Program-made: the position numbers and the translations under genes | From: Syntrophothermus sp. DTU052 | GTDB lineage: Bacteria > Bacillota > Syntrophomonadia > Syntrophomonadales > DTU052 | Assembly (NCBI GenBank): GCA_001512495.1 | Contig: LFRU01000095.1 | Location: forward strand, 9,480-73,479 | Direction: 5' to 3' | DNA length: 64,000 nucleotides | Shown here: piece by piece, positions 1 through 64,000 of the stretch | How positions within the stretch are numbered: the first letter of the stretch is position 1 | How the letters are laid out: each line of letters opens with the position of its first letter | Notes under the pieces: model-generated | The model's database searches: none | Seen by the model: the letters and a program-made list of their open reading frames with translations, nothing else | What the model was told of the DNA's origin: nothing

Positions 1-81
1 CCGATTCACTTTGACCTCACCAACTATGCCCTGGTAAAGAAATACCGGCAAATCTATCGTGATTATGTGGATCATTGTTAA
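1..81 (+). CDS. 3' end of an upstream CDS (partial, product unknown)
   Basis: Frame 1 is open from the window edge to TAA at 79-81 (...NYALVKKYRQIYRDYVDHC*). Too short to name. Confidence 0.3.
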   Translation, partial: PIHFDLTNYALVKKYRQIYRDYVDHC

Positions 82-330
82 ATGCTTTGGATAAGCCTGC
101 TTCTAAACTGCCTTGTTTTCGTCATCATAATCAACCTGGGACGGTGGGCCCGGTTTCGCCGGCAGCCGGACGCCGATTCGTTTCGCCCATCCATTCTTTT
201 TCCGGTGGCTCTGGGGTTGGTTCTGACCCTGCTGGACAGCCTTCGACTGATATTCATACAGCAACTGGCATTATTTTTGGTAGCGGCTGTACTGATATAC
301 AAGTTAATTTCTGTTTTTCAGCGGAAGTAA
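82..330 (+). CDS. small hydrophobic membrane protein (hypothetical)
   Basis: The ATG directly abuts the preceding stop (TAAATG). The 82-aa product has 2-3 hydrophobic segments. No family recognised. Confidence 0.4.
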   Translation: MLWISLLLNCLVFVIIINLGRWARFRRQPDADSFRPSILFPVALGLVLTLLDSLRLIFIQQLALFLVAAVLIYKLISVFQRK

Positions 331-411
331 AATCAGGTATAATTAAGAGGATTTGCTGTGGGAGTGGCCACGAGCAAATCTGTTTTGGATTACTAGCAAG
401 GAGGGAACTTG

Positions 412-2436
412 ATGAAGGTATACCCAACCCCCAAGATAAGGAACATAGCTTTTATAGCTCATGGAGGCTCCGGAAAGACCACCTTAGCCGAGGCCATGCT
501 CTACAACACAGGCGCCACCAACAGGCTGGGCAAGGTAGATGATGGCAATACGGTATCCGACTTTTTACCCGAGGAGATTAAACGCAAGATCAGCATAAGC
601 ACCAGTCTTGTGCCCTGTGAGTACCGGGATCACAAGATCAATATTCTGGATACGCCAGGTTTTGCTGACTTCTTAGGGGAGGTCAGGGCCGCAGTAAAGG
701 TGGCGGATAATGCCCTGGTAGTGGTCTCGGCCGTTGCAGGGGTTGAGGTGCAGACAGAGATGTTCTGGGAAGAGGCGCAGAACCTTCCCAAGATAGTCTT
801 TGTCAACCGGATGGACCGTGAAAATGCCAATTTTTATAAGACACTGGATGATCTCAAAGATAAGTTCTCCGGTACCATCGTTCCCCTGCAGCTCCCTATC
901 GGTGCGGAAGCCAGCTTTAAGGGAGTTGTTGATCTGCTGAAGATGAAAGCCCTGATATTTGAACCGGGCAGCGGGAAATACAAGGAAGAGGATATTCCCA
1001 CTGATATGATGGCCGAGGTGGAGAGCTATAAAGAACAACTGATTGAAGCGGCGGCTGAAGGTAATGATGATCTTCTGGTCAAGTATCTAGAGGGTGAGGA
1101 ACTGACCGATGAAGAGATCAGGACGGGGATAGCGGATGCCGCCTCCAAAGGTGCGGCGGTTTTCGTGTTCTGCGGTTCGGCTCTTAATAATATCGGGGTA
1201 CTCCCGGTTATGGATTTTATCGTCGACTGCATGGCAGCACCTCATGCCCAAACGGACCAGGATATGTCCGGGGAACCTCTGGCCGCGCTGGTCTTCAAGA
1301 CCATAGCCGACCCCTATATCGGACGCTTGAACTTCTTCAAAGTTATCCAGGGGGAAATAAAGGCTGATTCAGTTGTCTATAACGCTACCAAAGAGAGAGA
1401 TGAGAAGATCGGGCAGATACTGGTAATGCGCGGCAAGGAGCAGCAGGCGGTGCCCGAGGCGAAAAACGGTGATATCGTGGCGGTCGCCAAGCTGGCGGTA
1501 ACTGCCACCGGTGATACCCTGACAGTTAAGGCCAATCCCATAAAGTTGGAGGAGATTGTATTCCCTGAACCTACTCTGGGAACTGCCATTGAACCGAAGT
1601 CCAAGGGAGATGAAGACAAGCTGAGCAATTCTCTGCAGAGACTGATGGAAGAGGACCCAACTATCAGGCTGGAGAAGAATACTGAAACTAAACAGACCAT
1701 CCTCCACACCATGGGCGAAAGCCATACCGACATCATTGTAGAGCGCCTGCAGCGTAAATTCGGAGTAGAGGTAAAAACCGACGAGATGCGCATACCCTAC
1801 CGGGAAACCATCCGCGCCCAGGTTCAGGTGGAAGGAAAACATAAGAAACAATCCGGAGGGCACGGCCAGTACGGTCACGTCTGGTTGCGAATGGAACCGT
1901 CTGAAGAGGAATTTGAATTCGGCGAAGAGATCTTTGGCGGTGTAGTTCCCAAGCAGTACGTCCCGGCGGTGGAAAAGGGTATCCGCGAAGCTATGGCTGA
2001 AGGGGTTCTGGCCGGTTACCCGGTGACCAACATCAAGGCCGTCCTTTATGATGGTTCCTATCATTCGGTTGATTCATCAGAAATAGCTTTTAAAATGGCC
2101 GCCATCCTGGCGTTCCGCAAGGGCATGGAGCAGGCCAAACCGGTTTTGCTGGAACCGATATGTAACGTTGAGGTGGAAATACCGGAGCAGTTCATGGGAG
2201 ACATAATCGGTGATCTCAACAGCAAGCGGGGGCGGGTCCTGGGCATGGAGCCCTGCGGCAAGAATCAGGTGGTAAGAGCCCAAGTCCCATTAAAAGAGAT
2301 GGTCCGTTACAGTATTGACCTGAAATCAATCACCCAGGGACGAGGCAAGTTCAAGATGGAATTCGACCATTATGAGGAGGTGCCTCCCAAAGTGGCCGAG
2401 GAAATAATCGAAAAAACCAAGCGGGAAAGAGAATAG
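412..2436 (+). CDS. elongation factor G family GTPase (EF-G paralog)
   Basis: GTPase motifs AHGGSGKTT (G1), DTPG (G3) and NRMD (G4), with an EF-G-like C-terminal half. SD AAGGAGGG lies 6 nt upstream of ATG 412. The track start 409 is a TTG one codon earlier. Confidence 0.9.
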   Translation: MKVYPTPKIRNIAFIAHGGSGKTTLAEAMLYNTGATNRLGKVDDGNTVSDFLPEEIKRKISISTSLVPCEYRDHKINILDTPGFADFLGEVRAAVKVADNALVVVSAVAGVEVQTEMFWEEAQNLPKIVFVNRMDRENANFYKTLDDLKDKFSGTIVPLQLPIGAEASFKGVVDLLKMKALIFEPGSGKYKEEDIPTDMMAEVESYKEQLIEAAAEGNDDLLVKYLEGEELTDEEIRTGIADAASKGAAVFVFCGSALNNIGVLPVMDFIVDCMAAPHAQTDQDMSGEPLAALVFKTIADPYIGRLNFFKVIQGEIKADSVVYNATKERDEKIGQILVMRGKEQQAVPEAKNGDIVAVAKLAVTATGDTLTVKANPIKLEEIVFPEPTLGTAIEPKSKGDEDKLSNSLQRLMEEDPTIRLEKNTETKQTILHTMGESHTDIIVERLQRKFGVEVKTDEMRIPYRETIRAQVQVEGKHKKQSGGHGQYGHVWLRMEPSEEEFEFGEEIFGGVVPKQYVPAVEKGIREAMAEGVLAGYPVTNIKAVLYDGSYHSVDSSEIAFKMAAILAFRKGMEQAKPVLLEPICNVEVEIPEQFMGDIIGDLNSKRGRVLGMEPCGKNQVVRAQVPLKEMVRYSIDLKSITQGRGKFKMEFDHYEEVPPKVAEEIIEKTKRERE

Positions 2437-2440
2437 ACGG

Positions 2441-2468
2441 AAAAAGGGCTCGAAACGAGCCCTTTTTT
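2441..2468 (+). terminator. intrinsic terminator after the EF-G paralog
   Basis: Hairpin AAAAAGGGCTCG-AAA-CGAGCCCTTTTTT: GC-rich stem followed by a T-run. Confidence 0.75.
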
Positions 2469-2490
2469 ATATCCAGGAGATAATTACCGG

Positions 2491-2519
2491 TTGACGTATA
2501 TTTAGTGACGGTGTAAAAT
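2491..2519 (+). promoter_or_regulatory. sigma-A-type promoter candidate upstream of the structured RNA
   Basis: TTGACG (2491-2496), 17-nt spacer, TAAAAT (2514-2519). Confidence 0.4.
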
Positions 2520-2548
2520 GAGCCTCCATGCAAGCTAAACAAAAATTA

Positions 2549-2557
2549 TGTTATAAT
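2549..2557 (+). promoter_or_regulatory. extended -10 element (second promoter candidate)
   Basis: TGtTATAAT matches the TGnTATAAT extended -10 consensus. The -35 region is weak. Confidence 0.35.
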
Positions 2558-2576
2558 CTTAAATTAAGAATAATAG

Positions 2577-3137
2577 GTGGAGGTTGCAGTATTCTAGTCA
2601 ATCTCACCAGTTCTGAAGGCGGGCCTAAAAATCCGTCACGGGCACATCGATGAAGATTCTGGTGTCAGCTTTCGACGCCCAGTTGGGGGTTGATGCTGGA
2701 AGTTAAGGGTGTCGGGGCAGCCCGCAATGGCATGCGGGAACTGACCCCCCACCCGTGGAGGCTCCGAGGAGAAATCCTTGGGGAAAACCTGCATCTGGTT
2801 GGAAGCTGGGTGCAGTGTAGCCTGCCTTGAGTGGTATGGGCGGATGAGCTGTAGAAGGGCGGTGACCGATGGCCACGGCGCTGTCTATTCTTCTGAAACC
2901 CTTACTGCAAAAGAGGCTAAGAATTGGTCGAGGTTGTCGGGGAAATCCCCTAGACTGTGTGCGAAGGCACAGCCCTCTGTGGATTAAAGTGTGCACTAAG
3001 TGGTAATCCAGCCTCGTGTACGGCGACGTTGCGGGTTGAGCGTAAAGGGAAACCGCCTGCTTGGCGACAAGCAGGATGTTCAACGGGAAAACCTGCTGGA
3101 CCTAAGTCACAGCGTTTACTCAGAGGGCAACCTCCAC
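2577..3137 (+). ncRNA. ole: OLE (ornate, large, extremophilic) RNA candidate
   Basis: About 560 nt containing only short, R/C/G-rich overlapping ORFs. The ends are closed by an 11-bp helix, GTGGAGGTTGC (2577-2587) with GCAACCTCCAC (3127-3137). Internal GC hairpins occur at 2721-2738 and 3056-3075. It sits immediately 5' of an oapA-like membrane protein gene followed by dxs-tlyA-nadK-argR-recN, the known OLE gene neighbourhood. Confidence 0.7.
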
Positions 3138-3165
3138 TTCTGTGTATTTAACAGGGAGTGTATTT

Positions 3166-3747
3166 TTGTCGAGGCTTACAGATAGCAGCATACTTATATC
3201 GGCCCTTTGGGTTGCTTTCTTTACCTTTTTATCCGGTTTGATTATCAGCCTGGGACTAGAGTCGATTATAAATGCGGTTCAGGATCTGTTAATCTCGTTT
3301 CTGCTCCTGGGACTGGTGATACTGTCGGGTATCGTTTCCGATGCCATTGGAACCGCAGCCGCGGCGGCTGACGCGGTTCCGTTTAACGCCATGGCGGCCA
3401 AGAAAATACCAGGGGCCACCCAAGCGGTGAAACTGGTCAAGAATGCCGACCTGGTAGCCAACCTGACCGCTGATGTGGTAGGAGATATTGCCGGAACCCT
3501 CAGCGGAGCAATAGGTGCTTCGATAATATATACATTTAACACCCGGTTTGCCATGTATTCAATTGTGGATACCGTATTCCTGGGAGCGGCTATGACCAGT
3601 TTGATAGCCGCCCTGACCGTCGGCGGAAAAACAGTGGGGAAGAGCATTGCCATCAACAATGCCAACACAATAATCTTCAAGGTAGCCCAAATAATGATGT
3701 GGTTGGAAAACATAACCGGGTTTGAGCTGTTCCCGGGAAGAAGGTGA
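3166..3747 (+). CDS. oapA: OLE-associated protein A-like membrane protein
   Basis: Multi-TM hydrophobic protein located between the structured RNA and dxs, the characteristic OapA position. SD AGGGAG (3153-3158) lies 7 nt before TTG 3166. The track start GTG 3142 has no SD and abuts the RNA closing helix. Confidence 0.65.
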   Translation: MSRLTDSSILISALWVAFFTFLSGLIISLGLESIINAVQDLLISFLLLGLVILSGIVSDAIGTAAAAADAVPFNAMAAKKIPGATQAVKLVKNADLVANLTADVVGDIAGTLSGAIGASIIYTFNTRFAMYSIVDTVFLGAAMTSLIAALTVGGKTVGKSIAINNANTIIFKVAQIMMWLENITGFELFPGRR

Positions 3748-3783
3748 TTAGCTATTCTGCAGAGCATAAATAACCCCTCCGAT

Positions 3784-5643
3784 TTGAAAAGGCTCCCTCC
3801 CGCTAAACTCAAGAACTTATCCCAGGAGATCAGAGACCTTCTGGTCAATACCGTAGCTCAAACCGGGGGTCATCTGGCGGCCAATCTGGGCGTGGTCGAG
3901 CTGACTCTGGCCCTGCATTATGTATACGATCTTCCCAAGGACAAAATCGTGTGGGATGTTGGACACCAGAGTTATGTACACAAGATGCTGACCGGCAGAC
4001 TGGAGAAAATAAACAGCCTGCGCCAGTATCGGGGCTTAAGTGGGTTTCCCCGGGTGGATGAAAGCCCGTACGACATTTTTAATACCGGACATGCCAGTAC
4101 CTCGATTTCAGCTGCAGTTGGACTGGCGTTGGCACGTGATATGCAGCAGGATGACCATTCGGTGGTAGCCGTTATTGGAGACGGAGCCCTAACCGGTGGA
4201 TTGGCCTTTGAAGCAATGAACCATGCCGGTCATCTGGGGCTTGATTTTACAGTGGTTCTTAATGATAACGCCATGTCCATCTCCCCCAACGTGGGAGCGC
4301 TATCCGGCTATCTCCGCAAACTCCGGATGGATCCTGCCTATTCCCAGACCAAGGAAGAGGTGGAGCAGGCCCTCCTCCGTATTCCCGGGATCGGTGCCAA
4401 TCTGGTGAAAGCCGCAGGTAAGATCAAGGATATGGTGAAGTACCTGGTGGTGCCGGGGATGCTGTTTGAGGAATTGGGATTCACATATTTGGGACCCATC
4501 GACGGTCACAATATAGAAGATATGATAGTGGTGCTGCAGAGGGCCCGCCATATCAAAGGCCCGGTATTGGTCCACGTAATTACGGAAAAAGGAAAGGGCT
4601 ATCCTCCAGCCGTTGAAAACCCGGACGTGTTTCACGGGATTGGGCCCTTTGACGTGGCCACGGGGAAGGTCATAAAATCCGGAGTCAAGACGTATACCCA
4701 GGTTTTTGGCGAGTTCATGGTGAGGAAGGCCGCCAGTTCTCCGGACCTGGTAGCTATAACTGCAGCCATGACCAGCGGTACCGGACTTAATGTCTTCGCG
4801 GAAAAATTTCCCGATCGTTTTTTTGACGTGGGCATCTGTGAGGAGCACGCAGTTACCATGGCCGCCGGCCTCGCCAGTGGGGGTATGAGACCGGTGGTGG
4901 CGATTTATTCCACTTTTCTGCAGCGAAGCTTTGACCAGATTATCCATGATGTATGCCTGCAGAACCTGCCGGTAGTCTTCGCCGTCGACCGCGCTGGACT
5001 GGTGGGCGAGGATGGTCCCACCCATCACGGGGTATTTGACCTTTCTTACCTGCGGCAGATACCGAACATGATCGTTATGGCCCCTTCTCACGAGGATGAA
5101 TTAAATGATATGCTGGATTCAGCCTTGAAATACGGGCAGCCGGTAGCCATACGCTATCCACGCGGCAGTGGGGAAGGGGTAGACATTAAAAACAGCCCGG
5201 AATACATTCCGCCGGGCGAGGCACGGCTCTTACAGGAGGGTGATCAGGTTCTGCTGGTTGCCATCGGCCGGATGGTGAACATAGCCATGAAAGCCGCCGT
5301 TTTTCTACGTGAGCGCGGAATTTCTGCGGCGGTTATCAATGCCCGTTTTGCCAAACCGCTGGATACGGATTTGATTGGCTTATGGGCCGGCCGCTGCCGC
5401 CGCGTAGTGACTCTGGAAGAGAATGTCCTTATGGGAGGTTTCGGCGGAGGGGTGGCGGAGGCGATGAACTGTAAAGCAATTAATGCGGAATTCCTGCACC
5501 TGGGAATACCCGACTCTTTTGTGGACCATGGTGCAGTAAGCTGTCTCTTGGAGGATTTGGGGCTTGATGCTCCCGCAGTGGCCGCATCGATAGTCGACCG
5601 CTGGCCGGAGCTGATTAAACAAAGAGCTGTCCGGGGGTTATAG
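3784..5643 (+). CDS. dxs: 1-deoxy-D-xylulose-5-phosphate synthase
   Basis: 619 aa. Typical DXS N-terminus, GHQSYVHK, TPP-binding GDGALTGG, and transketolase-like middle and C-terminal domains. Confidence 0.95.
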   Translation: MKRLPPAKLKNLSQEIRDLLVNTVAQTGGHLAANLGVVELTLALHYVYDLPKDKIVWDVGHQSYVHKMLTGRLEKINSLRQYRGLSGFPRVDESPYDIFNTGHASTSISAAVGLALARDMQQDDHSVVAVIGDGALTGGLAFEAMNHAGHLGLDFTVVLNDNAMSISPNVGALSGYLRKLRMDPAYSQTKEEVEQALLRIPGIGANLVKAAGKIKDMVKYLVVPGMLFEELGFTYLGPIDGHNIEDMIVVLQRARHIKGPVLVHVITEKGKGYPPAVENPDVFHGIGPFDVATGKVIKSGVKTYTQVFGEFMVRKAASSPDLVAITAAMTSGTGLNVFAEKFPDRFFDVGICEEHAVTMAAGLASGGMRPVVAIYSTFLQRSFDQIIHDVCLQNLPVVFAVDRAGLVGEDGPTHHGVFDLSYLRQIPNMIVMAPSHEDELNDMLDSALKYGQPVAIRYPRGSGEGVDIKNSPEYIPPGEARLLQEGDQVLLVAIGRMVNIAMKAAVFLRERGISAAVINARFAKPLDTDLIGLWAGRCRRVVTLEENVLMGGFGGGVAEAMNCKAINAEFLHLGIPDSFVDHGAVSCLLEDLGLDAPAVAASIVDRWPELIKQRAVRGL

Positions 5644-6507
5644 ATGTCCCACGAAAGGGCCGATATCAGACTGTATAAAGAAGGCCTGGCTCCCAGCCGT
5701 GAGAAGGCCCGGGCCTTGATCCTGGCGGGGTTAGTCTTTGCCGACGGGCAAAGGGTTGACAAACCGGGTCAGAAGGTAGACGAAAAGGCCGAACTTCAGG
5801 TAACAGGCAACGACCAACCGAGTTTTGTCAGCCGCGGGGGGATGAAACTCCTGGGAGCAATTAAGGCCATGAATCTGGATTTTACGGATAAGATTGTCCT
5901 CGATGTCGGAGCATCCACCGGTGGGTTTACCGACTGTGCCCTTCAGCATGGTGCCCGCAAGGTTTATGCGGTCGATGTAGGATATGGGCAGCTTGACTGG
6001 AGACTGCGCCAGGACCCGCGGGTTATCATCCGGGAAAGGACCAATATAAGATATGTGAAACCGGAAGATTTTCCGGAGAAGATGGATCTGGCTACAGTTG
6101 ATGTGGCTTTTATTTCCCTCCGGCTGGTTCTGCCGGTGGTATCCCGGCTGTTGACCGCTGACGGGGAGGCAGTAGCCCTGGTCAAACCTCAGTTTGAGGC
6201 GGGCCGCGAACAGGTGGGCAAAAAAGGGGTGGTCAAGAGCCCGGAAATTCATGAAGAAGTGCTCCGGCGGGTGACCCGGCAGGCGGCGGAATGCGGCCTG
6301 ACGCTGGCGAATGCCTGCTACTCACCCATTAAGGGCCCCAACGGTAATATCGAGTTCTTCCTTCATCTGCAGAAGGGGATGATCCCGGCCTGCGATCATT
6401 CGTTACTCTCCCTGGTGGTGGCATCCGCTCATCGAGAGTTGGGTAAACCGATTGCCGGTGGGGAACAACTCGTCAGGGATACAGATGAACCCTCACCCGG
6501 CCAATAA
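5644..6507 (+). CDS. tlyA: TlyA family rRNA 2'-O-methyltransferase
   Basis: S4-like N-terminus (RADIRLYKEGLAPSREKARALI) plus FtsJ-type SAM fold (LDVGASTGGFTD). The ATG follows the dxs stop directly. Confidence 0.9.
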   Translation: MSHERADIRLYKEGLAPSREKARALILAGLVFADGQRVDKPGQKVDEKAELQVTGNDQPSFVSRGGMKLLGAIKAMNLDFTDKIVLDVGASTGGFTDCALQHGARKVYAVDVGYGQLDWRLRQDPRVIIRERTNIRYVKPEDFPEKMDLATVDVAFISLRLVLPVVSRLLTADGEAVALVKPQFEAGREQVGKKGVVKSPEIHEEVLRRVTRQAAECGLTLANACYSPIKGPNGNIEFFLHLQKGMIPACDHSLLSLVVASAHRELGKPIAGGEQLVRDTDEPSPGQ

Positions 6508-6578
6508 CGGGATAGACCAGAGGTGAAAAGCAGTAAGGTTCGAGACTGAAATAGAATTCTTTGACTAGGAGCTTGGAA

Positions 6579-7373
6579 ATGATAGTTGGTTTGGTGCCAA
6601 ACTCTCACCGGAACGCAACTCGCAGGGTGGCTAACGAGGTAGCTCTCATCATGGAATCACAGGGGCTCCGTGTTATCCGGGACTGGAAGGAAGGTGCCGA
6701 GGTTCCTGATCTGCTGGTTGTATTCGGTGGTGACGGAACTATTCTGGGTACTGCGCGGCGGTGTGGTCACCTGGGTATTCCCCTATTAACCATAAATCTG
6801 GGCCGGGTTGGCTTTCTGGCTGAATTGGAGGCCCACGAACTGAGTCAATACCTGCCGCGGATAATCGCCGGGGATTATCACCTGGAGAAACGCATGATGC
6901 TGAAGGTAACCGTCCGTCGGGAAGGTGGCCCCATCTTTCAGAGCGAGGCCTTGAATGAGGCTGCGATCCTGCGGCAGGGAGTTGCCCGCATGATTCGACT
7001 GCAGATACTTATTGACCGGAAACCCTTGATCAGGTACGCTGCTGACGGAATAATCTGCGCTACCCCAACGGGTTCCACTGCTTACTCCCTGTCAGCAGGA
7101 GGGCCGGTGTTGATGCCGGAAACTCAGTTGATGGTTATTACCCCTGTCTGCCCGTTTGCGCCGGCCTTAAAACCTTTGGTAATGGAAGGGAACCATAATT
7201 TGACCATTATTCCGGAGAACGAAAAGGCAGTGCTTACCGTGGACGGACAGGATACAGTCACCCTGTCACCGGGGGACGATGTGGAAATCGAGCGTTCCCC
7301 CTACCATATCAGCCTGGTTAGGCTGAAGGAACAAAGCATTCTTGAGGTTCTGGGCAGGAAATTGCAGCTATGA
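6579..7373 (+). CDS. nadK: NAD kinase
   Basis: GGDGT motif (VVFGGDGTILG) and a conserved C-terminal half (ATPTGSTAYSLSAGGP). SD AGGAG lies 7 nt before ATG 6579. The track start 6561 is an upstream TTG. Confidence 0.9.
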   Translation: MIVGLVPNSHRNATRRVANEVALIMESQGLRVIRDWKEGAEVPDLLVVFGGDGTILGTARRCGHLGIPLLTINLGRVGFLAELEAHELSQYLPRIIAGDYHLEKRMMLKVTVRREGGPIFQSEALNEAAILRQGVARMIRLQILIDRKPLIRYAADGIICATPTGSTAYSLSAGGPVLMPETQLMVITPVCPFAPALKPLVMEGNHNLTIIPENEKAVLTVDGQDTVTLSPGDDVEIERSPYHISLVRLKEQSILEVLGRKLQL

Positions 7374-7942
7374 GTTTTCGCAATGCGGTTAATCTGTCCC
7401 ATCTTTGTGTAAAAATGCGGGTAAAACCGGATGACACGGTGGTAGATGCTACCTGCGGCAATGGGCATGATACACTGTTTTTGGCTCAGATCGTGACCCG
7501 GGGACGGGTTCTTGCATTTGATATTTCACCCCTGGCGATAGCGAATACTGCCGCCAGGCTTAAGGAGCACGGGGTATCTCATCGGGTAGAGTTGTGTCAG
7601 GAAGACTTCCGCAACCTCCGGGCTTACGTAAGGTCACCGGTGGCGGCCATCATGTTTAACCTGGGCTATCTCCCGGGAGCTTCCCGGGAAACGGCTACCA
7701 AAGCCGAGCATTCCAGAGAGGCTGTGGAAACGGCGGTTAATCTGGTGCGGCCGGGAGGGGTGGTTACCGTAGTTTGCTATCCCGGCCATCAGGGGGGAGC
7801 TGAAGAGACGCATGAAATTCTGGCGGTAACCGGAGGCTTGAGCCAGAAAGAATTCGAGGTACTGAAGGTTGATTTCCTAAACCAGGCCCATAACCCGCCG
7901 CTGCTGGTGGCGGTTTACAGGCTGGAAGGGGATAGAGCATGA
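7370..7942 (+). CDS. mnmM: YtqB/MnmM-like class I SAM-dependent methyltransferase
   Basis: VVDATCGNGHDTLFLA, VLAFDI, FNLGYLPG, CYPGHQGG and NPPLLVAV match my memory of B. subtilis YtqB. ATGA overlap with nadK. Confidence 0.7.
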   Translation: MSFRNAVNLSHLCVKMRVKPDDTVVDATCGNGHDTLFLAQIVTRGRVLAFDISPLAIANTAARLKEHGVSHRVELCQEDFRNLRAYVRSPVAAIMFNLGYLPGASRETATKAEHSREAVETAVNLVRPGGVVTVVCYPGHQGGAEETHEILAVTGGLSQKEFEVLKVDFLNQAHNPPLLVAVYRLEGDRA

Positions 7943-8388
7943 AAGCGCGACGTCACATGGCGATACGAGATATTGTGTCCAACCAAAAGATATCAACCCA
8001 GGAGGAGCTGTGTGAAGCCTTATCCGCCCAGGGTTTTATGGTGACCCAGGCTACGGTTTCCCGGGATATCAAGGAGTTAAAATTGATTAAAGTGTTCAGC
8101 CCGGAGGGTTACCATTACGCCCTGCCGGAGGCCCCGCCCCCCAGGTCATCGTTGGACCGGATGCGGAGGCTCTTTCTTGACACGGTGGTGGAGATAACAG
8201 ACAGTGAAAACCTGGTGGTGGTCAAGACCATCCCGGGTTCTGCGCATCTGGTGGCCTCAAACATCGATACCGCGGAGATACCTGAAATAGTGGGAACCGT
8301 GGCCGGCGATGATACCATTATTGTGGTGGTAAAGCCGGCAAACGCGGTTCCTGAGGTAATGAAACGGTTCCGTTCTTTGTTGAAATAA
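7939..8388 (+). CDS. argR: arginine repressor
   Basis: Winged-helix N-terminus (STQEELCEALSAQGFMVTQATVSRDIKEL) and C-terminal GTVAGDDTIIVV. ATGA overlap with the upstream gene. Confidence 0.9.
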   Translation: MKARRHMAIRDIVSNQKISTQEELCEALSAQGFMVTQATVSRDIKELKLIKVFSPEGYHYALPEAPPPRSSLDRMRRLFLDTVVEITDSENLVVVKTIPGSAHLVASNIDTAEIPEIVGTVAGDDTIIVVVKPANAVPEVMKRFRSLLK

Positions 8389-8493
8389 CTACTCCGGGAT
8401 TTGCAACCGGCAGTTTTCTTGGGAATAAGACGTTGGATGCCACTGTTTGGTCCCCGGTTGTAATTGTACAGTCTTGGTAAGGGCTGATGTGTG

Positions 8494-10164
8494 ATGCTTA
8501 GGGAACTGTATATCAAAAACATGGTTTTAATCGATGAACTGCGGCTGCAGTTCGGTGCGGGGCTAAACGTCCTGACTGGAGAAACCGGTACCGGCAAATC
8601 GATTGTTGTTGACTGCATGGAACTTCTGGTGGGTGAGCGTTTCAATTCTGATGTGATTCGCAGCCATGATCAGAAGTGCCTGGTCGAAGGAGTATTTGAA
8701 GTAATGCCCGACTCCCCACTGACGCAATTCCTGCAGGAGAAGAACCTGTGGGAGGATGAGGATGAACTCTTGATAATCTGCCGAGAAATTACGCCTCAGG
8801 GGAGGAGCATCAACCGGGTCAATGGACATACGGTCACTGCGGCTATGCTGAGAAACCTGGCCGAGTATCTGGTGGATATACATATGCAGAACGATAACCA
8901 GCAGGTCTTAAACCCGCGGTTTCACCGTCAATTCCTGGACAGCCTTTCTTCCGAGGTAAGAGAAATACTGCCCCGTTTGGAAAAAGCCTACCACGAATGG
9001 CAGACGACCATGAACCGCATTGAAGAATTGAGGGCTCTTAAGGAACAGAAAGCCCGGGATTTGGATTTTATCGAATACCAGATAGGTGAGATTGAGTCTG
9101 CGGCTCTGGTGGAAGGTGAGGATGAGGAACTGCTGGCGGAGAGAGCCCGGCTCCTCAACTGGGAAAAGTTATTAAACACCCTGTCCCAGGTTGATAACCT
9201 GGTCTTTGAGGACGGCAATGGTGCGCTGGTGCGGCTGGCCCAGGCCCGGCAGGCCTTGCTCGGTATCGATGACAGCTTTTTTACGGAGCTTGCTGCCGTT
9301 ATCGATGAGGCCTACTATATGCTTGAGGATATCAAGCCCCGGATAGCTCGTTTCCGGGACGAAGAAGAGTATGATCCGGTACGCCTGGAGGTTATCGAAG
9401 AACGATTGCAGCTCTTGAACAAGATCAAACGTAAGTATGGCGGCACCATTGCCGCTGCTTCAGATTACCTGATGGAATTGAAAAATCAGAGGAGGTCGCT
9501 GGAAGATCTGGAGTATCAGACTCGGGAGTTGGAGGAGAGAAAGCAGGAGCGGTGGAAAGAGTACCGTGAACTGGCAGCCGGGGTTTCAAGTTTTCGTCAC
9601 CAGGCTGCTCGTGCTCTCGAGGCCAGAATAGAGGAGGAACTGGCCCAGCTATCCATGCCCGGGGTAACATTTAGGATAGATGTCAATCCGGCTGCCCCTA
9701 CCGCTGCGGGGATTGACGAGGTGGTCTTCCAGTTTTCCGCCAACCCCGGAGAAGCACCCCGTCCCATCAACAAGATCGCCTCCGGGGGCGAATCGTCCCG
9801 CTTCATTCTGGCGCTTAAAACCGCCCTGGCTGATGTCTACCGCGTACCGGTCCTGGTCTTTGATGAGATCGACGCCGGTGTGGGGGGACAGGCCTTGCTG
9901 CAGGTTGGAGCCAGGCTGCAGAAGTTATCCCGGAATCACCAGGTGATTCTGGTCACCCACTCCCCACAGATCGCCTGTCTGGCAGACAGCCATCAACAGC
10001 TGGAGAAAGTCTATGAATCCGGTGAGACCCGCGTAACTGCCCGGGTTCTTGACTTCGAGGGAAGAGTTGTTGAGCTTTCTCGAATGCTGGCCGGGGATAA
10101 TGCAGACGGTATCGCGTGGGAACACGCCCGCCAAATGTTAATGAACGCCTGTAATAACAGGTAA
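8494..10164 (+). CDS. recN: DNA repair protein RecN
   Basis: Walker A GETGTGKS, coiled-coil middle, signature SGGESSR, Walker B VLVFDEIDAGVGG. Confidence 0.95.
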   Translation: MLRELYIKNMVLIDELRLQFGAGLNVLTGETGTGKSIVVDCMELLVGERFNSDVIRSHDQKCLVEGVFEVMPDSPLTQFLQEKNLWEDEDELLIICREITPQGRSINRVNGHTVTAAMLRNLAEYLVDIHMQNDNQQVLNPRFHRQFLDSLSSEVREILPRLEKAYHEWQTTMNRIEELRALKEQKARDLDFIEYQIGEIESAALVEGEDEELLAERARLLNWEKLLNTLSQVDNLVFEDGNGALVRLAQARQALLGIDDSFFTELAAVIDEAYYMLEDIKPRIARFRDEEEYDPVRLEVIEERLQLLNKIKRKYGGTIAAASDYLMELKNQRRSLEDLEYQTRELEERKQERWKEYRELAAGVSSFRHQAARALEARIEEELAQLSMPGVTFRIDVNPAAPTAAGIDEVVFQFSANPGEAPRPINKIASGGESSRFILALKTALADVYRVPVLVFDEIDAGVGGQALLQVGARLQKLSRNHQVILVTHSPQIACLADSHQQLEKVYESGETRVTARVLDFEGRVVELSRMLAGDNADGIAWEHARQMLMNACNNR

Positions 10165-10348
10165 AACCAGACCCATCAACTACATATCTCCCGTTACTTG
10201 AGGTTAAATTAACCGAAAGCATCTCGAAGTCCTGTGATATCATCCATTTCCAGGTGATTACCGTGCCTGAACGGCACTGATGCCGGCTTTAGGTTGGGAC
10301 TCATAATCAGTTCCGGGTGATTCACCGGCCTTTTCAGGAGTTTGAGCT

Positions 10349-11668
10349 TTGTCACGGCAAGAGATTCGTAGAATAATCGGATTCATTCTGGCCCTGTTAT
10401 TATTTGGCGCATCCCTAACCCCGCCGGTGAACCGCTTTCTGTGCCTGCCCAGTACGGCTCGTCTGGTGGTGGGGGAGCAGATGACGGTAAGCCTTCCTCT
10501 GCCGGATGCAATTAAAAACAGATTGAGGTTCTCTGTGGGGGATACCCTGCAGTCTACCCAACCGGCGGTAGTGGTTGAAAGCGAAGGGGAAGGCTACCAC
10601 CTGAAAGCCATGAAGCCGGGTCAGGTTGAGATAACCCTTAAGCTCTGGGGCTTAATTCCCCTTAAATCAATTCGGGTGGAATCGCTGCCTCCTTACCGGC
10701 TCCTGCCCGGAGGTCATTCCATCGGTATCATGCTGCAATCACAGGGGATTATGGTGGTAGGATTTGCCCCCATCACCGGATCCAAGGGGCAGAAATACTA
10801 CCCGGCCCGCGATGCGGGAGTTGAGATCGGCGATCTGATAATTGAGGTAAACGGACAACCGGTCAAGACCGAGCTGGAACTGGCTGAAGCCATTGACCGG
10901 CAGGGGCAGAAACGCTTAAAGTCCAGCCTCCTGATCAACAGGGACGAGCAGCAGATGAACATTGACGTCAAAACCGGCTATTGCCAGGAAACGCAAAGGT
11001 ACCGGGTGGGGCTGTACGTGCGTGACGGGGTAGCCGGAGTCGGAACCTTAACCGCATGGGACCCCGTAACATACCGCTTTGCCGCTCTGGGTCATGTGAT
11101 TGTGGATACCGATACCAGACAGGTGATCAAAATGAGGGAGGGGAGGATTGTCAGCGCTTCGATTCGAGCCATTCAACCCGGCAGGCCGGGAAAACCGGGA
11201 GAGAAAATCGGGCTCTTTGACCGCGAGGGTAATATCAGCGGCCGAATTATATCCAATTCCCACTTTGGTGTATTTGGGGTCACGGATGGAAAACTGGAAA
11301 ACAATCTTTATTCCAGCCCCCTGCCGGTAGCTTACGCTCATCAGGTAAAAAAAGGCAAAGCCCAAATCCTCACCGTGATTAATGAGCGCAGGATCGAGTG
11401 TTTTGATATAATCATTGAAAAAGTGTATCCTTACCGCCGCAACGGTAAGGGCATGGTCCTGCGGGTGATTGATGAGAGGCTGTTATCGGCGGCTGGAGGT
11501 ATTGTTCAGGGCATGAGCGGAAGTCCTATAATTCAGGATGGACGCATAGTCGGAGCCATCACCCATGTCTTTTTAAACAACCCGGAAAAGGGCTATGGTA
11601 TATTAATGGACACCCTCTTGGAGGAGATGAATGACTATCAAGTTTTTTCTCGACAAATTGCCCAATAG
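10349..11668 (+). CDS. spoIVB: SpoIVB peptidase (S55)
   Basis: N-terminal TM segment, PDZ-like segment (GDLIIEVNGQPV), S55 domain with GMSGSPI. Canonical position next to spo0A and recN. TTG start with SD CAGGAG. Confidence 0.9.
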   Translation: MSRQEIRRIIGFILALLLFGASLTPPVNRFLCLPSTARLVVGEQMTVSLPLPDAIKNRLRFSVGDTLQSTQPAVVVESEGEGYHLKAMKPGQVEITLKLWGLIPLKSIRVESLPPYRLLPGGHSIGIMLQSQGIMVVGFAPITGSKGQKYYPARDAGVEIGDLIIEVNGQPVKTELELAEAIDRQGQKRLKSSLLINRDEQQMNIDVKTGYCQETQRYRVGLYVRDGVAGVGTLTAWDPVTYRFAALGHVIVDTDTRQVIKMREGRIVSASIRAIQPGRPGKPGEKIGLFDREGNISGRIISNSHFGVFGVTDGKLENNLYSSPLPVAYAHQVKKGKAQILTVINERRIECFDIIIEKVYPYRRNGKGMVLRVIDERLLSAAGGIVQGMSGSPIIQDGRIVGAITHVFLNNPEKGYGILMDTLLEEMNDYQVFSRQIAQ

Positions 11669-11825
11669 GGCGACATGCTGAAGAGGCCGACAAAATCCAA
11701 AAAATGGAAATACAGCACCACAGCACTTATAAACCAGTATATATCAACTGCTCTTTTTAATTCATAATCTTACAGGTTTATACGATTATCTGTAATATAT
11801 TAGGGCATTTTCACCACCACAAAAT

Positions 11826-11854
11826 AGAGGGAAATAAGGGGGGGCGTCGAAAAT
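11826..11854 (+). promoter_or_regulatory. sigma-H-type promoter candidate for spo0A
   Basis: AGAGGGAAA, 11-nt spacer, GTCGAAAAT compared with the consensus RNAGGAWWW-N11/12-RNNGAATWW (8/9 and 8/9). The -10 overlaps a 0A-box-like CGTCGAA. Confidence 0.3.
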
Positions 11855-11900
11855 GCTTTAATAGGAGTTTTCAAGTCTAAGCACGATGGGGAGGTTTGTT

Positions 11901-12665
11901 ATGACTGGTGCGATAAAGGTACTTATTGCCGATGACAACCGTGACTTCTGTAGTATCTTAAGGGATTTCTTTTCCAATAACCCTGACTTTGAGTTGGTGG
12001 ATGTCTGCTCAAACGGATTGGAGGTTTTAGAAGCACTCAATAAAAAGGAGACTGATGTCCTGGTTTTGGATCTGATCATGCCCCATATGGATGGGATCGG
12101 GGTTTTGGAAAAGATGGTCGATATGAAACCAAGACCCAAGGTTATCATCCTGACCGCTTTTGGCCAGGAAAATATAACCCAGAAGGCAGTTCAGTTGGGT
12201 GCTGATTACTATATTCTCAAGCCGTTTAATCTCCAGGTTCTTGGAGACCGGGTGAGACAGGTGGTCAGAGACAGGGTTGAGTCAGCTCCGCGGGCAATCC
12301 CGGTTACCAAACGGGACCTGGAGGTGGATGTTACCCGCATCATTCACGAGATTGGAGTTCCCGCCCATGTGAAGGGGTACCAGTATTTAAGAGATGCTAT
12401 AATGCTGGTAGTGGAAGAGATTAATTACCTGGGCGCCGTGACCAAGGAACTCTACCCGGCTATTGCCGACAAGTATGACACCACGCCCAGCCGTGTTGAA
12501 CGGGCCATCCGCCATGCGATCGAGTTGGCATGGGACCGGGGTGACCTGGAACGAATCAACAAGTTTTTTGGGTATACGATAAACGGCGATCGTGGTAAAC
12601 CTACCAATTCAGAATTTATTGCCATAATAGCGGACAAACTGAGGCTGGAAACGAAAGTCAGTTAA
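11901..12665 (+). CDS. spo0A: sporulation master regulator Spo0A
   Basis: Receiver domain (KVLIADDN..., [14 protein letters not shown]) plus Spo0A-specific C-terminal domain ([32 protein letters not shown]). SD GGGGAGG precedes ATG 11901. Confidence 0.95.
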
Positions 12666-12764
12666 CCCTATTAGGCAGGCAATCACATATGCAGGTTGAA
12701 TAAGCCTCAACGATTGATTTGCAGGATTATGCACAGTTGCGCAAACGCCTCCGATTTACCATAA

Positions 12765-12792
12765 TCGACAGACTTGGATCGACAGACTTGGA
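12765..12792. repeat. perfect tandem duplication of a 14-bp unit (TCGACAGACTTGGA x2)
   Basis: Read directly from the sequence. Each unit, with its preceding base, gives ATCGACA, 6/7 to the reverse 0A-box TTCGACA. Confidence 0.9.
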
Positions 12793-13020
12793 CCTGAAAA
12801 ATCCGCATTTGTACCGCACAGCATAGAATGGGTTTATATTTTTGAAACGATGGATACAAAATAAGAAAACCAGGGTTATCCAGCTCAGAAAAGGATAACA
12901 CTGTATCACTACGGGGTATTCGGGCGAAAAAATCATAACGCTATTCTGTTTCGGAGTCGCCGATTATTTGCATCCGAGGCCTCGTGACATCACAGCCCAA
13001 GAAAACAGAAATGGCTCTCT

Positions 13021-13044
13021 AGCCTGATATACAGGCTTTTTTTT
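13021..13044 (+). terminator. intrinsic terminator-like hairpin just upstream of steA
   Basis: AGCCTG-ATATA-CAGGCT followed by T8. It lies 25 nt before the steA start. Confidence 0.6.
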
Positions 13045-13069
13045 GACCGGTATATTGGGGAGTGATAAC

Positions 13070-14191
13070 ATGTACCACAAGGGCAAAGCCAGGCTGGACC
13101 GGCGGACCAAGAACCTGGTACAGCGGCTGCGCAAGGGTGAAATCGCCATAATAGACCATGAGGACATTGACGAGGTGGCGGCGAAGAGCCTGATTGAGAT
13201 TCATCCCCAGGCGATCATCAACGCCCAGCCCTCAATAACCGGAAGGTATTCAACCAAAGGGGTTTACAAGATCCTGAAGGCGGGTATAACGGTTATTGAT
13301 AATGTGGGTGATGATATCTTTGACCAGGTTAAAGAGGGCTCACTGATCGAAATCAAGGATGGTGTGGTTTTGGCTTCCGGCCAGACGGTTGCTCAGGGCA
13401 ACGTTCTTACCCTTGATAATGTCCGGGAAAAACTGTCGGAAGCCAGGGAAAACCTGAAACTGGAGCTGGATAGTTTCGTCGAAAACACCCTGGATTACGC
13501 CCGGCGGGAAAAGGATATCATCCTGGGATACATTGAGCTGCCGGAACTTGAAACCAAAATCGAGAACCGTCACGTACTTATTGTGGTCCGGGGTAAGAAT
13601 TACAAGGAAGACCTGCGGGCAATAAGGGGTTATCTGCGGGATGAGAAACCCGTGCTGATTGGGGTTGACGGGGGGGCCGATGCCCTTATTGAGTTCGGCT
13701 ACACTCCGGATATCATTGTTGGCGATATGGACAGCGTTTCCGATGAGGCTCTGCGCTCGGGAGCCGAGATCGTGGTGCATGCCTATTCCAATGGTGATGC
13801 ACCGGGGCTTTCCCGGTTAAGTGACATGGGGATACCGGTCAAGCTTCTGCCGATGCCCGGGACCAGTGAAGATGTGGCCATGGTCATGGCCTATGAAAAA
13901 GGGGCTTCATTGATTGTCGCGGTCGGGACCCATTCCAATATGGTGGACTTCCTGGAAAAAGGGCGCAAGGGCATGGCCAGCACCTTCCTGGTGCGGCTCA
14001 AGGTTGGTTCCATTCTGGTGGATGCCAAAGGGGTAAGCCAGCTTTATCCGAAGAACCTGAAGGCGAAATACCTGATTCAGCTGTTGGTGGCCGCACTGGT
14101 TCCGATCGTGATTATACTGTGGGCTGCACCTTCAACCAGGCCGTTTTTCAGATTGATTGTTCTGCAGCTCAAACTGCTTTTTAATATGTAA
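13070..14191 (+). CDS. steA: SteA-like putative cytokinetic ring protein
   Basis: GKARLDRRTKNLVQRLRKGEIAIIDHEDIDEVAA...INAQPSITGRY matches the SteA N-terminus. Thiamine-pyrophosphokinase-like core (GVDGGAD, VGDMDS) and a C-terminal TM helix. SD GGGGAG precedes ATG 13070. Confidence 0.75.
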   Translation: MYHKGKARLDRRTKNLVQRLRKGEIAIIDHEDIDEVAAKSLIEIHPQAIINAQPSITGRYSTKGVYKILKAGITVIDNVGDDIFDQVKEGSLIEIKDGVVLASGQTVAQGNVLTLDNVREKLSEARENLKLELDSFVENTLDYARREKDIILGYIELPELETKIENRHVLIVVRGKNYKEDLRAIRGYLRDEKPVLIGVDGGADALIEFGYTPDIIVGDMDSVSDEALRSGAEIVVHAYSNGDAPGLSRLSDMGIPVKLLPMPGTSEDVAMVMAYEKGASLIVAVGTHSNMVDFLEKGRKGMASTFLVRLKVGSILVDAKGVSQLYPKNLKAKYLIQLLVAALVPIVIILWAAPSTRPFFRLIVLQLKLLFNM

Positions 14192-14308
14192 CACCGGGAC
14201 GAACCGCAGTCACAAGGTGTTTGAAGCAATACAAAAAAAGAGGAGGGCTGCAACCATTCCGAGCCTTAGAATGGTCCGTACTGCTGATTTGGAGTGGGGT
14301 GCTATTGA

Positions 14309-15211
14309 ATGTTCGATATACGTTATCACGTAGCTTCCCTGGTTGCGATCTTTATTGCCCTGGGAGTGGGGATTCTAATCGGGAGCACTCTCGTGGGCGG
14401 GGATGTTATGATAGAGCAGCAGCAGAAGATGATATCTCAGCTGGAGGCCCAGTTTGATGAATTGAGACAACGGGAGAGTGAAATGGCGGAAGAAAACCAA
14501 TTTATGGGCAGGTTAACCCGCTATTACGAGGAATTCAGTAAGGCAGTGAGTCCTCCTCTGATTAAGAACCGCTTGAACGGGTATCGGATTGCCATCATTG
14601 TTACCGGAGGACAGGAGATCCCCGCCGGATTGTTGAACAGCCTTACCCTGGCGGGTGCGAGGGTTGATTCCACCACTGTGATACTCCCGGGTATCCAGCT
14701 TCGCGATTCCGAACTGTTGATTAAGGTCTGCGATTTTTACCAGTTGGATCACAGTACGCCCCCGGATGAGCTCCGAAAAATGGCGGCTCTCAGTACCGCG
14801 GGAATTGTGGTTAAGGGCGGAGACACCGAGGTTCGCGATTTCCTGGAGGATAATAACCTGGTCAGATTTGACGGGGACTACGGGGGAGATCTGAACGAGG
14901 TGATCATTCTGGGGGGCGCAGAGGACGAGAGGTATTATCACCCGGGGAGTGTGGATGCCTGGTTGATAAGGAGCTTCCAGAACTACAATAAGAACGTCCT
15001 GGGCTGTGAGACCTCCAGAGTTGCCATGAGCTACATACCCACCTACCAGGAGTTTGAGATCAGTACCGTTGACGATATCGACCTGACTCCGGGGCAGATT
15101 TCGCTGATCAGAGCCATTGAAGGAGAGGTCGGAGATTACGGCATCAAGGACAGCGCCAGGAAGTTTATGCCCGCCCTGCCGGCGGAATACCTGCGGGGAG
15201 ATTTTCGATGA
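14309..15211 (+). CDS. steB: SteB / copper transporter (MctB)-family membrane-anchored protein
   Basis: N-terminus MFDIRYHVASLVAIFIALGVGILIG followed by a coiled coil, as in the DUF3186/MctB family. Directly follows steA. Confidence 0.7.
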   Translation: MFDIRYHVASLVAIFIALGVGILIGSTLVGGDVMIEQQQKMISQLEAQFDELRQRESEMAEENQFMGRLTRYYEEFSKAVSPPLIKNRLNGYRIAIIVTGGQEIPAGLLNSLTLAGARVDSTTVILPGIQLRDSELLIKVCDFYQLDHSTPPDELRKMAALSTAGIVVKGGDTEVRDFLEDNNLVRFDGDYGGDLNEVIILGGAEDERYYHPGSVDAWLIRSFQNYNKNVLGCETSRVAMSYIPTYQEFEISTVDDIDLTPGQISLIRAIEGEVGDYGIKDSARKFMPALPAEYLRGDFR

Positions 15212-15870
15212 GGGTGGCGGCGATAGTCCCGGCATATAATGAGGAGAACCGCATCGCGTCCACCCTGAAGGCCATCCAGGAGATCCCGGAAATAAACGTA
15301 ATTCGTGTTGTAAACGACGGCTCAACCGATCGTACCGCTGAGATCGCCAGAGAATCCGGGGTGGAGGTTGTAAATCTTACCGCCAACGTGGGTAAAGGCG
15401 AGGCTATAAACCGCGGGGTACGGGGAGTGGAGGCTGATGTATTTATTTTCCTGGATGCGGATCTTGGAGATACGGCCCGGGAAGCGGCCAGGATTCTGAG
15501 GCCGGTCTTGAACGGGGAGGCGGACCTATGTGTGGCCAGGTTTCCACCCCCTAAGAAAAAAGGGGGTATTGGGATGGTGAAACGTCTGGCAGCCTGGGGC
15601 ATTGCCCGCGAAGGGATGATAGCTCGGGAGCCGCTGAGCGGTCAGCGGGCTATGACTTCTCAGGTATTACAGGATATTCTGCCCTTCCATTCCGGCTTTG
15701 GGATTGAAGTCGGCATGACCATCCGTGCACTACGACGGGGCTACAGGATTATCGAGGTACCGGTTCAGATGAGCCATGCCGAAACCGGCCGCAACCTCAA
15801 GGGATTCATCCACCGCGGGCGGCAGTTCCTGGATGTGGCCCGGGTGATACTGGCGGAGAACAGGAGGTAG
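15208..15870 (+). CDS. glycosyltransferase family 2
   Basis: AAIVPAYNEE...VVNDGSTDRT...LDADL motifs. ATGA overlap with steB. Confidence 0.8.
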   Translation: MRVAAIVPAYNEENRIASTLKAIQEIPEINVIRVVNDGSTDRTAEIARESGVEVVNLTANVGKGEAINRGVRGVEADVFIFLDADLGDTAREAARILRPVLNGEADLCVARFPPPKKKGGIGMVKRLAAWGIAREGMIAREPLSGQRAMTSQVLQDILPFHSGFGIEVGMTIRALRRGYRIIEVPVQMSHAETGRNLKGFIHRGRQFLDVARVILAENRR

Positions 15871-15874
15871 CAGA

Positions 15875-16717
15875 TTGGGCTGGGACCCTGGATACCTGGC
15901 GGCTTTTGTCCTTATCATGGCCATTTTGCTGGAGACGGTAGTGATGCATATTGTGCTGCCCATGCTGGCCCGCTATGGTGCGCTGAGAGAAAACTATCGT
16001 CGTGACCTGGTACCGGTGGCCGGGGGTATAACCTTTCCCATAACCGTCCTCTTGTGCTATATCCTTATCCAGCTGTCGACCGGCTATACCGGGAACAGCT
16101 TTAACCTTTACCTCTTGGCGGTAATGGGGATGGCTTTTCTGGGGTTTGTGGACGATATGCTGGGGCAGCGGGATTCTCTGGGATTTCGCGGGCATTTCGG
16201 CCGTCTGTTCAAAAAAGGGGAACTCACTACCGGAGCCTTGAAGGCATTGGGAGGAGGCATAATTGCTGTTTATGTCTCTCTTTTTTATTCCCGTACCCTT
16301 GGAGAATTCTTAGTAAATGTCCTGGTTATCGCTCTTTTCACCAATTGCATGAATCTGTTCGATCTGCGTCCGGGACGGTGTATCAAAGCCTTTGTACTTA
16401 TTTTTCTCCCCATGCTGGCGTATTCCGGCAGCTATTTAATCCTGTTTATTCCCATAGCCGGTGCGGTTTTGGCCTATTTTCCATACGATGTTAAAGCACG
16501 AGTAATGATGGGGGATACCGGTTCCAATGTTCTGGGGGTAACACTGGGCGTTATGGCGGTCTATGGACTGGAACTGCCGACCAGGCTGTTGCTCCTAGTC
16601 GTATTAATACTGCTGCACATTTTTACGGAAAGGTATTCGTTGAGTAAAATTATTGATAATAACCGTTTCTTACGTTGGTTTGACCGGTTAGGAAGGAGTG
16701 ACGGTAGTACTGGTTAA
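15875..16717 (+). CDS. MraY/WecA-like (GT4-family) polyprenyl-phosphate sugar-phosphate transferase, divergent
   Basis: About 10 TM segments with FLGFVDDMLG and NCMNLFDLRPG motifs. TTG start 7 nt after SD CAGGAGG. Confidence 0.55.
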   Translation: MGWDPGYLAAFVLIMAILLETVVMHIVLPMLARYGALRENYRRDLVPVAGGITFPITVLLCYILIQLSTGYTGNSFNLYLLAVMGMAFLGFVDDMLGQRDSLGFRGHFGRLFKKGELTTGALKALGGGIIAVYVSLFYSRTLGEFLVNVLVIALFTNCMNLFDLRPGRCIKAFVLIFLPMLAYSGSYLILFIPIAGAVLAYFPYDVKARVMMGDTGSNVLGVTLGVMAVYGLELPTRLLLLVVLILLHIFTERYSLSKIIDNNRFLRWFDRLGRSDGSTG

Positions 16718-17834
16718 CAGGGACAGATTGGTTGACAGTTTTTTAACTCTGGTCAGGATTGATTCGGAGTCAGGGCAGGAAGGGGCTGTACGGGACTACC
16801 TTAAGGAGCGGCTGCAGAACCTGGGAATGGAGGTCTATGAGGACGGAGCCGGCAGGGCCCTGGGGGGTGAAGCGGGCAACCTGATTGCCTGGAGACCGGG
16901 AAAGCTGTCCGGGCCGTCGATCTTCCTGGGTGCACACATGGACACCGTGGTGCCGGGAAGAGGCGTAAAACCGGTGCTGGAGGATGAAATCATCCGCTCT
17001 TCTGGAGACACCGTTCTCGGCGGCGATGACAAGGCCGGGGTCGCGGTCATCATGGAAGCGTTACAGGTGATTGACGAGCGGAATATACCCCACCCCCCGC
17101 TGGAGGTCATTTTCACCGTCAGTGAGGAGCAGGGGTTGATGGGATCGAAGCACCTGGATTTCACCCGGGTCAGATCCAGGATGGGTTTTGTTCTGGACAG
17201 CGATGGGGAAACCGGCCATATCGTGGTGCGGGCTCCTACCCAGAATGAGTTTTCCTTGACGGTGCTGGGCCGAGCCGCTCATGCGGGAATGAATCCAGAA
17301 GAAGGGCTGAATGCTATCTGCCTGGTGGCTTACGCAATTAATCACCTTAATATCGGGAGGATTGATGAGGAAACCACCTGCAACCTGGGTATTATCAGCG
17401 GGGGCAGGGCGCGAAATATCGTGGCTGACCGGGTGGAGCTCAAAGGTGAGGTCAGGAGCCTGACTCCGGCCAAACTGGATGCTGTTACTGGTGAGATGAT
17501 GGCGGTCTTTGAGGAGAAGGTCCGGGAAAAGGGAGGACGGTGTGAGGTGGAAGTCAGGCACCTCTATCCCGCCATCAATCTGGATCCGGAGGAACCGGTG
17601 GTGCAGATTGCAGTAAGAGCCGCCCGGGCTTTGGGTAAGGAACCGGTACTGGCACGCACCGGGGGCGGCAGCGATGCCAATATCTTCAACGGTCAGGGTA
17701 TACGCTGCGCCAACCTTGGGATCGGCATGAAAAAGGTTCACACCACCGAGGAGTATATTGCGGTGAAGAGTCTGGTGGACAGTACCCGCTATATCCTGCA
17801 GATTATTGAAGAGGCAGGGAAAGTGGGATTATGA
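16698..17834 (+). CDS. M20/M42-type metallopeptidase (PepT-like)
   Basis: GAHMDTV, GGDDKAG and SEEQG metal/catalytic motifs. The exact start is uncertain because GTG 16698 overlaps its own SD. Confidence 0.8.
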   Translation: MTVVLVNRDRLVDSFLTLVRIDSESGQEGAVRDYLKERLQNLGMEVYEDGAGRALGGEAGNLIAWRPGKLSGPSIFLGAHMDTVVPGRGVKPVLEDEIIRSSGDTVLGGDDKAGVAVIMEALQVIDERNIPHPPLEVIFTVSEEQGLMGSKHLDFTRVRSRMGFVLDSDGETGHIVVRAPTQNEFSLTVLGRAAHAGMNPEEGLNAICLVAYAINHLNIGRIDEETTCNLGIISGGRARNIVADRVELKGEVRSLTPAKLDAVTGEMMAVFEEKVREKGGRCEVEVRHLYPAINLDPEEPVVQIAVRAARALGKEPVLARTGGGSDANIFNGQGIRCANLGIGMKKVHTTEEYIAVKSLVDSTRYILQIIEEAGKVGL

Positions 17835-18922
17835 TGGAGACTCGAATCGGAGAGGTACTGCAGGTTACGGAGCGGAGGCCGGGTCTGGTGGAGATAGAGG
17901 TCAAGGTGGAAGGCACCACCCGCCGGGCCGTGGCCTACGAGGATGTTACCGGCGTTATCGGGATCGGCAACCGGGTGCTTTTGAATACCACCGCCACTAC
18001 CCTGGCCCTGGGGAGCGGCGGGTATGACTTTGTTATAGTTAACCTGGATCGGCCGGAGCTCCACCTGCAGGGTTCCGGTCACATTATGAAGATGAGGTAT
18101 ACTCCCTGGCAGTGCCGGGTGTTAAGTGTGGAGGAGGAGGCCAGTCCCCATCACCAGCTGCTTAAGTCGGTGCGGGATCTGGGGGGGATACCGGTTCTGG
18201 TGGCGACCCTGCATTCAATGCTGGCCCCTCTGTGTGCCTGTCTGGCCGCTCATGAACTGCAGGTGGCTTATTTGATGACAGATGCAGCCAGCCTGCCCCT
18301 GCCGTGGAGCCGCACGGTTGATCAGTTGAAGCGCTCCGGGCTCCTCAAGGGGACGGTTACTGCCGGGAATGCCTGGGGGGGCGACCTGGAGGCGGTCAAC
18401 ATCTTCAGCGGTCTTCTGGCGGCCAAAGCGGTCTTTGCCCCCGATGTGATCATTGTCGCCATGGGTCCGGGCATTGTTGGCACCGGGAGCAAATGGGGGT
18501 TCAGCGGCATTGAACAGGGGGTGATCCTGAATGCGGTACACAGCCTGCGAGGGCTGCCGGTGGCCGTACCTCGGATCAGCTTTGCCGACAGTCGGGAGAG
18601 ACACCGCGGTTTGAGTCATCATACCCTCACGGTTTTGGAGGAGGTGTGCCAGGTTAGAGTCCGGGTTCCGCTTCCCCTGTTGGAGCCGGAGAAGGCACGG
18701 GTAATTGAAGCCCAGGTGGCGGCCGGCAACCTCTCGGCCAAACACGAGGTTATCTATCGGGACGGCAGCCTGGTTGACAAGGCCCTGGAACGCTACGGGT
18801 TTAACCCTACCACCATGGGTCGGACCCGACAAGAGGACCATGATTTCTTCCTGGCCCTGGGTGCCGTCGCCCGGTATGCGATTGAGGTGGCAGGAGCCAC
18901 ATATTCCCCGGCCTGTGAGTGA
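17831..18922 (+). CDS. DUF3866 family protein
   Basis: 363 aa. The N-terminus (RIGEVLQVTERRPGLVEIEV...) and overall look match my recollection of DUF3866. ATGA overlap with the peptidase gene. Confidence 0.5.
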   Translation: MMETRIGEVLQVTERRPGLVEIEVKVEGTTRRAVAYEDVTGVIGIGNRVLLNTTATTLALGSGGYDFVIVNLDRPELHLQGSGHIMKMRYTPWQCRVLSVEEEASPHHQLLKSVRDLGGIPVLVATLHSMLAPLCACLAAHELQVAYLMTDAASLPLPWSRTVDQLKRSGLLKGTVTAGNAWGGDLEAVNIFSGLLAAKAVFAPDVIIVAMGPGIVGTGSKWGFSGIEQGVILNAVHSLRGLPVAVPRISFADSRERHRGLSHHTLTVLEEVCQVRVRVPLPLLEPEKARVIEAQVAAGNLSAKHEVIYRDGSLVDKALERYGFNPTTMGRTRQEDHDFFLALGAVARYAIEVAGATYSPACE

Positions 18923-19275
18923 GCGGATGGCAGATGCAGGATATGTTCAGCATGATAAGATGCAACAAACACCAGCTCGCACCTTCGGTTTTCGGAGCCG
19001 TTAACGGGTTATTAATTATGATTTTGACGGATGAAAGCGCATACGGTGACGTGGGGAGGGAGTTTTTTCAGTTCCCGCATCAGTAATCTCACCTTGCCCA
19101 CATACACCAGGCGGTTATTTAGAATTATAAGGCTCAATTTATCACCCCTCACCCAGCATATGCAAAACGAGGGTTAAGTTATGCACCGCTGCCGGGATCA
19201 TACCCGGGGATACAGAGACTTCTCCGGCAGGACGGCCGAGGAAAGCGGGCGCATATACTGAAAGGAGACGCTATT

Positions 19276-19806
19276 GTGGATTTCGCCGAGGTCAAAAAGA
19301 GCAGTCGCCAAATTTTTGCCGGAAAGATTATCAAGGTTAGGGTAGATACGGTGGAACTCCCCAACGGCAGGGAGGCTGCCCGAGAGTGTGTCGAGCACCC
19401 GGGAGCCGTGGCAGTAATTGCCCGGGATGACCAGGACCGGGTCTGTATGGTCCGGCAGTACCGCTACCCGGTGGGGGAGATGCTCTGGGAGATTCCGGCC
19501 GGCAAGCTCTCTCCCGGGGAAGATCCCCTGGAGTGCGCCCGCCGCGAGCTCTTGGAGGAAACAGGGATAACTGCTGCAACATGGGAGAAACTTTACTGCT
19601 ATTACACTACTCCCGGTTTCACCGATGAGGTAATGCACCTTTACCTGGCTACCGGTTTGATCCGGGGTGATAACCAACCGGACGAGGATGAGTTCCTCGA
19701 TGTGGAAATGTTTCCCTACCCGGAAGCCTGCGCCATGATGAGGCGTGGTGAGATCAAGGACGGCAAGACCCTGATTGCCCTGCTGCACCTGGGGCAAAGG
19801 GAATGA
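19276..19806 (+). CDS. nudF: ADP-ribose pyrophosphatase (Nudix hydrolase)
   Basis: Nudix box GKLSPGEDPLECARRELLEETG. GTG start 7 nt after SD AAAGGAGA. Confidence 0.85.
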   Translation: MDFAEVKKSSRQIFAGKIIKVRVDTVELPNGREAARECVEHPGAVAVIARDDQDRVCMVRQYRYPVGEMLWEIPAGKLSPGEDPLECARRELLEETGITAATWEKLYCYYTTPGFTDEVMHLYLATGLIRGDNQPDEDEFLDVEMFPYPEACAMMRRGEIKDGKTLIALLHLGQRE

Positions 19807-19861
19807 GTCGGGATGGACTTGGACAGCAGAATTATCTAAATGGACTGCAGGGAGAATCGAA

Positions 19862-21037
19862 GTGCAGTTATATTATGCTGACTTGCATGTTCATATCGGG
19901 CGCGCTCAAGGGCGGAAGATCAAGGTAACCGCTTCCGATAAGATGAACCTGGCCTATATCCTGAAGCACGGGGTCTTGGAGAAGGGCCTGCAGATGGTGG
20001 GTATTGTAGACTGCGGAAGCCCTCTGGTTTTGCAGGATATCGAAGAGCTGATCGAAGAGGGTGAACTCCAGCCCACCCGGAACGGGGATCTCATAAGCCG
20101 GCAGGGGGTTATGCTCCTGCTGGGGGTGGAGATTGAGAGCCGCGAAGGGGTTCATTTTATTGTCTATCTCCCGGACCTGGAGGCGGTAAAGACCTGGCAG
20201 AAAGTCATGCAGAGAAAAGTAACCAACCCCGTCTTGTCCACCCAGAAAACTTCCATGCGGGCAGTGGAGCTAATCGATCTGGCAGCGGTTCTGCGGGGAA
20301 TCTTCGTGATAGCCCATGCCTTTACTCCCCACCGCGGTGCCTACGGCTGCTGGGTTTACCGTCTATATGAGGGATTGGGTCAGCGGGTGAATCATGTTAT
20401 GGCTATAGAACTGGGGCTGTCATCGGATTCGGATATGGCGGATACGATTAGGGAGTCCCGCAAATATGCGTTTTTGTCCAACTCGGACGCCCATTCACCG
20501 GCGAACCTGGCCCGGGAATATAACCTTATTCGGATGGGCAGCCCGGGCTTTGCGGAGTTCAGAATGGCACTGACCGGTCAGAACGGGCGCCGGATCATGG
20601 CGAACTATGGGATGCATCCCCTCCTGGGCAAGTATCACCGTAGTTACTGTCCCCAATGCCGGGTAATTGCCAAAACCGATCAGGCAACCTTCACCTGCGA
20701 CACCTGCGAGCAGAAAATGATCCCCGGGGTATGGGACCGGATTCTCGCTATCAGGGATTATGAGACACCGCATCACCCTATAGGGAGGCCTCCCTATTAC
20801 TACCGGGTGCCGCTCCATTATATTCCCGGATTGGGGCCCAAAACATTTGCCCGGTTGCGCCGGGCATTCGGGAGTGAGATACAGATCATGGAACACGCGG
20901 ATCTTGAACTGATGAAGCGCATTATCAAACCTTCTGTAGTACACTATATCGAGAAAATGCGTAATAATGAGCTGGAGATAATTCCCGGGGGAGGTGGTTA
21001 TTACGGACAAGTTAAAAAAAGTAGTAATGACCACTGA
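19862..21037 (+). CDS. endonuclease Q-like PHP-domain protein (TIGR00375-type)
   Basis: N-terminal YADLHVHIG PHP metal motif and a C-terminal Cys4 cluster (CPQC...CDTC). SD AGGGAG precedes GTG 19862. The track start 19775 would overlap nudF. Confidence 0.6.
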   Translation: MQLYYADLHVHIGRAQGRKIKVTASDKMNLAYILKHGVLEKGLQMVGIVDCGSPLVLQDIEELIEEGELQPTRNGDLISRQGVMLLLGVEIESREGVHFIVYLPDLEAVKTWQKVMQRKVTNPVLSTQKTSMRAVELIDLAAVLRGIFVIAHAFTPHRGAYGCWVYRLYEGLGQRVNHVMAIELGLSSDSDMADTIRESRKYAFLSNSDAHSPANLAREYNLIRMGSPGFAEFRMALTGQNGRRIMANYGMHPLLGKYHRSYCPQCRVIAKTDQATFTCDTCEQKMIPGVWDRILAIRDYETPHHPIGRPPYYYRVPLHYIPGLGPKTFARLRRAFGSEIQIMEHADLELMKRIIKPSVVHYIEKMRNNELEIIPGGGGYYGQVKKSSNDH

Positions 21038-21725
21038 TGCCAGCGGGGCGGTATCCGCAGCTCAGCAGGGTTTGGCGGTAATGATAGTGGATGTTATTGA
21101 TATGTCAACCACTCTGGAGAGTGCCCTCGATGCCGGGGCCGTAAAAGTCTTCGGTGCCAGTCCTGATTTTACCCGCGCACCGGTGAAAGTGGATCCGGAA
21201 CGAATCGGGAGGATTGCCGCCCGTACAGCCCTGACTGAAGGGGTAGGGGTAATTGTGGTATCAGAACCCCGGACCGGTGGGGATGAGGAGCGGCTCCAGC
21301 GGTGTCAAAAATTAATGGAAGGGCTAAATAGCGAAGGGGTTATCATCGAAGCCGTAGTGCCCAACCTGGGAGCTGAGACCCCTCTGCTCACCCATTTTGA
21401 GAACCGGGTAGTGGTGGCAGTGACCGATACCGGGGGAGTCGCCTTTGACGCCGCCTACCAGGTCACCGATCAGGTCATTACCGGAACCATTGCCCGGACT
21501 CTCCGGCAAAAGGGAACCGCACCGGCTACTACTGCCGCCCTGCGCGCACTCACCCTGATGGAACACGCGCCTGGAATTGCCGTGGTTGCTGCCAGCCGCA
21601 ATTCCCAGGAAGACATCCTGGCTGCTCGTTACATACTGGAGCTTATTAAGGAACTGGCCGGTACCAGAGATATGGTATGCGAAGACCTGACGAACTCGGC
21701 CGGCAGCACCCGGGACACCCGCTAG
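20994..21725 (+). CDS. hypothetical protein, possibly ComB (2-phosphosulfolactate phosphatase)-like fold
   Basis: VMIVDVIDMSTTLESALDAGA near the N-terminus and SRNSQEDILAARYIL near the C-terminus resemble ComB-family signatures. Start ambiguous (GTG 20994 or ATG 21027). Confidence 0.35.
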   Translation: MVITDKLKKVVMTTDASGAVSAAQQGLAVMIVDVIDMSTTLESALDAGAVKVFGASPDFTRAPVKVDPERIGRIAARTALTEGVGVIVVSEPRTGGDEERLQRCQKLMEGLNSEGVIIEAVVPNLGAETPLLTHFENRVVVAVTDTGGVAFDAAYQVTDQVITGTIARTLRQKGTAPATTAALRALTLMEHAPGIAVVAASRNSQEDILAARYILELIKELAGTRDMVCEDLTNSAGSTRDTR

Positions 21726-22169
21726 GAGACTATCAGGCTGAGTGAGACCAAAGAACCGCCCCCGGTGCTGCTTGTTCCCCCGGCAAACTGGATTTGCAGC
21801 ATGTTGTTATGCAGTCTTATCATATTTGCTGCCTGGCACCTCACCTCATTTCTCCCGCCTGTATTCCCACAACCCGTTTTCCGGGGACGGTACAGCCGCC
21901 AAGCCGCCTCAGGCCTAGGTGCCGGTATTTCGCCGTCCGGGATGAAATAGGTCCGCCCGGAACCAAAACCAAACTTGGTATCAGCTTTTCCTTCCTCCTG
22001 GTGCTTTTTGGGCATAAAGTCGGCATTGAAAAAATAAGAATGCATCAGAGGCTAGTCCGGGGAATTGGTAGGCCGGAAGTAAATATCCTCCGGTGAGAAC
22101 GGGTTTTACCTTTACCGACTGCTCCCGCTTAAGAACAGGTCGTGGGGATCCGGTTTTGAGGAGGAAGGC

Positions 22170-22781
22170 ATGAATTTGAGGACCATGTATAAACAGCATA
22201 TCCAGGCCAACCTCTTCAAGTACCTGCTCATGATTGTGATATTCGGCCTGGGGGTTGCTGCCGGCGAGTTTAAGTCAGGAGATCTGGGTGCGGAAACCAG
22301 GAATCATCTGATTGACCTGATTGATCAACTGATACAACATGGGGCCTCTTTAACTGCCAGTAAAGGTGCACTGCTTTCGGCTGCGGGGAGCCAGATCAAG
22401 ACCGCAGCCCTGATGTGGTTTTTAGGAATGACCGTGGTTGGGGTTCCCCTGCTCCTGGGACTTATTTTTGCCCGCGCGTTTTCATTAGGATTTACCCTGG
22501 GTTTTCTCGTCGAGGAGAAAGGCAGTCTGGGTGTTTTGATGGGTATATCATCGGTCATTCCCCAAAACCTGATCTATGTTCCTTTTTTGTTGACCGGAGC
22601 GGTGGTATGTGTGAATTTCTCTCTGTTCCTCGTGCGGGGACGTTTTTATTCCTGGGCCGAACTGTGGCAGAATTTCGTGCTGTATACCCTGGTTATGATC
22701 GGCATCACCATTGTTCTGCTCGCGGGGGCACTGGTTGAATCGTACCTGTCTCCCTGGCTCTTATCGTTAATAATCGGTTAA
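22170..22781 (+). CDS. spoIIM: stage II sporulation protein M
   Basis: 203-aa polytopic membrane protein with a SpoIIM-like N-terminus. Strong SD GAGGAGGAAGG. Position near xerD as in Bacillus. Confidence 0.8.
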   Translation: MNLRTMYKQHIQANLFKYLLMIVIFGLGVAAGEFKSGDLGAETRNHLIDLIDQLIQHGASLTASKGALLSAAGSQIKTAALMWFLGMTVVGVPLLLGLIFARAFSLGFTLGFLVEEKGSLGVLMGISSVIPQNLIYVPFLLTGAVVCVNFSLFLVRGRFYSWAELWQNFVLYTLVMIGITIVLLAGALVESYLSPWLLSLIIG

Positions 22782-22793
22782 GGAGGAGGCTGT

Positions 22794-23057
22794 ATGTATA
22801 TTGTCGTCAGCAACCTGGGGAAAAAGCTCAAGACTTTAGGCAAGGTCCTGGTGTTTCTGCTGGCCCTGGGTGTGTTAATCCCGGGAGCAATTGCCCTGTA
22901 CAATAATTACGCCCCGGCGGTTTCCACCTGGTTGCAGGAGAAAAGCCAGGAGGTAGGACCGATGCGCACCGAACCCATGCAGAAAACCTGGTTTGATCAG
23001 GTAGTCGACCAGTACGTTATCAAACTGCAGGATTTCTATTACGAGGAGAGGGAATAA
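22794..23057 (+). CDS. small single-pass membrane protein (hypothetical)
   Basis: 87 aa with one N-terminal TM helix. SD AAGGAGGAGG upstream. Confidence 0.5.
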   Translation: MYIVVSNLGKKLKTLGKVLVFLLALGVLIPGAIALYNNYAPAVSTWLQEKSQEVGPMRTEPMQKTWFDQVVDQYVIKLQDFYYEERE

Positions 23058-23120
23058 AAAGCAGGAAATCACAGGGGACTGTCAAACTACTCTGGAAAGG
23101 CTGGATGGGGAGAGGATCGC

Positions 23121-24008
23121 ATGAAGGAACACCTGAATGAGTTCTTGGAGTACCTCAAATTTGAGAAAGGCCTTTCCGATAATACCCTGGAGGCTTATGG
23201 CCGCGATCTTTCGAAATTTCTGGCCTACCTGCAGTTGAGGAAGATAGAAACCCCGGGTGATGTTAAGAGGTCTGACATTTTGGCTTTTATCAGCCATCTG
23301 CTTGATGAAGGGGCGGCATTTTCAAGTTCCGCTCGCCACCTATCAAGTATAAAGTCCTTTTTTCGCTTTCTGGTGCTCGAAGGACATATTACCATCAACC
23401 CGGCGGACAACCTCGAAAGTCCCAAGATCCGGCGCAAACTGCCGGAGGTATTGACGGTGGAGGAGGTTGACCGCCTGATGGCCAGTCCCAACGTGGTTTC
23501 TCCGACCGGCCTGCGGGACCGCGCCATGTTTGAGTTGATGTATGCCACCGGACTCCGGGTGTCGGAACTGTTGTCCCTGGAAGTGGATGATATCAACCTT
23601 ACCGCGGGGTATGTCCGCTGCCTGGGGAAAGGGCGCAAGGAACGGATTGTGCCGGTGGGCAAGATTGCCAGCTTTTGGGTGGAGCGCTACATGGGACGTT
23701 CCCGGCAAAAACTTATCAAGGGTGCCTTTAATCGCACTCTTTTTGTAAATGCTAAAGGTAGGAAAATGACCCGCCAGGGTTTCTGGAAGCTGCTTAACAA
23801 ACACGTGGCTCGGGCTGGGATAACCAAAGAGGTAACACCCCATACCTTGCGGCATTCATTTGCCACTCACCTTTTGGAAAACGGTGCTGATCTCCGTTCA
23901 GTACAGGAGATGCTGGGACATGCCGACATAAGCACCACCCAGATCTATACGCACTTGACCAGACAACATTTAAGAGAGGTTTATCAGAAAAGTCACCCCC
24001 GGGCTTGA
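23121..24008 (+). CDS. xerD: site-specific tyrosine recombinase XerD
   Basis: SAM-like N-domain and catalytic domain with GLRVSEL and HTLRHSFATHLLENGADLRSVQEMLGHADISTTQIYTH. Confidence 0.9.
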   Translation: MKEHLNEFLEYLKFEKGLSDNTLEAYGRDLSKFLAYLQLRKIETPGDVKRSDILAFISHLLDEGAAFSSSARHLSSIKSFFRFLVLEGHITINPADNLESPKIRRKLPEVLTVEEVDRLMASPNVVSPTGLRDRAMFELMYATGLRVSELLSLEVDDINLTAGYVRCLGKGRKERIVPVGKIASFWVERYMGRSRQKLIKGAFNRTLFVNAKGRKMTRQGFWKLLNKHVARAGITKEVTPHTLRHSFATHLLENGADLRSVQEMLGHADISTTQIYTHLTRQHLREVYQKSHPRA

Positions 24009-24026
24009 TACAGGAGGAGATGCAGA

Positions 24027-25202
24027 ATTATTGACCGCGTTATAATAGTAATCCTGGACAGTATGGGAGTAGGGGAGTTGCCGGATGCCGCCGAGTACGG
24101 CGATGAAGAGAGCAATACCCTGGGCAATATCGCCCGGGCTGTGGGCGGGTTAGACCTTCCCCATTTTGAAAGCCTGGGATTGGGAAACATAACCCCTATA
24201 AAGGGGATAAAACCGGTACCTTATTGTCAGGCCGCATGGGGCAAGATGGCCGAGATGTCCTGCGGCAAGGATACCACTACCGGTCACTGGGAATTGATGG
24301 GGCTGGTAACCGAGCAGCCGTTTCCAGTTTATCCCCGGGGCTTTCCACCCGATTTGATCGAGAGATTTGAACAGGCGATTGGCCGGCGTGTTCTGGGAAA
24401 CAAGGTGGCTTCAGGAACAGAGATAATTGATGAACTGGGCGCGGAGCATGTTAGCACCGGACGCCCTATCGTTTACACCTCTGCCGACAGCGTTTTTCAG
24501 ATTGCTGCCCATGAAGAAGTAATACCTCTGGAGGAGCTCTACCGGATATGCCGGGTAGCCCGGGAGATGCTTACCGGCCCCCACGGGGTGGCCCGGGTAA
24601 TTGCTCGTCCATTTCTGGGGGAACCGGGCAGGTTTGTGCGCACTGAGAACCGGAAGGACTATTCCCTGGAACCGCCCGGAATCACCGCCCTGGATCTCCT
24701 GGTGAAGCACGGCCATGAGACTACCGGGATCGGCAAGATAAAGGATATTTTCGCCGGACGCGGGATCACCCGTCACATCCCGAGCAAGAATAACGCTGCA
24801 GGTATAAGGCACATCATCGATGTTATCGATTCCCAGGTGCGGGGCCTGGTGCTGGCCAACCTGGTGGACTTTGACACGAAGTACGGCCACCGCAACGACC
24901 CGGAGGGCTATTCCTTGGCCCTACAGGAGTTTGATCGGGCCATACCGGAAATGACCAATCGGTTGCGGGATGATGATATCCTGGTCTTGACCGCCGACCA
25001 CGGTTGTGACCCGACTACCTGCAGCACGGACCACTCCCGGGAATATGTCCCGCTTCTGGTTGTGGGGAAAAGAGTTCGGGGCGGAACCAATCTGGGAGTA
25101 CGGGAGAGCTTTGCCGACCTCGGAAAAACCGTGCTCGAGCTACTGGGGGTAGAGGGAGAAGGCATGCCGGGGCAGAGTTTTGCCGGCCTCCTCTTCGGCT
25201 GA
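24027..25202 (+). CDS. deoB: phosphopentomutase (probable non-canonical ATT start)
   Basis: The conserved N-terminal [18 protein letters not shown] lies upstream of the first ATG (24063). SD AGGAGGAG (24012-24019) lies 7 nt before ATT 24027. No ATG/GTG/TTG occurs in frame after the xerD stop. Confidence 0.85.
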
Positions 25203-25352
25203 CCGGGCGTTGCCGTTTGCTATCCTTAGAAGCGGATTAAAGCGACCGGCGGACCATAACCGTTTACCGTTAGAGCCGTTACCATCAACCGACAGCTATT
25301 TCGGGGAAAGAACCGGAGAGAATGGAACTTGACGCCAGGAGAAGGTGAGAAT

Positions 25353-26660
25353 GTGAATGCCGAGGATATTATCCGGGCCAAACGCGATGGCCGGGAACTA
25401 ACCAGGGACGAAATAAACTACTTTATCCACGGCCTGGTCAATGGCAGGGTAGCCGATTACCAGGCTGCGGCCTGGGCGATGGCGGTGTACTTTCAGGGAA
25501 TGACTCCCCGGGAGACCAGTGATTTGGCCTTGGCTATGGCCTATTCCGGCGAGGTCATGGATCTGTCCGCCATTGAGGGCATAAAGGTTGACAAACACAG
25601 CACCGGGGGAGTTGGAGATAAAACCACCCCGGTGGTGGTTTCGCTGTGTGCAGCCGCGGGGGTGCCGGTAGCCAAGATGTCCGGCCGGGGTCTGGGCTTC
25701 ACCGGCGGCACCATCGACAAATTTGAGTCAATTCCCGGATTTAGGACGGAGCTCAGCCAACAGGAGTTTATAGATCAGGTCAACCGCATCAAGGCGGCCG
25801 TTGTATCACAGACCGGCAATCTGGTACCGGCTGACAAAATACTATATGCCATCCGGGATGTTACCGCAACCGTGGACAGCATACCGCTGATCGCCAGCAG
25901 CGTTATGAGCAAAAAAATTGCCTCGGGAGCCGATGGCATCGTACTCGATATTAAAGTGGGCCAGGGAGCCTTCATGAAAGATCTTGACTCTGCCGCTCAG
26001 TTGGCAGAGAGCATGGTGGCCATCGGGCGGCAGGCCGGGCGCCGGGTAGCGGCCATCCTCAGCGACATGAACCGGCCGCTGGGTTGGGCAATAGGAAACG
26101 CCCTGGAGATCCAGGAGGCAGTAGATACCTTACGGGGCCGGGGTCCGGAGGATCTCGCGGAACTATGCAGTATTCTGGCTTCCTACATGGTTTACCTGGG
26201 AGGTGCGGCTCCGAGCGTTGAGGAGGCCCGTGCTAAAGTAGAAGGAATCCTGGCCGATGGAAAGGGTTACCAAAAGCTGTGCGAGATGGTGGCCTACCAG
26301 GGCGGGCAGGCCGAAGACCTGGAGAGGATAGCTGAGATTGATCCGGCTCGGCTGCAGGTGGAGATCCGGGCCGATCGGGCCGGTTACATCCAGAGACTGC
26401 GTACAGATGAGATCGGAAGGATTGTAATGCGTTTGGGTGCCGGGAGGGAAAGGGCCGGAGAACCGATTGACCATGCCGTGGGAGTTAAGCTGCGGCGTAA
26501 AACCGGCGACCTGGTGGAGGTTAACGACACCCTGGCGGTGGTTTATGCCAATGACCGGCAGCGGCTGGAGGAGGCCCGGAAGGCCTGGCCGCAGGTATAT
26601 ACCTGGGGAGAGGAGCCGCCCCGGCCAACACCAATAGTCCTGGGCACAATCGCCGACTAG
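25353..26660 (+). CDS. pdp: pyrimidine-nucleoside (thymidine) phosphorylase
   Basis: AEDIIRAKRDGRELT N-terminus and the KHSTGGVGDKT motif. SD AGGAGAAGG precedes GTG 25353. Confidence 0.9.
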   Translation: MNAEDIIRAKRDGRELTRDEINYFIHGLVNGRVADYQAAAWAMAVYFQGMTPRETSDLALAMAYSGEVMDLSAIEGIKVDKHSTGGVGDKTTPVVVSLCAAAGVPVAKMSGRGLGFTGGTIDKFESIPGFRTELSQQEFIDQVNRIKAAVVSQTGNLVPADKILYAIRDVTATVDSIPLIASSVMSKKIASGADGIVLDIKVGQGAFMKDLDSAAQLAESMVAIGRQAGRRVAAILSDMNRPLGWAIGNALEIQEAVDTLRGRGPEDLAELCSILASYMVYLGGAAPSVEEARAKVEGILADGKGYQKLCEMVAYQGGQAEDLERIAEIDPARLQVEIRADRAGYIQRLRTDEIGRIVMRLGAGRERAGEPIDHAVGVKLRRKTGDLVEVNDTLAVVYANDRQRLEEARKAWPQVYTWGEEPPRPTPIVLGTIAD

Positions 26661-26743
26661 CACGATCACCGGCCAACAATCGACGGTATAATGAACGGGG
26701 AAAGCCAATAGATATACTCTAAAAGACAAAGGAGGATTTTCTC

Positions 26744-27889
26744 ATGTCCTTTAGAAAATGGCTTTCCTTGTTGCTGGTTACAGTTGTGATCGCAGTACTG
26801 TGCGGGCCCGCAGTCGGGGCGGCTGAGGCCCTGGATATCACAGCCGAATCCGTGATCCTGGTCGATGCTGAGTCCGGCAAGGTGCTGTATCAGAAGAACC
26901 CTGATAAACGACTGGCCCCAGCCAGTATGACCAAGCTTATGACCTTGGTGCTGGGGGTGGAAGCCCTAAAAGCAGACCGGGTCAACTATGATGAGACGGT
27001 GGTAGCCAGTGAAAACGCCTGGCGCCTTGGGGGGTCCCAGATTTACCTGGAACCGGGGGAGAAGATGAGCTACCGCGATATGATGGTGGCTATCGCCGTA
27101 GGCTCCGCCAATGATGCCTGTGTAGCAGTTGCTGAACATCTGGAGGGCAGCCATGAAGCCTTTGTGGAGAAGATGAACAAAAAGGCTGCGGAGCTGGGCA
27201 TGAAGAATACTCACTATGTAAACTCCTATGGACTCCACGATCCCAACCACTACAGCAGCGCTCGGGACATGGCCATCCTGGGTCGATATGCCTTGAACTT
27301 CCCAGAACTCCTGGAATTGACTGCCATTAAGGAGTATGACCTGCGCGGCGGGGAGTTCAAGCTGTACAACACCAACAAACTCCTCTGGTGGTATGAGGGA
27401 GCCGACGGGTTCAAAACCGGCTGGCACAACGAGGCCAAGTATTGCCTGGTATCTACCGTGAAACGAAATAACCTGCGCCTGGTAGCCGCAGTAATGGGTT
27501 GTCCGGAGGCAAGAGGCAACTTCAGGGATTCGATGGCCATCTACAACTACGGGTTTGCTCGTTATGTCTATAAGGGTTTTGTCGACCAGGGTGCGGTGTG
27601 CGGTCTGACCCGGGTGGGCAAAGGAACCAGCGAGGCGGTGGAGGTGGTGGCTCAGAGAAGCATCGGTGCTACCTGCGAAAAAGGTCAGGAAAAACAGGTG
27701 ACCTGGAAGCCGAATATCAAATCTTATGTAAACGCCCCGGTGAGAAAGGACGAGGTTTTGGGAGAGGCTCAGGTGTTCATCGACGGCAAACTGGTCAAGA
27801 GGGTACCGCTGGTGGCCGCCAAGGACGTTCCTCTGGCCTCACCCTTGAATACCATAAAAAAGGCCTGGAAGAAAATATTTCTGCTATAA
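26744..27889 (+). CDS. dacF: D-alanyl-D-alanine carboxypeptidase (sporulation-type PBP5)
   Basis: Signal peptide, SxxK (SMTKLMT), SxN (SAND), KTG (FKTGW). Immediately upstream of spoIIAA, as dacF is in Bacillus. Confidence 0.85.
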   Translation: MSFRKWLSLLLVTVVIAVLCGPAVGAAEALDITAESVILVDAESGKVLYQKNPDKRLAPASMTKLMTLVLGVEALKADRVNYDETVVASENAWRLGGSQIYLEPGEKMSYRDMMVAIAVGSANDACVAVAEHLEGSHEAFVEKMNKKAAELGMKNTHYVNSYGLHDPNHYSSARDMAILGRYALNFPELLELTAIKEYDLRGGEFKLYNTNKLLWWYEGADGFKTGWHNEAKYCLVSTVKRNNLRLVAAVMGCPEARGNFRDSMAIYNYGFARYVYKGFVDQGAVCGLTRVGKGTSEAVEVVAQRSIGATCEKGQEKQVTWKPNIKSYVNAPVRKDEVLGEAQVFIDGKLVKRVPLVAAKDVPLASPLNTIKKAWKKIFLL

Positions 27890-27902
27890 ATACCAAAATA
27901 TG

Positions 27903-27932
27903 GGAGGACAAAGCCTTGCCTCTGTAGAATAA
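27903..27932 (+). promoter_or_regulatory. sigma-H-type promoter of the spoIIA operon
   Basis: GGAGGACAA, 12-nt spacer, GTAGAATAA compared with RNAGGAWWW-N11/12-RNNGAATWW (8/9 and 9/9). It lies 28 nt upstream of spoIIAA. Confidence 0.55.
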
Positions 27933-27959
27933 ATCTTAAAAGCGAAGGAGGGAAGGCTT

Positions 27960-28292
27960 TTGCATGTTGAGATCGAAGCAATCCGTGATACGCTGATGGC
28001 CAGGATAAGAGGTGAGATTGACCTGGCGACGGCAGATGAACTGCGTGAGATAATTGATGGGAGATTAAAGAATAAGGGATACAAAGCGGTAATCCTGGAC
28101 TTGAGCGGGGTTTCGTTCATCGACAGTTCAGGGCTGGGGTTTATCCTGGGGAGGTACAAAAAGATTAAGGGGCAAGGGGGCATGTTGTACATAGTGGGGG
28201 CCCGATCTTCCGTTTCCCGACTGCTGGAGGTCTCGGGGATCACGAAACTGATACCCGTTTATGCCAACGAACACGAGGTCATTCAAAGATAA
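27960..28292 (+). CDS. spoIIAA: anti-sigma F factor antagonist SpoIIAA
   Basis: STAS domain with the phosphorylatable Ser context FIDSSGLG. TTG start after SD GAAGGAGGGA. Confidence 0.95.
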   Translation: MHVEIEAIRDTLMARIRGEIDLATADELREIIDGRLKNKGYKAVILDLSGVSFIDSSGLGFILGRYKKIKGQGGMLYIVGARSSVSRLLEVSGITKLIPVYANEHEVIQR

Positions 28293-28304
28293 GGGGGGGT
28301 TGTA

Positions 28305-28757
28305 TTGGCGACAGGAGTTAAGAACTGGGTGAGATTTGAGTTCCCCAGCATCTCCGAGAACATATCTTTTGCCCGCGCCTGCGCCGCTGCTTTTGCGTCT
28401 CAGCTGGACTGCACCCTGGAACAGATCGAGGAACTGAAACTGGTAGTCTCGGAAGCGGTATCCAACAGTATCATACACGGATACGGCAGAGGCCGGGACG
28501 GGGTAGTGGTACTGGAAATCAAGCTGCGGGAAGAAAAGACCATCGACATCGTCGTGGAAGACAGGGGCTGCGGTATAGCCGATGTGGAGCAGGCAATGCA
28601 ACCGGCCTACTCATCGGAGTCAGAGAGGATGGGTCTGGGGTTCGTTTTTATGAAGTCGTTCATGGAGGAGCTGGAGGTCACCTCTGAAGTAGGGGTAGGA
28701 ACCAGAGTGCGGATGGTTAAATCCTTGCTTCCCGGCAGGGATGAACTCGGGGAGTAG
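28305..28757 (+). CDS. spoIIAB: anti-sigma F factor SpoIIAB (Ser kinase)
   Basis: GHKL ATPase motifs EAVSNSIIHG, DRGCGI, GLGF. Confidence 0.95.
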   Translation: MATGVKNWVRFEFPSISENISFARACAAAFASQLDCTLEQIEELKLVVSEAVSNSIIHGYGRGRDGVVVLEIKLREEKTIDIVVEDRGCGIADVEQAMQPAYSSESERMGLGFVFMKSFMEELEVTSEVGVGTRVRMVKSLLPGRDELGE

Positions 28758-28769
28758 GGAGGACAGGTA

Positions 28770-29528
28770 ATGGCCGACACTCCTCACAAACAGCCGGTGC
28801 TGAACCATGAGGAGACACTCCGCCTGATCAGGGCCGCCCAAGCCGGTGACCAGGAAGCCAAGGAAAAACTGTACCAGGCAAACGTCGGTCTGATTTATCT
28901 AGTAATGGAGAGATTTAAGGGTACCAGAAATGAGTACGAAGATCTGTTTCAGGTAGGCAGTATAGGGCTGGTCAAAGCTATAGAGAGGTTTGACCCCAAC
29001 TATGAGGTCAAGTTTTCCACCTATGCGGTACCGATGATCATTGGTGAAATTAGAAGGTTCCTGCGTGATGACGGCATCCTCAAAGTGCAGCGGGGCTTGA
29101 AAGAGATATATTACCGGGTCAAGTGGGCGGTGGAGAAGATAAGCGCTGAAACGGGGCGGGAACCGACCATTGGCGAAATCTCAGAAGTTCTGGGGATAGA
29201 TAAGGAGGAGATCGTACTGGCTATGGAAGCCTGCCAGTCGCCGGCTTCAATCTACGACTTCCTCTCCAATCAGGACCGGGATAAGCTCAAACTGATTGAT
29301 ACCCTAGGTGGTGATTTTGAAAAGGAAGACTTCCTGGAACAGGTGGCACTGAGGGAAGCCCTGGAAAAACTGGATTACCGCGAACGGGAGGTCATCCTGC
29401 GGCGTTTCTTCAAAGATGAAACCCAGGTGGCCATTGCCAATGATTTGGGGATCTCCCAGGTCCAGGTCTCCCGCATTGAAAGAGCGGCTCTCAAGCGATT
29501 GCGGGGATTTCTCTCTGAGATCGGATAG
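28770..29528 (+). CDS. sigF: RNA polymerase sporulation sigma factor F
   Basis: Sigma-70 regions 2-4 (YAVPMIIGEIRRFLRD, GISQVQVSRIE). Third gene of spoIIA. Confidence 0.95.
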   Translation: MADTPHKQPVLNHEETLRLIRAAQAGDQEAKEKLYQANVGLIYLVMERFKGTRNEYEDLFQVGSIGLVKAIERFDPNYEVKFSTYAVPMIIGEIRRFLRDDGILKVQRGLKEIYYRVKWAVEKISAETGREPTIGEISEVLGIDKEEIVLAMEACQSPASIYDFLSNQDRDKLKLIDTLGGDFEKEDFLEQVALREALEKLDYREREVILRRFFKDETQVAIANDLGISQVQVSRIERAALKRLRGFLSEIG

Positions 29529-29630
29529 TCGCTGGTTGGTTTGAGTTTTTGTATTTTCCCGGCGAAATAATTGTTGAGCCGTAAGAACCGAGTGTTCACA
29601 ACATAGGTAAGATATCATGAAGAAAACCAT

Positions 29631-29696
29631 CCCGGGCATTTTAGCCCGGGTTTGCTATACCAGATTATTTCACCGGGACTGCAGAAGATCCCGGTG
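29631..29696. terminator. two GC-rich hairpins between convergent sigF and the DNRLRE-like gene
   Basis: CCCGGGC-ATTTTA-GCCCGGG (29631-29650, followed by TTTG) and CACCGGGA-N10-TCCCGGTG (29671-29696). Confidence 0.45.
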
Positions 29697-29817
29697 AGCT
29701 GTGCCCGGTATAAACAAGTTCGCTTTGCAAGATAATTTCACCAGATCGCATACTTTCATTGCTAACGACCATACAACTGTATCCAGGGGATTTTACTGCG
29801 GGCCTTCCGATTAATAC

Positions 29818-30666
29818 TCACTCATCATGAGTTGCGGCACTGACCAGATAGGCTCCCTGTTCTCCGGCAGAGGTGAAATTAAGGCTTGCTGCCCTTACCG
29901 CGGCCGAATAATTAATCACCCGCTCCATCTGAGGGGGGATGGTGAACGCTGTACTAGAATCAATAACCCTTACTCCCACCGGTTGCACAACCTCAACCGC
30001 GCCTACCAGGTTTCCATCTGTCTCGTTCCGAACCAGAAATGTGATCTGTTCTTGCCCGACCATGTTAATGAATGATGACTGTCTGGGAGCCCCAGTAAGG
30101 ATTTCGAATGGATAGAACGTCGTGGTTCCACGGTACCAACGCACGGTTAATGAGGGCCACAGCCGACTGTCCGGAAAACGGGTGCTCCTAAAACCAAGGA
30201 TATTGTTATTGGCGTTTTCCAGACCCCGCAGTGCGAAACCATTATTGGGTCTGGAACCGTTATACCAATTGATTACTATGCTAGTTACAATAGAAGATAC
30301 TGTGGAGGGTGCAGGACCAGGAACCCCCTGCGACCCAATATCGGATACTGCCGGCTGGTTGTTGAAGGTAACAGTACTTTGATTCCAGGGCTCAAGTACA
30401 TCCGTGACGCGTAAATCGGCAACACCGGGATTGTCATTGCGGTACATGGCTAGCTGCAGAGTCGCATTTTCAATGGAGCTGTTCGGCGGAATCCCATGAT
30501 AAGGCGTGAATAAGTCAAACTGCAGTAAGCTCCGATAGATGTCATTCTCGTTTGTGAAACTGCCAACAAACAGGACATCCCCTTGGGTCCGGTTAAAGAA
30601 ATTTCTGTCCGGATAAGCCGATGCAATATATACGTCCTGGACTGGAGAAAATGTTGTTTCAGGCAC
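29818..30666 (-). CDS. DNRLRE/CBM96-like domain protein with an unassigned ~105-aa C-terminal domain, no signal peptide
   Basis: YRSLLQFDL, ATLQLAMYRNDNPG, LEPWNQSTVTFNNQP and NNGFALRG motifs. GTG start 6 nt after SD AAGGAGGTGA. Confidence 0.5.
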   Translation of the reverse strand: MPETTFSPVQDVYIASAYPDRNFFNRTQGDVLFVGSFTNENDIYRSLLQFDLFTPYHGIPPNSSIENATLQLAMYRNDNPGVADLRVTDVLEPWNQSTVTFNNQPAVSDIGSQGVPGPAPSTVSSIVTSIVINWYNGSRPNNGFALRGLENANNNILGFRSTRFPDSRLWPSLTVRWYRGTTTFYPFEILTGAPRQSSFINMVGQEQITFLVRNETDGNLVGAVEVVQPVGVRVIDSSTAFTIPPQMERVINYSAAVRAASLNFTSAGEQGAYLVSAATHDE

Positions 30667-30887
30667 GATATCACCTCCTTCTTAACCTATCCTATTCAGC
30701 AAAAATGGAAGATAATACCATATTGATCCCATGATGGTTCGGGACGGCTCTCAGGCATTGCGCGGGCTGCATAAAGAAATTGGATAATTGCGCGGGAGGC
30801 CGGTCTATTACTGCTGGTGTGTATGACCGACCACAGTTGCAGATTATTCGATTCTACGAGTTTTATTCCAGGATCTGCTTATGCAGT

Positions 30888-31676
30888 CTACCGGGTGATG
30901 GGGGTTATAAAGTCCCGGGTTTTCCAGCATCTGATACAGTAGCTCAGGTATGCGTAGTCTTCCAGGGGGTTGGTATGGGGTTCTGATGAATGATGGCGGA
31001 TGGTCACGTAATTGTACCTGTCGACCGAGAAGATCTTCCGGCCTGCGGCCAGGCAGTCCTTTTGAAACTCACTGTCCTCGCCGTAAGTAATATCACGGAA
31101 TTTTATGTGCCGAAAAACCTCTTTTCTCACGATCATGGTGGCGCCGATAACATATGAGACATATGAGAACTGGGGATAGGCCTCATGGTAGGCCAGGGTA
31201 GAAATGTCCTGGAAGTAAATGAACCGGGCTGATTTACCCACGATATCGGCGTAAGTGTAGTCGAAGGCTGCCATTTCTCCGCCGAGGAAATTGGGGGCAT
31301 AATAGTCGTCATCATCAAACTTGGCCACATAATCAAAACTGGCGTGTTCCACCGCGGAATTGTAGCACTCACCTAAAGAGACCTTTTCATCAAGCTGAAA
31401 CACCTTAATTCCGCTATATCCTTTAACCCGCCATTGCCATTCTTTCCTGCTCATACTGTTGTTGTTGAGGATAATGATTAGTTCTTTGGGCTGGTAGCGT
31501 TGGCGCAGATAGCTCCGGATTACATTCTCCATACGGGAGGGGCGATTGGTGCACGTCATAATGGATACCCCTGGCGGATATGGCCGCTGGTAAACTACCG
31601 TGGCGCCATCCGGTTGTCCGCCGGGTAATCCCGGATAACATATAGGGTTTTTCTGCCGGCCACCGGTTTTGACCAA
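30888..31676 (-). CDS. glycosyltransferase family 2
   Basis: VSIMTCTNRPSRMENVIRSYLRQ GT-A N-terminus and a FDDDDYY acidic motif. TTG start 6 nt after a strong SD GAGAGGAG. An internal ATG at 31559 is an alternative start. Confidence 0.7.
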   Translation of the reverse strand: MVKTGGRQKNPICYPGLPGGQPDGATVVYQRPYPPGVSIMTCTNRPSRMENVIRSYLRQRYQPKELIIILNNNSMSRKEWQWRVKGYSGIKVFQLDEKVSLGECYNSAVEHASFDYVAKFDDDDYYAPNFLGGEMAAFDYTYADIVGKSARFIYFQDISTLAYHEAYPQFSYVSYVIGATMIVRKEVFRHIKFRDITYGEDSEFQKDCLAAGRKIFSVDRYNYVTIRHHSSEPHTNPLEDYAYLSYCIRCWKTRDFITPITR

Positions 31677-31719
31677 GTTTTGCTCCTCTCCCCAAAGGTC
31701 CCTCTCGGGGTTATTAACC

Positions 31720-31747
31720 TAGTATATGGTAAAGCGGTGAGGACGGT
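31720..31747 (-). promoter_or_regulatory. sigma-K-type promoter candidate for the minus-strand GT2/DNRLRE unit
   Basis: The minus strand reads AC, 17-nt spacer, CATATACTA. This is a perfect match to AC-N16/17-CATANNNTA and lies about 44 nt upstream of the TTG start. Confidence 0.4.
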
Positions 31748-31781
31748 TACCGTTCAAAGGGACTGGAAGCCATTAGTTTTC

Positions 31782-31809
31782 ACCACCATAATAAGCGTCA
31801 CATAAGATG
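31782..31809 (+). promoter_or_regulatory. sigma-K-like promoter candidate for the plus-strand unit
   Basis: AC, 17-nt spacer, CATAAGATG: one mismatch at the last base of the -10. It lies about 45 nt upstream of TTG 31854. Confidence 0.3.
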
Positions 31810-31853
31810 AGAAAAGAGAAGGCCTCTATTGTTAGAAAAGGAGAGAGAAGTGA

Positions 31854-32642
31854 TTGCTCCGGGCATCAATTCTTATAACCTCTTTTATGAGACCGCACCT
31901 TCTGAGATGGAATCTGTTTTCTTTGGCCAGGCAGGAAATCGGGTTTGACTTCGAGACTATTGTTTTGAATGACGGCATCCCGGATGAAACGGAGGCCCTC
32001 TGCCGTGAATACCAGGATGTATTAAACCTTAAATACGTTTTCACGGGACAGAGAAACCAGAGGGGAGAGCTTCTTTACCGGGTTCCGGGTTTTGCTGTCA
32101 ATATCGGGGCCCGCATTGCATCGGGGGACATCCTGATCATCTCATGTGCGGAGATGTTTCATATCAATAATACCATCGGACTGCTCACGGCTCCTCTGGG
32201 CTGCGATCCGCGGCTCATGGCTACCGCTATCGGTATGGATGATGACGGTTCGTTTCTTGACTACCTTAATGAAAAACACGGGAGATTCGACTACCAGGCC
32301 TATCACTACCGGTATCCCCGATTAAACACCAGTCTTCCCTTCCTGATGGCCGTTCACCGTGATGAATTTTTCGCCATTGGTGGATACGACGAGGATTTTA
32401 CCGGATTTGCCTATGACGATAATGATTTTGTGGAGCGGCTGCTGGCCAACGGCTGCCGTCTCTGTCTGACCCAGGCCAAGACCATCCACCTGTACCATGT
32501 AAGGCATGATCTCGGCTTGGAGCAGTCACCGGAATACCTGTATAACCAGAATCTTTATCTCTGCCGCAAGGGGCAGATTGTGCGCAATATCGGCAGAGGA
32601 TGGGGTAAGATTATACCTCATACTGCGCAGCCAAAATTCTGA
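31854..32642 (+). CDS. GT-A fold glycosyltransferase (GT2 / galactosyltransferase-like)
   Basis: ASILITSFMRPHLLRWNLFSLARQ, IVLNDG, GGYDEDFTGFAYDDNDFVERL. TTG start after SD AAAAGGAGAGAGAAG. Confidence 0.7.
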   Translation: MLRASILITSFMRPHLLRWNLFSLARQEIGFDFETIVLNDGIPDETEALCREYQDVLNLKYVFTGQRNQRGELLYRVPGFAVNIGARIASGDILIISCAEMFHINNTIGLLTAPLGCDPRLMATAIGMDDDGSFLDYLNEKHGRFDYQAYHYRYPRLNTSLPFLMAVHRDEFFAIGGYDEDFTGFAYDDNDFVERLLANGCRLCLTQAKTIHLYHVRHDLGLEQSPEYLYNQNLYLCRKGQIVRNIGRGWGKIIPHTAQPKF

Positions 32643-32661
32643 TAAACGGGGGGCTATTCCC

Positions 32662-34032
32662 ATGCCGATAAATATTCCGGCCAGCGGGGCAACCCACATA
32701 TCCGAGTTTTACGGCGACCGTAACCCCATGGCCGTGGATCGTAATCTCTATATAAGTCGGTTTCAAGGAGTGGGCGATAGATACCGCTCGCTGGTCAGGT
32801 TTGATCTCCGGCACCTGTCGGAGCTTCTACCAGCCGGTGCTGCGGTGGGCAGCGCTTACCTGCAGCTGACGGTTACGCGCAATGACATTCCGTCGGGGAG
32901 TATCAGTGCCGACATTTGGTGCTGTCATGAGGACTGGGATCAGGCAGGTGTAACCTGGAATAACCAGCCGGTCACGGCGGAGAACCCTGATATAACTTTC
33001 ACCATACCTGCAGGGTGGATGGGAATGATGACTCTGGACGTAACTACCCTGGTCAGGGACTGGATCGACGGCCACTATTCGAATTACGGGTTTATGCTCC
33101 GGGGTGACGAAGATAACAGCCGGATAGTAGCTTTCAGTCCCGAGGTGTACCTGGTCATTGTACCCTCGAAGGAAAGATTTGCGGGGCCGGAGGTGCTGGG
33201 TGACACCGTGCTGATAGATTACCCGCTGCGCCCCGAGCCCCGGTATGGATACGGCAAACCCCCTCATTCCCGGTTAAATCACCTGCTCAACCGCAACCGA
33301 CCAACCTATATAAAAAACCTTGAATATATTTGGGGTCTGAGAGCTTTGTTCCGAGAAATTCCCGCGGCAGTGGAGGAACCGGCTTCCATTCCCCGGTGGC
33401 ACAACCCGTGGATTTCCGGCTTTGATGCCATAACTCTTTGTAGTTTTCTGGCTCGGAACAACCCCAGGAGGTATGTGGAAATAGGATCCGGGGAGTCAAC
33501 CCGTTTTGCCCGCTGGACGATAAACCGCCTGCAGTTGCGGACCAGGATAACCTCCATTGATCCTAACCCGCGGGGTGAGATTGACAGCCTGTGTGACCGT
33601 CTACTCAGGAAACGAGTCGAAAACATCGATCTGAGTATCTTTTCCGAGCTCCAACCTGGTGACATAATTTTTGTTGATTCCTCCCACCGGGTCTTAATGA
33701 ATTCTGATGCCACTGTGGTTTTTCTCGATGTTTTGCCCAACCTCCGGCCGGGGGTGTTGGTCCATTTCCATGACATATTCCTCCCCGACGATTACCCGCC
33801 GGAATGGATTGGCCGCTATTACTCGGAACAGTACCTTCTGGCCGCCTATCTGCTGGCCGGGGGAGAGGCAATCGAGGTGCTGCAGCCAAATCACTTCATC
33901 AGCCGTGATCCCGAGCTATCGAGATTCCTGGCACCACTTTGGGAGGATATGCCTCATATTACCGGACACGGGGCGTCTTTCTGGTTTAGGGCCGACGCAG
34001 GGTCAGCAAGGGCTGCCTGGGAAGCGGTATAA
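32662..34032 (+). CDS. fusion of a DNRLRE/CBM96-like domain and a class I SAM-dependent methyltransferase-like domain
   Basis: N-terminus has YRSLVRFDL, AYLQLTVTRNDIP, WDQAGVTWNNQP, NYGFMLRG. C-terminus has YVEIGSGESTRFA, ITSIDPNP, IFVDSSH, HFHDIF. ATG 32662 is preferred over track start 32506, which overlaps the upstream GT by 137 nt. Confidence 0.5.
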   Translation: MPINIPASGATHISEFYGDRNPMAVDRNLYISRFQGVGDRYRSLVRFDLRHLSELLPAGAAVGSAYLQLTVTRNDIPSGSISADIWCCHEDWDQAGVTWNNQPVTAENPDITFTIPAGWMGMMTLDVTTLVRDWIDGHYSNYGFMLRGDEDNSRIVAFSPEVYLVIVPSKERFAGPEVLGDTVLIDYPLRPEPRYGYGKPPHSRLNHLLNRNRPTYIKNLEYIWGLRALFREIPAAVEEPASIPRWHNPWISGFDAITLCSFLARNNPRRYVEIGSGESTRFARWTINRLQLRTRITSIDPNPRGEIDSLCDRLLRKRVENIDLSIFSELQPGDIIFVDSSHRVLMNSDATVVFLDVLPNLRPGVLVHFHDIFLPDDYPPEWIGRYYSEQYLLAAYLLAGGEAIEVLQPNHFISRDPELSRFLAPLWEDMPHITGHGASFWFRADAGSARAAWEAV

Positions 34033-34076
34033 TCCAACCGGCGGGGATAGAGAGGACTAAAGTTGGGGGTGCTGAT

Positions 34077-34997
34077 TTGAAGATCCTGGTTACCGGGGGC
34101 AAGGGTGTTGTTGGTACTGCGCTGGTTAGGTGTCTGAAGAGACGGGGACATGAGGTATGGGTGTGTGACCTGAAGCACAGCCATGAGGAAAGGTATATGC
34201 GCTGTGATGTCGCTAAATACAGGCAGCTCCTTCAGGTTTTTGAAAAGCAGGAGTACGATTTGGTTTACCACCTGGCGGCTGAGTTCGGCAGGTGGAACGG
34301 TGAGGATTACTATGAAGACCTGTGGGTGACCAACTGCATAGGCACCAAAAACATGCTGCGTCTGCAGGAAAAATTCGGATTCAACATGGTTTTTGCCAGC
34401 AGTTCCGAAGTATATGGCGATTACCGGGGGCTGATGAGAGAAGAGGTAATGGACAGTGAGGAGATCCGGCAGCTGAACGATTACGCCCTATCCAAGTGGG
34501 TTAACGAACTGCAGATCATGAATGCCGAGCTGATGTGCGGCAGCCCGACCGTCAGAGTCAGGCTGTTTAATACCTACGGTCCGGGTGAATACTACACACC
34601 TTACCGGAGTGCGATCAGCATATTCGCCTATAAAGCCTTGCATGACCTGCCTTACACCGTCTACCTCGGCCACCGGCGAACCTCCCTGTATATCGAAGAC
34701 TGTGCCGAGTGTCTGGCAAATATTGTTGAGAACTTTCGAAGGGGTGAGGTTTACAACCTGGCGGGGCAGGAGGTTCATGACATGAAAACGGCCTCCGACC
34801 TGGTTCTCGAGTACCTGGGCAAAGACGACCGCCTGGTAAACTACGTTCCCGAGGAAAGGTTCACGGTTCGGGACAAGATTCCTGATAACAGCAAAGCTGT
34901 GAGATTGCTCGGCCTTAACCCCAGAGTCAGCCTACGTGAGGGAATAGCAAGGACCGTTGATTGGATGAAGGAGGTATATCAGCCGGCACGGCGCTAA
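34077..34997 (+). CDS. NAD-dependent sugar epimerase/dehydratase (short-chain SDR)
   Basis: ILVTGGKGVVGTALV Rossmann motif and the YxxxK context (YALSKWV). Confidence 0.8.
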   Translation: MKILVTGGKGVVGTALVRCLKRRGHEVWVCDLKHSHEERYMRCDVAKYRQLLQVFEKQEYDLVYHLAAEFGRWNGEDYYEDLWVTNCIGTKNMLRLQEKFGFNMVFASSSEVYGDYRGLMREEVMDSEEIRQLNDYALSKWVNELQIMNAELMCGSPTVRVRLFNTYGPGEYYTPYRSAISIFAYKALHDLPYTVYLGHRRTSLYIEDCAECLANIVENFRRGEVYNLAGQEVHDMKTASDLVLEYLGKDDRLVNYVPEERFTVRDKIPDNSKAVRLLGLNPRVSLREGIARTVDWMKEVYQPARR

Positions 34998-35055
34998 ATC
35001 AGCCTCTGGCGGCGGTTACGGGGAGTAGCGTCCTTTCCGCTCCGGGGTCATCGGA

Positions 35056-35084
35056 GGATAACTTCACTAAAAACGTACATAATA
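35056..35084 (+). promoter_or_regulatory. forespore (sigma-G/F-type) promoter candidate upstream of spoVAD
   Basis: GGATA, 17-nt spacer, CATAATA compared with GHATR-N17/18-CATXHTA (4/5 and 7/7). Confidence 0.3.
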
Positions 35085-35231
35085 CCTAAAGGAAATGTGC
35101 CGGAACTCGGGAAAGCAGGTAACCTTGAATTGGCATAATCCGGGGACGGTTTTTAACTGTCTTGCCGCAGCGGGACGGTTCAAAACCGTCCCGCTGTATC
35201 AGCGACCAATTGATGGAAAGGCTGAATCCAT

Positions 35232-36230
35232 ATGGCCGGCAAGAAGATTGGCTTGCAGAGTATAGCCTATAACAATCCCCCACAGATTGCATCCTGGGCT
35301 TCAATTGTCGGCCCGATGGAAGGGAAGGGTCCATTCGGCAGTCAGTTTGACTGGGTGATGGAAGACTACCTTTTCGGCACCAGGTCCTACGAAGAGGCTG
35401 AGGGCAAGATGCTAAAAGAAGCCCTGCGGTTAGCCGCCCACAAGCAGGGTCTGCAGGAAAGGGAGATTGAAGTTGTATTAGCCGGAGATTTCCTGAACCA
35501 ATCCCAAGCATCCAATTATGCGGGGCGCGAACTTTCGCGACCTTTTCTTGGCATCTACGGAGCCTGCACCACTCTGGTGGAGGGCATGATACTGGCGGGA
35601 ATGCTCATCGATGGGTCATTTTACGACTGCGTTGCGGTAGGTGCAGTAAGCCATTATCACACCGCTGAACGTCAGTTGCGCCTGCCCATCGAACTGGGTG
35701 GGGGCAAGCTGGCATCAGCCCAGTGGCCGGTAACCGGTGCCGGGGCGGTGATACTGCAGCGGTTACGGGACCAGCCCCGAATTACAGTTGCTACCATTGG
35801 CAGGGTGGTGGAAGGGGAGCGTCCGGGAGTCAGCGACCTGGGAGCAGCCGTAGCGTCAGCCGCTGCCGACACATTAATAACTCATTTTAAGGACCTGGGC
35901 CGGGGGCCGGACTACTATGACCTGATTGTTACCGGGGATCTGGGGAAACTGGGCTCTGCTTTGATGGAGGAGTTATGCCTGGTCGCCGGTTATTACCTCG
36001 GGGAGAAGTATACTGACTGCGGGATCGAAATCTATGATAAAGAACAAAACATACTGGCGGGCGGTAGAGGATGTGGGAGTCTGGCGGCGATGGCATGCGG
36101 GCCTTACCTTAATAACTTGACAGCAGGAAAGATGAGACGCTTTCTCCTGGTCGGCACCGGGGCCATGATGGTGGAGCAGGGCGGTTCCATTCCCGGAATA
36201 GCTCATGCGGTTGCCATCGAAACCGGGTAA
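35232..36230 (+). CDS. spoVAD: stage V sporulation protein AD
   Basis: 332-aa thiolase/KAS-III-like protein. The N-terminus NPPQIASWASIVGPMEGKGPFGSQFD is typical of SpoVAD. Confidence 0.85.
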   Translation: MAGKKIGLQSIAYNNPPQIASWASIVGPMEGKGPFGSQFDWVMEDYLFGTRSYEEAEGKMLKEALRLAAHKQGLQEREIEVVLAGDFLNQSQASNYAGRELSRPFLGIYGACTTLVEGMILAGMLIDGSFYDCVAVGAVSHYHTAERQLRLPIELGGGKLASAQWPVTGAGAVILQRLRDQPRITVATIGRVVEGERPGVSDLGAAVASAAADTLITHFKDLGRGPDYYDLIVTGDLGKLGSALMEELCLVAGYYLGEKYTDCGIEIYDKEQNILAGGRGCGSLAAMACGPYLNNLTAGKMRRFLLVGTGAMMVEQGGSIPGIAHAVAIETG

Positions 36231-36396
36231 TTGGCGGCTCAAAGATTACCGGGCCGGCATCCAGGTACAGAACAACGGTTCTATGGCAATTGTTGGGCCC
36301 GGCAATGTCGGGTAGATGAGATACATATCGTGGTCTCCATTTTCCCACCCGGATGGCAAGTATTCTGCTGCACCTGAACCTGGAAAGGGTGAAAGC

Positions 36397-36948
36397 TTGA
36401 AAAAACGAGTGATTCTGGTTACTGATGGCGATGAAAATGCACAGGAGGCCATTATCCAGGCCTGCAAGAATTTAGGTCTTTACCCTTTGCTCAGTTCGGC
36501 AGGAAATCCAACCCCTTTAACGGGTGAGAGGTTGCTCTGGGAGATCAAGCAGGCTCCATATGACCCGGTAGTGGTGTTGCTGGATGACCGGGGAGTGGTA
36601 GGAGAGGGCAAGGGGGAGAGGGCATTAGAACAACTGCTGCTCGCCGAGAGTCTGGATGTACTTGGGGTTATTGCCGTGGCTTCCAATACCGACCGTGCCC
36701 GGGGAATTGAGGTAACTGAGTCAGTGGATCGCCATGGACGCGTTACCCGCCAGCCGGTAGATAAATATGGAGAAAAGGAGCCGCCCGGCCACCGCTTTCT
36801 GGAAGGGGATACCTCTGAAATCCTGGCCCGCTTCCCCGAAGTAAAGGTAATCGGAGTAGGGGATCTGGGAAAGATGAAAGGTAGAGATGACCCGGCACAT
36901 GGAGCGATGATAACGACCAGGTGCTTGCAAGAGTTGACAGGCGATTGA
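36397..36948 (+). CDS. SpoVAEa-like soluble Toprim-like protein
   Basis: KRVILVTDGDENAQEAI and GVGDLGKMKGRDDPAHGAMIT resemble the soluble SpoVAE1 family. SD-like GGAAAGGGTGAAAG precedes TTG 36397 (track start is 36316). Confidence 0.5.
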   Translation: MKKRVILVTDGDENAQEAIIQACKNLGLYPLLSSAGNPTPLTGERLLWEIKQAPYDPVVVLLDDRGVVGEGKGERALEQLLLAESLDVLGVIAVASNTDRARGIEVTESVDRHGRVTRQPVDKYGEKEPPGHRFLEGDTSEILARFPEVKVIGVGDLGKMKGRDDPAHGAMITTRCLQELTGD

Positions 36949-36990
36949 CTGGTATAGCCCGACCCTTCGGGTAAAAGAACAGGTGGAAAC

Positions 36991-37995
36991 ATGAGAGTTG
37001 GAATTCCCAGAGGATTATTCTTTTATCACCTCTATCCGCAGTGGAAAACGTTTTTTAATTATCTGGACTGGGAGGTGGCAACCTCCCCTCCCACCAACAA
37101 GAAGATGGTCGAGGCCGGGGTAATGATGGCGGTGAGCGAGGCCTGTTTCCCGGTAAAGGTGCTCTATGGTCATATTCTGGAACTGGCGGGCAGGGAAGTT
37201 GATTACATTTTCATGCCCCGCCTGGTGAGCATTGAGCGGCGAAGCTATATCTGCCCCAAGTTTATGGGAATCCCCGATATGCTGCGGGCCCAAATCCAGG
37301 GATTACCGCCCCTAATCGACCTGTGCATCGATGTGAGTCGTAATGAAGGGGACCTGTATCGAGAGCTGGATCGCTGGTCAAAAAAGATGGGGCTGAAATC
37401 GGGACGGGTTAGGAAGGCCTGGAATGATTCCACCCGTGCAACATGCGAACTGGAAGCCATATGCCGCCAGGGCCATACTCTGGGGGAGGGGATAGGTGTA
37501 TGGGAGGGCAAACCGGCAGCAAAACGGGGTACCGGTGATCTGACCATTGGTGTTCTGGGCCACTGCTATGCGCTGAATGACCGCTTAATCAGTCTGGGGT
37601 TGTTCGAACGTTTGCGGGAAATGGGGGCTGCTGCCGTTACCAGTGAGATGCTCGATCCCCAACTAATTGAAGAGGCAGCCGCCAGGCTGCCGAAAAGGGT
37701 CTTTTGGACTGTGGGACGGACGATGGTAGGCACCGCCCTCCTGCTCGATCAAAATCCGGGTGTTGATGGAATGATATATCTGACATGCTTTGGCTGCGGA
37801 TCGGATTCCATGATGGCAAAGATTATCGAACACCGTGTGAACAAGCCGTTTATGCTGCTTACCGTTGATGAGCACAGCGGCGAAGCCGGTGTAGTAACCC
37901 GGCTGGAAGCATTCTGCGATATGCTGCGGAGAAAAAGGAGGCTGGAGCTTGCGCATAACCTTTCCCCATATGGGGAATTCCTATATAGCCATTAG
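36991..37995 (+). CDS. acyl-CoA dehydratase activase-related protein (DUF2229), part 1
   Basis: MRVGIPRGLFFYHLYPQWKTFFNYLDWEV N-terminus is typical of this family. Confidence 0.65.
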   Translation: MRVGIPRGLFFYHLYPQWKTFFNYLDWEVATSPPTNKKMVEAGVMMAVSEACFPVKVLYGHILELAGREVDYIFMPRLVSIERRSYICPKFMGIPDMLRAQIQGLPPLIDLCIDVSRNEGDLYRELDRWSKKMGLKSGRVRKAWNDSTRATCELEAICRQGHTLGEGIGVWEGKPAAKRGTGDLTIGVLGHCYALNDRLISLGLFERLREMGAAAVTSEMLDPQLIEEAAARLPKRVFWTVGRTMVGTALLLDQNPGVDGMIYLTCFGCGSDSMMAKIIEHRVNKPFMLLTVDEHSGEAGVVTRLEAFCDMLRRKRRLELAHNLSPYGEFLYSH

Positions 37996-39091
37996 CTCGC
38001 TGTTGAAGGAACTGGGACTTGATGTAGTGGTCCCGCCGCCGTGCAGTAAGCGGACTCTGGAGTTGGGGATTCGTTATTCTCCGGAGTTTGTCTGCCTGCC
38101 GTTTAAGATCAACCTGGGTAATTACCTGGAAGCCATGGACCAGGGAGCAGAAGCTATTCTGATGGCAGGTGGTTGGGGACCGTGCCGGTTTGGCTATTAT
38201 GCCCAGGTGGAACGGGATATTCTCCAGGATCTGGGCCGGGAGTTTAACATGGTGATAATCGAAGCACCCGACTCGAAGCTGCCCAGCCTGCTGAATCAGG
38301 TACGGCAGATGGGAATCAAAACCTCCTGGTTTCAGGTTTGGTCGGCAATACGCCTGGCCTGGGAAAAACTGAAAGCCGTTGACCGTTTGGAGGCACTGCA
38401 GCACTACTGGTTACCCCGGGTGGCTGACAAGAGCCGCTGCGAGAGCATGGTTGACGCCGGGCTGAAATCGGTTGATGGGTGCGGCGAGCTGCGAGAGATG
38501 GCCGCGCTTGTTGATAAAGTTGACCGGGATTTGTCCGGGTTAGGGCGGGATGTGGATAATAACAACCCGATCCGGATAGGATTGGCAGGTGAGATCTATA
38601 CCCTTTTGGAGCCCTTTGCCAATTACTACCTGGAACGTCAACTGGGCCGAATGGGGGTTGAGGTTGTAAGAGATGTAAACCTTACCCAATGGGTAAATGA
38701 CCACCTTTTTGGGGGGGTCCTACCATCTGCTCCCAGCCTGCACACGACCCTGCCGCTGGCCACGCCCTACCTGCAGTACTGGGTGGGCGGGCATGGACGG
38801 GAAACCGTAGCCAGCACCGTCGGCTATGCGCGCCAGAAACTGGATGGAGTAATCCAAGTGGCTCCCCTGACCTGCATGCCGGAGATTGTAGCCCAATCAG
38901 TGCTCGAGAAGGTCCAGGAGGAAGAGGGGATTCCGGTCATGACCATGTATTTTGATGAGCATGCCGGAGAAGTTGGGATTATCACCCGGCTGGAGGCGTT
39001 CCTGGATATGATCAGATGGCGAAAAATGAAAACGGGAGATACCGATGCTAAAAATTTATCTGGGAGTAGACGTAGGCTCTGTCAGCACTAA
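37949..39091 (+). CDS. acyl-CoA dehydratase activase-related protein (DUF2229), part 2
   Basis: RITFPHMGNSYIAISSLLKELG N-terminus. TTG start 7 nt after SD AGGAGG. Overlaps part 1 by 47 nt. Confidence 0.65.
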   Translation: MRITFPHMGNSYIAISSLLKELGLDVVVPPPCSKRTLELGIRYSPEFVCLPFKINLGNYLEAMDQGAEAILMAGGWGPCRFGYYAQVERDILQDLGREFNMVIIEAPDSKLPSLLNQVRQMGIKTSWFQVWSAIRLAWEKLKAVDRLEALQHYWLPRVADKSRCESMVDAGLKSVDGCGELREMAALVDKVDRDLSGLGRDVDNNNPIRIGLAGEIYTLLEPFANYYLERQLGRMGVEVVRDVNLTQWVNDHLFGGVLPSAPSLHTTLPLATPYLQYWVGGHGRETVASTVGYARQKLDGVIQVAPLTCMPEIVAQSVLEKVQEEEGIPVMTMYFDEHAGEVGIITRLEAFLDMIRWRKMKTGDTDAKNLSGSRRRLCQH

Positions 39092-40082
39092 TCTGGTGGC
39101 TCTTGATTCCCAGTTGAAGGTTCGGGAGACGGTTTACATTAGAACCATGGGACATCCGGTAAAGGCCACTCAGCAGGGATTTAAGGAACTGCAGTCCCGA
39201 CTGCCGCAGATTGAGGTCCTGGGAGTCGGAGCTACCGGCAGCGGTCGTAATCTGGTGGCTGCCATGTTAGGAGCCGATGAAGTTAAGAATGAAATCACCG
39301 CCCATGCGGTAGCGGCTACCCATTTCCATCCCGAGGTTCGTACCGTTTTTGAGATCGGCGGACAGGATTCAAAGCTCATACTGCTGCGGGATGGGGTGGT
39401 AATCGACTTCGCCATGAATACCGTGTGTGCGGCCGGAACCGGTTCATTTCTGGATCAGCAGGCCCTGCGCCTCAGTATACCAATTGAAGAGTTCGGCTGC
39501 TGGGCGGCCAGGGCTCGGCAACCGGTACGAATCGCCGGCCGGTGTGGAGTTTTTGCCGAGTCCGACATGATTCACAAGCAGCAGATGGGCTATCCGACCG
39601 AAGAGATAATCGCCGGACTGTGCGAAGCCTTGGCCCGCAACTACCTTAACAACCTCGGGAAAGGGAAGGAGATCCTGCCTCCGGTGGTATTCCAGGGGGG
39701 GGTAGCCGCTAATCTGGGCTTGAAGCTGGCTTTTGAAAAGATGCTCACTACTGAGATCATGGTGCCCGAGTACTACAATGTCATGGGAGCAATTGGAGCT
39801 GCGCTGCTGGCCGCCGAGTCCGTAAAAGACCGCCAATCCTCGTTTAGGGGTGCCGATTTCATCCTGGATGGTGAGTTTGAGACCCGGAGCATGGAATGCA
39901 ACGGGTGTCCCAACCAGTGTGAAGTAGTTTCAATTCACCGCCAGGGACAGGTGCTGGCTTACTTCGGAGACCGCTGCCGCCGCTGGGATGCGTCACTCAA
40001 GAGCAGTAAAGTAGTCAGCCGGGAGTTGAAAAAAACAGCCCGGCAGCCGGTTTTCAAAACCCGGGAGCGCTTAAGCCGGTAG
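39045..40082 (+). CDS. BcrAD/BadFG (HgdC-like) activase ATPase
   Basis: Actin-fold motifs GVDVGSVSTN, GATGSGR, EIGGQDSK. The two cluster-ligand Cys contexts are NTVCAAGTG and GRCGVFAES. An extra C-terminal CNGCPNQC is present. Confidence 0.8.
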   Translation: MLKIYLGVDVGSVSTNLVALDSQLKVRETVYIRTMGHPVKATQQGFKELQSRLPQIEVLGVGATGSGRNLVAAMLGADEVKNEITAHAVAATHFHPEVRTVFEIGGQDSKLILLRDGVVIDFAMNTVCAAGTGSFLDQQALRLSIPIEEFGCWAARARQPVRIAGRCGVFAESDMIHKQQMGYPTEEIIAGLCEALARNYLNNLGKGKEILPPVVFQGGVAANLGLKLAFEKMLTTEIMVPEYYNVMGAIGAALLAAESVKDRQSSFRGADFILDGEFETRSMECNGCPNQCEVVSIHRQGQVLAYFGDRCRRWDASLKSSKVVSRELKKTARQPVFKTRERLSR

Positions 40083-40164
40083 CTCTGATCAGCGGCGAAA
40101 GGTCCGGCTCGTTGACTGCTGACCGGCTGCGGGAACCTTCACCAAAAGAAATATGCTTTACCGG

Positions 40165-40193
40165 TTGTCGGCTGGAATATCTGATGTTACAAT
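40165..40193 (+). promoter_or_regulatory. sigma-A-type promoter candidate for the TrpB2 gene
   Basis: TTGTCG, 17-nt spacer, TACAAT. Confidence 0.45.
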
Positions 40194-40233
40194 ATAGAGG
40201 TCAAAATAAAAAATACTAGCTGAGAGGAGATTA

Positions 40234-41595
40234 GTGGAGATGAGATCAGATGTGCTTTCCAAGATCATCCTGCCTGAGGAAAAGTTGCCGAAATTCTGGT
40301 ATAACGTCCAGGCAGATATGCCCAACCTGCCCGCACCGGCGCTTAATCCGGTTACCAAAAAACCTTTGACTCCGGAGGATCTGTTGCCGATCTTCCCCAT
40401 TGGGGTTCTGGAGCAGGAAGTATCTACCGAACGCTACATCGAGATACCGGCGGAAGTGAGGGAGATCTACAAGATCTGGAGGCCGTCACCGCTGTACCGC
40501 GCTCGGCGCCTGGAAAAGGCTCTGGATACACCCTGCCGCATTTATTACAAGTATGAGGGTGTAAGTCCGGTGGGCAGCCACAAGCTGAACAGCGCCATAC
40601 CCCAGGTGTTCTACAACAAGATCGCCGGCAAGAAACGGCTGGCGACTGAAACCGGTGCCGGCCAATGGGGAACCGCACTGTCTTTGGCCACCAACATGTT
40701 CGGCCTGGAATGTACCGTTTACATGGTTAAGGTAAGCTATGAGCAAAAACCCTACCGCAAATCGGTTATGGAGGTTTACGGCGCCGAGGTCATTGCCAGT
40801 CCCAGTAACCGTACCGAAGCCGGGCGCCGGGAGCTGCAGAGGAACCCGGATTCCACCGGCAGTTTGGGAATGGCCATTAGCGAAGCGGTGGAGGACGCCC
40901 TGGGACGTGACGACACCAATTATTCCCTGGGCAGTGTCCTGAATCACGTATGTCTGCACCAAACAGTTATCGGGCAGGAGACCAGGATGCAGTTGGAGAT
41001 GGTTGATGAATACCCCGATATCATAATCGGCTGTTGCGGAGGCGGGACCAATTTTGCCGGCCTTGCGTTCCCCTTCGTTCCTGACAAACTGGCGGGAAAG
41101 AACATAAGGCTGATGGCGGTTGAACCTTCAGGCTGTCCAACCCTTACCCGTGGTCAGTTTGTCTATGATTACACCGATGTGGCCTGCCTGACACCGATCA
41201 GCCGGATGTATACCCTGGGGAGAAACTATGCGCCACCTTCAATCCACGCCGGCGGCTTAAGGTACCACGGGGACTCCCCTCTGGTAAGCCAGCTGTACCA
41301 TGATGGCATAATTGAGGCGACTGCGGTTGACCAGCGTCCGGTATTCGAAGCGGCCATTCTGTTCGCCCGCAATGAAGGAATTTTACCGGCACCGGAATCA
41401 TCCCACGCCATCCGCGCGGCTGTTGACGAGGCTCTCAAGTGCAGGGAGAGCGGTGAGAGCAAGTGCATCGTCTTCGGTCTGAGCGGCCACGGTCACTTTG
41501 ACCTCAGTGCCTACGATGAGTACCTGTCCGGCAGAATGGTGGATGTGGAGATCCAGGATGAGCTCCTGGAAAAGAGCCTGTCGGATCTGCCTTAA
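40234..41595 (+). CDS. TrpB-like PLP-dependent enzyme (TrpB2 type)
   Basis: 453 aa with the long N-terminal extension typical of TrpB2 ([13 protein letters not shown]...). GSHKLN Lys motif and GGGTNFAG. Confidence 0.85.
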
Positions 41596-41640
41596 CGCTC
41601 TAAGAGGGCGAAAGGTTTCAAAATAAGCCACAGCATGATG

Positions 41641-41680
41641 AGGAGAGAAGTCAGGTTAGGCTTCTCTCCTTTTTATTTTT
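41641..41680 (+). terminator. intrinsic terminator after the TrpB2 gene
   Basis: Perfect 10-bp stem AGGAGAGAAG/CTTCTCTCCT with a 10-nt loop, followed by TTTTATTTTT. Confidence 0.85.
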
Positions 41681-42023
41681 CGGCGCGATACTGATCAGGA
41701 ACAGACAAAAATTTGAAAATATGGTATCGTCGGTATACTGGACGAGGATGTAATGATAGTACCGTGGGTGCCGGCAAAACTATGGTCCGTATGGCCGTTT
41801 TTTAATTCTATCTCCGCCTGGGGAACTCTCGTACACAGTATCGCTGCGATTATATTTGCCTTCTTCTTTCTGAGCTCGTTTTCTAAGACTGAGACCGGTT
41901 CCCAATAGGGTTATCAGTAAAACCCGTCGGGTTGATGCTGGTCCTCACCGGCTTCTCAGACTGTGGAAGTGTTCCCGGCCCAGGTCAGTAATAGGATTTG
42001 ATCCCGGCTTATATAATAATGGT

Positions 42024-43028
42024 GTGATGGGTTCAAATCGGAACCGGGGTGGGGGAATCAAAGTGATTAAGGCACTCTCACTGGACGGCGGGGGAATACG
42101 AGGGATAATCCCGGCCATGGTGCTGGCCGAAATCGAGAAACGCACCCGTAAACCTGTATCGGAGCTCTTCGACCTGATAGCCGGGACCTCAACCGGCGGG
42201 CTTCTGGCATTGGGACTCACCAAACCGGGGCCGGGAGGCGGACCTGAGTATACGGCCGCGGATATGGTCAGGCTATATGAAAACTGCGGCCGCGAGATTT
42301 TTTCGCGTTCCTGCCGGCACCGGGTAGCCTCTCTGGGGTTTCTGGCCGACAGCAAGTACCCGCCGGATGGGATGAGAAAGGTGTATGCCCGGTATTTTGG
42401 GGCCGCCCGTCTAAAAGAGGCCCTGTGTGATGTGCTGCTTACTGCTTACGAGATTGAGCTCCGCACCCCGTTCTTTTTCCGCAGCAGCCGCGCCCGAGAA
42501 ATCCCGGAGTACGACTACACCATGCAGGATGTGGCCTTTGCCGCCACCGCCGCCCCCACCTACTTCTCCCCCTATAAGATTGATATTGAAGGCGGCTCCC
42601 GATACTACGCCCTGATAGATGGCGGGGTGTACGCCAATAACCCCGGGATGTGCCTTTATGCCGAGGCCCGTAATACCCGCCCCGGGAAGGATATGCTGAT
42701 GGTTTCCCTGGGAACCGGGCAGCAGAAAACAGTCTTTCCGTATGCAGAGGCTGAAAAATGGGGACTGGCCGGCTGGGCGCGGCCGCTGATGAACATAGTA
42801 TTTGACGGGGTGAGCGATACGGTGGATTACCAACTGCGCCTCCTGCTTCCAGCCTCCATACATGACGGTCCCCGCTATTACCGGTTACAGCCGCAGATGA
42901 GACAGGAGAGTCAGTTGGACGATGTCAGTCCGGAAAACATCAAGAGGCTGAAGATGATAGCCAGGAAGCTAATTGAGCATTACAGCACGTCCCTGGACCG
43001 GCTGTGCCACCAGTTGCTGCATCATTAA
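42024..43028 (+). CDS. patatin-like phospholipase
   Basis: GGGIRG oxyanion motif, GTSTGG nucleophile elbow, DGGVYANNP catalytic Asp motif. Confidence 0.85.
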   Translation: MMGSNRNRGGGIKVIKALSLDGGGIRGIIPAMVLAEIEKRTRKPVSELFDLIAGTSTGGLLALGLTKPGPGGGPEYTAADMVRLYENCGREIFSRSCRHRVASLGFLADSKYPPDGMRKVYARYFGAARLKEALCDVLLTAYEIELRTPFFFRSSRAREIPEYDYTMQDVAFAATAAPTYFSPYKIDIEGGSRYYALIDGGVYANNPGMCLYAEARNTRPGKDMLMVSLGTGQQKTVFPYAEAEKWGLAGWARPLMNIVFDGVSDTVDYQLRLLLPASIHDGPRYYRLQPQMRQESQLDDVSPENIKRLKMIARKLIEHYSTSLDRLCHQLLHH

Positions 43029-43058
43029 AACAGCCCCTGTTTTTCAGGACGACACAGT

Positions 43059-43088
43059 TTGACACCGATTTTAGGGGAATGATAAAAT
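43059..43088 (+). promoter_or_regulatory. sigma-A-type promoter candidate upstream of lysA
   Basis: TTGACA, 18-nt spacer, TAAAAT. Confidence 0.4.
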
Positions 43089-43106
43089 AACCCCGTGACT
43101 TTGATG

Positions 43107-43137
43107 GCTATTGGCGGTACAATAGCTGTTTTATTTT
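43107..43137 (+). terminator. terminator-like hairpin in the lysA leader
   Basis: GCTATTG-GCGGTA-CAATAGC followed by TGTTTTATTTT. It lies between the promoter candidate and GTG 43156. Confidence 0.4.
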
Positions 43138-43155
43138 GGGGGTTGGAGTGATAAC

Positions 43156-44466
43156 GTGAAGCTGCAAGGAACTATGAGGATAAATGAGGCTGGTCACCTG
43201 GAGATCGGTGGAGTTGATACCCTGGACCTGGTCAGGGAATTTGGGACTCCGCTCTATGTCCTGGATGAGCAGGCCTTCCGGGAGAACTGCCGGAAGCTGA
43301 AAGAAGCCTTTGCATCGGCGGGGGACAGCCAGGTGATTTATGCCAGCAAGGCATTGTGCACCATGGCTACCTGTCTTCTGGTGAAAGAGGAAGGACTGGG
43401 GTTGGATGTGGTATCAGGCGGCGAATTACATACCGCACTGGCAGTAGATTTTCCGGTGGAAAAGATATATTTCCACGGCAATAACAAGACTCCGGAAGAG
43501 ATTGAGATGGCGGTCAAAAACCAGGTCGGGGTTATCGTGGTTGACAACTTTTATGAGATGGAACTGTTAAACCGGATCTGCCAGAGATTTGGGCGGGAGC
43601 AGAGAATAATCCTGCGTATCAGCCCGGGGATTGAAGCCCACACCCATGAGTACATCAAGACCGGTCAAATAGACTCCAAGTTTGGGTTCACCCTGCCCGG
43701 TGGTCAGGCCCTGGAAGCGGTAAAGCGCTTAAGAGATTATCCTTTCCTGGTTTATGACGGCCTTCACTGCCATATTGGTTCGCAGATATTTGAGATGCAA
43801 TCGTTCGCCCACACCGCAGAGGTCATGATGGCTTTCGTCGCCCGGATCCGGGAAGAAACCGGGCTTGTAACCGCAGAGCTCAACCTAGGCGGCGGGTTTG
43901 GAATCTACTACTATGAAGGGGATAGACCGGTCCCTCCGGAGGCCTGGGTGCAGGCGGTCATGCCCTGTGTTAAGGAAAAGGCCACCGAGTTTGGGGTGCC
44001 GGTCCCTCGGGTGGTGGTGGAGCCAGGACGGGCCATCGCGGGTCCCGCCGGAACTACCCTGTACACCGTGGGCTCTTATAAAGATATTCCGGGAATCCGC
44101 AGGTATATCGCGGTTGACGGGGGAATGGGGGACAACCCCCGCCCGGCCCTGTATGGTTCAAAGTATGAGGCGACACTGGCCAACAAGGCCAATCAGGCGC
44201 CGGAAGAAACTGTATCCATAGCCGGCAGGTGCTGCGAATCAGGGGATATGCTGCTCTGGGACATTAAACTCCCCCGGGTGGAACCCGGCGACATCCTGGC
44301 GGTTTTCTCGACCGGAGCCTACAACTATGCCATGTCCATGAACTACAATCGCATTCCCCGCCCGGCTATGGTTCTGGTGGGAGATGGCCAGGCCGACCTG
44401 ATCCTGCAGCGTGAAACCTATGATGACCTGATACGAAATGATATAGTACCGGCCCGGCTTCGATAG
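43156..44466 (+). CDS. lysA: diaminopimelate decarboxylase
   Basis: 436-aa fold-type III PLP decarboxylase (YASKAL Lys context, HCHIGSQ, GGGFG, CESGD). Confidence 0.9.
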   Translation: MKLQGTMRINEAGHLEIGGVDTLDLVREFGTPLYVLDEQAFRENCRKLKEAFASAGDSQVIYASKALCTMATCLLVKEEGLGLDVVSGGELHTALAVDFPVEKIYFHGNNKTPEEIEMAVKNQVGVIVVDNFYEMELLNRICQRFGREQRIILRISPGIEAHTHEYIKTGQIDSKFGFTLPGGQALEAVKRLRDYPFLVYDGLHCHIGSQIFEMQSFAHTAEVMMAFVARIREETGLVTAELNLGGGFGIYYYEGDRPVPPEAWVQAVMPCVKEKATEFGVPVPRVVVEPGRAIAGPAGTTLYTVGSYKDIPGIRRYIAVDGGMGDNPRPALYGSKYEATLANKANQAPEETVSIAGRCCESGDMLLWDIKLPRVEPGDILAVFSTGAYNYAMSMNYNRIPRPAMVLVGDGQADLILQRETYDDLIRNDIVPARLR

Positions 44467-44627
44467 TCGACAAAAATATACGCTTAACCGAGACAAAGCA
44501 AGGGAACGGTCCTCTGCTTCATTTATGAGAAGCTTTTATGCGGTTACGAAGGACGTGTACGATGGCTACCCATTGAGGTATACTGATTTTATAATGAAAT
44601 ACTTTTGGCTTTTTTGGAGGAATAGTT

Positions 44628-46301
44628 TTGTCCGTAGGTATATCACAAATTCTGTTTTCATTTGTCGGCGGTTTGGGATTATTCTTATTCGGCCTTCGTT
44701 TCATGTCTGATGGTCTGCAAGCGGTGGCCGGAGACCGAATGCGCACGATTCTTGAAAAAGGAACCAGCAGCCCGATCAGAGGGGTCTTTACGGGTTTACT
44801 GGTTACGGGTCTAATCCAGAGCAGCAGTGCTACGACGGTGCTCACCGTCGGCTTGGTAAACGCTCAAATGCTTACTCTGCGCCAGGCCATCGGCGTGATA
44901 ATGGGTGCAAACATAGGCACTACCGTGACCGTCTACCTGATTGGTTTCAACCTGCAGGATTACGCCCTGCCCATACTGGGCTTGGGGGCTCTGATATACC
45001 TGTTCGCCAAGGTCAAGAGGACCCAGATGATAGGACAAACGTTGTTTGGTTTTGGCGTCCTTTTCTTTGGATTGAATCTCATGGGAACCGGGATGGCGCC
45101 TCTGAAGGATGTCGCCTTCTTTACCTCCTTGATGACCAGTATCGAGAACAATGCTTTAATAGGGGTGGCCATCGGAGCATTGATGACCATGATCATACAA
45201 AGCAGCAGTGCAACCATTGGTGTACTGCAGCAGCTGGCGTATCAGGGAGCGATAACCTATCAACAGGCAGTGCCGATTCTTTTCGGCGACAATATCGGTA
45301 CCACCATTACGGCCTTGCTGGCGAGCATTGGAACCAGTCTCGCCGCCAGGAGGACAGCCCTTACCCATACCCTGTTCAATGTGATCGGTACCTTGATTTT
45401 CCTTCCCTTATTCTTAATGGGGTATTTTGAAAAGCTGGTCGCTTTGTTCACCAATTATTTGTTTGTTTTCCTGCCCGGTTTTGTCGGCACCTGGGAGACG
45501 CTGAACATTAAACTGCAGATCGCTCAAACCCATGCGGTCTTTAATATCAGCAACACCATGATACAACTGCCGTTTGTAGCGGTGCTGGCGTGTATAGTTA
45601 CGCAGTTGATTCCGGGCAGAGAGGAAGATCTCGATCCTTACAGGCCCAAATTTATCGACCGCCGGTTCTTGAGCAATCCCTCCCTGGCCCTGGCCCAGGC
45701 GAAAAGGGAGACTCTGCATATGGCATCGATGGCCTTTGAGGCCTTCAATAATGCCATCGATCATTTCTACAACCCCCGGGAGGAAACCCTGGAGAAGAGC
45801 ATGGCTCTGGAAGCCGGGATCGATCGGCTGGAACGAGAGATAACTGATTTTGTGGTGGTGGCCTCACGGAAGCAGTTATCAGCGGCGGAATCGGTCAGCG
45901 CCAATATAATTCTGCAATCCCTCAATGATATCGAGCGGATTGGCGACCATTGCGAGAATATTATAGAACAGGCAGATTATGCCCAGAAAAACCAGGTCAA
46001 TTTCTCCGGTGAGGCCCAGGAAGAAATGCATAGCATAATTGAGATTACCAAACAAGCATTGATTTTAGCCTACCAAACCCTGGAACACCATGATGTTTCG
46101 GCGGCGAGACAGGTCCTGCCTCTGGAAGAAAAAATAGACGAACTGCAGGAGAATTACCGCAAAAACCACATTCGCCGGCTTAACGAAGGCATATGCAATG
46201 GCAGTAACGGGGCTGTGTTCCTGGATATGTTGACCAACCTGGAACGGATTGGCGACCATTGCCGCAATATAGCGCAGTATATTCTGGAGGAAGCCTCATA
46301 A
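44628..46301 (+). CDS. Na/Pi cotransporter family protein with C-terminal PhoU-like repeats
   Basis: Repeated QSSSATT/QSSSATIG motifs in the membrane domain. The C-terminus has two ERIGDHC PhoU-type motifs. Confidence 0.85.
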   Translation: MSVGISQILFSFVGGLGLFLFGLRFMSDGLQAVAGDRMRTILEKGTSSPIRGVFTGLLVTGLIQSSSATTVLTVGLVNAQMLTLRQAIGVIMGANIGTTVTVYLIGFNLQDYALPILGLGALIYLFAKVKRTQMIGQTLFGFGVLFFGLNLMGTGMAPLKDVAFFTSLMTSIENNALIGVAIGALMTMIIQSSSATIGVLQQLAYQGAITYQQAVPILFGDNIGTTITALLASIGTSLAARRTALTHTLFNVIGTLIFLPLFLMGYFEKLVALFTNYLFVFLPGFVGTWETLNIKLQIAQTHAVFNISNTMIQLPFVAVLACIVTQLIPGREEDLDPYRPKFIDRRFLSNPSLALAQAKRETLHMASMAFEAFNNAIDHFYNPREETLEKSMALEAGIDRLEREITDFVVVASRKQLSAAESVSANIILQSLNDIERIGDHCENIIEQADYAQKNQVNFSGEAQEEMHSIIEITKQALILAYQTLEHHDVSAARQVLPLEEKIDELQENYRKNHIRRLNEGICNGSNGAVFLDMLTNLERIGDHCRNIAQYILEEAS

Positions 46302-46520
46302 ACACTTCCATCCTGCCATAAGGAATACTCCTTGTCCGATTATCCTGGAGCCGTTTTAACCTCCTGGGTCTTTTTTCAAAGGAGCGTTGTTCTTTCCAAC
46401 AGCCTGGGGGTCTTGCGTTCTGCTCTTTTGGGATCGGCTGTCAAGTCCTGTATCAGACCAAAAGACTGCTATGGCCGGAAAGGCCTGCAATTGGTCATTC
46501 CCGGAAACTAAGACAACCCC

Positions 46521-46549
46521 TTGAATTCAAGAAAGATTTAAGTTATATA
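46521..46549 (+). promoter_or_regulatory. sigma-A-type promoter candidate for htpG
   Basis: TTGAAT, 17-nt spacer, TATATA. Confidence 0.4.
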
Positions 46550-46609
46550 TATTTATCGAAAATGATACCCGTTACGGGTCCTAATAGTAATTTTGTGAGG
46601 TGTTTTGCT

Positions 46610-48499
46610 GTGGAAAAGATTCAATTTAAGACTGAATCAAAACGACTATTGGACCTGATGATCAATTCGGTCTACACCAACCGGGAAATCTTTTTACGGG
46701 AATTAATCTCCAATGCCAGTGATGCCATCGACAAAATGTATTTTCGCTCTCTGACCGACCAGAACGTGGGTCTGGACCGGGAAGATTTTTTTATCAGAAT
46801 TGAGGTTGATAAAGAAAACCGGACGCTCACCGTAGTCGATAACGGCATCGGCATGAACCGGGACGAACTGGAAAACAATCTCGGAACTATTGCTCACAGC
46901 GGATCACTGGCATTCATGAAGGAAAACCCGGGGGTCGAAGACATTGAAATCATCGGCCAATTCGGGGTTGGCTTTTATTCGGCCTTCATGGTCAGTAAAC
47001 GCCTTACCGTGATTTCCCGGGCTTATGGTTCCGATCAGGCCTTCCAATGGGAATCCGAAGGACTGGATGGCTATACCATAACCCCTGCCGGCAAGGATAC
47101 TGTAGGGACGGCGGTCATTCTGAGTCTCAAGGAAAACACCGAAGAGGACAACTACGACGAGTATTTGGATACTTACCGGATCAAGTCGCTGGTTAAGAAG
47201 TACTCCGACTATATCCGCTATCCCATAAAGATGGATATTGAGAAGCGGCGGCTCAAAGAAGGCAGTGACAATGAGTATGAAAGCTACACCGAGACTGAAA
47301 CCTTAAACAGCATGGTTCCCATCTGGCGTCGCCAGAAAAACGAATTAAGCGATGCTGACTACCATTACTTCTACCGGGAGAAGTTTTTTGAGTTCGAGGA
47401 TCCCTTGCGGGTTATTCATAGCAGCACCGAAGGCAAAGCAACCTACAATGCGCTCCTGTTCGTTCCGGCCCGGATTCCATTTGATTATTACAGCAAAGAG
47501 TATGAAAAAGGCCTGCAGCTCTACTCCAACGGGGTATTAGTCATGGAGAAATGCCCCGACCTGCTGCCGGATCATTTCAGCTTTATCAAGGGGCTGGTCG
47601 ACTCGCAGGACCTTTCCCTGAATATATCGCGAGAGATGCTGCAGCATGATCGTCAATTAAAGCTCATCGCTCAGAGCCTGGAAAGGAAGATTAAGAGTGA
47701 ACTCCTGGCCATGTTGAACAACGAGCGCGAAGCCTATGAGAAATTCTTTAAGAACTTCGGTCTGCAGCTGAAATGGGGTGTTTACAACAACTTTGGTGCC
47801 CATAAAGAACTCCTGAAGCCCCTGCTCATGTTCCATTCCTCACGGGAAAAGAAGCTGGTCACCATTGAGGAATATATTTCGCGGATGAAGGAAGACCAAA
47901 AGTATATCTATTATGCCTGCGGCAAAAACATCGACAGCATTGACCGCCTCCCCCAAACGGAACTGGTCAAGGACAAGGGATATGAAATCCTGTATCTGGT
48001 CGACGATATTGATGAGTTTGCCCTGAAAATGCTCCACGATTACGATGGCAAAGAGTTTAAGTCCGTTTCCAGCGGCGACCTGGGTTTGGAGACCGAGGAA
48101 GAGAAAGAGTCGGCTCAGAAACAGGCTGAGGATTACAAAGAACTGTTTACCTTTATGAAGGAGGCTCTCAATGGCAAGGCCAAAGAAGTGCGCCTCTCCC
48201 CCCGGCTTAAATCCCATCCGGTCTGCTTGACCAGTGAGGGAGCACTGTCGTTGGAAATGGAAAAGGTGCTAAACTCACTGCCTTCGGAACACAAGGTCAA
48301 GGCGGATCGGATTCTGGAGATTAACGCCGGCCATCCCATTTTTGAGACCCTTAATAAGCTGTACGAGGCTGACAGGGACAAGCTGAAAACCTATAGTGAA
48401 ATCCTCTATAATCAGGCCCTCTTGATTGAAGGCCTGCCGCTTGAAGACCCGGTGGCCTTTTCCAATGCGGTTTGCGATCTGATGGCGGAAAAGGTGTAA
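46610..48499 (+). CDS. htpG: molecular chaperone HtpG (Hsp90)
   Basis: [18 protein letters not shown] and [13 protein letters not shown] motifs. GTG 46610 gives the canonical N-terminus (EKIQFKTE...). The track start 46562 adds 16 unlikely residues. Confidence 0.9.
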
Positions 48500-48542
48500 T
48501 TCGGAGGGCAGTAAAACCAAACGCATGACCACTTTAATGGAG

Positions 48543-48580
48543 AACGAGGGAACCCGGTTACGGGCTCCCTCGTTGATTTT
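48543..48580. terminator. hairpin terminator between convergent htpG and the SLH gene
   Basis: AACGAGGGA...TCCCTCGTT outer stem with an inner CCCG/CGGG, followed by GATTTT. Confidence 0.6.
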
Positions 48581-48651
48581 CCGGCGGTACAGCTGCCGGA
48601 GCCGTGTTCATTTTCTTCTTAAATGTCAGCCGGGACTCCCCGGTCGCTCGA

Positions 48652-50607
48652 TTAATCTTCTTCCAGGTGAATCAGGAATTTCCCGGTGCTTCCCTGCCAG
48701 TTGGTGTCAAGCACCTTGTATTCAACCCCGGCTATACGTATCCTGGCCCCGATCAGGTTGTAGTTGGTACCCTTATAGCTGTAACGGGTGGGATCAAGGA
48801 TAATCACGTCGTCAAAGTCTCTCCAGTTCCCACCGGTATAGATGTAAACCGGATTAGTGATGCTTGCCTGCAGCAGCAGACCCTTGCTGTAGAAAAGGTA
48901 ATTGGTGGGCTGTCCGGAACTGGTAGACGATTCTGAAGCCCTGATTACCACCATGTTCAGGGTGGTGTCATAATCAATCTCGTCAATATCATGGATCCGG
49001 CCGTTAAAGCGGCACTTAAAGGAGGCATCCAGATTATACTGGCGCCCGCCGATGCGCATAACGTTGCGGCTTACCACCAAAACGCTGTCAAGATCATAGG
49101 GAGTACCATCCCTGATTATCTGCACCTCGTCAACGTCATAGTATTCATTATTGATGCGCACCTTGTCAAAATCGGCCAATTCACAGTAAAAGGTGAATTG
49201 CCTATCATAGACCCTGATGCCTTCAATGGTGTAGTACTCGCCGTCGATTATCATGGTTACATCGTCCGGTTCATAGGTCTTGTTGTCGACACTGAAATTG
49301 CCTGAAGCATCAATTGTGACCTCGTTGAGGTAGTACCGGGTGTTGTTGATAACAAAATCAATGCGGGAAATGCGGCTCATATTAAGCCTTGAGTTCCCAA
49401 CATATATATCCGCAATGTCAGACAGGGTAAGGCGGTTATAGATAACCGGATCGGTTTCGGTTAGCTCCAGCGCAGTGTCATCTGCAGTCAGGATAACCCT
49501 TTCCACAATATAGAACTGGTTGCCCGGGGCGATGGTAACCGATCTGTCGCGCAGGTCAATCTGCTTTCCATCCACCCTGACTGTGTACCGGTCGATGATC
49601 TCCATGTCATAAAGGTAGTAATCGCCGTAAACCCGACCAATGTAGAGCCTAACGTACTCCGGGTCATACCGCAGATTGCCCAGGGCCAAACGGTTGAGCC
49701 GCATGGATTCAGGAACTACAAAGAGGCTGCTGCCGGAGACGCTGAGGCTTCTAACCACATAGCGGTTGTTATTTACAATCAGATCGGGGTAGCCGGTCCC
49801 GGCGTTCAAAGAATACAGGTAGGCGTTATTGACGAAGAGAGAATTCCCCGAGTATCTGAGGGTATTAATCCGGACCTCATTAAACCCGATTTTCAGGTAC
49901 ACCGGCGTGGTCAGGAAATCGTAGGTGCGGCCGCCCACCACGATCCGGTTTAGAATCCCGGAACCCAAAGAGGGAGAGGTAATTTTTTGGGAAAGCTTTT
50001 TGAGCATGGCGCAGGACTGGGCGCGGGTGACCGGGGTAGACGGCCTGAAGGTTCCGTCATTATAACCTGCAATCAATCCCAGGTTGTACGCCGATACTAT
50101 ATACCCACGATAAATGCTCCTGTCCACGTCAGATTTATCGGCAAAGGTAGTGGCACTGCTGCTGGGAGGCTGCCCCAGGGCCCTTACCATCATGGCTGCG
50201 GCCTCGCTGCGTTTCAACGCCTGATCGGGTTTGAAGGTGCCGGAGTACTCGCTTGTCACTACAATACCCTCACTGACGGCCCGGTTGATCAGGCCCCGGG
50301 CCCAGTGATTTCGGATATCACTGAAGCTGTCGGTTCCCGAACTGGAAGCATTAAGCCCCTTTATGTTCATGATTATCGTCAGGAATTCGGCCCGGCTAAT
50401 AGTGCGGTCCGGGCGAAAGGTATTGTCGGGATAGCCTTTTATGTACCCCTCATTCACGAGGTCATTAATATCCTGTTTCGCCCAGTGATTATCGATGTCG
50501 GTAAAGGCTGCGGCTGTTGCCCCGGTAAACGGAGCCAGTAAAAACATGCTGATTACCATGCCGACCAAAAGCAACCTGACAGTCGTTCGTTTTCGCATTA
50601 CGCTCAT
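48652..50607 (-). CDS. S-layer-homology (SLH) domain cell-surface protein with a degenerate repeat region
   Basis: Signal peptide, then three SLH repeats (FTDIDNHWAKQDINDLV..., FSDIRNHWARGLINRAV..., FADKSDVDRSIYRGYIVSAY...). A ~430-aa region of short repeats follows. Confidence 0.8.
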   Translation of the reverse strand: MSVMRKRTTVRLLLVGMVISMFLLAPFTGATAAAFTDIDNHWAKQDINDLVNEGYIKGYPDNTFRPDRTISRAEFLTIIMNIKGLNASSSGTDSFSDIRNHWARGLINRAVSEGIVVTSEYSGTFKPDQALKRSEAAAMMVRALGQPPSSSATTFADKSDVDRSIYRGYIVSAYNLGLIAGYNDGTFRPSTPVTRAQSCAMLKKLSQKITSPSLGSGILNRIVVGGRTYDFLTTPVYLKIGFNEVRINTLRYSGNSLFVNNAYLYSLNAGTGYPDLIVNNNRYVVRSLSVSGSSLFVVPESMRLNRLALGNLRYDPEYVRLYIGRVYGDYYLYDMEIIDRYTVRVDGKQIDLRDRSVTIAPGNQFYIVERVILTADDTALELTETDPVIYNRLTLSDIADIYVGNSRLNMSRISRIDFVINNTRYYLNEVTIDASGNFSVDNKTYEPDDVTMIIDGEYYTIEGIRVYDRQFTFYCELADFDKVRINNEYYDVDEVQIIRDGTPYDLDSVLVVSRNVMRIGGRQYNLDASFKCRFNGRIHDIDEIDYDTTLNMVVIRASESSTSSGQPTNYLFYSKGLLLQASITNPVYIYTGGNWRDFDDVIILDPTRYSYKGTNYNLIGARIRIAGVEYKVLDTNWQGSTGKFLIHLEED

Positions 50608-50727
50608 AACCTCCTTATCCCATTAAATCATTTATTTATAATATTACGTAACCACACGGCCGGATCTTTCGCCAGGAAACGGTAAAGAACACCAGGTGTG
50701 GCGCCGTTAATGCCAAGGTTTAGGGCG

Positions 50728-51303
50728 CTACCATTCTGAAACCCTCTTTTGCGGCAGGATCTCCGTGTGCACCCGTTCCAGGGTTTCAGCAGCCTCCGGC
50801 TGGGCGTAGTGGATACAGCGGCCCAGATAGAGCTTTTCCCAGGATTTCCAGTGGTGAGCGTATTCCTCCTTGCTCATCCAGTCGGGAATTTCGCGAGCCG
50901 AGGCCTGTAGACCGGCGTTGACTGCATTCATAATTAGTTCTTCCAAATGGAAACACCCTTCGGAGTTGATCAGGGCCTGCTTGACCGCTCGGCTGAAACC
51001 AGGGCCGACCTTGGCACCGACCAGCTTTTTAATGGAGGGCATGGCTTCTTTGCAGATGGGGAAGGGAGTCTTCAGGGCTTCTGCATGGGCCTCTATGATC
51101 TCGCTCCTGAAAAAATCGATTACCATATCCACTTTCAGGTGATGCAGGTCATCTTTTAACTCCCCCTCCACCCGATATCCCTGGTTCGGTATATCGGTAC
51201 ACCTGACTATCACTTCGCGGGTATAGGACAACACTATCATCCCTTCTGTATATATAGTATATAAGTTTGATAATACTGCCTGCGGCACCGGCGCCCCAAC
51301 CAT
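50728..51303 (-). CDS. DUF2889-like hypothetical protein
   Basis: 191 aa. The HHLKVDM...EGCFHLEELI pattern resembles my memory of DUF2889. Start ambiguous (51303 or 51240). Confidence 0.4.
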   Translation of the reverse strand: MVGAPVPQAVLSNLYTIYTEGMIVLSYTREVIVRCTDIPNQGYRVEGELKDDLHHLKVDMVIDFFRSEIIEAHAEALKTPFPICKEAMPSIKKLVGAKVGPGFSRAVKQALINSEGCFHLEELIMNAVNAGLQASAREIPDWMSKEEYAHHWKSWEKLYLGRCIHYAQPEAAETLERVHTEILPQKRVSEW

Positions 51304-51496
51304 ATGCCCCTGACGGGTTTTACGGTAAATTCCGTGGCATGGTAAGGCTTATACCAGCAGCTCTCGGCAGACATTCCAGCCCATCCCCATACCAACCTGT
51401 ATATGGCCGGGAGGTGCATAGGCTGGAGGCCAACACCCAGTTACCGTACCTGATTAATATAAGTATACCAATAACTCAATTTAGGGAATAGGCCGG

Positions 51497-51525
51497 TTGG
51501 GCAAGTTAAAGTACTGTGATATAAT
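51497..51525 (+). promoter_or_regulatory. sigma-A-type promoter with extended -10
   Basis: TTGGGC, 17-nt spacer, TATAAT, with TGa immediately upstream of the -10 (TGnTATAAT). Confidence 0.5.
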
Positions 51526-51555
51526 GCGGATATCTGAACGGGGGAGAAGAAAGAT

Positions 51556-54177
51556 TTGGACATAATCACTTCTCATAACAGTCTTGATTTTGACGGCCTG
51601 GCCGCCATGGTGGCGGCGACCAAGCTGTTTCCCCATGCTATTCCCGTAATACCGGGTACCCTGTCCAAGAACGTGCGCCATTTCATGGGACTTTATAAAG
51701 ACAGTCTGGTGTTCCGAACCCCTCATGAGATTGATTTGGATGCGGTGGAACGGGTTATTCTGGTGGATACCAGGAACCCGGCCCGTCTCGGTTCATTAAA
51801 AGGTCTGGAAGGGCGAAACTGCGAGTTCATTATATTTGATCATCATCCGGATGGACCGGGCGATATTCACGGGATCATTAATGAAGTCCATATGGTGGGC
51901 GCAGTGACCACAATCCTGGTGGAGAAAATACAGCATGAGGACATCCCCTTAACCCCTTTTGAAGCCACTATCCTGGCCCTGGGGATCTATGAGGATACCG
52001 GCAGCCTGCTTTTTACTTCCACCACCTACCGCGATGTGGAAGCAGCTGCTTATCTGCTGCGCCAGGGAGCCGACCTCTCAGTAGTGGCCAGTTTCATGGA
52101 AGAGCCTTTTTCTGATGAACAGCGGCAGCTGCTGCAGAAGCTGCTGTCCGATATCAGGCGCTACCGGGTTAACGGCCTAGATATCGTTCTGGCTACCGGG
52201 GATGAAAAGAGATATACATCCGGACTGGACGTGGTTACTCACCATCTAATGGAAGTGGTAGCCGGTGATGCAATATTTGTGGTGGTGATAATGCAGGGCA
52301 AAGCTCAGGTGGTGGCTCGGAGCCGGACCCCAAATGTTCAGGTAAACAAGATCCTGTCCCCGCTGGGGGGGCATGGACATGGAATGGCAGCTTCAGCCGT
52401 TATCAAGAAGCCTGATTTGGAAAAGATCGAGAGGGAAATACTGGAACAGGTGGCAGAAAAATCGGGCAGGGTGATGTCGGCTAGCGACATAATGTCGAGC
52501 CCGGTGAAAACAATACCGGTTAACGTGACCATGGATGAGGCAGGAAAGATTATGCTCCGCTACGGGCATACCGGGATGCCGGTGATGGATGGGGATCATC
52601 TGGTGGGAATAATCTCACGCCGGGATGTGGATAAGGCCAGGATTCATAATCTGGGACACGCCCCGGTTAAGGGTTTTATGACCCAGGAAGTGGTCACGGT
52701 TTCACCGAATACCGGGGTGGGGGAGATCCGCAGAATCGTGGTAGAACAGGATATCGGGCGCGTGCCGGTGGTGGATCGAGGACGATTGGTCGGGATCGTA
52801 TCCCGTACGGATCTGCTGCGCACCATGCATGGTGACCAGTATCCCGAGGACCATACGGTAATGTATAACCGGAGAGAACACGGATTGATTAGTGATCACC
52901 GCGATACCCTGGAGTATCGCCTCCCCAAACGGATTAAGGACATCCTCAAGACTGCGGGAATGATTGCCGACGATATGGGAATAAACGTCTACTGTGTGGG
53001 AGGGTTTGTCCGCGACCTGCTACTGAAGGTTAAAAACTTTGACGTGGATCTGGTGGTAGAAGGGGACGGGATTGAGTTTGCTGAAAAGCTGGCTGTCACG
53101 GTGGGTGGGAGAGCTCGGTCCCATGAAAGGTTTCGAACCGCGGTAGTCCTGCTGCCGGATGGGTTCAAGATCGATGTGGCCACGGCCCGGACCGAATACT
53201 ACGAATATCCCGCCGCTCTGCCGAGGGTGGAGAGATCCTCAATTAGAGAAGATATGTACCGCCGTGACTTTACCATCAATACTATGGCAATCTGCCTGAA
53301 TGGTCAGAGATATGGAGAAATGATTGACTATTTTGGCGGACAGCAAGATCTGGAACAGGGACTGATCCGGGTATTATATAACCTGAGCTTTGTCGAGGAT
53401 CCCACCCGGATTATACGTGCTATCCGCTTCGAAGCCCGTTACAAGTTTCGCATCGAGCCGGATACCCTGCAGATGGCCCGTTATGCCGTACAACGCCGGC
53501 TGCTTAAGCACCTGTCTTACAAGCGGATCCGGCAGGAACTGGTACTGATCCTGGAGGAAAAGGACCCGGTGCCGGCTCTTCGCCGTATGGAGGATATCGG
53601 GGTATGGCAGTATGTACTGCCTGAGGTCAATTTGAATGAAAAGATGAGGTACACACTGAGCCGGGTGCCCCGGGTCCTGGGATGGCTGGCGGAGAGGGAA
53701 TTGGGAACCGGAGTTCGCCCCTGGGTGGTCTATATGGAAGTATTGTGCTCCCAGTTGGATCAGGCCAAGCTGCAATCGCTGATTAACCGCTTTCACTTTG
53801 ACCGGGAGACTGAACGATCACTGGGCCGGATAAAGGATATTATGGAGTTGGCTCAGGATTTTCAGCGTCACGAAGCCATGCCCTTCAGCCAGTTGGATCT
53901 TCTCCTGCGGGGATACTCCATGGAGAACATCGTCTTTTTCCTGCTCTGCCTGGACCGGGAATGGGCATGGGAGAAGGCGGTCCGGTACCTGGAGTTGGTC
54001 CGGGATGTAAAAGTGGTTGTGAACGGTAATGATCTAAAAAGAATGGGGATAAAGCCCGGTCCCATTTACAAGGTGCTGCTGGACAGATTACGAGCCGCGC
54101 GCCTGGACCAAGAGGTAACCTCTTATGAGGACGAGATGAAAATAGTGCAAAAGTGGATGGAGGATAGTTCATGTTAA
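51556..54177 (+). CDS. DHH/DHHA1 - CBS pair - tRNA nucleotidyltransferase/poly(A) polymerase family fusion protein
   Basis: N-terminal DHH motifs (HNSLDFDGLAA, FDHHPDG), two CBS domains, then GGFVRDLLL and DVDLVVEGD nucleotidyltransferase head motifs. Confidence 0.8.
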   Translation: MDIITSHNSLDFDGLAAMVAATKLFPHAIPVIPGTLSKNVRHFMGLYKDSLVFRTPHEIDLDAVERVILVDTRNPARLGSLKGLEGRNCEFIIFDHHPDGPGDIHGIINEVHMVGAVTTILVEKIQHEDIPLTPFEATILALGIYEDTGSLLFTSTTYRDVEAAAYLLRQGADLSVVASFMEEPFSDEQRQLLQKLLSDIRRYRVNGLDIVLATGDEKRYTSGLDVVTHHLMEVVAGDAIFVVVIMQGKAQVVARSRTPNVQVNKILSPLGGHGHGMAASAVIKKPDLEKIEREILEQVAEKSGRVMSASDIMSSPVKTIPVNVTMDEAGKIMLRYGHTGMPVMDGDHLVGIISRRDVDKARIHNLGHAPVKGFMTQEVVTVSPNTGVGEIRRIVVEQDIGRVPVVDRGRLVGIVSRTDLLRTMHGDQYPEDHTVMYNRREHGLISDHRDTLEYRLPKRIKDILKTAGMIADDMGINVYCVGGFVRDLLLKVKNFDVDLVVEGDGIEFAEKLAVTVGGRARSHERFRTAVVLLPDGFKIDVATARTEYYEYPAALPRVERSSIREDMYRRDFTINTMAICLNGQRYGEMIDYFGGQQDLEQGLIRVLYNLSFVEDPTRIIRAIRFEARYKFRIEPDTLQMARYAVQRRLLKHLSYKRIRQELVLILEEKDPVPALRRMEDIGVWQYVLPEVNLNEKMRYTLSRVPRVLGWLAERELGTGVRPWVVYMEVLCSQLDQAKLQSLINRFHFDRETERSLGRIKDIMELAQDFQRHEAMPFSQLDLLLRGYSMENIVFFLLCLDREWAWEKAVRYLELVRDVKVVVNGNDLKRMGIKPGPIYKVLLDRLRAARLDQEVTSYEDEMKIVQKWMEDSSC

Positions 54178-54803
54178 ATCTGCCAAGTATTAGAGAGCTG
54201 CTGATAATACTTCCGGGTCTTTTAATTGCGCTGTCCTTCCATGAGTATGCCCACGCGCGAGCCGCTGATTATCTGGGAGATGATACGCCCTACTACCAGG
54301 GGAGACTGACCCTGAATCCCCTGGCACATATCGACTGGCTGGGTTTCTTTATGCTGCTGCTGGTGAAGTTTGGCTGGGCCCGGCCGGTGCAGGTTAATCC
54401 CCTTAACTTTAAAGGTGTTGATATGCGAAAGGGAATGATGCTGGTTTCGCTGGCGGGTCCCGGGATGAACTTCCTCCTGGCAATAGCAACGGCCGTAGTG
54501 ATGAAAATTGTTTATTCCATGCCTCATACTGACAATACGGTTATTGCCATGACCCTCTTGCAGCCGCTCCTGCTGTACAATGTGGTTCTTGGGGTCTTTA
54601 ATCTGATACCGGTTCCGCCCCTGGATGGATCCAAGATCCTGGCCGGGATACTGCCTGACAGCCAGGTGGTTGTGCTTGACAACCTGGAGCGTTACGGTCC
54701 CATAATTCTGTTGGTACTCGTTTTTTCCGGGCTGATAGGCACGATACTGTGGCCGATACTCAATTTTATCCTCGGGCTCCTCAGCAATTTCATCTTTACA
54801 TAG
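54171..54803 (+). CDS. site-2 protease family (M50) membrane metalloprotease
   Basis: HEYAHA zinc motif within a TM helix, a downstream NLIPVPPLDGSK motif, and a polytopic profile. Confidence 0.8.
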   Translation: MLNLPSIRELLIILPGLLIALSFHEYAHARAADYLGDDTPYYQGRLTLNPLAHIDWLGFFMLLLVKFGWARPVQVNPLNFKGVDMRKGMMLVSLAGPGMNFLLAIATAVVMKIVYSMPHTDNTVIAMTLLQPLLLYNVVLGVFNLIPVPPLDGSKILAGILPDSQVVVLDNLERYGPIILLVLVFSGLIGTILWPILNFILGLLSNFIFT

Positions 54804-54816
54804 ACGGAGGCCGGAA

Positions 54817-55539
54817 ATGGGTTATTCGGTCAAACTGGATAACTACGAGGGACCGCTGGATCTGCTGCTGAAGCTCATTGAACAGAACCGGGTTGATATC
54901 TATGATATCCCCATCGCCAGCATCACCGACCAGTACCTGGCAGCCTTGGAAACCATGGCTGAGGTGGATCTGGAAGTGTTGGCTGACTTTCTGTTGATGG
55001 CAGCAACCCTGATCAACATCAAGACCCGGCTGCTCCTGCCGCGCCCGCAGGTGGAGGAGACCGGGGAGGATGAAGAGGACCCGCGGCATGACCTGGTCAA
55101 CCGGCTGGTGGAGTATCGTAATTTCAAGGCAATGGCCCGAGTGCTGGAGCAGAGATATGAAGGGAGGCTGCCCCGGGTCTATTTCCGTGAGCCCTGGGAA
55201 CTGGAACCGCAAAGAGAGGTGCGTGCCACCCTATCGCAGTTGGTCCAAGCGTTCAAGAATGTCTGGATCCAGAAAGAAGATACGGAGATCCCGGTCAGGC
55301 TTCCAGAAGGGGATATAGACATTTATGAAAAAATGCAGGTTATTGAGGAGAGCTGTCACAGGCACCGCCTTCTGACATTACAGGACCTCTTTGCGGGTGC
55401 GGCCGGCAGGAGAGAGGCTCTGGTGCTCTTTCTGGCTCTGCTGGAGCTGATACGATTGGGGCGGGTGACAGCGGTGCAGACCGAGCCGTTCGGCATGATA
55501 TCGATCATGAAAACACGGAGCCGTCAAAATGCTGATTAG
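54817..55539 (+). CDS. scpA: segregation and condensation protein A
   Basis: KLDNYEGPLDLLLKLIEQNRVDIYDIPIASITDQYL is the canonical ScpA N-terminus. Confidence 0.9.
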   Translation: MGYSVKLDNYEGPLDLLLKLIEQNRVDIYDIPIASITDQYLAALETMAEVDLEVLADFLLMAATLINIKTRLLLPRPQVEETGEDEEDPRHDLVNRLVEYRNFKAMARVLEQRYEGRLPRVYFREPWELEPQREVRATLSQLVQAFKNVWIQKEDTEIPVRLPEGDIDIYEKMQVIEESCHRHRLLTLQDLFAGAAGRREALVLFLALLELIRLGRVTAVQTEPFGMISIMKTRSRQNAD

Positions 55540-56053
55540 ACAAGAGTTGAAAGCTGTAATTGAAGCCATCCTCTTCGTACGGGCCGAGGCGGTTTCGGTG
55601 GAGGAGATAGCGCGGATTACCGGTGCTTCAAAAGGGGATGTCTTAACCATATTGACCGAGCTCACTCTGGAGTATAATGAAAGGAAGAGCGGTATTGAGA
55701 TTGTGTCCGGTGACGCCGGATTCCTCATGTGCACCCGTCCTGAATACTATGAGTATGTGAGGGAATCCGGAGCTACACAGGCAGCCCGGCTGTCGCAGGG
55801 TGTGCTGGAGACCCTGGCGATCATCGCTTACCGCCAGCCTGTTACCAGGGCCGAGGTGGAAGCGGTACGCGGGGTCAGAGCGGACCGGGCCCTGCAATCG
55901 CTGCAGAAGCGGGGTTTGATTCAGGAAGTGGGAAGGAAGAATGCGCCGGGAAGGCCTGTGATGTACGGTACCACCGAAGAGTTCCTGAAGTTGTTCGGCT
56001 TAACCAGCCTGCAAGATCTGCCTGCAGTACTCGAGGAGGGCAATGATGACTAA
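55529..56053 (+). CDS. scpB: segregation and condensation protein B
   Basis: LKAVIEAILFV...LETLAIIAYRQPVTRAEVEAVRGV. Overlaps scpA. Confidence 0.9.
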   Translation: MLIRQELKAVIEAILFVRAEAVSVEEIARITGASKGDVLTILTELTLEYNERKSGIEIVSGDAGFLMCTRPEYYEYVRESGATQAARLSQGVLETLAIIAYRQPVTRAEVEAVRGVRADRALQSLQKRGLIQEVGRKNAPGRPVMYGTTEEFLKLFGLTSLQDLPAVLEEGNDD

Positions 56054-56585
56054 GTCTTTGGAAGAGGAGATCAAGATAAAGGCGGCCCAGGTCCGGGGCA
56101 CAGCCAAATACATGGCCAGCATGGAAGACCTGGTAGAAGAGAAGATACGCAAGGCCATGGAAAGCGGGTCTTTTGACAATCTGGAGGGAAAAGGAAAACC
56201 GCTGAACCTGCAGGAGAACCCCTTTGAACCACCGGATATGCGTATGGTCAATAAGATTCTCAAGGACGCCGGGTTTTCGCCCTACTGGATGGAGCTGGGC
56301 AAAGATGTAGACGCTGCAATCGAGAAATTCTGGAAAGAGGTTGACAAGTTCATAGCCCGGCAGCGGATCAAGGGGGACGCCAATAAGAAAAACCCACATA
56401 TGTCCCAGAAGAGGTTGGAGCAATTCTTAAAGGAATCAGAGGAAAGGCTTAAAGATATCAACCGCATGATTGACAACTTCAACTGTCACTGCCCTATGTG
56501 GTGGCTGGGACGGGGCCGGTTAAACATTAATCAGGAAATGGCCAAAGCCAGGGAGAGGATTTACGAATCAATAACGGATCAATAA
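56043..56585 (+). CDS. DnaJ-family DUF1992 domain protein
   Basis: IRKAMESGSFDNLEGKGKPLNL signature. Confidence 0.65.
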   Translation: MMTKSLEEEIKIKAAQVRGTAKYMASMEDLVEEKIRKAMESGSFDNLEGKGKPLNLQENPFEPPDMRMVNKILKDAGFSPYWMELGKDVDAAIEKFWKEVDKFIARQRIKGDANKKNPHMSQKRLEQFLKESEERLKDINRMIDNFNCHCPMWWLGRGRLNINQEMAKARERIYESITDQ

Positions 56586-56834
56586 AGGCGCCGGCGCGTA
56601 CGGATCCCTATTATGGATGGCGAATATGGATTCAAAGCAAAATCTTCGTTGCCGGAAGGGTATTACGAAAAACCTTAAATTTTTAGTGAAACTATCGTGA
56701 TACATGAGCAGGCTGATGTATAATAAAAAAGATGTATCTTATTCAAGTTCGGGTTTGGGACCTGAACTCAATGATCAAGGGAGATTGCACATCACCATGA
56801 TGTGTAAATCAATTTTATGAAAGGGAGGACAAGG

Positions 56835-58022
56835 ATGAGAAAGGGTGTTTTGAAAAGGCTGTCGGTTTTGGTACTAATGGTGTTTGTCCTCGGCATTGCT
56901 GTTGGTTGTGGGGGAGGAGCCCAGAATGCCGGTGACGAGGACAAGGGTGGTGAAATCAAGGTCGGTCTCAACGTTGAACTGTCTGGCGGTGTTGCCAGCT
57001 ACGGGACAAACTGCCGGGATGGCGCAATGCTGGCTATCGAAGAGATCAACGCGGCTGGCGGGGTGCTCGGGAAACAGCTCAACCCGATCGTAAGAGACTG
57101 CAAATCCCTGGCCGATGAAGCCATGAGTGTTAGTGCGGCTCTGGTTGATGAGGGGATCGTAGCCCAGATCGGCCCGCTAGTCAGTGGTAATGTGCAGGGG
57201 AGTACTCCGGTTATGATGGATAATGGCATTCCGCTTATTGCGCCGGCTGCTACCGCCCCCAACGTAACCGTGGATGAGAAGACCGGGGAAACCTTGAATT
57301 CTATATTCAGGGTATGCTTCATTGACCCCTTCCAGGGAACCTTGATGGCTGAGTTTGCAGCCGACAATCTGGGAGCCAAGACGGCGGCCATCTACAAGGA
57401 CGCCTCAACCGACTATGGTAAGGGCCTGGCAGAATACTTCAAGAAGACCTTTGAGGCCAAGGGCGGTACCATTGTAGCCGAAGAAGGTTTTGTCAAGGAT
57501 GACCGTGACTTTAAAGCAGCTCTGACCAGAATCAGAGGCAAGAACCCGGACTTCATTTATGTGCCTGGTTATTATCAGGAGGTAGCTCCCCTGGTCAAGC
57601 AGGCTCGTGAACTGGGCATAACCGCTCCCATGGGTGGTGGAGACGGATGGGACTCCCCGGACATGGTATCGGTAGCCACCGCCCCGAATCTCAACAATAC
57701 TTACTTTACCAACCACTATTCTTCCCAGGATAAGGATCCCAAGATTGTGGCTTTTGTGGAGGCCTATAAGGCTAAGTATAACAAGGAACCTGATGCGTTT
57801 GCCGCCCTGGGTTACGATGCCGTACAACTGCTGGCACAGGCCATTAAAGATGCCAACAGCGCAGAACCGGCAGCAATAACCGAAGCTTTGGCCAAGATTA
57901 AGGACTTCGAGGGAATAACCGGTAAGATGACCATTGATGAACAGCACAACCCGGTTAAAGCAGGTGTTATAATAGAGTTCAAAGACGGTAACCAGGTAAT
58001 GAATACCCGGATCCAGCCTTAA
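56835..58022 (+). CDS. branched-chain amino acid ABC transporter substrate-binding lipoprotein
   Basis: Lipobox AVGC, then a LivJ/K-type periplasmic binding fold. SD AAGGGAGGA precedes ATG 56835. Confidence 0.85.
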   Translation: MRKGVLKRLSVLVLMVFVLGIAVGCGGGAQNAGDEDKGGEIKVGLNVELSGGVASYGTNCRDGAMLAIEEINAAGGVLGKQLNPIVRDCKSLADEAMSVSAALVDEGIVAQIGPLVSGNVQGSTPVMMDNGIPLIAPAATAPNVTVDEKTGETLNSIFRVCFIDPFQGTLMAEFAADNLGAKTAAIYKDASTDYGKGLAEYFKKTFEAKGGTIVAEEGFVKDDRDFKAALTRIRGKNPDFIYVPGYYQEVAPLVKQARELGITAPMGGGDGWDSPDMVSVATAPNLNNTYFTNHYSSQDKDPKIVAFVEAYKAKYNKEPDAFAALGYDAVQLLAQAIKDANSAEPAAITEALAKIKDFEGITGKMTIDEQHNPVKAGVIIEFKDGNQVMNTRIQP

Positions 58023-58031
58023 TAGCAAGAG

Positions 58032-58065
58032 ATGGCAACTGGAGAAGCCCTTCTCCAGTTGCCAT
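58032..58065 (+). other. long perfect hairpin between the binding-protein and permease genes
   Basis: ATGGCAACTGGAGAAG / CTTCTCCAGTTGCCAT: about a 14-16-bp stem with no clear T-run. Confidence 0.7.
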
Positions 58066-58094
58066 TTACCGTTAACAAAGGGGAAGTAGCCATC

Positions 58095-58976
58095 ATGCTC
58101 GAATTTGTGCAACAATTGGTGAATGGTTTATCTCTAGGGGCCATATACGCATTGATTGCCCTGGGCTACACCATGGTCTATGGAATCATAATGCTGATAA
58201 ATTTTGCTCATGGCGACATAATGATGGTTGGTGCCTTCGTGGGCTTTTATTCAATCACACTACTGGGTACTAACATTGTGATGGCCATGATATTTGCCAT
58301 GATAGCCTGTGCGGTTTTGGGAGTTGTTATTGAGAAGGTTGCATATCGTCCCCTGCGCGGATCTACCCGTATAGCGGCGTTGATAACAGCCATTGGTATG
58401 TCACTCTTTCTGGAGTACATGACAATATTTCTGTTGGGGCCCCAGCAAAAGGTTTTTCCCCATTCAGCTTTTCCGCTTAAAGAGTATAATGCCATGGGAC
58501 TGCTTATAACCAACAAAGACATCTTTATTATCGTATCCGCCGTGGTTCTGATGATCATACTCCAGTACATCATTAAGATGACCAAGACCGGAAAGGCCAT
58601 GCGTGCGGTGTCGGTTGATCGGGAAGCAGCAGTCTTGATGGGTATAAGTGTGGACAAAACCATCTCCATAACCTTCGCCATCGGTTCAGCTCTGGCGGCA
58701 GCCGCAGGGGTTATGGTGGGTGTTTATTACAATACAATCAACCCCTTGATGGGAATCATTCCAGGCTTAAAGGCCTTTGTCGCAGCGGTGCTGGGAGGAA
58801 TAGGAATTGTTCCGGGAGCCATGGTGGGGGGATTTGTAATGGGTATCTTGGAGACTTTCGTCAGCGGATACGGCAGCAGTCTCTACCGTGATGCAGTGGC
58901 TTTCGGCGTACTTATTCTGATCCTCTTGATAAAGCCCACAGGACTTTTCGGCAAGGATACCGGCGAAAAAGTGTAG
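58095..58976 (+). CDS. livH: branched-chain amino acid ABC transporter permease (LivH-type)
   Basis: MLEFVQQLVNGLSLGAIYALIALGYTMVYG is the canonical N-terminus. The track start 58032 runs through the hairpin. Confidence 0.9.
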   Translation: MLEFVQQLVNGLSLGAIYALIALGYTMVYGIIMLINFAHGDIMMVGAFVGFYSITLLGTNIVMAMIFAMIACAVLGVVIEKVAYRPLRGSTRIAALITAIGMSLFLEYMTIFLLGPQQKVFPHSAFPLKEYNAMGLLITNKDIFIIVSAVVLMIILQYIIKMTKTGKAMRAVSVDREAAVLMGISVDKTISITFAIGSALAAAAGVMVGVYYNTINPLMGIIPGLKAFVAAVLGGIGIVPGAMVGGFVMGILETFVSGYGSSLYRDAVAFGVLILILLIKPTGLFGKDTGEKV

Positions 58977-59936
58977 GTGAGCAAAATGCAAGAATCGAAG
59001 CACAAATGGATCCGGTTTTGTGGAGAGGTACTCATTCTGGTGGCTCTGTTCACTGCGGTTCAATATGCAATAACTGCCGGATTGCTTAATATGTACTACC
59101 AGATTAACCTGACCTCCATGTGTATTAATATTATCCTGGCAGTCAGTTTGAACCTGATAAACGGCTTTACCGGGCAGTTATCCCTGGGGCATGCGGGCTT
59201 TATGGCCGTAGGTGCATATTCGGCAGTAATAATGACCCAGTTCCTGGGACAGCCGTTTGCGATCGGTATTATTGCAGCCTGTGTGGCGGCTGCGATCGCC
59301 GGATTTATCATTGGAGTGCCGACATTAAGGCTGAAAGGAGACTACCTGGCGATTGCTACCCTGGCTTTTGGAGAGATCATCCGGGTGGTCTTAATGAATA
59401 TCGATTATGTGAACGGCCCGGCCGGCGTAGTCGGGATAAGCAAGCTTACCACCTGGCCTGTGCTTTACTGGTCTATGATAATCACCATTCTGGTGGTGGT
59501 GAACCTGATTAACTCCAGTTACGGCCGCGCGATCGTGTCCGTTCGCGAGGATGAGGTGGCGGCAGAATTAATGGGCATTAATACCACCAGGTACAAGGTA
59601 ATAGCATTTGTTATCGGGGCTATGTTTGCCGGACTGGCCGGGGCTCTCTATGCGCATTTCTTCTATATAATAAAACCGGAGACCTTCAACTTCCTGAAAT
59701 CGTTTGACATTCTGGTTATGGTTGTTTTGGGCGGCCTTGGCAGCACCACCGGGGCTATCATAGCCGCCATCTTCATTACGGCATTGACGGCAGCACTGCA
59801 GTCGTTCCCGGCCATAAGGATGATCCTTTATGCGTTGATCCTGATTATTGTAATGATCTACCGCCCCCAGGGCTTGATGGGTAATAAAGAGTTTAGCAGA
59901 GAGACGTTTAACAGGATTTGGGGTGGAAGAAAATGA
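58977..59936 (+). CDS. livM: branched-chain amino acid ABC transporter permease (LivM-type)
   Basis: Polytopic, with the GQLSLGHAGFMAVGAY motif. Confidence 0.9.
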   Translation: MSKMQESKHKWIRFCGEVLILVALFTAVQYAITAGLLNMYYQINLTSMCINIILAVSLNLINGFTGQLSLGHAGFMAVGAYSAVIMTQFLGQPFAIGIIAACVAAAIAGFIIGVPTLRLKGDYLAIATLAFGEIIRVVLMNIDYVNGPAGVVGISKLTTWPVLYWSMIITILVVVNLINSSYGRAIVSVREDEVAAELMGINTTRYKVIAFVIGAMFAGLAGALYAHFFYIIKPETFNFLKSFDILVMVVLGGLGSTTGAIIAAIFITALTAALQSFPAIRMILYALILIIVMIYRPQGLMGNKEFSRETFNRIWGGRK

Positions 59937-60700
59937 TCCTGCTGGAAATCAAGAAACTGAACAAATCATTTGGGGGCTTGAGCGCAGTACTTGATTTTGA
60001 TTTTTACCTGAAACCAAAGGAACTGGTCGGGCTTATCGGTCCCAATGGCGCAGGCAAGACCACGGTTTTTAACCTGATAACCGGGGTATATAAGCCGGAT
60101 TCGGGATCTATCATTTTTAACGGCAGGGAGATTGCCGGTCTGGCACCCTATAATATATGCGCCCGGGGCATCGCTCGTACTTTTCAGAATATACGGCTCT
60201 TTAACGACCTGACCGTCCTGGACAATGTAAAGATAGCCGCCCACAAGAATGTACCCTATGGGTTCTTGAGCACCATTTTTAGAACCCCGGGTTTTTTCAG
60301 CGGCGAAAAGCAAATCGAACAGGATGCATTGAGGTTTTTAGAGATTTTTAAGCTGGAGAACAAGAAGCATGAACTGGCTAAAAACCTGCCTTATGGGGAA
60401 CAACGACGCCTGGAGATTGCCCGGGCTATGGCGACCCAACCAACGCTGCTCATTCTCGATGAGCCGGCGGCGGGTATGAATCCTCAGGAAACCAGGGAGT
60501 TAATGATGCTGATTGAACAGATCAGAGAGGAATTCAATTTAACCATTCTCTTAATTGAACACGATATGTCCCTGGTTATGGGAGTCTGTGAACGCATTTA
60601 CGTCCTGGATTACGGGCAGATCATTGCCGAAGGCCTGCCCGAAGAAATCAGGAACAACAAGGAGGTTATCGAAGCTTATTTGGGAGAGGAGGTTGTTTGA
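59933..60700 (+). CDS. livG: ABC transporter ATP-binding protein (LivG-type)
   Basis: Walker A GPNGAGKTT, signature YGEQRRLEIA, Walker B LLILDEPAAG. ATGA overlap with livM. Confidence 0.9.
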   Translation: MILLEIKKLNKSFGGLSAVLDFDFYLKPKELVGLIGPNGAGKTTVFNLITGVYKPDSGSIIFNGREIAGLAPYNICARGIARTFQNIRLFNDLTVLDNVKIAAHKNVPYGFLSTIFRTPGFFSGEKQIEQDALRFLEIFKLENKKHELAKNLPYGEQRRLEIARAMATQPTLLILDEPAAGMNPQETRELMMLIEQIREEFNLTILLIEHDMSLVMGVCERIYVLDYGQIIAEGLPEEIRNNKEVIEAYLGEEVV

Positions 60701-61405
60701 GTGCTTCAGGTTAAGGAGATCGATGTATACTACGGTGCCATTCATGCTCTGAAAAAGCTGTCCCTAGAAGTGGAACAGGGCAAGATCGTCACCCTGATCG
60801 GAGCCAACGGAGCCGGCAAGACCACCACTCTCAAAACCATCTCCGGCCTGCTCAGGCCGGTAAGCGGAACGATAACCTACAAAGGTGTGGATTTAACCAA
60901 GGTGCTCCCTGAAAAAATCGTGGCTTTGGGGATTTCACAGGTTCCCGAAGGACGCAGGGTTTTTGCCCCGATGACGGTGATGGAAAACCTGGAGATGGGG
61001 GCCTACCTGCGCAAAGATAAAAAAGAAGTACAGCAGGACATGGAGCTTGTTTTTGAACGCTTCCCCCGCCTGAAGGAACGGCGCAGGCAGTTGGCCGGGA
61101 CTTTGAGCGGCGGTGAGCAGCAGATGCTGGCAATAGGGCGCGCTCTTATGGCCAGGCCCGAACTCATGCTGATGGATGAACCATCTATGGGACTGGCTCC
61201 GCTCCTGGTTAGGGAGATTTTTCAGATAATCAAGGACATCAACTCCCGCGGAACCACGATTCTGCTGGTAGAGCAGAACGCTCACATGGCATTGTCCATT
61301 GCCCACAAAGCATACGTGGTCGAGACCGGGGCCATCGTTCTGGAGGGCTCTCCGGAGCAGCTTATGAAGAGTGAAGAAGTCAAGAAAGCCTACTTGGGCG
61401 GCTAA
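60701..61405 (+). CDS. livF: ABC transporter ATP-binding protein (LivF-type)
   Basis: Walker A GANGAGKTT, signature SGGEQQML, Walker B LMLMDEPS. Confidence 0.9.
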   Translation: MLQVKEIDVYYGAIHALKKLSLEVEQGKIVTLIGANGAGKTTTLKTISGLLRPVSGTITYKGVDLTKVLPEKIVALGISQVPEGRRVFAPMTVMENLEMGAYLRKDKKEVQQDMELVFERFPRLKERRRQLAGTLSGGEQQMLAIGRALMARPELMLMDEPSMGLAPLLVREIFQIIKDINSRGTTILLVEQNAHMALSIAHKAYVVETGAIVLEGSPEQLMKSEEVKKAYLGG

Positions 61406-61444
61406 ATAAAGCTGGCGGTAGATTATGGAGGAGGGATAGGAAGA

Positions 61445-62113
61445 ATGAAGGTAAAAAACCGGATGTCGGAAAACCCCCATACAGTGACATTGGATACCAG
61501 TATCCACGAAGCAATGTCGATGATGAAGAACAATAGTATACGCCGCTTACCGATTGTTGATAATAACAGGGTAGTCGGCATTGTCACCGTTTCAGACCTT
61601 AATCGAGCCAGCCCGTCTTCAGCAACGACTCTCAGCAAACATGAGCTCAAGTATCTCCTGGCGCGGACGAAAATAAGAGATATTCTCCCCAAGAACCAAC
61701 AGGTAATCACCATTGGTCCCGAAAACTACATTGAGACGGCGGCCAGGATAATGCGTGAGAACAAGGTCAGCGGTCTACCGGTAATCGATGAAAGCGGCCA
61801 ACTGGTAGGAATAATAACTGAAACTGATATCTTCGATGCCTTGATTGATGTCCTGGGCGTTACCAGGGTCCACAGTCGGATTGACTTCTATACCGTCGAC
61901 CGCCCGGGTACGGTGGCTGAAATCACCACCATGATTGCCGAGAAAGGCAAAAACATAATAAACCTCGTAGCTTTCTACGATAAAAAGAGGGATATGTATA
62001 AGATGGTGATCCGTCTGGAGGAACTGGACTGTCAGGATGTAGTCGACGCCCTGAAAGAACGGAGCCTCGAGGTGGAGTCGGTCATAATCAAGCAGGAAGG
62101 CGCAGACTGGTAA
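61445..62113 (+). CDS. CBS pair plus ACT domain protein (AcuB-like)
   Basis: Two CBS motifs (IRRLPIVDNNRVVGIVT, VSGLPVIDESGQLVGIIT) followed by an ACT-like C-terminus. Confidence 0.7.
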   Translation: MKVKNRMSENPHTVTLDTSIHEAMSMMKNNSIRRLPIVDNNRVVGIVTVSDLNRASPSSATTLSKHELKYLLARTKIRDILPKNQQVITIGPENYIETAARIMRENKVSGLPVIDESGQLVGIITETDIFDALIDVLGVTRVHSRIDFYTVDRPGTVAEITTMIAEKGKNIINLVAFYDKKRDMYKMVIRLEELDCQDVVDALKERSLEVESVIIKQEGADW

Positions 62114-62144
62114 GCTGTTAGCTCCCAAAAAGACAGCTTTAACG

Positions 62145-62183
62145 GCTGTCCCCGATCCCGGAAGGACGAGGGACAGCTTTTTT
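62145..62183. terminator. hairpin terminator between convergent genes
   Basis: GCTGTCCC...GGGACAGC stem followed by TTTTTT. Confidence 0.7.
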
Positions 62184-62280
62184 ATGGCGGTTGGAGCTGC
62201 AAATACCTTGGCGGATCTTTGCAGAGCCGAGAAATACCCTTAGATGCATAAATCCGGGCAGGAGGTCCCTGCGGATCAGA

Positions 62281-63591
62281 TCACCCGGCAATCAGATTCG
62301 GCAGGAACAGGGCGATCTGCGGGAATATCATAATCAGGACCAGACAGACTATAATCGCCAACAGAAAAGGCCAGACCCCCTTGAACATTGTTTCCAGCGG
62401 TATATCCGGTACTACGCCTTTAAGGATGTAGATGTTCATCCCCACCGGCGGGGTTATTACCCCCATAGCCACCACCAAAACGATGATCACCCCGAACCAG
62501 ATCGGGTCATATCCCAGGGTATCAACAGCTATGGGGTAAAAGATGGGGATGGTCAGCAGTATCATGGCCAGGGCATCAATAAAGCATCCCAGGATCAAAT
62601 AGATGAACAGGATAACGGCCATCACCATAAAGGCCGGCAGATCAAGCGAGGCTGTCCAGGAAGCCAGCTCAAAAGGTATTCTGCTCACGGCCATAAAGCG
62701 GCCGAAAATAACTGAGCCCGCAATTAAGAGCATGATCATGGCTGTGGTTCTAGTGGTGTCATAAAGGGAATTCTTAAAACCATCCCAGTTAATTGCTCTC
62801 CCGATTAAAGCTACCAGCAGGACCCCGGCGGCTCCGACTGCGCCTGCTTCCGTGGCCGTAAACCAGCCCGCGAAGAGGCCGCCCATCGATATGGCGAATA
62901 CTACCAGGACCTCGCCCAATCCGCCCTTCAGGCTATCAAGTCTTTCTTTCCAACTGAACCTGGGACCGGCGGGAGCAAGGGCGGGATTCATTCGGGTAAG
63001 GACCATAATGGTCAGCTGATAAAGCGCCATCAAGAGAATACCGGGGAGTATTCCCGCAATAAACAGTCTGCCGATTGACTGTTCGGTGGCCATACCATAA
63101 ACGATGAATATTACACTGGGAGGAATCAATACCCCCAGTACCCCTCCGGACCCGACGCTGGCCGTAGCCAGAGAGTTATCATACTTGTATTTCCTCATTT
63201 CCGGAAGGGCGATGGCTCCCATGGTCGCGGCAGTAGCCGTATTGGAACCGCAGATGGCCCCAAATGCACCACAGGCAAACTGGGTGGCGATAGCCAATCC
63301 TCCCGTCCAGTGTCCCATCAGCCTATAAGCAAAAGTATACAGTCGGGTTCCAATTCCGGAGTAATAGGCCAGAAATCCCATCCAGCAGAACATGGCAATT
63401 ACGCTAAGGCTGTAAGAGGAAAAACTGCTGAAAATCTCTCGTACCACCATAGTCATGGCCGTTGAGGTGGAGGTCATGTAACTGAACCCGACAAAGCCTA
63501 CCAGGGCCATCGCGAAGGCGATCGGCATCCGCAGAATTATAAGCAAGAAGAAGAACAGTATTCCGATCAAACCTATGGTCAGAGAACTCAT
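62281..63591 (-). CDS. dctM: TRAP transporter large permease (DctM family)
   Basis: 436-aa polytopic protein with a typical DctM N-terminus and length. Overlaps the upstream small permease gene by 4 nt. Confidence 0.85.
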   Translation of the reverse strand: MSSLTIGLIGILFFFLLIILRMPIAFAMALVGFVGFSYMTSTSTAMTMVVREIFSSFSSYSLSVIAMFCWMGFLAYYSGIGTRLYTFAYRLMGHWTGGLAIATQFACGAFGAICGSNTATAATMGAIALPEMRKYKYDNSLATASVGSGGVLGVLIPPSVIFIVYGMATEQSIGRLFIAGILPGILLMALYQLTIMVLTRMNPALAPAGPRFSWKERLDSLKGGLGEVLVVFAISMGGLFAGWFTATEAGAVGAAGVLLVALIGRAINWDGFKNSLYDTTRTTAMIMLLIAGSVIFGRFMAVSRIPFELASWTASLDLPAFMVMAVILFIYLILGCFIDALAMILLTIPIFYPIAVDTLGYDPIWFGVIIVLVVAMGVITPPVGMNIYILKGVVPDIPLETMFKGVWPFLLAIIVCLVLIMIFPQIALFLPNLIAG

Positions 63592-64000
63592 ATTACCAGC
63601 TTCCTAACCGTATTCAAAAGTCTATACAGTACAACCACCGCCAGTGCCAACAGGCCGCCTCCTATGATTCCCAAAACCGGTGCCATGGGAATCTGGGTGG
63701 TGGGGAACACCGTACCGGTTGCATACATGGTTGCGGCATACTCAAACATGAAGACTGCTGCAATTACCCAGAAAATAAATGATGCGAAGTTGGTAAGGGT
63801 ATCAAATAATCCTCCCACCTTAATGGGCAGCTTATCAATGAACAGATCTATGGCAATATGCCCGTTGCGAATCGCGCAATTGGCCAAGGCCAGGGCAATA
63901 GTCAATGCGGTCAATATCATAACGTAATCCATAATACCGGTTAAAGGATGCTTGAACACGCTGCGGAGGATTATGTTGAGCACCACCACTGACATGGTCA
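63588..64000 (-). CDS. dctQ: TRAP transporter small permease (DctQ family), probably truncated by the window edge
   Basis: Hydrophobic 4-TM-type protein directly upstream of dctM. The ORF may continue past position 64000. Confidence 0.7.
   Translation of the reverse strand, partial: TMSVVVLNIILRSVFKHPLTGIMDYVMILTALTIALALANCAIRNGHIAIDLFIDKLPIKVGGLFDTLTNFASFIFWVIAAVFMFEYAATMYATGTVFPTTQIPMAPVLGIIGGGLLALAVVVLYRLLNTVRKLVI

Follow-up and report, generated by a model that had tools for sequence, protein, structure and literature searches.

OLE RNA (Rfam family RF01071) is a well-established noncoding, structured RNA about 600 nt long that occurs in Gram-positive anaerobes. Among the described OLE systems, that of the alkaliphile Halalkalibacterium (Bacillus) halodurans C-125 is produced at a high level from its own proximal promoter, and its natural 5′ ends lie near the start of the closing stem P1 (Wallace et al., 2012, PMC3413148). 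In this organism the RNA gene follows xseA-xseB-ispA and is itself followed immediately by oapA and by dxs-tlyA-nadK-argR-recN. Binding of OapB requires the GNRA loop and a single-nucleotide bulge of hairpin P13, and P14.1 is a secondary OapB site in B. halodurans (Yang et al., 2021, PMC7936274). OLE RNAs of Clostridium acetobutylicum and Clostridium botulinum form homodimers in cryo-EM structures, in which the A-A dimer bridge B1 is formed at loop L4, P7 takes part in bridge B2 via loop L7 and the L9.3 kissing loop makes bridge B3, with covariation reported for its palindrome (PMC12286853); a Clostridium OLE structure is available as PDB 9LCR, as cited in PMC12265935. It was also reported that the presence of OLE and OapA is anticorrelated with that of MpfA (PMC11332333).

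The locus described here lies in a window, the whole 64-kb stretch of DNA that was analysed, of a metagenome-assembled genome (2.28 Mb, 114 contigs). The host is an uncultured member of the Syntrophomonadaceae and belongs to a strictly anaerobic syntroph-type lineage, in keeping with the usual carriers of OLE (Bacillota, typically anaerobes or extremophiles); the nearest oapA loci (77–90% identity) come from metagenome-assembled genomes labelled Syntrophomonadaceae, Syntrophothermus or Syntrophomonadales. It shares with the H. halodurans system the P1 closure, an immediately downstream oapA, the dxs-tlyA-nadK-argR-recN cluster, a proximal promoter before P1, a P13 hairpin with GNRA loop and bulge, and OapB-like and YbxF-like genes. 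It differs in its upstream neighbour, an EF-G paralog with its own terminator instead of xseA-xseB-ispA, in one shorter variable hairpin and in a mnmM-like methyltransferase gene between nadK and argR. With the Clostridium RNAs it has in common the A-rich L4 loop and the GGCC of the P9 loop, whereas its P7 is much shorter. Other Syntrophomonadales OLE loci (L055–L083; L009, L011) are alike in being full-length (447–509 bits) and in having an extended −10 box, a downstream oapA and the short hairpin, but many of them have ispA directly upstream. The features of the locus, in window coordinates, are as follows.

409–2436, forward strand: second EF-G paralog, 675 aa (all five EF-G domains by Pfam; NCBIfam NF009381, 963.9 bits)
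2440–2468, forward strand: intrinsic terminator of the EF-G gene, GGGCUCG-AAA-CGAGCCC followed by a U-run (−19.1 kcal/mol, z = −4.67)
2491–2519, forward strand: distal sigma-A-like promoter, TTGACG-17-TAAAAT (pattern scan, 10 of 12 matches)
2529–2557, forward strand: proximal promoter, with the extended −10 box TGTTATAAT at 2549–2557 and a weak element, TGCAAG, in the −35 position at 2529–2534 (sequence and conservation)
2565–3150, forward strand: OLE RNA gene of the full-length type (RF01071, 491.9 bits; single copy; fold z = −7.05)
2577–2587, forward strand: P1 stem, 5′ strand (exact complement of 3127–3137; covariation)
2618–2637, forward strand: hairpin GGCGGGCCUAAAAAUCCGUC with an invariant A-rich loop, mapped as P4/L4 (columns invariant in a 14-sequence alignment)
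2761–2785, forward strand: shortened variable hairpin, probably P7, of 9 bp with a GAAA loop (RF01071 alignment)
2871–2874, forward strand: GGCC palindrome in the loop of the long P9 hairpin, the L9.3 kissing loop (sequence; GGCC in several aligned relatives)
3014–3034, forward strand: P13 hairpin with bulged U3019 and the GNRA tetraloop GCGA at 3023–3026 (RF01071 alignment)
3056–3075, forward strand: P14.1 hairpin with a GCGA tetraloop (RF01071 alignment)
3127–3137, forward strand: P1 stem, 3′ strand (complement of 2577–2587; covariation)
3166–3747, forward strand: oapA, encoding a 193-aa multi-pass membrane protein, TTG start (homologs, hydrophobic segments, weak CNNM match)
3784–10164, forward strand: dxs, tlyA, nadK, mnmM-like methyltransferase gene, argR and recN (Pfam, NCBIfam)

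The original prediction had read this region as an OLE-class RNA and had proposed a covariance-model search to check it. The call was correct: the Rfam model matches positions 2565–3150 of the forward strand with 491.9 bits (E 5.1e-142), far above the gathering score of 50, and the match spans positions 1–616 of the 616 of the model without truncation. An artefact of the model match is not credible because of the score of 492 bits, which also lies inside the range of the relatives (443–509 bits). No other Rfam family was matched in the 64-kb window, and the genome-wide RF01071 search returned this OLE only. The minimum-free-energy fold of 2565–3150 (−259 kcal/mol, with the z score calculated against shuffles) includes the P1 helix. 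The RNA is of the full-length type and not variant 1 or 2, since P8, P9 and P13 (GCGA loop and bulged U) are present and one hairpin, probably P7, is shortened. The locus is thus a routine, textbook member of the already known OLE family. Taken jointly, a single full-length ole gene at 2565–3150 and the transcription, RNA structure and particle function proposed for it below are held to be very highly probable.

The closing helix is read directly from the sequence. Positions 2577–2587 (GTGGAGGTTGC) are the exact reverse complement of 3127–3137 (GCAACCTCCAC), giving 11 bp, and an additional G-U pair between G2576 and T3138 extends the helix to 12 bp, exactly as had been described for the ends of the region. 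It also covaries: when 14 OLE loci from Syntrophomonadales, Marinococcus and Eubacteriaceae are aligned, both partners have changed in 7 of the 12 pairs, and the covariation score is 0.39, a value that none of 500 shuffles reached (their mean being 0.21). The 5′ strand reads GGUGGAGGUUGC in the window, CAAAAGGCUG in L011, GGCAGGUGGU in L012 and GUUGAAUGGU in Marinococcus, each with its matching 3′ strand. This helix is the P1 stem of the literature (PMC3413148).

Both dimerisation elements, the A-rich L4 loop and the palindromic P9 loop, are present at the sequence level, their role being taken from the Clostridium structures (PMC12286853). The assignment of 2618–2637 to P4/L4 is our own mapping; within it, CCUAAAAAUCC at 2624–2634 is invariant in alignment A2, in which the J4a/5 region, where the k-turn for OapC binding is expected, is also highly conserved. 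The P13 determinants of OapB binding are intact in the aligned sequence. In the shortened hairpin, 4 nt replace model positions 207–233 (27 positions), that is, 23 nt fewer than the Rfam consensus; it is equally short in all Syntrophomonadaceae relatives in the alignment and long in Marinococcus and UBA5449, in a region described as naturally variable (PMC11332333).

The TTG start codon of the downstream gene lies 29 nt past P1 and 7 nt past the ribosome-binding site AGGGAG (3153–3158), and the pattern scan found no terminator between OLE and this gene. Weak terminator-like sites at 2868–2885 (inside OLE) and 3200–3214 (inside oapA) were set aside as weak pattern matches. Homologs of the encoded protein were found in 50 loci with 33–90% identity, and an OLE match stands directly upstream of the homolog in all 14 loci scanned with Rfam, which supports the proposal that the multi-TM gene after the RNA encodes OapA. 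By homology and position, the gene at 3166–3747 is oapA. The protein shows a weak CNNM/DUF21 match in Pfam (window 3301–3717; E 2e-4, below the Pfam cut-off). Apart from OapA, no CNNM/MpfA paralog and no MpfA/CorC-type Mg2+ exporter paralog was detectable in the whole genome, which fits the anticorrelation between OLE and MpfA (PMC11332333).

Pfam and NCBIfam confirmed the neighbours EF-G, dxs, tlyA, nadK, argR and recN as they had been named from the open reading frames. Additionally, nadK and argR flank and overlap an MnmM-type tRNA methyltransferase gene (7370–7942; NCBIfam NF053511, 200.9 bits). The gene spoIVB follows recN, the genes from dxs to spoIVB are co-oriented with short gaps, and the terminator scan of the forward strand gave only weak terminator-like sites before about 13021.

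Candidates for the other protein partners were found outside the window, in the search for oapB and oapC homologs that the original prediction had suggested. OapB is a KOW protein of the YbzG type, and the OapB-like ORF (G000:C92:12336-12674) is located between map and infA, the position of ybzG in Bacillus, which guided the search. Of all PDB chains, 7k9b_A (B. halodurans “OLE-associated protein B”) matches it best, with E 9e-14 over residues 6–92 of 98, and the KOW loop retains its Gly-Arg dipeptide. The ORF overlaps the infA start (12649) by 26 nt, and its true start is probably an internal ATG (MDELVGR...), not the first start codon. Pfam DUF2187 (PF09953) had been assumed to be the OapB family; this assumption was wrong and the absences of DUF2187 say nothing on OapB. 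It had no match in the genome, in its family or in four other OLE genomes, bar one weak match in Marinococcus that overlaps a GntR-type gene on the opposite strand. A search for OapB with the Pfam KOW family found only L24 and NusG. The YbxF/OapC-like L7Ae protein gene (G000:C14:11490-11753) is located between rpoC and rpsL, and in the PDB its product comes closest to B. subtilis YbxF (4lck and 3v7e, E 1e-15); a distinct YlxQ paralog is encoded in the nusA-infB operon. Judged by these matches and by their location at the conserved map-infA and rpoC-rpsL sites, the genome holds candidates for all three established OLE partners.

On the upstream side, the canonical fusA is found elsewhere, after rpsG in the rpsL-rpsG cluster of contig C14, so that the gene at 409–2436 is a second EF-G paralog; it is the upstream neighbour of ole and not part of the OLE unit. 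The terminator at 2440–2468, which a simple pattern scan left unlisted, belongs to this gene, and the description of the RNA as having its own terminator was therefore misleading, as none lies between OLE and oapA. In L004, L005, L006 and L008 the stem of this terminator is conserved and its loop varies. The EF-G paralog, the terminator and both promoters precede OLE in all genomes sampled from the genus of the window, and they do so in a second genus of the same family as well (family f1, genera g1 and g2; EF-G identity 81–94%); the EF-G-terminator-OLE arrangement is confined to this family. In other families of the order, in UBA5449 and in Marinococcus, the upstream neighbour is ispA, preceded by xseA or xseAB where checked; in the genome of the window, xseA-xseB lie on contig C5 and ispA alone on contig C59. 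What is said of the classical OLE gene order draws on later papers and on our own comparison of loci. With EF-G upstream in at least two genera, the arrangement is an inherited, family-level rearrangement, not a peculiarity of this locus; its breakpoint lies just upstream of the ole promoter and has left ole-oapA-dxs and the following genes intact. The original prediction had listed EF-G in place of ispA/xseB as a difference of the locus; the neighbour and its strong terminator are real, but they are shared across the family. Further upstream of the window, four or five genes at G000:C80:134-6404 resemble, by eye, a HerA-like ATPase, an Mre11-like phosphoesterase and Rad50-like ATPases, and Fur-like, FolE-like, signal-peptidase-like and SurE-like ORFs come next, before the EF-G paralog.

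Both sigma-A-like promoter sites that had been pointed out (2491–2519 and 2549–2557) are present. The distal one retains TTGAC and TAnAAT in L004, L005, L006 and L008 and not in L011, L012 and L009; it is thus conserved only among the closest relatives, and its use is uncertain. The proximal −10 box, on the other hand, belongs to a much wider pattern. In 49 of 52 loci of several lineages, OLE is preceded at a short distance by TGnTAnnnT, mostly TGnTATAAT; the count is anchored on the invariant GCAGTATYCTAGTC motif in those loci with enough upstream sequence, some genomes being included twice. Its distance to the anchor motif is fairly consistent within a lineage: 33–42 nt for Syntrophomonadales (counted to the conserved GCAGTAT), 30 nt for Marinococcus and about 22–25 nt for Eubacteriaceae. 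The box is present whatever the upstream gene. The predicted transcription start at about 2563–2566, deduced from the position of this box, falls where the Rfam model begins, 12 nt before P1. Since B. halodurans also has its own, experimentally tested ole promoter (PMC3413148), independent transcription is a trait of the OLE family and not, as had been proposed, a difference of this locus. Synteny in the family of the window breaks exactly at the proximal promoter, which supports ole as the head of a conserved transcription unit. The TGCAAG element lies 17 nt from the −10 box; more generally, a TG(C/T)AAG element precedes the proximal TATAAT by exactly 17 nt. It is kept in the genus of the window and in one genome of a second genus (L078) despite its poor fit to the −35 consensus, and it might serve as a regulator site or as an alternative −35.

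OLE is widespread in the order of the host. An order-level covariance-model survey found it in 52 of 61 sampled genomes, nearly all as single full-length matches of 447–509 bits, so an OLE gene is the expected state in this lineage. It is absent from all five sampled genomes of family f4 (G013, G016, G018, G020 and G022), one of them a closed single-contig genome, and almost always present in the other three families of the order; the absence across f4 looks like a clean lineage-level loss. Fragmentary OLE was found at G009:C78:32035-32386, where only model positions 54–277 and 286–435 are matched, and at G014:C54:9333-9823, in three matching pieces; either decay of the ole genes or faulty assembly could account for this. 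Two full-length copies occur on separate contigs of G047 (C184:1435-2022 and C3:30790-31377), which could be due to duplication, strain mixture or contamination. Syntrophomonas wolfei was reportedly one of the OLE hosts recognised first; no paper that treats OLE in Syntrophomonas came up in literature searches.

Four other readings of the locus have to be weighed beside an independently transcribed, functional ole gene. The statement that the region has no credible ORF did not hold literally, since the ORF scan gives a 126-aa antisense ORF at 2703–3083, which could be taken for a minus-strand protein gene in which the RNA-like features are incidental, all the more as its length is the same in the four closest relatives. 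It is lost, however, in the more distant L011, L009, L016 and L017, whose longest ORFs are of 52–69 aa and whose RNA nucleotide sequence is still highly conserved, so that it is not a gene. Conservation tracks paired RNA columns and invariant loops, in line with the covariance-model score, and the coding reading is effectively refuted already, with practically no probability left to it. That the RNA is a decaying, non-functional relic might be suggested by the shortened hairpin and by the fragments in G009 and G014 of the same order, but it is extremely improbable: the match is full-length with a score like that of other species, P1, L4, the GGCC loop of P9 and the P13 and P14.1 tetraloops are all intact, and so are the oapA, oapB-like and oapC-like genes, whereas the short hairpin is common to the whole family and falls in a naturally variable region (PMC11332333).

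The remaining two readings concern the relation of ole to its upstream neighbour. Part of the OLE RNA of B. halodurans is co-transcribed with neighbouring genes (PMC3413148), and OLE here could likewise lack a promoter of its own and arise solely from EF-G transcripts that read through and are then processed. The strong terminator after EF-G, and the extended −10 box at a fixed distance from OLE across lineages with quite different upstream genes, make this very unlikely. The inherited adjacency could also reflect a functional tie between the EF-G paralog and the OLE particle, and ole could receive two regulatory inputs from its tandem promoters. A tie of this kind would fit the reports that connect OLE with ribosomal proteins, bS21 among them. 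It is nevertheless regarded as improbable, if with a small chance of being right, since the comparison of sequences shows no more than inherited adjacency, and the same strong terminator separates both genes.

For the ole gene as an independent unit, the following course of events is proposed. The terminator at 2440–2468 would insulate ole from the EF-G paralog gene. The extended −10 promoter would most likely set the transcription start at about 2564, the distal promoter may add further ole transcription, and transcription would continue into oapA and probably into dxs-tlyA-nadK-mnmM-argR-recN. By analogy with H. halodurans, the processed RNA of about 590 nt would dimerise and associate with OapB, OapC (YbxF) and the membrane protein OapA, and the resulting membrane-associated particle would help the cell to cope with stresses such as short-chain alcohols, cold, excess Mg2+ and poor carbon sources, a function transferred here from a distant, Bacillus-type model organism. 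Beyond the correct annotation of the region, the significance of the locus is small: it supplies a further clean example of OLE with oapA, in an uncultured lineage of fatty-acid-degrading syntrophs, and its comparison with other loci brings out an extended −10 box just before P1 that is near-universal across distant lineages.

Follow-up and report, generated by a model that had tools for sequence, protein, structure and literature searches.

We read the five-gene block that lies between two sporulation operons (spoIIA and spoVA) of an uncultured, fatty-acid-degrading Syntrophomonadaceae bacterium as a putative module of the mother cell that makes a methylated glycan for the spore surface, probably one with xylose or uronic acid in it, and we regard the chances that this reading is right as about even. 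The cassette would build and O-methylate a glycan wholly in the cytoplasm; most likely it would do so at a late stage in the mother cell, at the outside of the forming spore.

Within the window, i.e., the whole 64-kb stretch of DNA under study, we re-found all five open reading frames at the coordinates given below. Gene calls made independently on identical metagenome contigs agree with them, and upstream extension is impossible for any of them. HMM searches verified the flanking genes as sigF (TIGR02885, 1e-88) and spoVAD (PF07451, 5e-116), and the same block occupies the junction between these two genes in at least four further lineages, i.e., at least five lineages in all. On the left, a G+C-rich hairpin with T-runs on both strands (29631-29650), found by a terminator scan, resembles a bidirectional terminator between the convergent sigF gene and the gene we call DNRLRE282. 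The right-hand boundary carries a sigma-G-type match, GGATA-N18-CATAATA (35056-35084, plus strand), at the expected place upstream of spoVAD, which shows that spoVAD is served by a promoter of its own and that Bacillus consensus sequences also apply in this organism. A pair of GT2 and GT4 (MraY/WecA-like) genes is located elsewhere in the window, at 15208-16717.

Every domain call of the first-pass annotation held when the five proteins were searched with HMMs, and catalytic motifs and domains are intact in the enzymes of the block. GT2a (30888-31676, minus strand) is a soluble glycosyltransferase of the GT-A type (family 2) that carries a DDDD motif (GT2 PF00535, 2e-13); its start codon is TTG, preceded by the Shine-Dalgarno sequence GGAGAGGAG, and the start region is invariant in five orthologs. 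GT2b (31854-32642, plus strand), earlier described as Gal-T-like, is a soluble GT-A enzyme matching PF00535 and, through its beta4GalT/ppGalNAcT-type C-terminal region (GGYDEDF), PF02709 (Glyco_transf_7C), with family invariants intact and an N-terminus that matches chondroitin synthase K4CP (E 1.9e-10). Weak NCBIfam matches of the GT2 enzymes are to WcaA, EpsE, TuaG and PglI.

The last gene of the plus-strand unit (34077-34997), annotated previously as a sugar epimerase/dehydratase, encodes an extended SDR nucleotide-sugar enzyme (Epimerase, 8.8e-41) that matches Mth373 (PDB 8W3U/9AR1) over its full length (E 3e-108, 365 bits) and human UXS1 at E 1e-22, and shares with Mth373 the motifs E-[FY]-G-R-W, S-x-E and Y-A-x-[ST]-K. 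It is probably a UDP-glucuronate decarboxylase (UDP-xylose synthase). Mth373 comes from an archaeon, Methanothermobacter thermautotrophicus, where its gene belongs to a pseudomurein-related glycan cluster; it is a proposed UDP-xylose synthase, and the basis of this assignment is a crystal structure with bound UDP-xylose rather than an enzyme assay. The gene ugd adjoins the SDR gene in two more distant loci, L095 and L096, and is not present in this window. Because of the SDR homology and this neighbor in relatives, the enzyme would act on UDP-glucuronate and yield UDP-xylose or a sugar close to it.

The gene between these two (32662-34032, plus strand) is a fusion, as first annotated, of a CBM96/DNRLRE domain (aa 12-158; DNRLRE, 4.6e-24) and a class I SAM-dependent methyltransferase (aa ~183-449; Methyltransf_24, 8.3e-11, aa 272-372) in which the SAM motif E-x-G-S-G is invariant. 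This fusion is confined to ~7 Syntrophomonadaceae clusters, with the methyltransferase alone being widespread; homologs of both the methyltransferase (some fused to GT1) and the SDR enzyme, at ~55% identity, are found in many non-sporulating phyla and archaea. The CBM96 and the methyltransferase are encoded by separate genes of the same cassette in L095 and L096, a Rosetta-stone relation between the two.

The second CBM96/DNRLRE protein, DNRLRE282 (29818-30666, minus strand), is a leaderless protein of 282 aa whose gene has a strong Shine-Dalgarno sequence, AAGGAGGTGAT. Its residues 3-175 match DNRLRE (NF033679, E 1.4e-29) and CBM96 (PF24517, 1e-13), the CBM96/DNRLRE match lying above the curated cut-off, and no HMM domain is assigned to the C-terminal ~105 aa. 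Structure prediction (AF2, pLDDT 87.6) yielded a model with two predicted beta-sandwich domains: a CBM96/DNRLRE sandwich (aa ~3-175) that superimposes on the chondroitin-sulfate-binding CBM 8WAB (TMt 0.77) and on TM6-N4 of an alginate lyase, 7VBO (TMt 0.68), and an eight-strand jelly roll (aa ~176-282, pLDDT 89.5). The best structural match of the C-terminal 107 aa is YomS (6I5O; TM 0.69), followed by the Ena subunits Ena2A, Ena3A and Ena1B (0.46-0.49). The YomS/XepA C-terminal domain (SPbeta/PBSX prophage) and the Ena subunits are oligomerizing or self-assembling folds, but the likeness is of fold only, at 11-15% identity, and jelly rolls are very common; neither an Ena Pfam match nor an Ena-type N-terminal connector was found in DNRLRE282.

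The paralogy proposed for the two DNRLRE domains is borne out by 34% identity over 151 aa (E 6e-19), and the absence of signal peptides and TM segments by a maximum KD19 of at most 1.44 in all five proteins, vs 2.49 for the signal peptide of the neighboring PBP5. By sequence, both CBM96-like proteins are thus leaderless and should stay in the cytoplasm, and the standalone CBM96 of L096 likewise lacks a leader or TM segment. Known CBM96/DNRLRE modules belong to secreted lyases, S-layer proteins and disaggregatase, whereas neither protein here has a leader; one is joined to a methyltransferase, the other to a C-terminal jelly roll, and identity to solved members is only 16-20%. Characterized CBM96 members bind uronic-acid-containing polymers (PMC9971899), a specificity in keeping with the link of this cassette to ugd and UXS. 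Neither the block nor any of its orthologous loci (seven loci) contains a flippase, polymerase, priming transferase or ABC exporter; the first-pass annotation had noted the lack of the first three in the block itself.

Our analysis of the intergenic regions identified sigma-K-type matches for both divergent units, GGTAAC-N17-CATATACTA for GT2a (31720-31747, minus strand, 48 nt from the start codon) and CAC-N17-CATAAGATG for the GT2b/CBM96::methyltransferase/SDR operon (31782-31809, plus strand, 49 nt from the start codon). Both are correctly oriented and 43-49 nt from the start codons, and in five orthologous loci both blocks are invariant and the spacers have diverged, leaving the conserved motif AC-N17-CATA. 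This motif also occurs upstream of GT2b in L095 and L096, an identical -10 element, CATAAGATGAG, is found ahead of the L096 SDR gene, and the same promoter type precedes an endospore-appendage (A_ENA) gene in a relative's locus, L094. Of the five relaxed sigma-K matches in the 64 kb, two lie in the 177 bp between the divergent genes, where ~0.015 are expected. Window-wide, matches occur at chance (2 vs 2.4 expected for the consensus, 5 vs 5.3 for the relaxed pattern), and therefore only placement and conservation carry weight; it is in these respects, and not in number, that the sigma-K matches first annotated stand. No good sigma-70-type match was found in the intergenic regions.

GT2a and DNRLRE282 had been taken for one minus-strand unit. 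However, the 221-bp spacer between them holds a conserved promoter-like motif of its own (GGTAtnAT...N...AATAnnnTA in alignments; 30688-30719, minus strand), and in relatives one to six unrelated genes separate the GT2a and DNRLRE genes, so that these are two transcription units and the DNRLRE282 gene is an independent one. This motif has sigma-K/E-like spacing, with A as the first -10 base where the canonical base is C; the same blocks at the same spacing lie upstream of nine family members, including orphans in unrelated contexts, and the distance from motif to Shine-Dalgarno sequence varies. The DNRLRE282 family is small (~25 clusters, nearly all Syntrophomonadaceae), and synonymous divergence is unusually low in DNRLRE282. 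Since most homologs are orphan genes in unrelated contexts with no glycosyltransferase neighbor, the functional link between DNRLRE282 and the cassette is weak. Family members lie close to Ena genes in loci L005 and L094, and adjoin acyl-CoA dehydrogenase, enoyl-CoA hydratase and thiolase genes in L009 and L094. SLH-domain proteins also occur near family members and are encoded in the window itself at 48652-50607.

Taken as a mother-cell module, the block would work as follows. The two divergent units would be transcribed from sigma-K-type promoters, given the conserved consensus footprints, and we infer that the two soluble GT-A transferases put sugars directly on a protein or glycan acceptor with no lipid carrier or exporter. 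The CBM96-like domain may keep the fused methyltransferase at the nascent chain for methylation, as suggested by the gene fusion together with the separate, adjacent CBM96 and methyltransferase genes in relatives. More speculatively, the separately transcribed DNRLRE282 could be a lectin-like structural part of the outer spore layer or an appendage, binding such a glycan. The E. coli O9a system, with its O-antigen chain terminator WbdD (kinase/methyltransferase) and the cytoplasmic CBM of its Wzt ABC transporter, is a precedent for a cytoplasmic CBM acting with methylation of a nascent glycan, but it is lipid-linked and ends in ABC export, whereas in the block we saw no transporter, no kinase and no homology to that system.

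Such a module would be analogous to, and not homologous with, the Bacillus sps and cge systems of spore-crust glycosylation. The B. subtilis sps genes are sigma-K-dependent and expressed in the mother cell, and encode soluble glycosyltransferases and nucleotide-sugar enzymes (PMC7439481). As here, the products of spsA-L/spsM and cgeAB/cgeCDE include soluble, leaderless glycosyltransferases (SpsA being a GT2) alongside nucleotide-sugar enzymes; the likeness extends to a cassette without leaders or export genes and to conserved sigma-K-type motifs, with expression here something we only infer. However, profile searches found no ortholog of any Sps or Cge protein among the block proteins, the sugar chemistry is not the same (here a UXS-like SDR with an O-methyltransferase, in B. 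subtilis legionaminic acid or rhamnose pathways), and a CBM96-type partner or CBM::methyltransferase fusion is present here and not in Bacillus.

The spore-surface reading gains from the position between spoIIA and spoVA in at least five lineages and from the Ena genes near DNRLRE282 family members. It is weakened by the cassette of L096, whose neighbors are thiamine and transporter genes and not sporulation genes, and by the methyltransferase and SDR homologs of non-sporulating bacteria and archaea. The chance-level number of sigma-K matches across the window, the A in the -10 block of the DNRLRE282 motif, the missing Sps and Cge orthologs, the weak tie of DNRLRE282 to the cassette and the purely structural basis of the Mth373 function count against it as well. 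The same position of L096, and the methyltransferase homologs of non-sporeformers, are consistent with an ordinary vegetative envelope glycan (a secondary cell-wall polymer, S-layer glycan or exopolysaccharide) whose priming transferase and transporter are encoded elsewhere, with the soluble GT2 enzymes and methyltransferase working on an undecaprenyl-phosphate-linked intermediate at the inner membrane face. GT2 enzymes of this size commonly use such lipid-linked intermediates, and the weak WcaA, EpsE, TuaG and PglI matches, the GT2 and GT4 pair, and the SLH-domain proteins also point this way. We nevertheless consider this unlikely: the two leaderless CBM96-type modules would be unable to reach an exported polymer, none of the seven loci has a linked transporter or priming gene, and the conserved promoters are sigma-K-type, with no good sigma-70-type match beside them.

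The flagellin O-glycosylation islands of Clostridioides and Campylobacter encode soluble GT-A enzymes together with a methyltransferase and a nucleotide-sugar enzyme, and lack export genes. Their flippase-free gene logic equals that of the block, and the ppGalNAcT/beta4GalT-type C-terminal motif of GT2b and a methyltransferase homolog adjoining a YjfB_motility gene in Desulforamulus (L013) would also suit direct cytoplasmic glycosylation of flagellin, pilin or another vegetative protein. This is improbable in our view, as none of the cassette-bearing loci has a flagellin, pilin or flagellar gene next to the cassette, the promoters are sigma-K-like and not sigma-D-like, and a CBM-type module points to a glycan and not a protein ligand. 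More improbable still is a never-exported, intracellular methylated polysaccharide bound by cytoplasmic CBM96 lectins, a notion based purely on analogy with the polymethylated polysaccharides of mycobacteria (MGLP/MMP), which act as buffers for long-chain acyl-CoAs. Soluble glycosyltransferases with a methyltransferase, absent export genes, cytoplasmic CBM96 modules, and a host family that lives by beta-oxidation, with beta-oxidation genes beside family members in L009 and L094, would fit it, but the conserved promoters are sigma-K-type and there is no acyltransferase or hydrolase typical of MGLP/MMP pathways.

The first-pass annotation as a whole stands in its domains, paralogy, leaderless CBM96-like proteins and lack of a Wzx/Wzy pathway, and falls in its minus-strand operon and its inserted island. 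More distant Syntrophomonadaceae carry GT2a<->GT2b-CBM96-ugd-SDR-MT ~9 kb downstream of spoVAD, which rules out an insertion of foreign DNA and points instead to relocation and rearrangement of an older cassette; the block is a clade-specific arrangement of this Syntrophomonadaceae cassette. We also rejected a compositionally distinct island, since the higher AT content suspected for the block is not significant (its GC is 0.509, that of the window 0.524, and it ranks 62nd among 234 equal-size windows), and mildly low GC (0.486) is limited to the part at 29.5-31.7 kb.

Our HMM searches upheld every domain call of the first-pass annotation for the five genes between sigF and spoVAD (29818-34997). 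The block exists as described, and its genes had been given the correct domains. On the minus strand, the block encodes a 282-aa protein (DNRLRE282, 29818-30666) with a DNRLRE/CBM96 domain and a C-terminal region of ~105 aa without a domain match, and a GT2 glycosyltransferase (GT2a, 30888-31676); on the plus strand, it encodes a GT2 enzyme that also contains a Glyco_transf_7C domain (GT2b, 31854-32642), a fusion of a DNRLRE/CBM96 domain to a Methyltransf_24 methyltransferase (32662-34032), and an extended SDR (34077-34997). These genes are flanked by sigF on one side and by spoVAD/spoVAE(A) on the other. All five open reading frames were borne out at these coordinates by gene callers, which made the same calls on identical anaerobic-digester metagenome contigs; the source of these contigs is labelled as a Syntrophomonadaceae MAG from anaerobic digesters, and the host is an uncultured MAG. 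The two DNRLRE domains score 103.3 and 85.3 bits on NF033679 (cut-off 34) and 51.9 and 52.7 bits on PF24517 (cut-off 26), and the paralogy proposed for them was confirmed by 34% identity between the two copies (E 6e-19). An extracellular location is typical, although not strictly defining, for known CBM96 members, and both copies here are leaderless, as is the standalone CBM96 protein in the related cassette of the 500-kb contig L096. As first noted for the two DNRLRE-like proteins, and extended here to all five block proteins, there is no signal-peptide-like or TM-like segment; the neighbouring PBP5 has one, and upstream extension of the block ORFs is impossible. The reported lack of a priming phosphoglycosyl transferase and a flippase/polymerase in the block also stands, an ABC exporter is likewise missing, and such genes are absent from the homologous loci L001, L010, L011, L014, L015, L095 and L096.

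Analysis of the individual enzymes demonstrated that the SDR is close to Mth373 of Methanothermobacter (8W3U/9AR1; E 3e-108), a protein whose role as a UDP-xylose synthase is proposed from a crystal structure with UDP-xylose rather than from enzyme activity, and that it also matches human UXS1 (E 1e-22). It contains a TGGKGVVG motif of the GxxGxxG type and a YALSK motif of the YxxxK type, so that by homology and motifs it is of the UDP-xylose synthase type, with decarboxylation of UDP-GlcA as its predicted activity. A ugd gene adjoins the SDR gene in L096 and in its syntenic contig L095 and is absent from the 64-kb window; in these relatives, the neighbouring ugd would supply the expected substrate of the SDR. 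The ligands of characterized CBM96 members, alginate and chondroitin sulfate, are uronic-acid-containing polymers (PMC9971899), which fits a pathway linked to ugd/UXS, with uronic-acid binding by the proteins studied here being a prediction. Both glycosyltransferases score above the PF00535 cut-off and contain an acidic metal-binding motif, placing them in the GT2 family (GT-A fold): GT2a (51.1 bits) has an FDDDDY motif, and GT2b (32.7 bits, with a further 37.5 bits on PF02709) has the family invariants D40, E100/H103, D129-D130 and Y-D-E-D, with a canonical DxD not obvious. The GT2b family is well conserved, mainly in Syntrophomonadaceae, its GGYDEDF motif is of the beta4GalT/ppGalNAcT type, and its N-terminus resembles chondroitin synthase. 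The methyltransferase scores 43.1 bits on PF13578 (cut-off 26.3), and across 15 homologs its SAM-binding motif E93-x-G95-S96-G97 and D120 do not vary. This family is very widespread, with homologs of ~55% identity across many phyla as well as archaea, and is sometimes fused to a GT1; a profile search of the PDB for solved relatives gave nothing below E 0.2.

Comparison of the sigF/spoVAD junction across relatives identified the same block in five further loci (L014, L015, L011/L012, L010 and the partial locus L016), with SpoVAD identities to the window of 90% for L014, 86% for L015 and 76% for L011 and L012; a scan of the genome collection with SpoVAD returned three close relatives and thereafter distant Clostridia. 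Among cultivable relatives, Syntrophomonas palmitatica carries homologs of GT2b and of the methyltransferase on a single contig. In L011 and L010, unrelated genes, including those for Bmp lipoproteins, a SpoIIE-type phosphatase, a GGDEF protein and a metallo-beta-lactamase, intervene on both sides of the DNRLRE gene, separating it from GT2a and from sigF, and the minus-strand pair, previously described as one unit, is thus better described as two transcription units. The distant contigs L095 and L096 carry a homologous cassette in the order GT2a(-)<->GT2b-CBM96(184 aa)-ugd(-)-SDR-MT(275 aa), which in L096 lies downstream of spoVAD-spoVAEB-DUF2229x2-BcrAD and a thiamine operon, at a distance of ~9 kb. 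Identity of the L096 proteins to those of the window is 52% for GT2a, 65% for GT2b, 67% for the SDR and 56% for the methyltransferase; the L096 CBM96 protein is 41% identical to the N-domain of the fusion and 27% identical to the 282-aa protein. Because these distant loci carry it, the cassette is ancestral in Syntrophomonadaceae. From this comparison we infer that, in the clade of the window, the cassette moved to the spoIIA/spoVA junction, lost ugd and had its CBM96 fused to the methyltransferase, so that what had been termed an inserted island is a cassette of the family rearranged in this clade. Fusion in one clade and separate genes in the other form a Rosetta-stone link that is predicted to tie the glycan-binding module to the methylation step. 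The impression that the block is AT-rich did not survive calculation (GC of 0.509 vs. 0.524 for the window, rank 62/234), and this unexceptional composition, together with the ancestry of the cassette, rules out a compositional island or horizontal insertion; no tRNA, integrase or transposase was found at the block borders.

Examination of the 177-bp divergent region between GT2a and GT2b identified one sigma-K-type promoter match per strand, GGTAAC-N17-CATATACTA for GT2a (-) and CAC-N17-CATAAGATG for GT2b (+), located 43-49 nt from the start codons. The earlier claim of sigma-K-type matches holds here in part: both matches are retained in five of five orthologs as two-block AC-N17-CATA footprints with diverging spacers, in an interval where ~0.015 matches are expected by chance, but the frequency of such matches across the window is at chance. 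The same footprint occurs upstream of GT2b and of the SDR gene in L095/L096, where an identical -10 element (CATAAGATGAG) precedes the SDR-MT unit of L096, and upstream of an endospore-appendage (A_ENA) gene on contig L094, where the match is perfect (GTAAC..N..CATATAATA). Upstream of DNRLRE282, a two-block motif (G-TA-nCAT...AATAnnnTA) is common to all nine upstream regions of the family examined, with sigma-K-like spacing, a variable distance to a strong SD, and A as the first base of the -10 where the canonical base is C. Orphan DNRLRE282 copies have GTAAC at -35, the element also present at GT2a and at the A_ENA gene in Syntrophocurvum. Reading TGGTATTAT upstream of DNRLRE282 as an extended -10 was rejected, with orthologs having TATCAC (the key final T being lost) and orphans having GTAACAT at this position. 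No sigma-70-type promoter was matched in the intergenic regions, and an Rfam search of the block found no regulatory RNAs. A bidirectional terminator-like hairpin lies between sigF and the DNRLRE gene, and a sigma-G-type match (GGATA-N18-CATAATA, 35056-35084(+)), located 148 nt upstream of spoVAD as expected from Bacillus, fits expression of spoVA in the forespore, the pattern known from that genus. The region upstream of spoIIM, used as a positive control for sigma-E, gave no clear match.

These consensus matches are not proof, and sigma-K-dependent transcription of the cassette in the mother cell is a prediction from them. The block may most coherently be read as a mother-cell module that makes and methylates a spore-surface glycan, a proposal that we regard as evenly poised between right and wrong, and this glycan would probably contain xylose or uronic acid. 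Synthesis and methylation would take place from the mother-cell cytoplasm, directly on the spore surface, and a target within its reach would explain how leaderless CBMs and glycosyltransferases act without exporters. With mother-cell spore-surface glycosylation loci the block shares soluble enzymes and the lack of lipid-carrier priming or export genes, and the sps/cge systems of B. subtilis, which are sigma-K-dependent (PMC7439481), follow the same logic. The block proteins are not orthologous to Sps/Cge, however, with no NCBIfam equivalog match among them and best scores far below the cut-offs, and the CBM96::methyltransferase fusion is an addition of the cassette described here. A spore-surface role is thus plausible but unproven, and is given added support by the conserved promoter footprints; its weakest step is the link between DNRLRE282 and the cassette, which is suggested by adjacency in one clade and by similarity in domain type and in class of promoter.

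The same enzymes could also serve a vegetative, lipid-linked envelope glycan, for which priming and export would have to be encoded outside a cassette that lacks them in every locus surveyed, and we consider this unlikely. Glycosylation of a vegetative protein, such as flagellin, in the cytoplasm would call on no exporter, and with sigma-K-type footprints conserved at the divergent promoters we judge it to be less likely still. Leaderless CBM96 modules, in the methyltransferase fusion and in the 282-aa protein, within a GT/MT/SDR cassette devoid of export genes would also suit an intracellular methylated polysaccharide that is read by dedicated cytoplasmic lectins, never exported, and decorates neither spore nor envelope; this would follow the acyl-CoA-buffering logic of mycobacterial polymethylated polysaccharides (PMPS), here in fatty-acid-oxidizing syntrophs, and we hold it to be very improbable. 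The glycans on the surface of a spore govern its adhesion, hydrophobicity and dispersal, and syntrophic fatty-acid oxidizers drive anaerobic digesters. To our knowledge, an understanding of such glycans is limited to Bacillus and, in part, Clostridioides, and we know of nothing reported for syntrophic fatty-acid oxidizers. If the spore-surface proposal is true, the cassette would be a compact, conserved candidate for the module behind a spore glycan that is methylated and contains xylose or uronic acid, with the first CBM96-type modules acting inside the cell, one of them directing a methyltransferase to its substrate, an architecture also of interest for glyco-engineering. DNRLRE282 would then represent a small lectin-like, two-beta-sandwich protein family with its own sporulation-type promoter, whose members could be structural parts of the outer spore.

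The DNRLRE282 family contains ~25 clusters, nearly all from Syntrophomonadaceae MAGs, and members outside the clade of the window are orphans, whose surroundings are unrelated and contain no neighbouring GT gene. The AF2 model (pLDDT 87.6) contains two domains, an N-terminal CBM96 fold, with the model superimposing on 8WAB (TMt 0.77, E 6e-9) and 7VBO (TMt 0.68), and a C-terminal domain predicted as an 8-strand jelly roll, for which the best match is YomS (TM 0.69), with Ena subunits, nucleoplasmin and capsid jelly rolls at ~0.45-0.5. A prophage or phage origin, prompted by the YomS/XepA fold matches, was rejected when 50,697 phage records gave only three weak DNRLRE-domain matches (29-30% identity). 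The gene is 95-99% identical in nucleotide sequence to L014 and L015, with neighbours at 88-92% and flanking intergenic regions at 54-69%, and its dS is 3-4 times below that of its neighbours in three comparisons, for example 0.10 vs. 0.27-0.45 between the window and L014, and 0.41 vs. 0.94-1.5 between the window and L011. Codon bias is ruled out as the cause, since it is not strong (Nc 54.5; GC3 0.50, the lowest in the region), as is an overlapping gene, since there is no conserved alternative-frame ORF; the low divergence could stem from synonymous-site constraint or from gene flow among lineages. L010 carries tandem paralogs (10001-11968), 80% and 57% identical to the window protein and each with the upstream motif, and the family therefore expands by local duplication. 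Endospore-appendage genes occur within 6-7 kb of related genes in two loci: the F-ENA genes of L005 (2436-4382) at ~6 kb from a DNRLRE282 homolog, and the A_ENA gene of L094 (17371-17787) near a GT2b/MT-GT2 cluster.

Other Clostridia carry spoVAC in the interval from sigF to spoVAD, some of them together with spoVAA/AB-like genes. In the clade studied here, a SpoVAE(A)-type gene is the only spoVA gene after spoVAD (window 29529-36948; L001, L010-L016), and neither the 64-kb window nor these loci contain a homolog of spoVAC or spoVAEB, which rules out displacement of spoVAC within the window; L096 has spoVAEB after spoVAD. Directly after spoVAD/E are two DUF2229 proteins and a BcrAD/BadFG-type ATPase (36991-40082(+)), a triad resembling 2-hydroxyacyl-CoA-dehydratase activators, and its arrangement in the window, L011 and L096 shows that linkage to spoVA is conserved. 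L095 (GCA_050258735.1) is labelled as a Deltaproteobacteria MAG and is syntenic gene for gene with the Firmicute-type contig L096, including an SH3/Cu_amine_oxidN1/Amidase_3 protein; this label is probably a binning error, and the 'Planifilum sp.' label of L003 may likewise merit a check. Elsewhere in the window, SteA-like and MctB-like proteins precede a second, membrane-linked glycosylation pair 13 kb from the block (13043-16717(+)), consisting of a GT2 (15208-15870) and an MraY/WecA-like GT4 (15875-16717). Two consecutive ORFs of 420 and 243 aa upstream of spoIIM (19775-21725(+)) have no Pfam match, and are called as genes, likewise without a match, on the identical contigs L001 and L002. 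In addition, a full-length OLE (ornate large extremophilic) RNA (RF01071, 492 bits) is present at 2565-3150(+). The small ORF directly after it (3142-3747) encodes a membrane protein that weakly matches CNNM and is presumably the OLE-associated protein.
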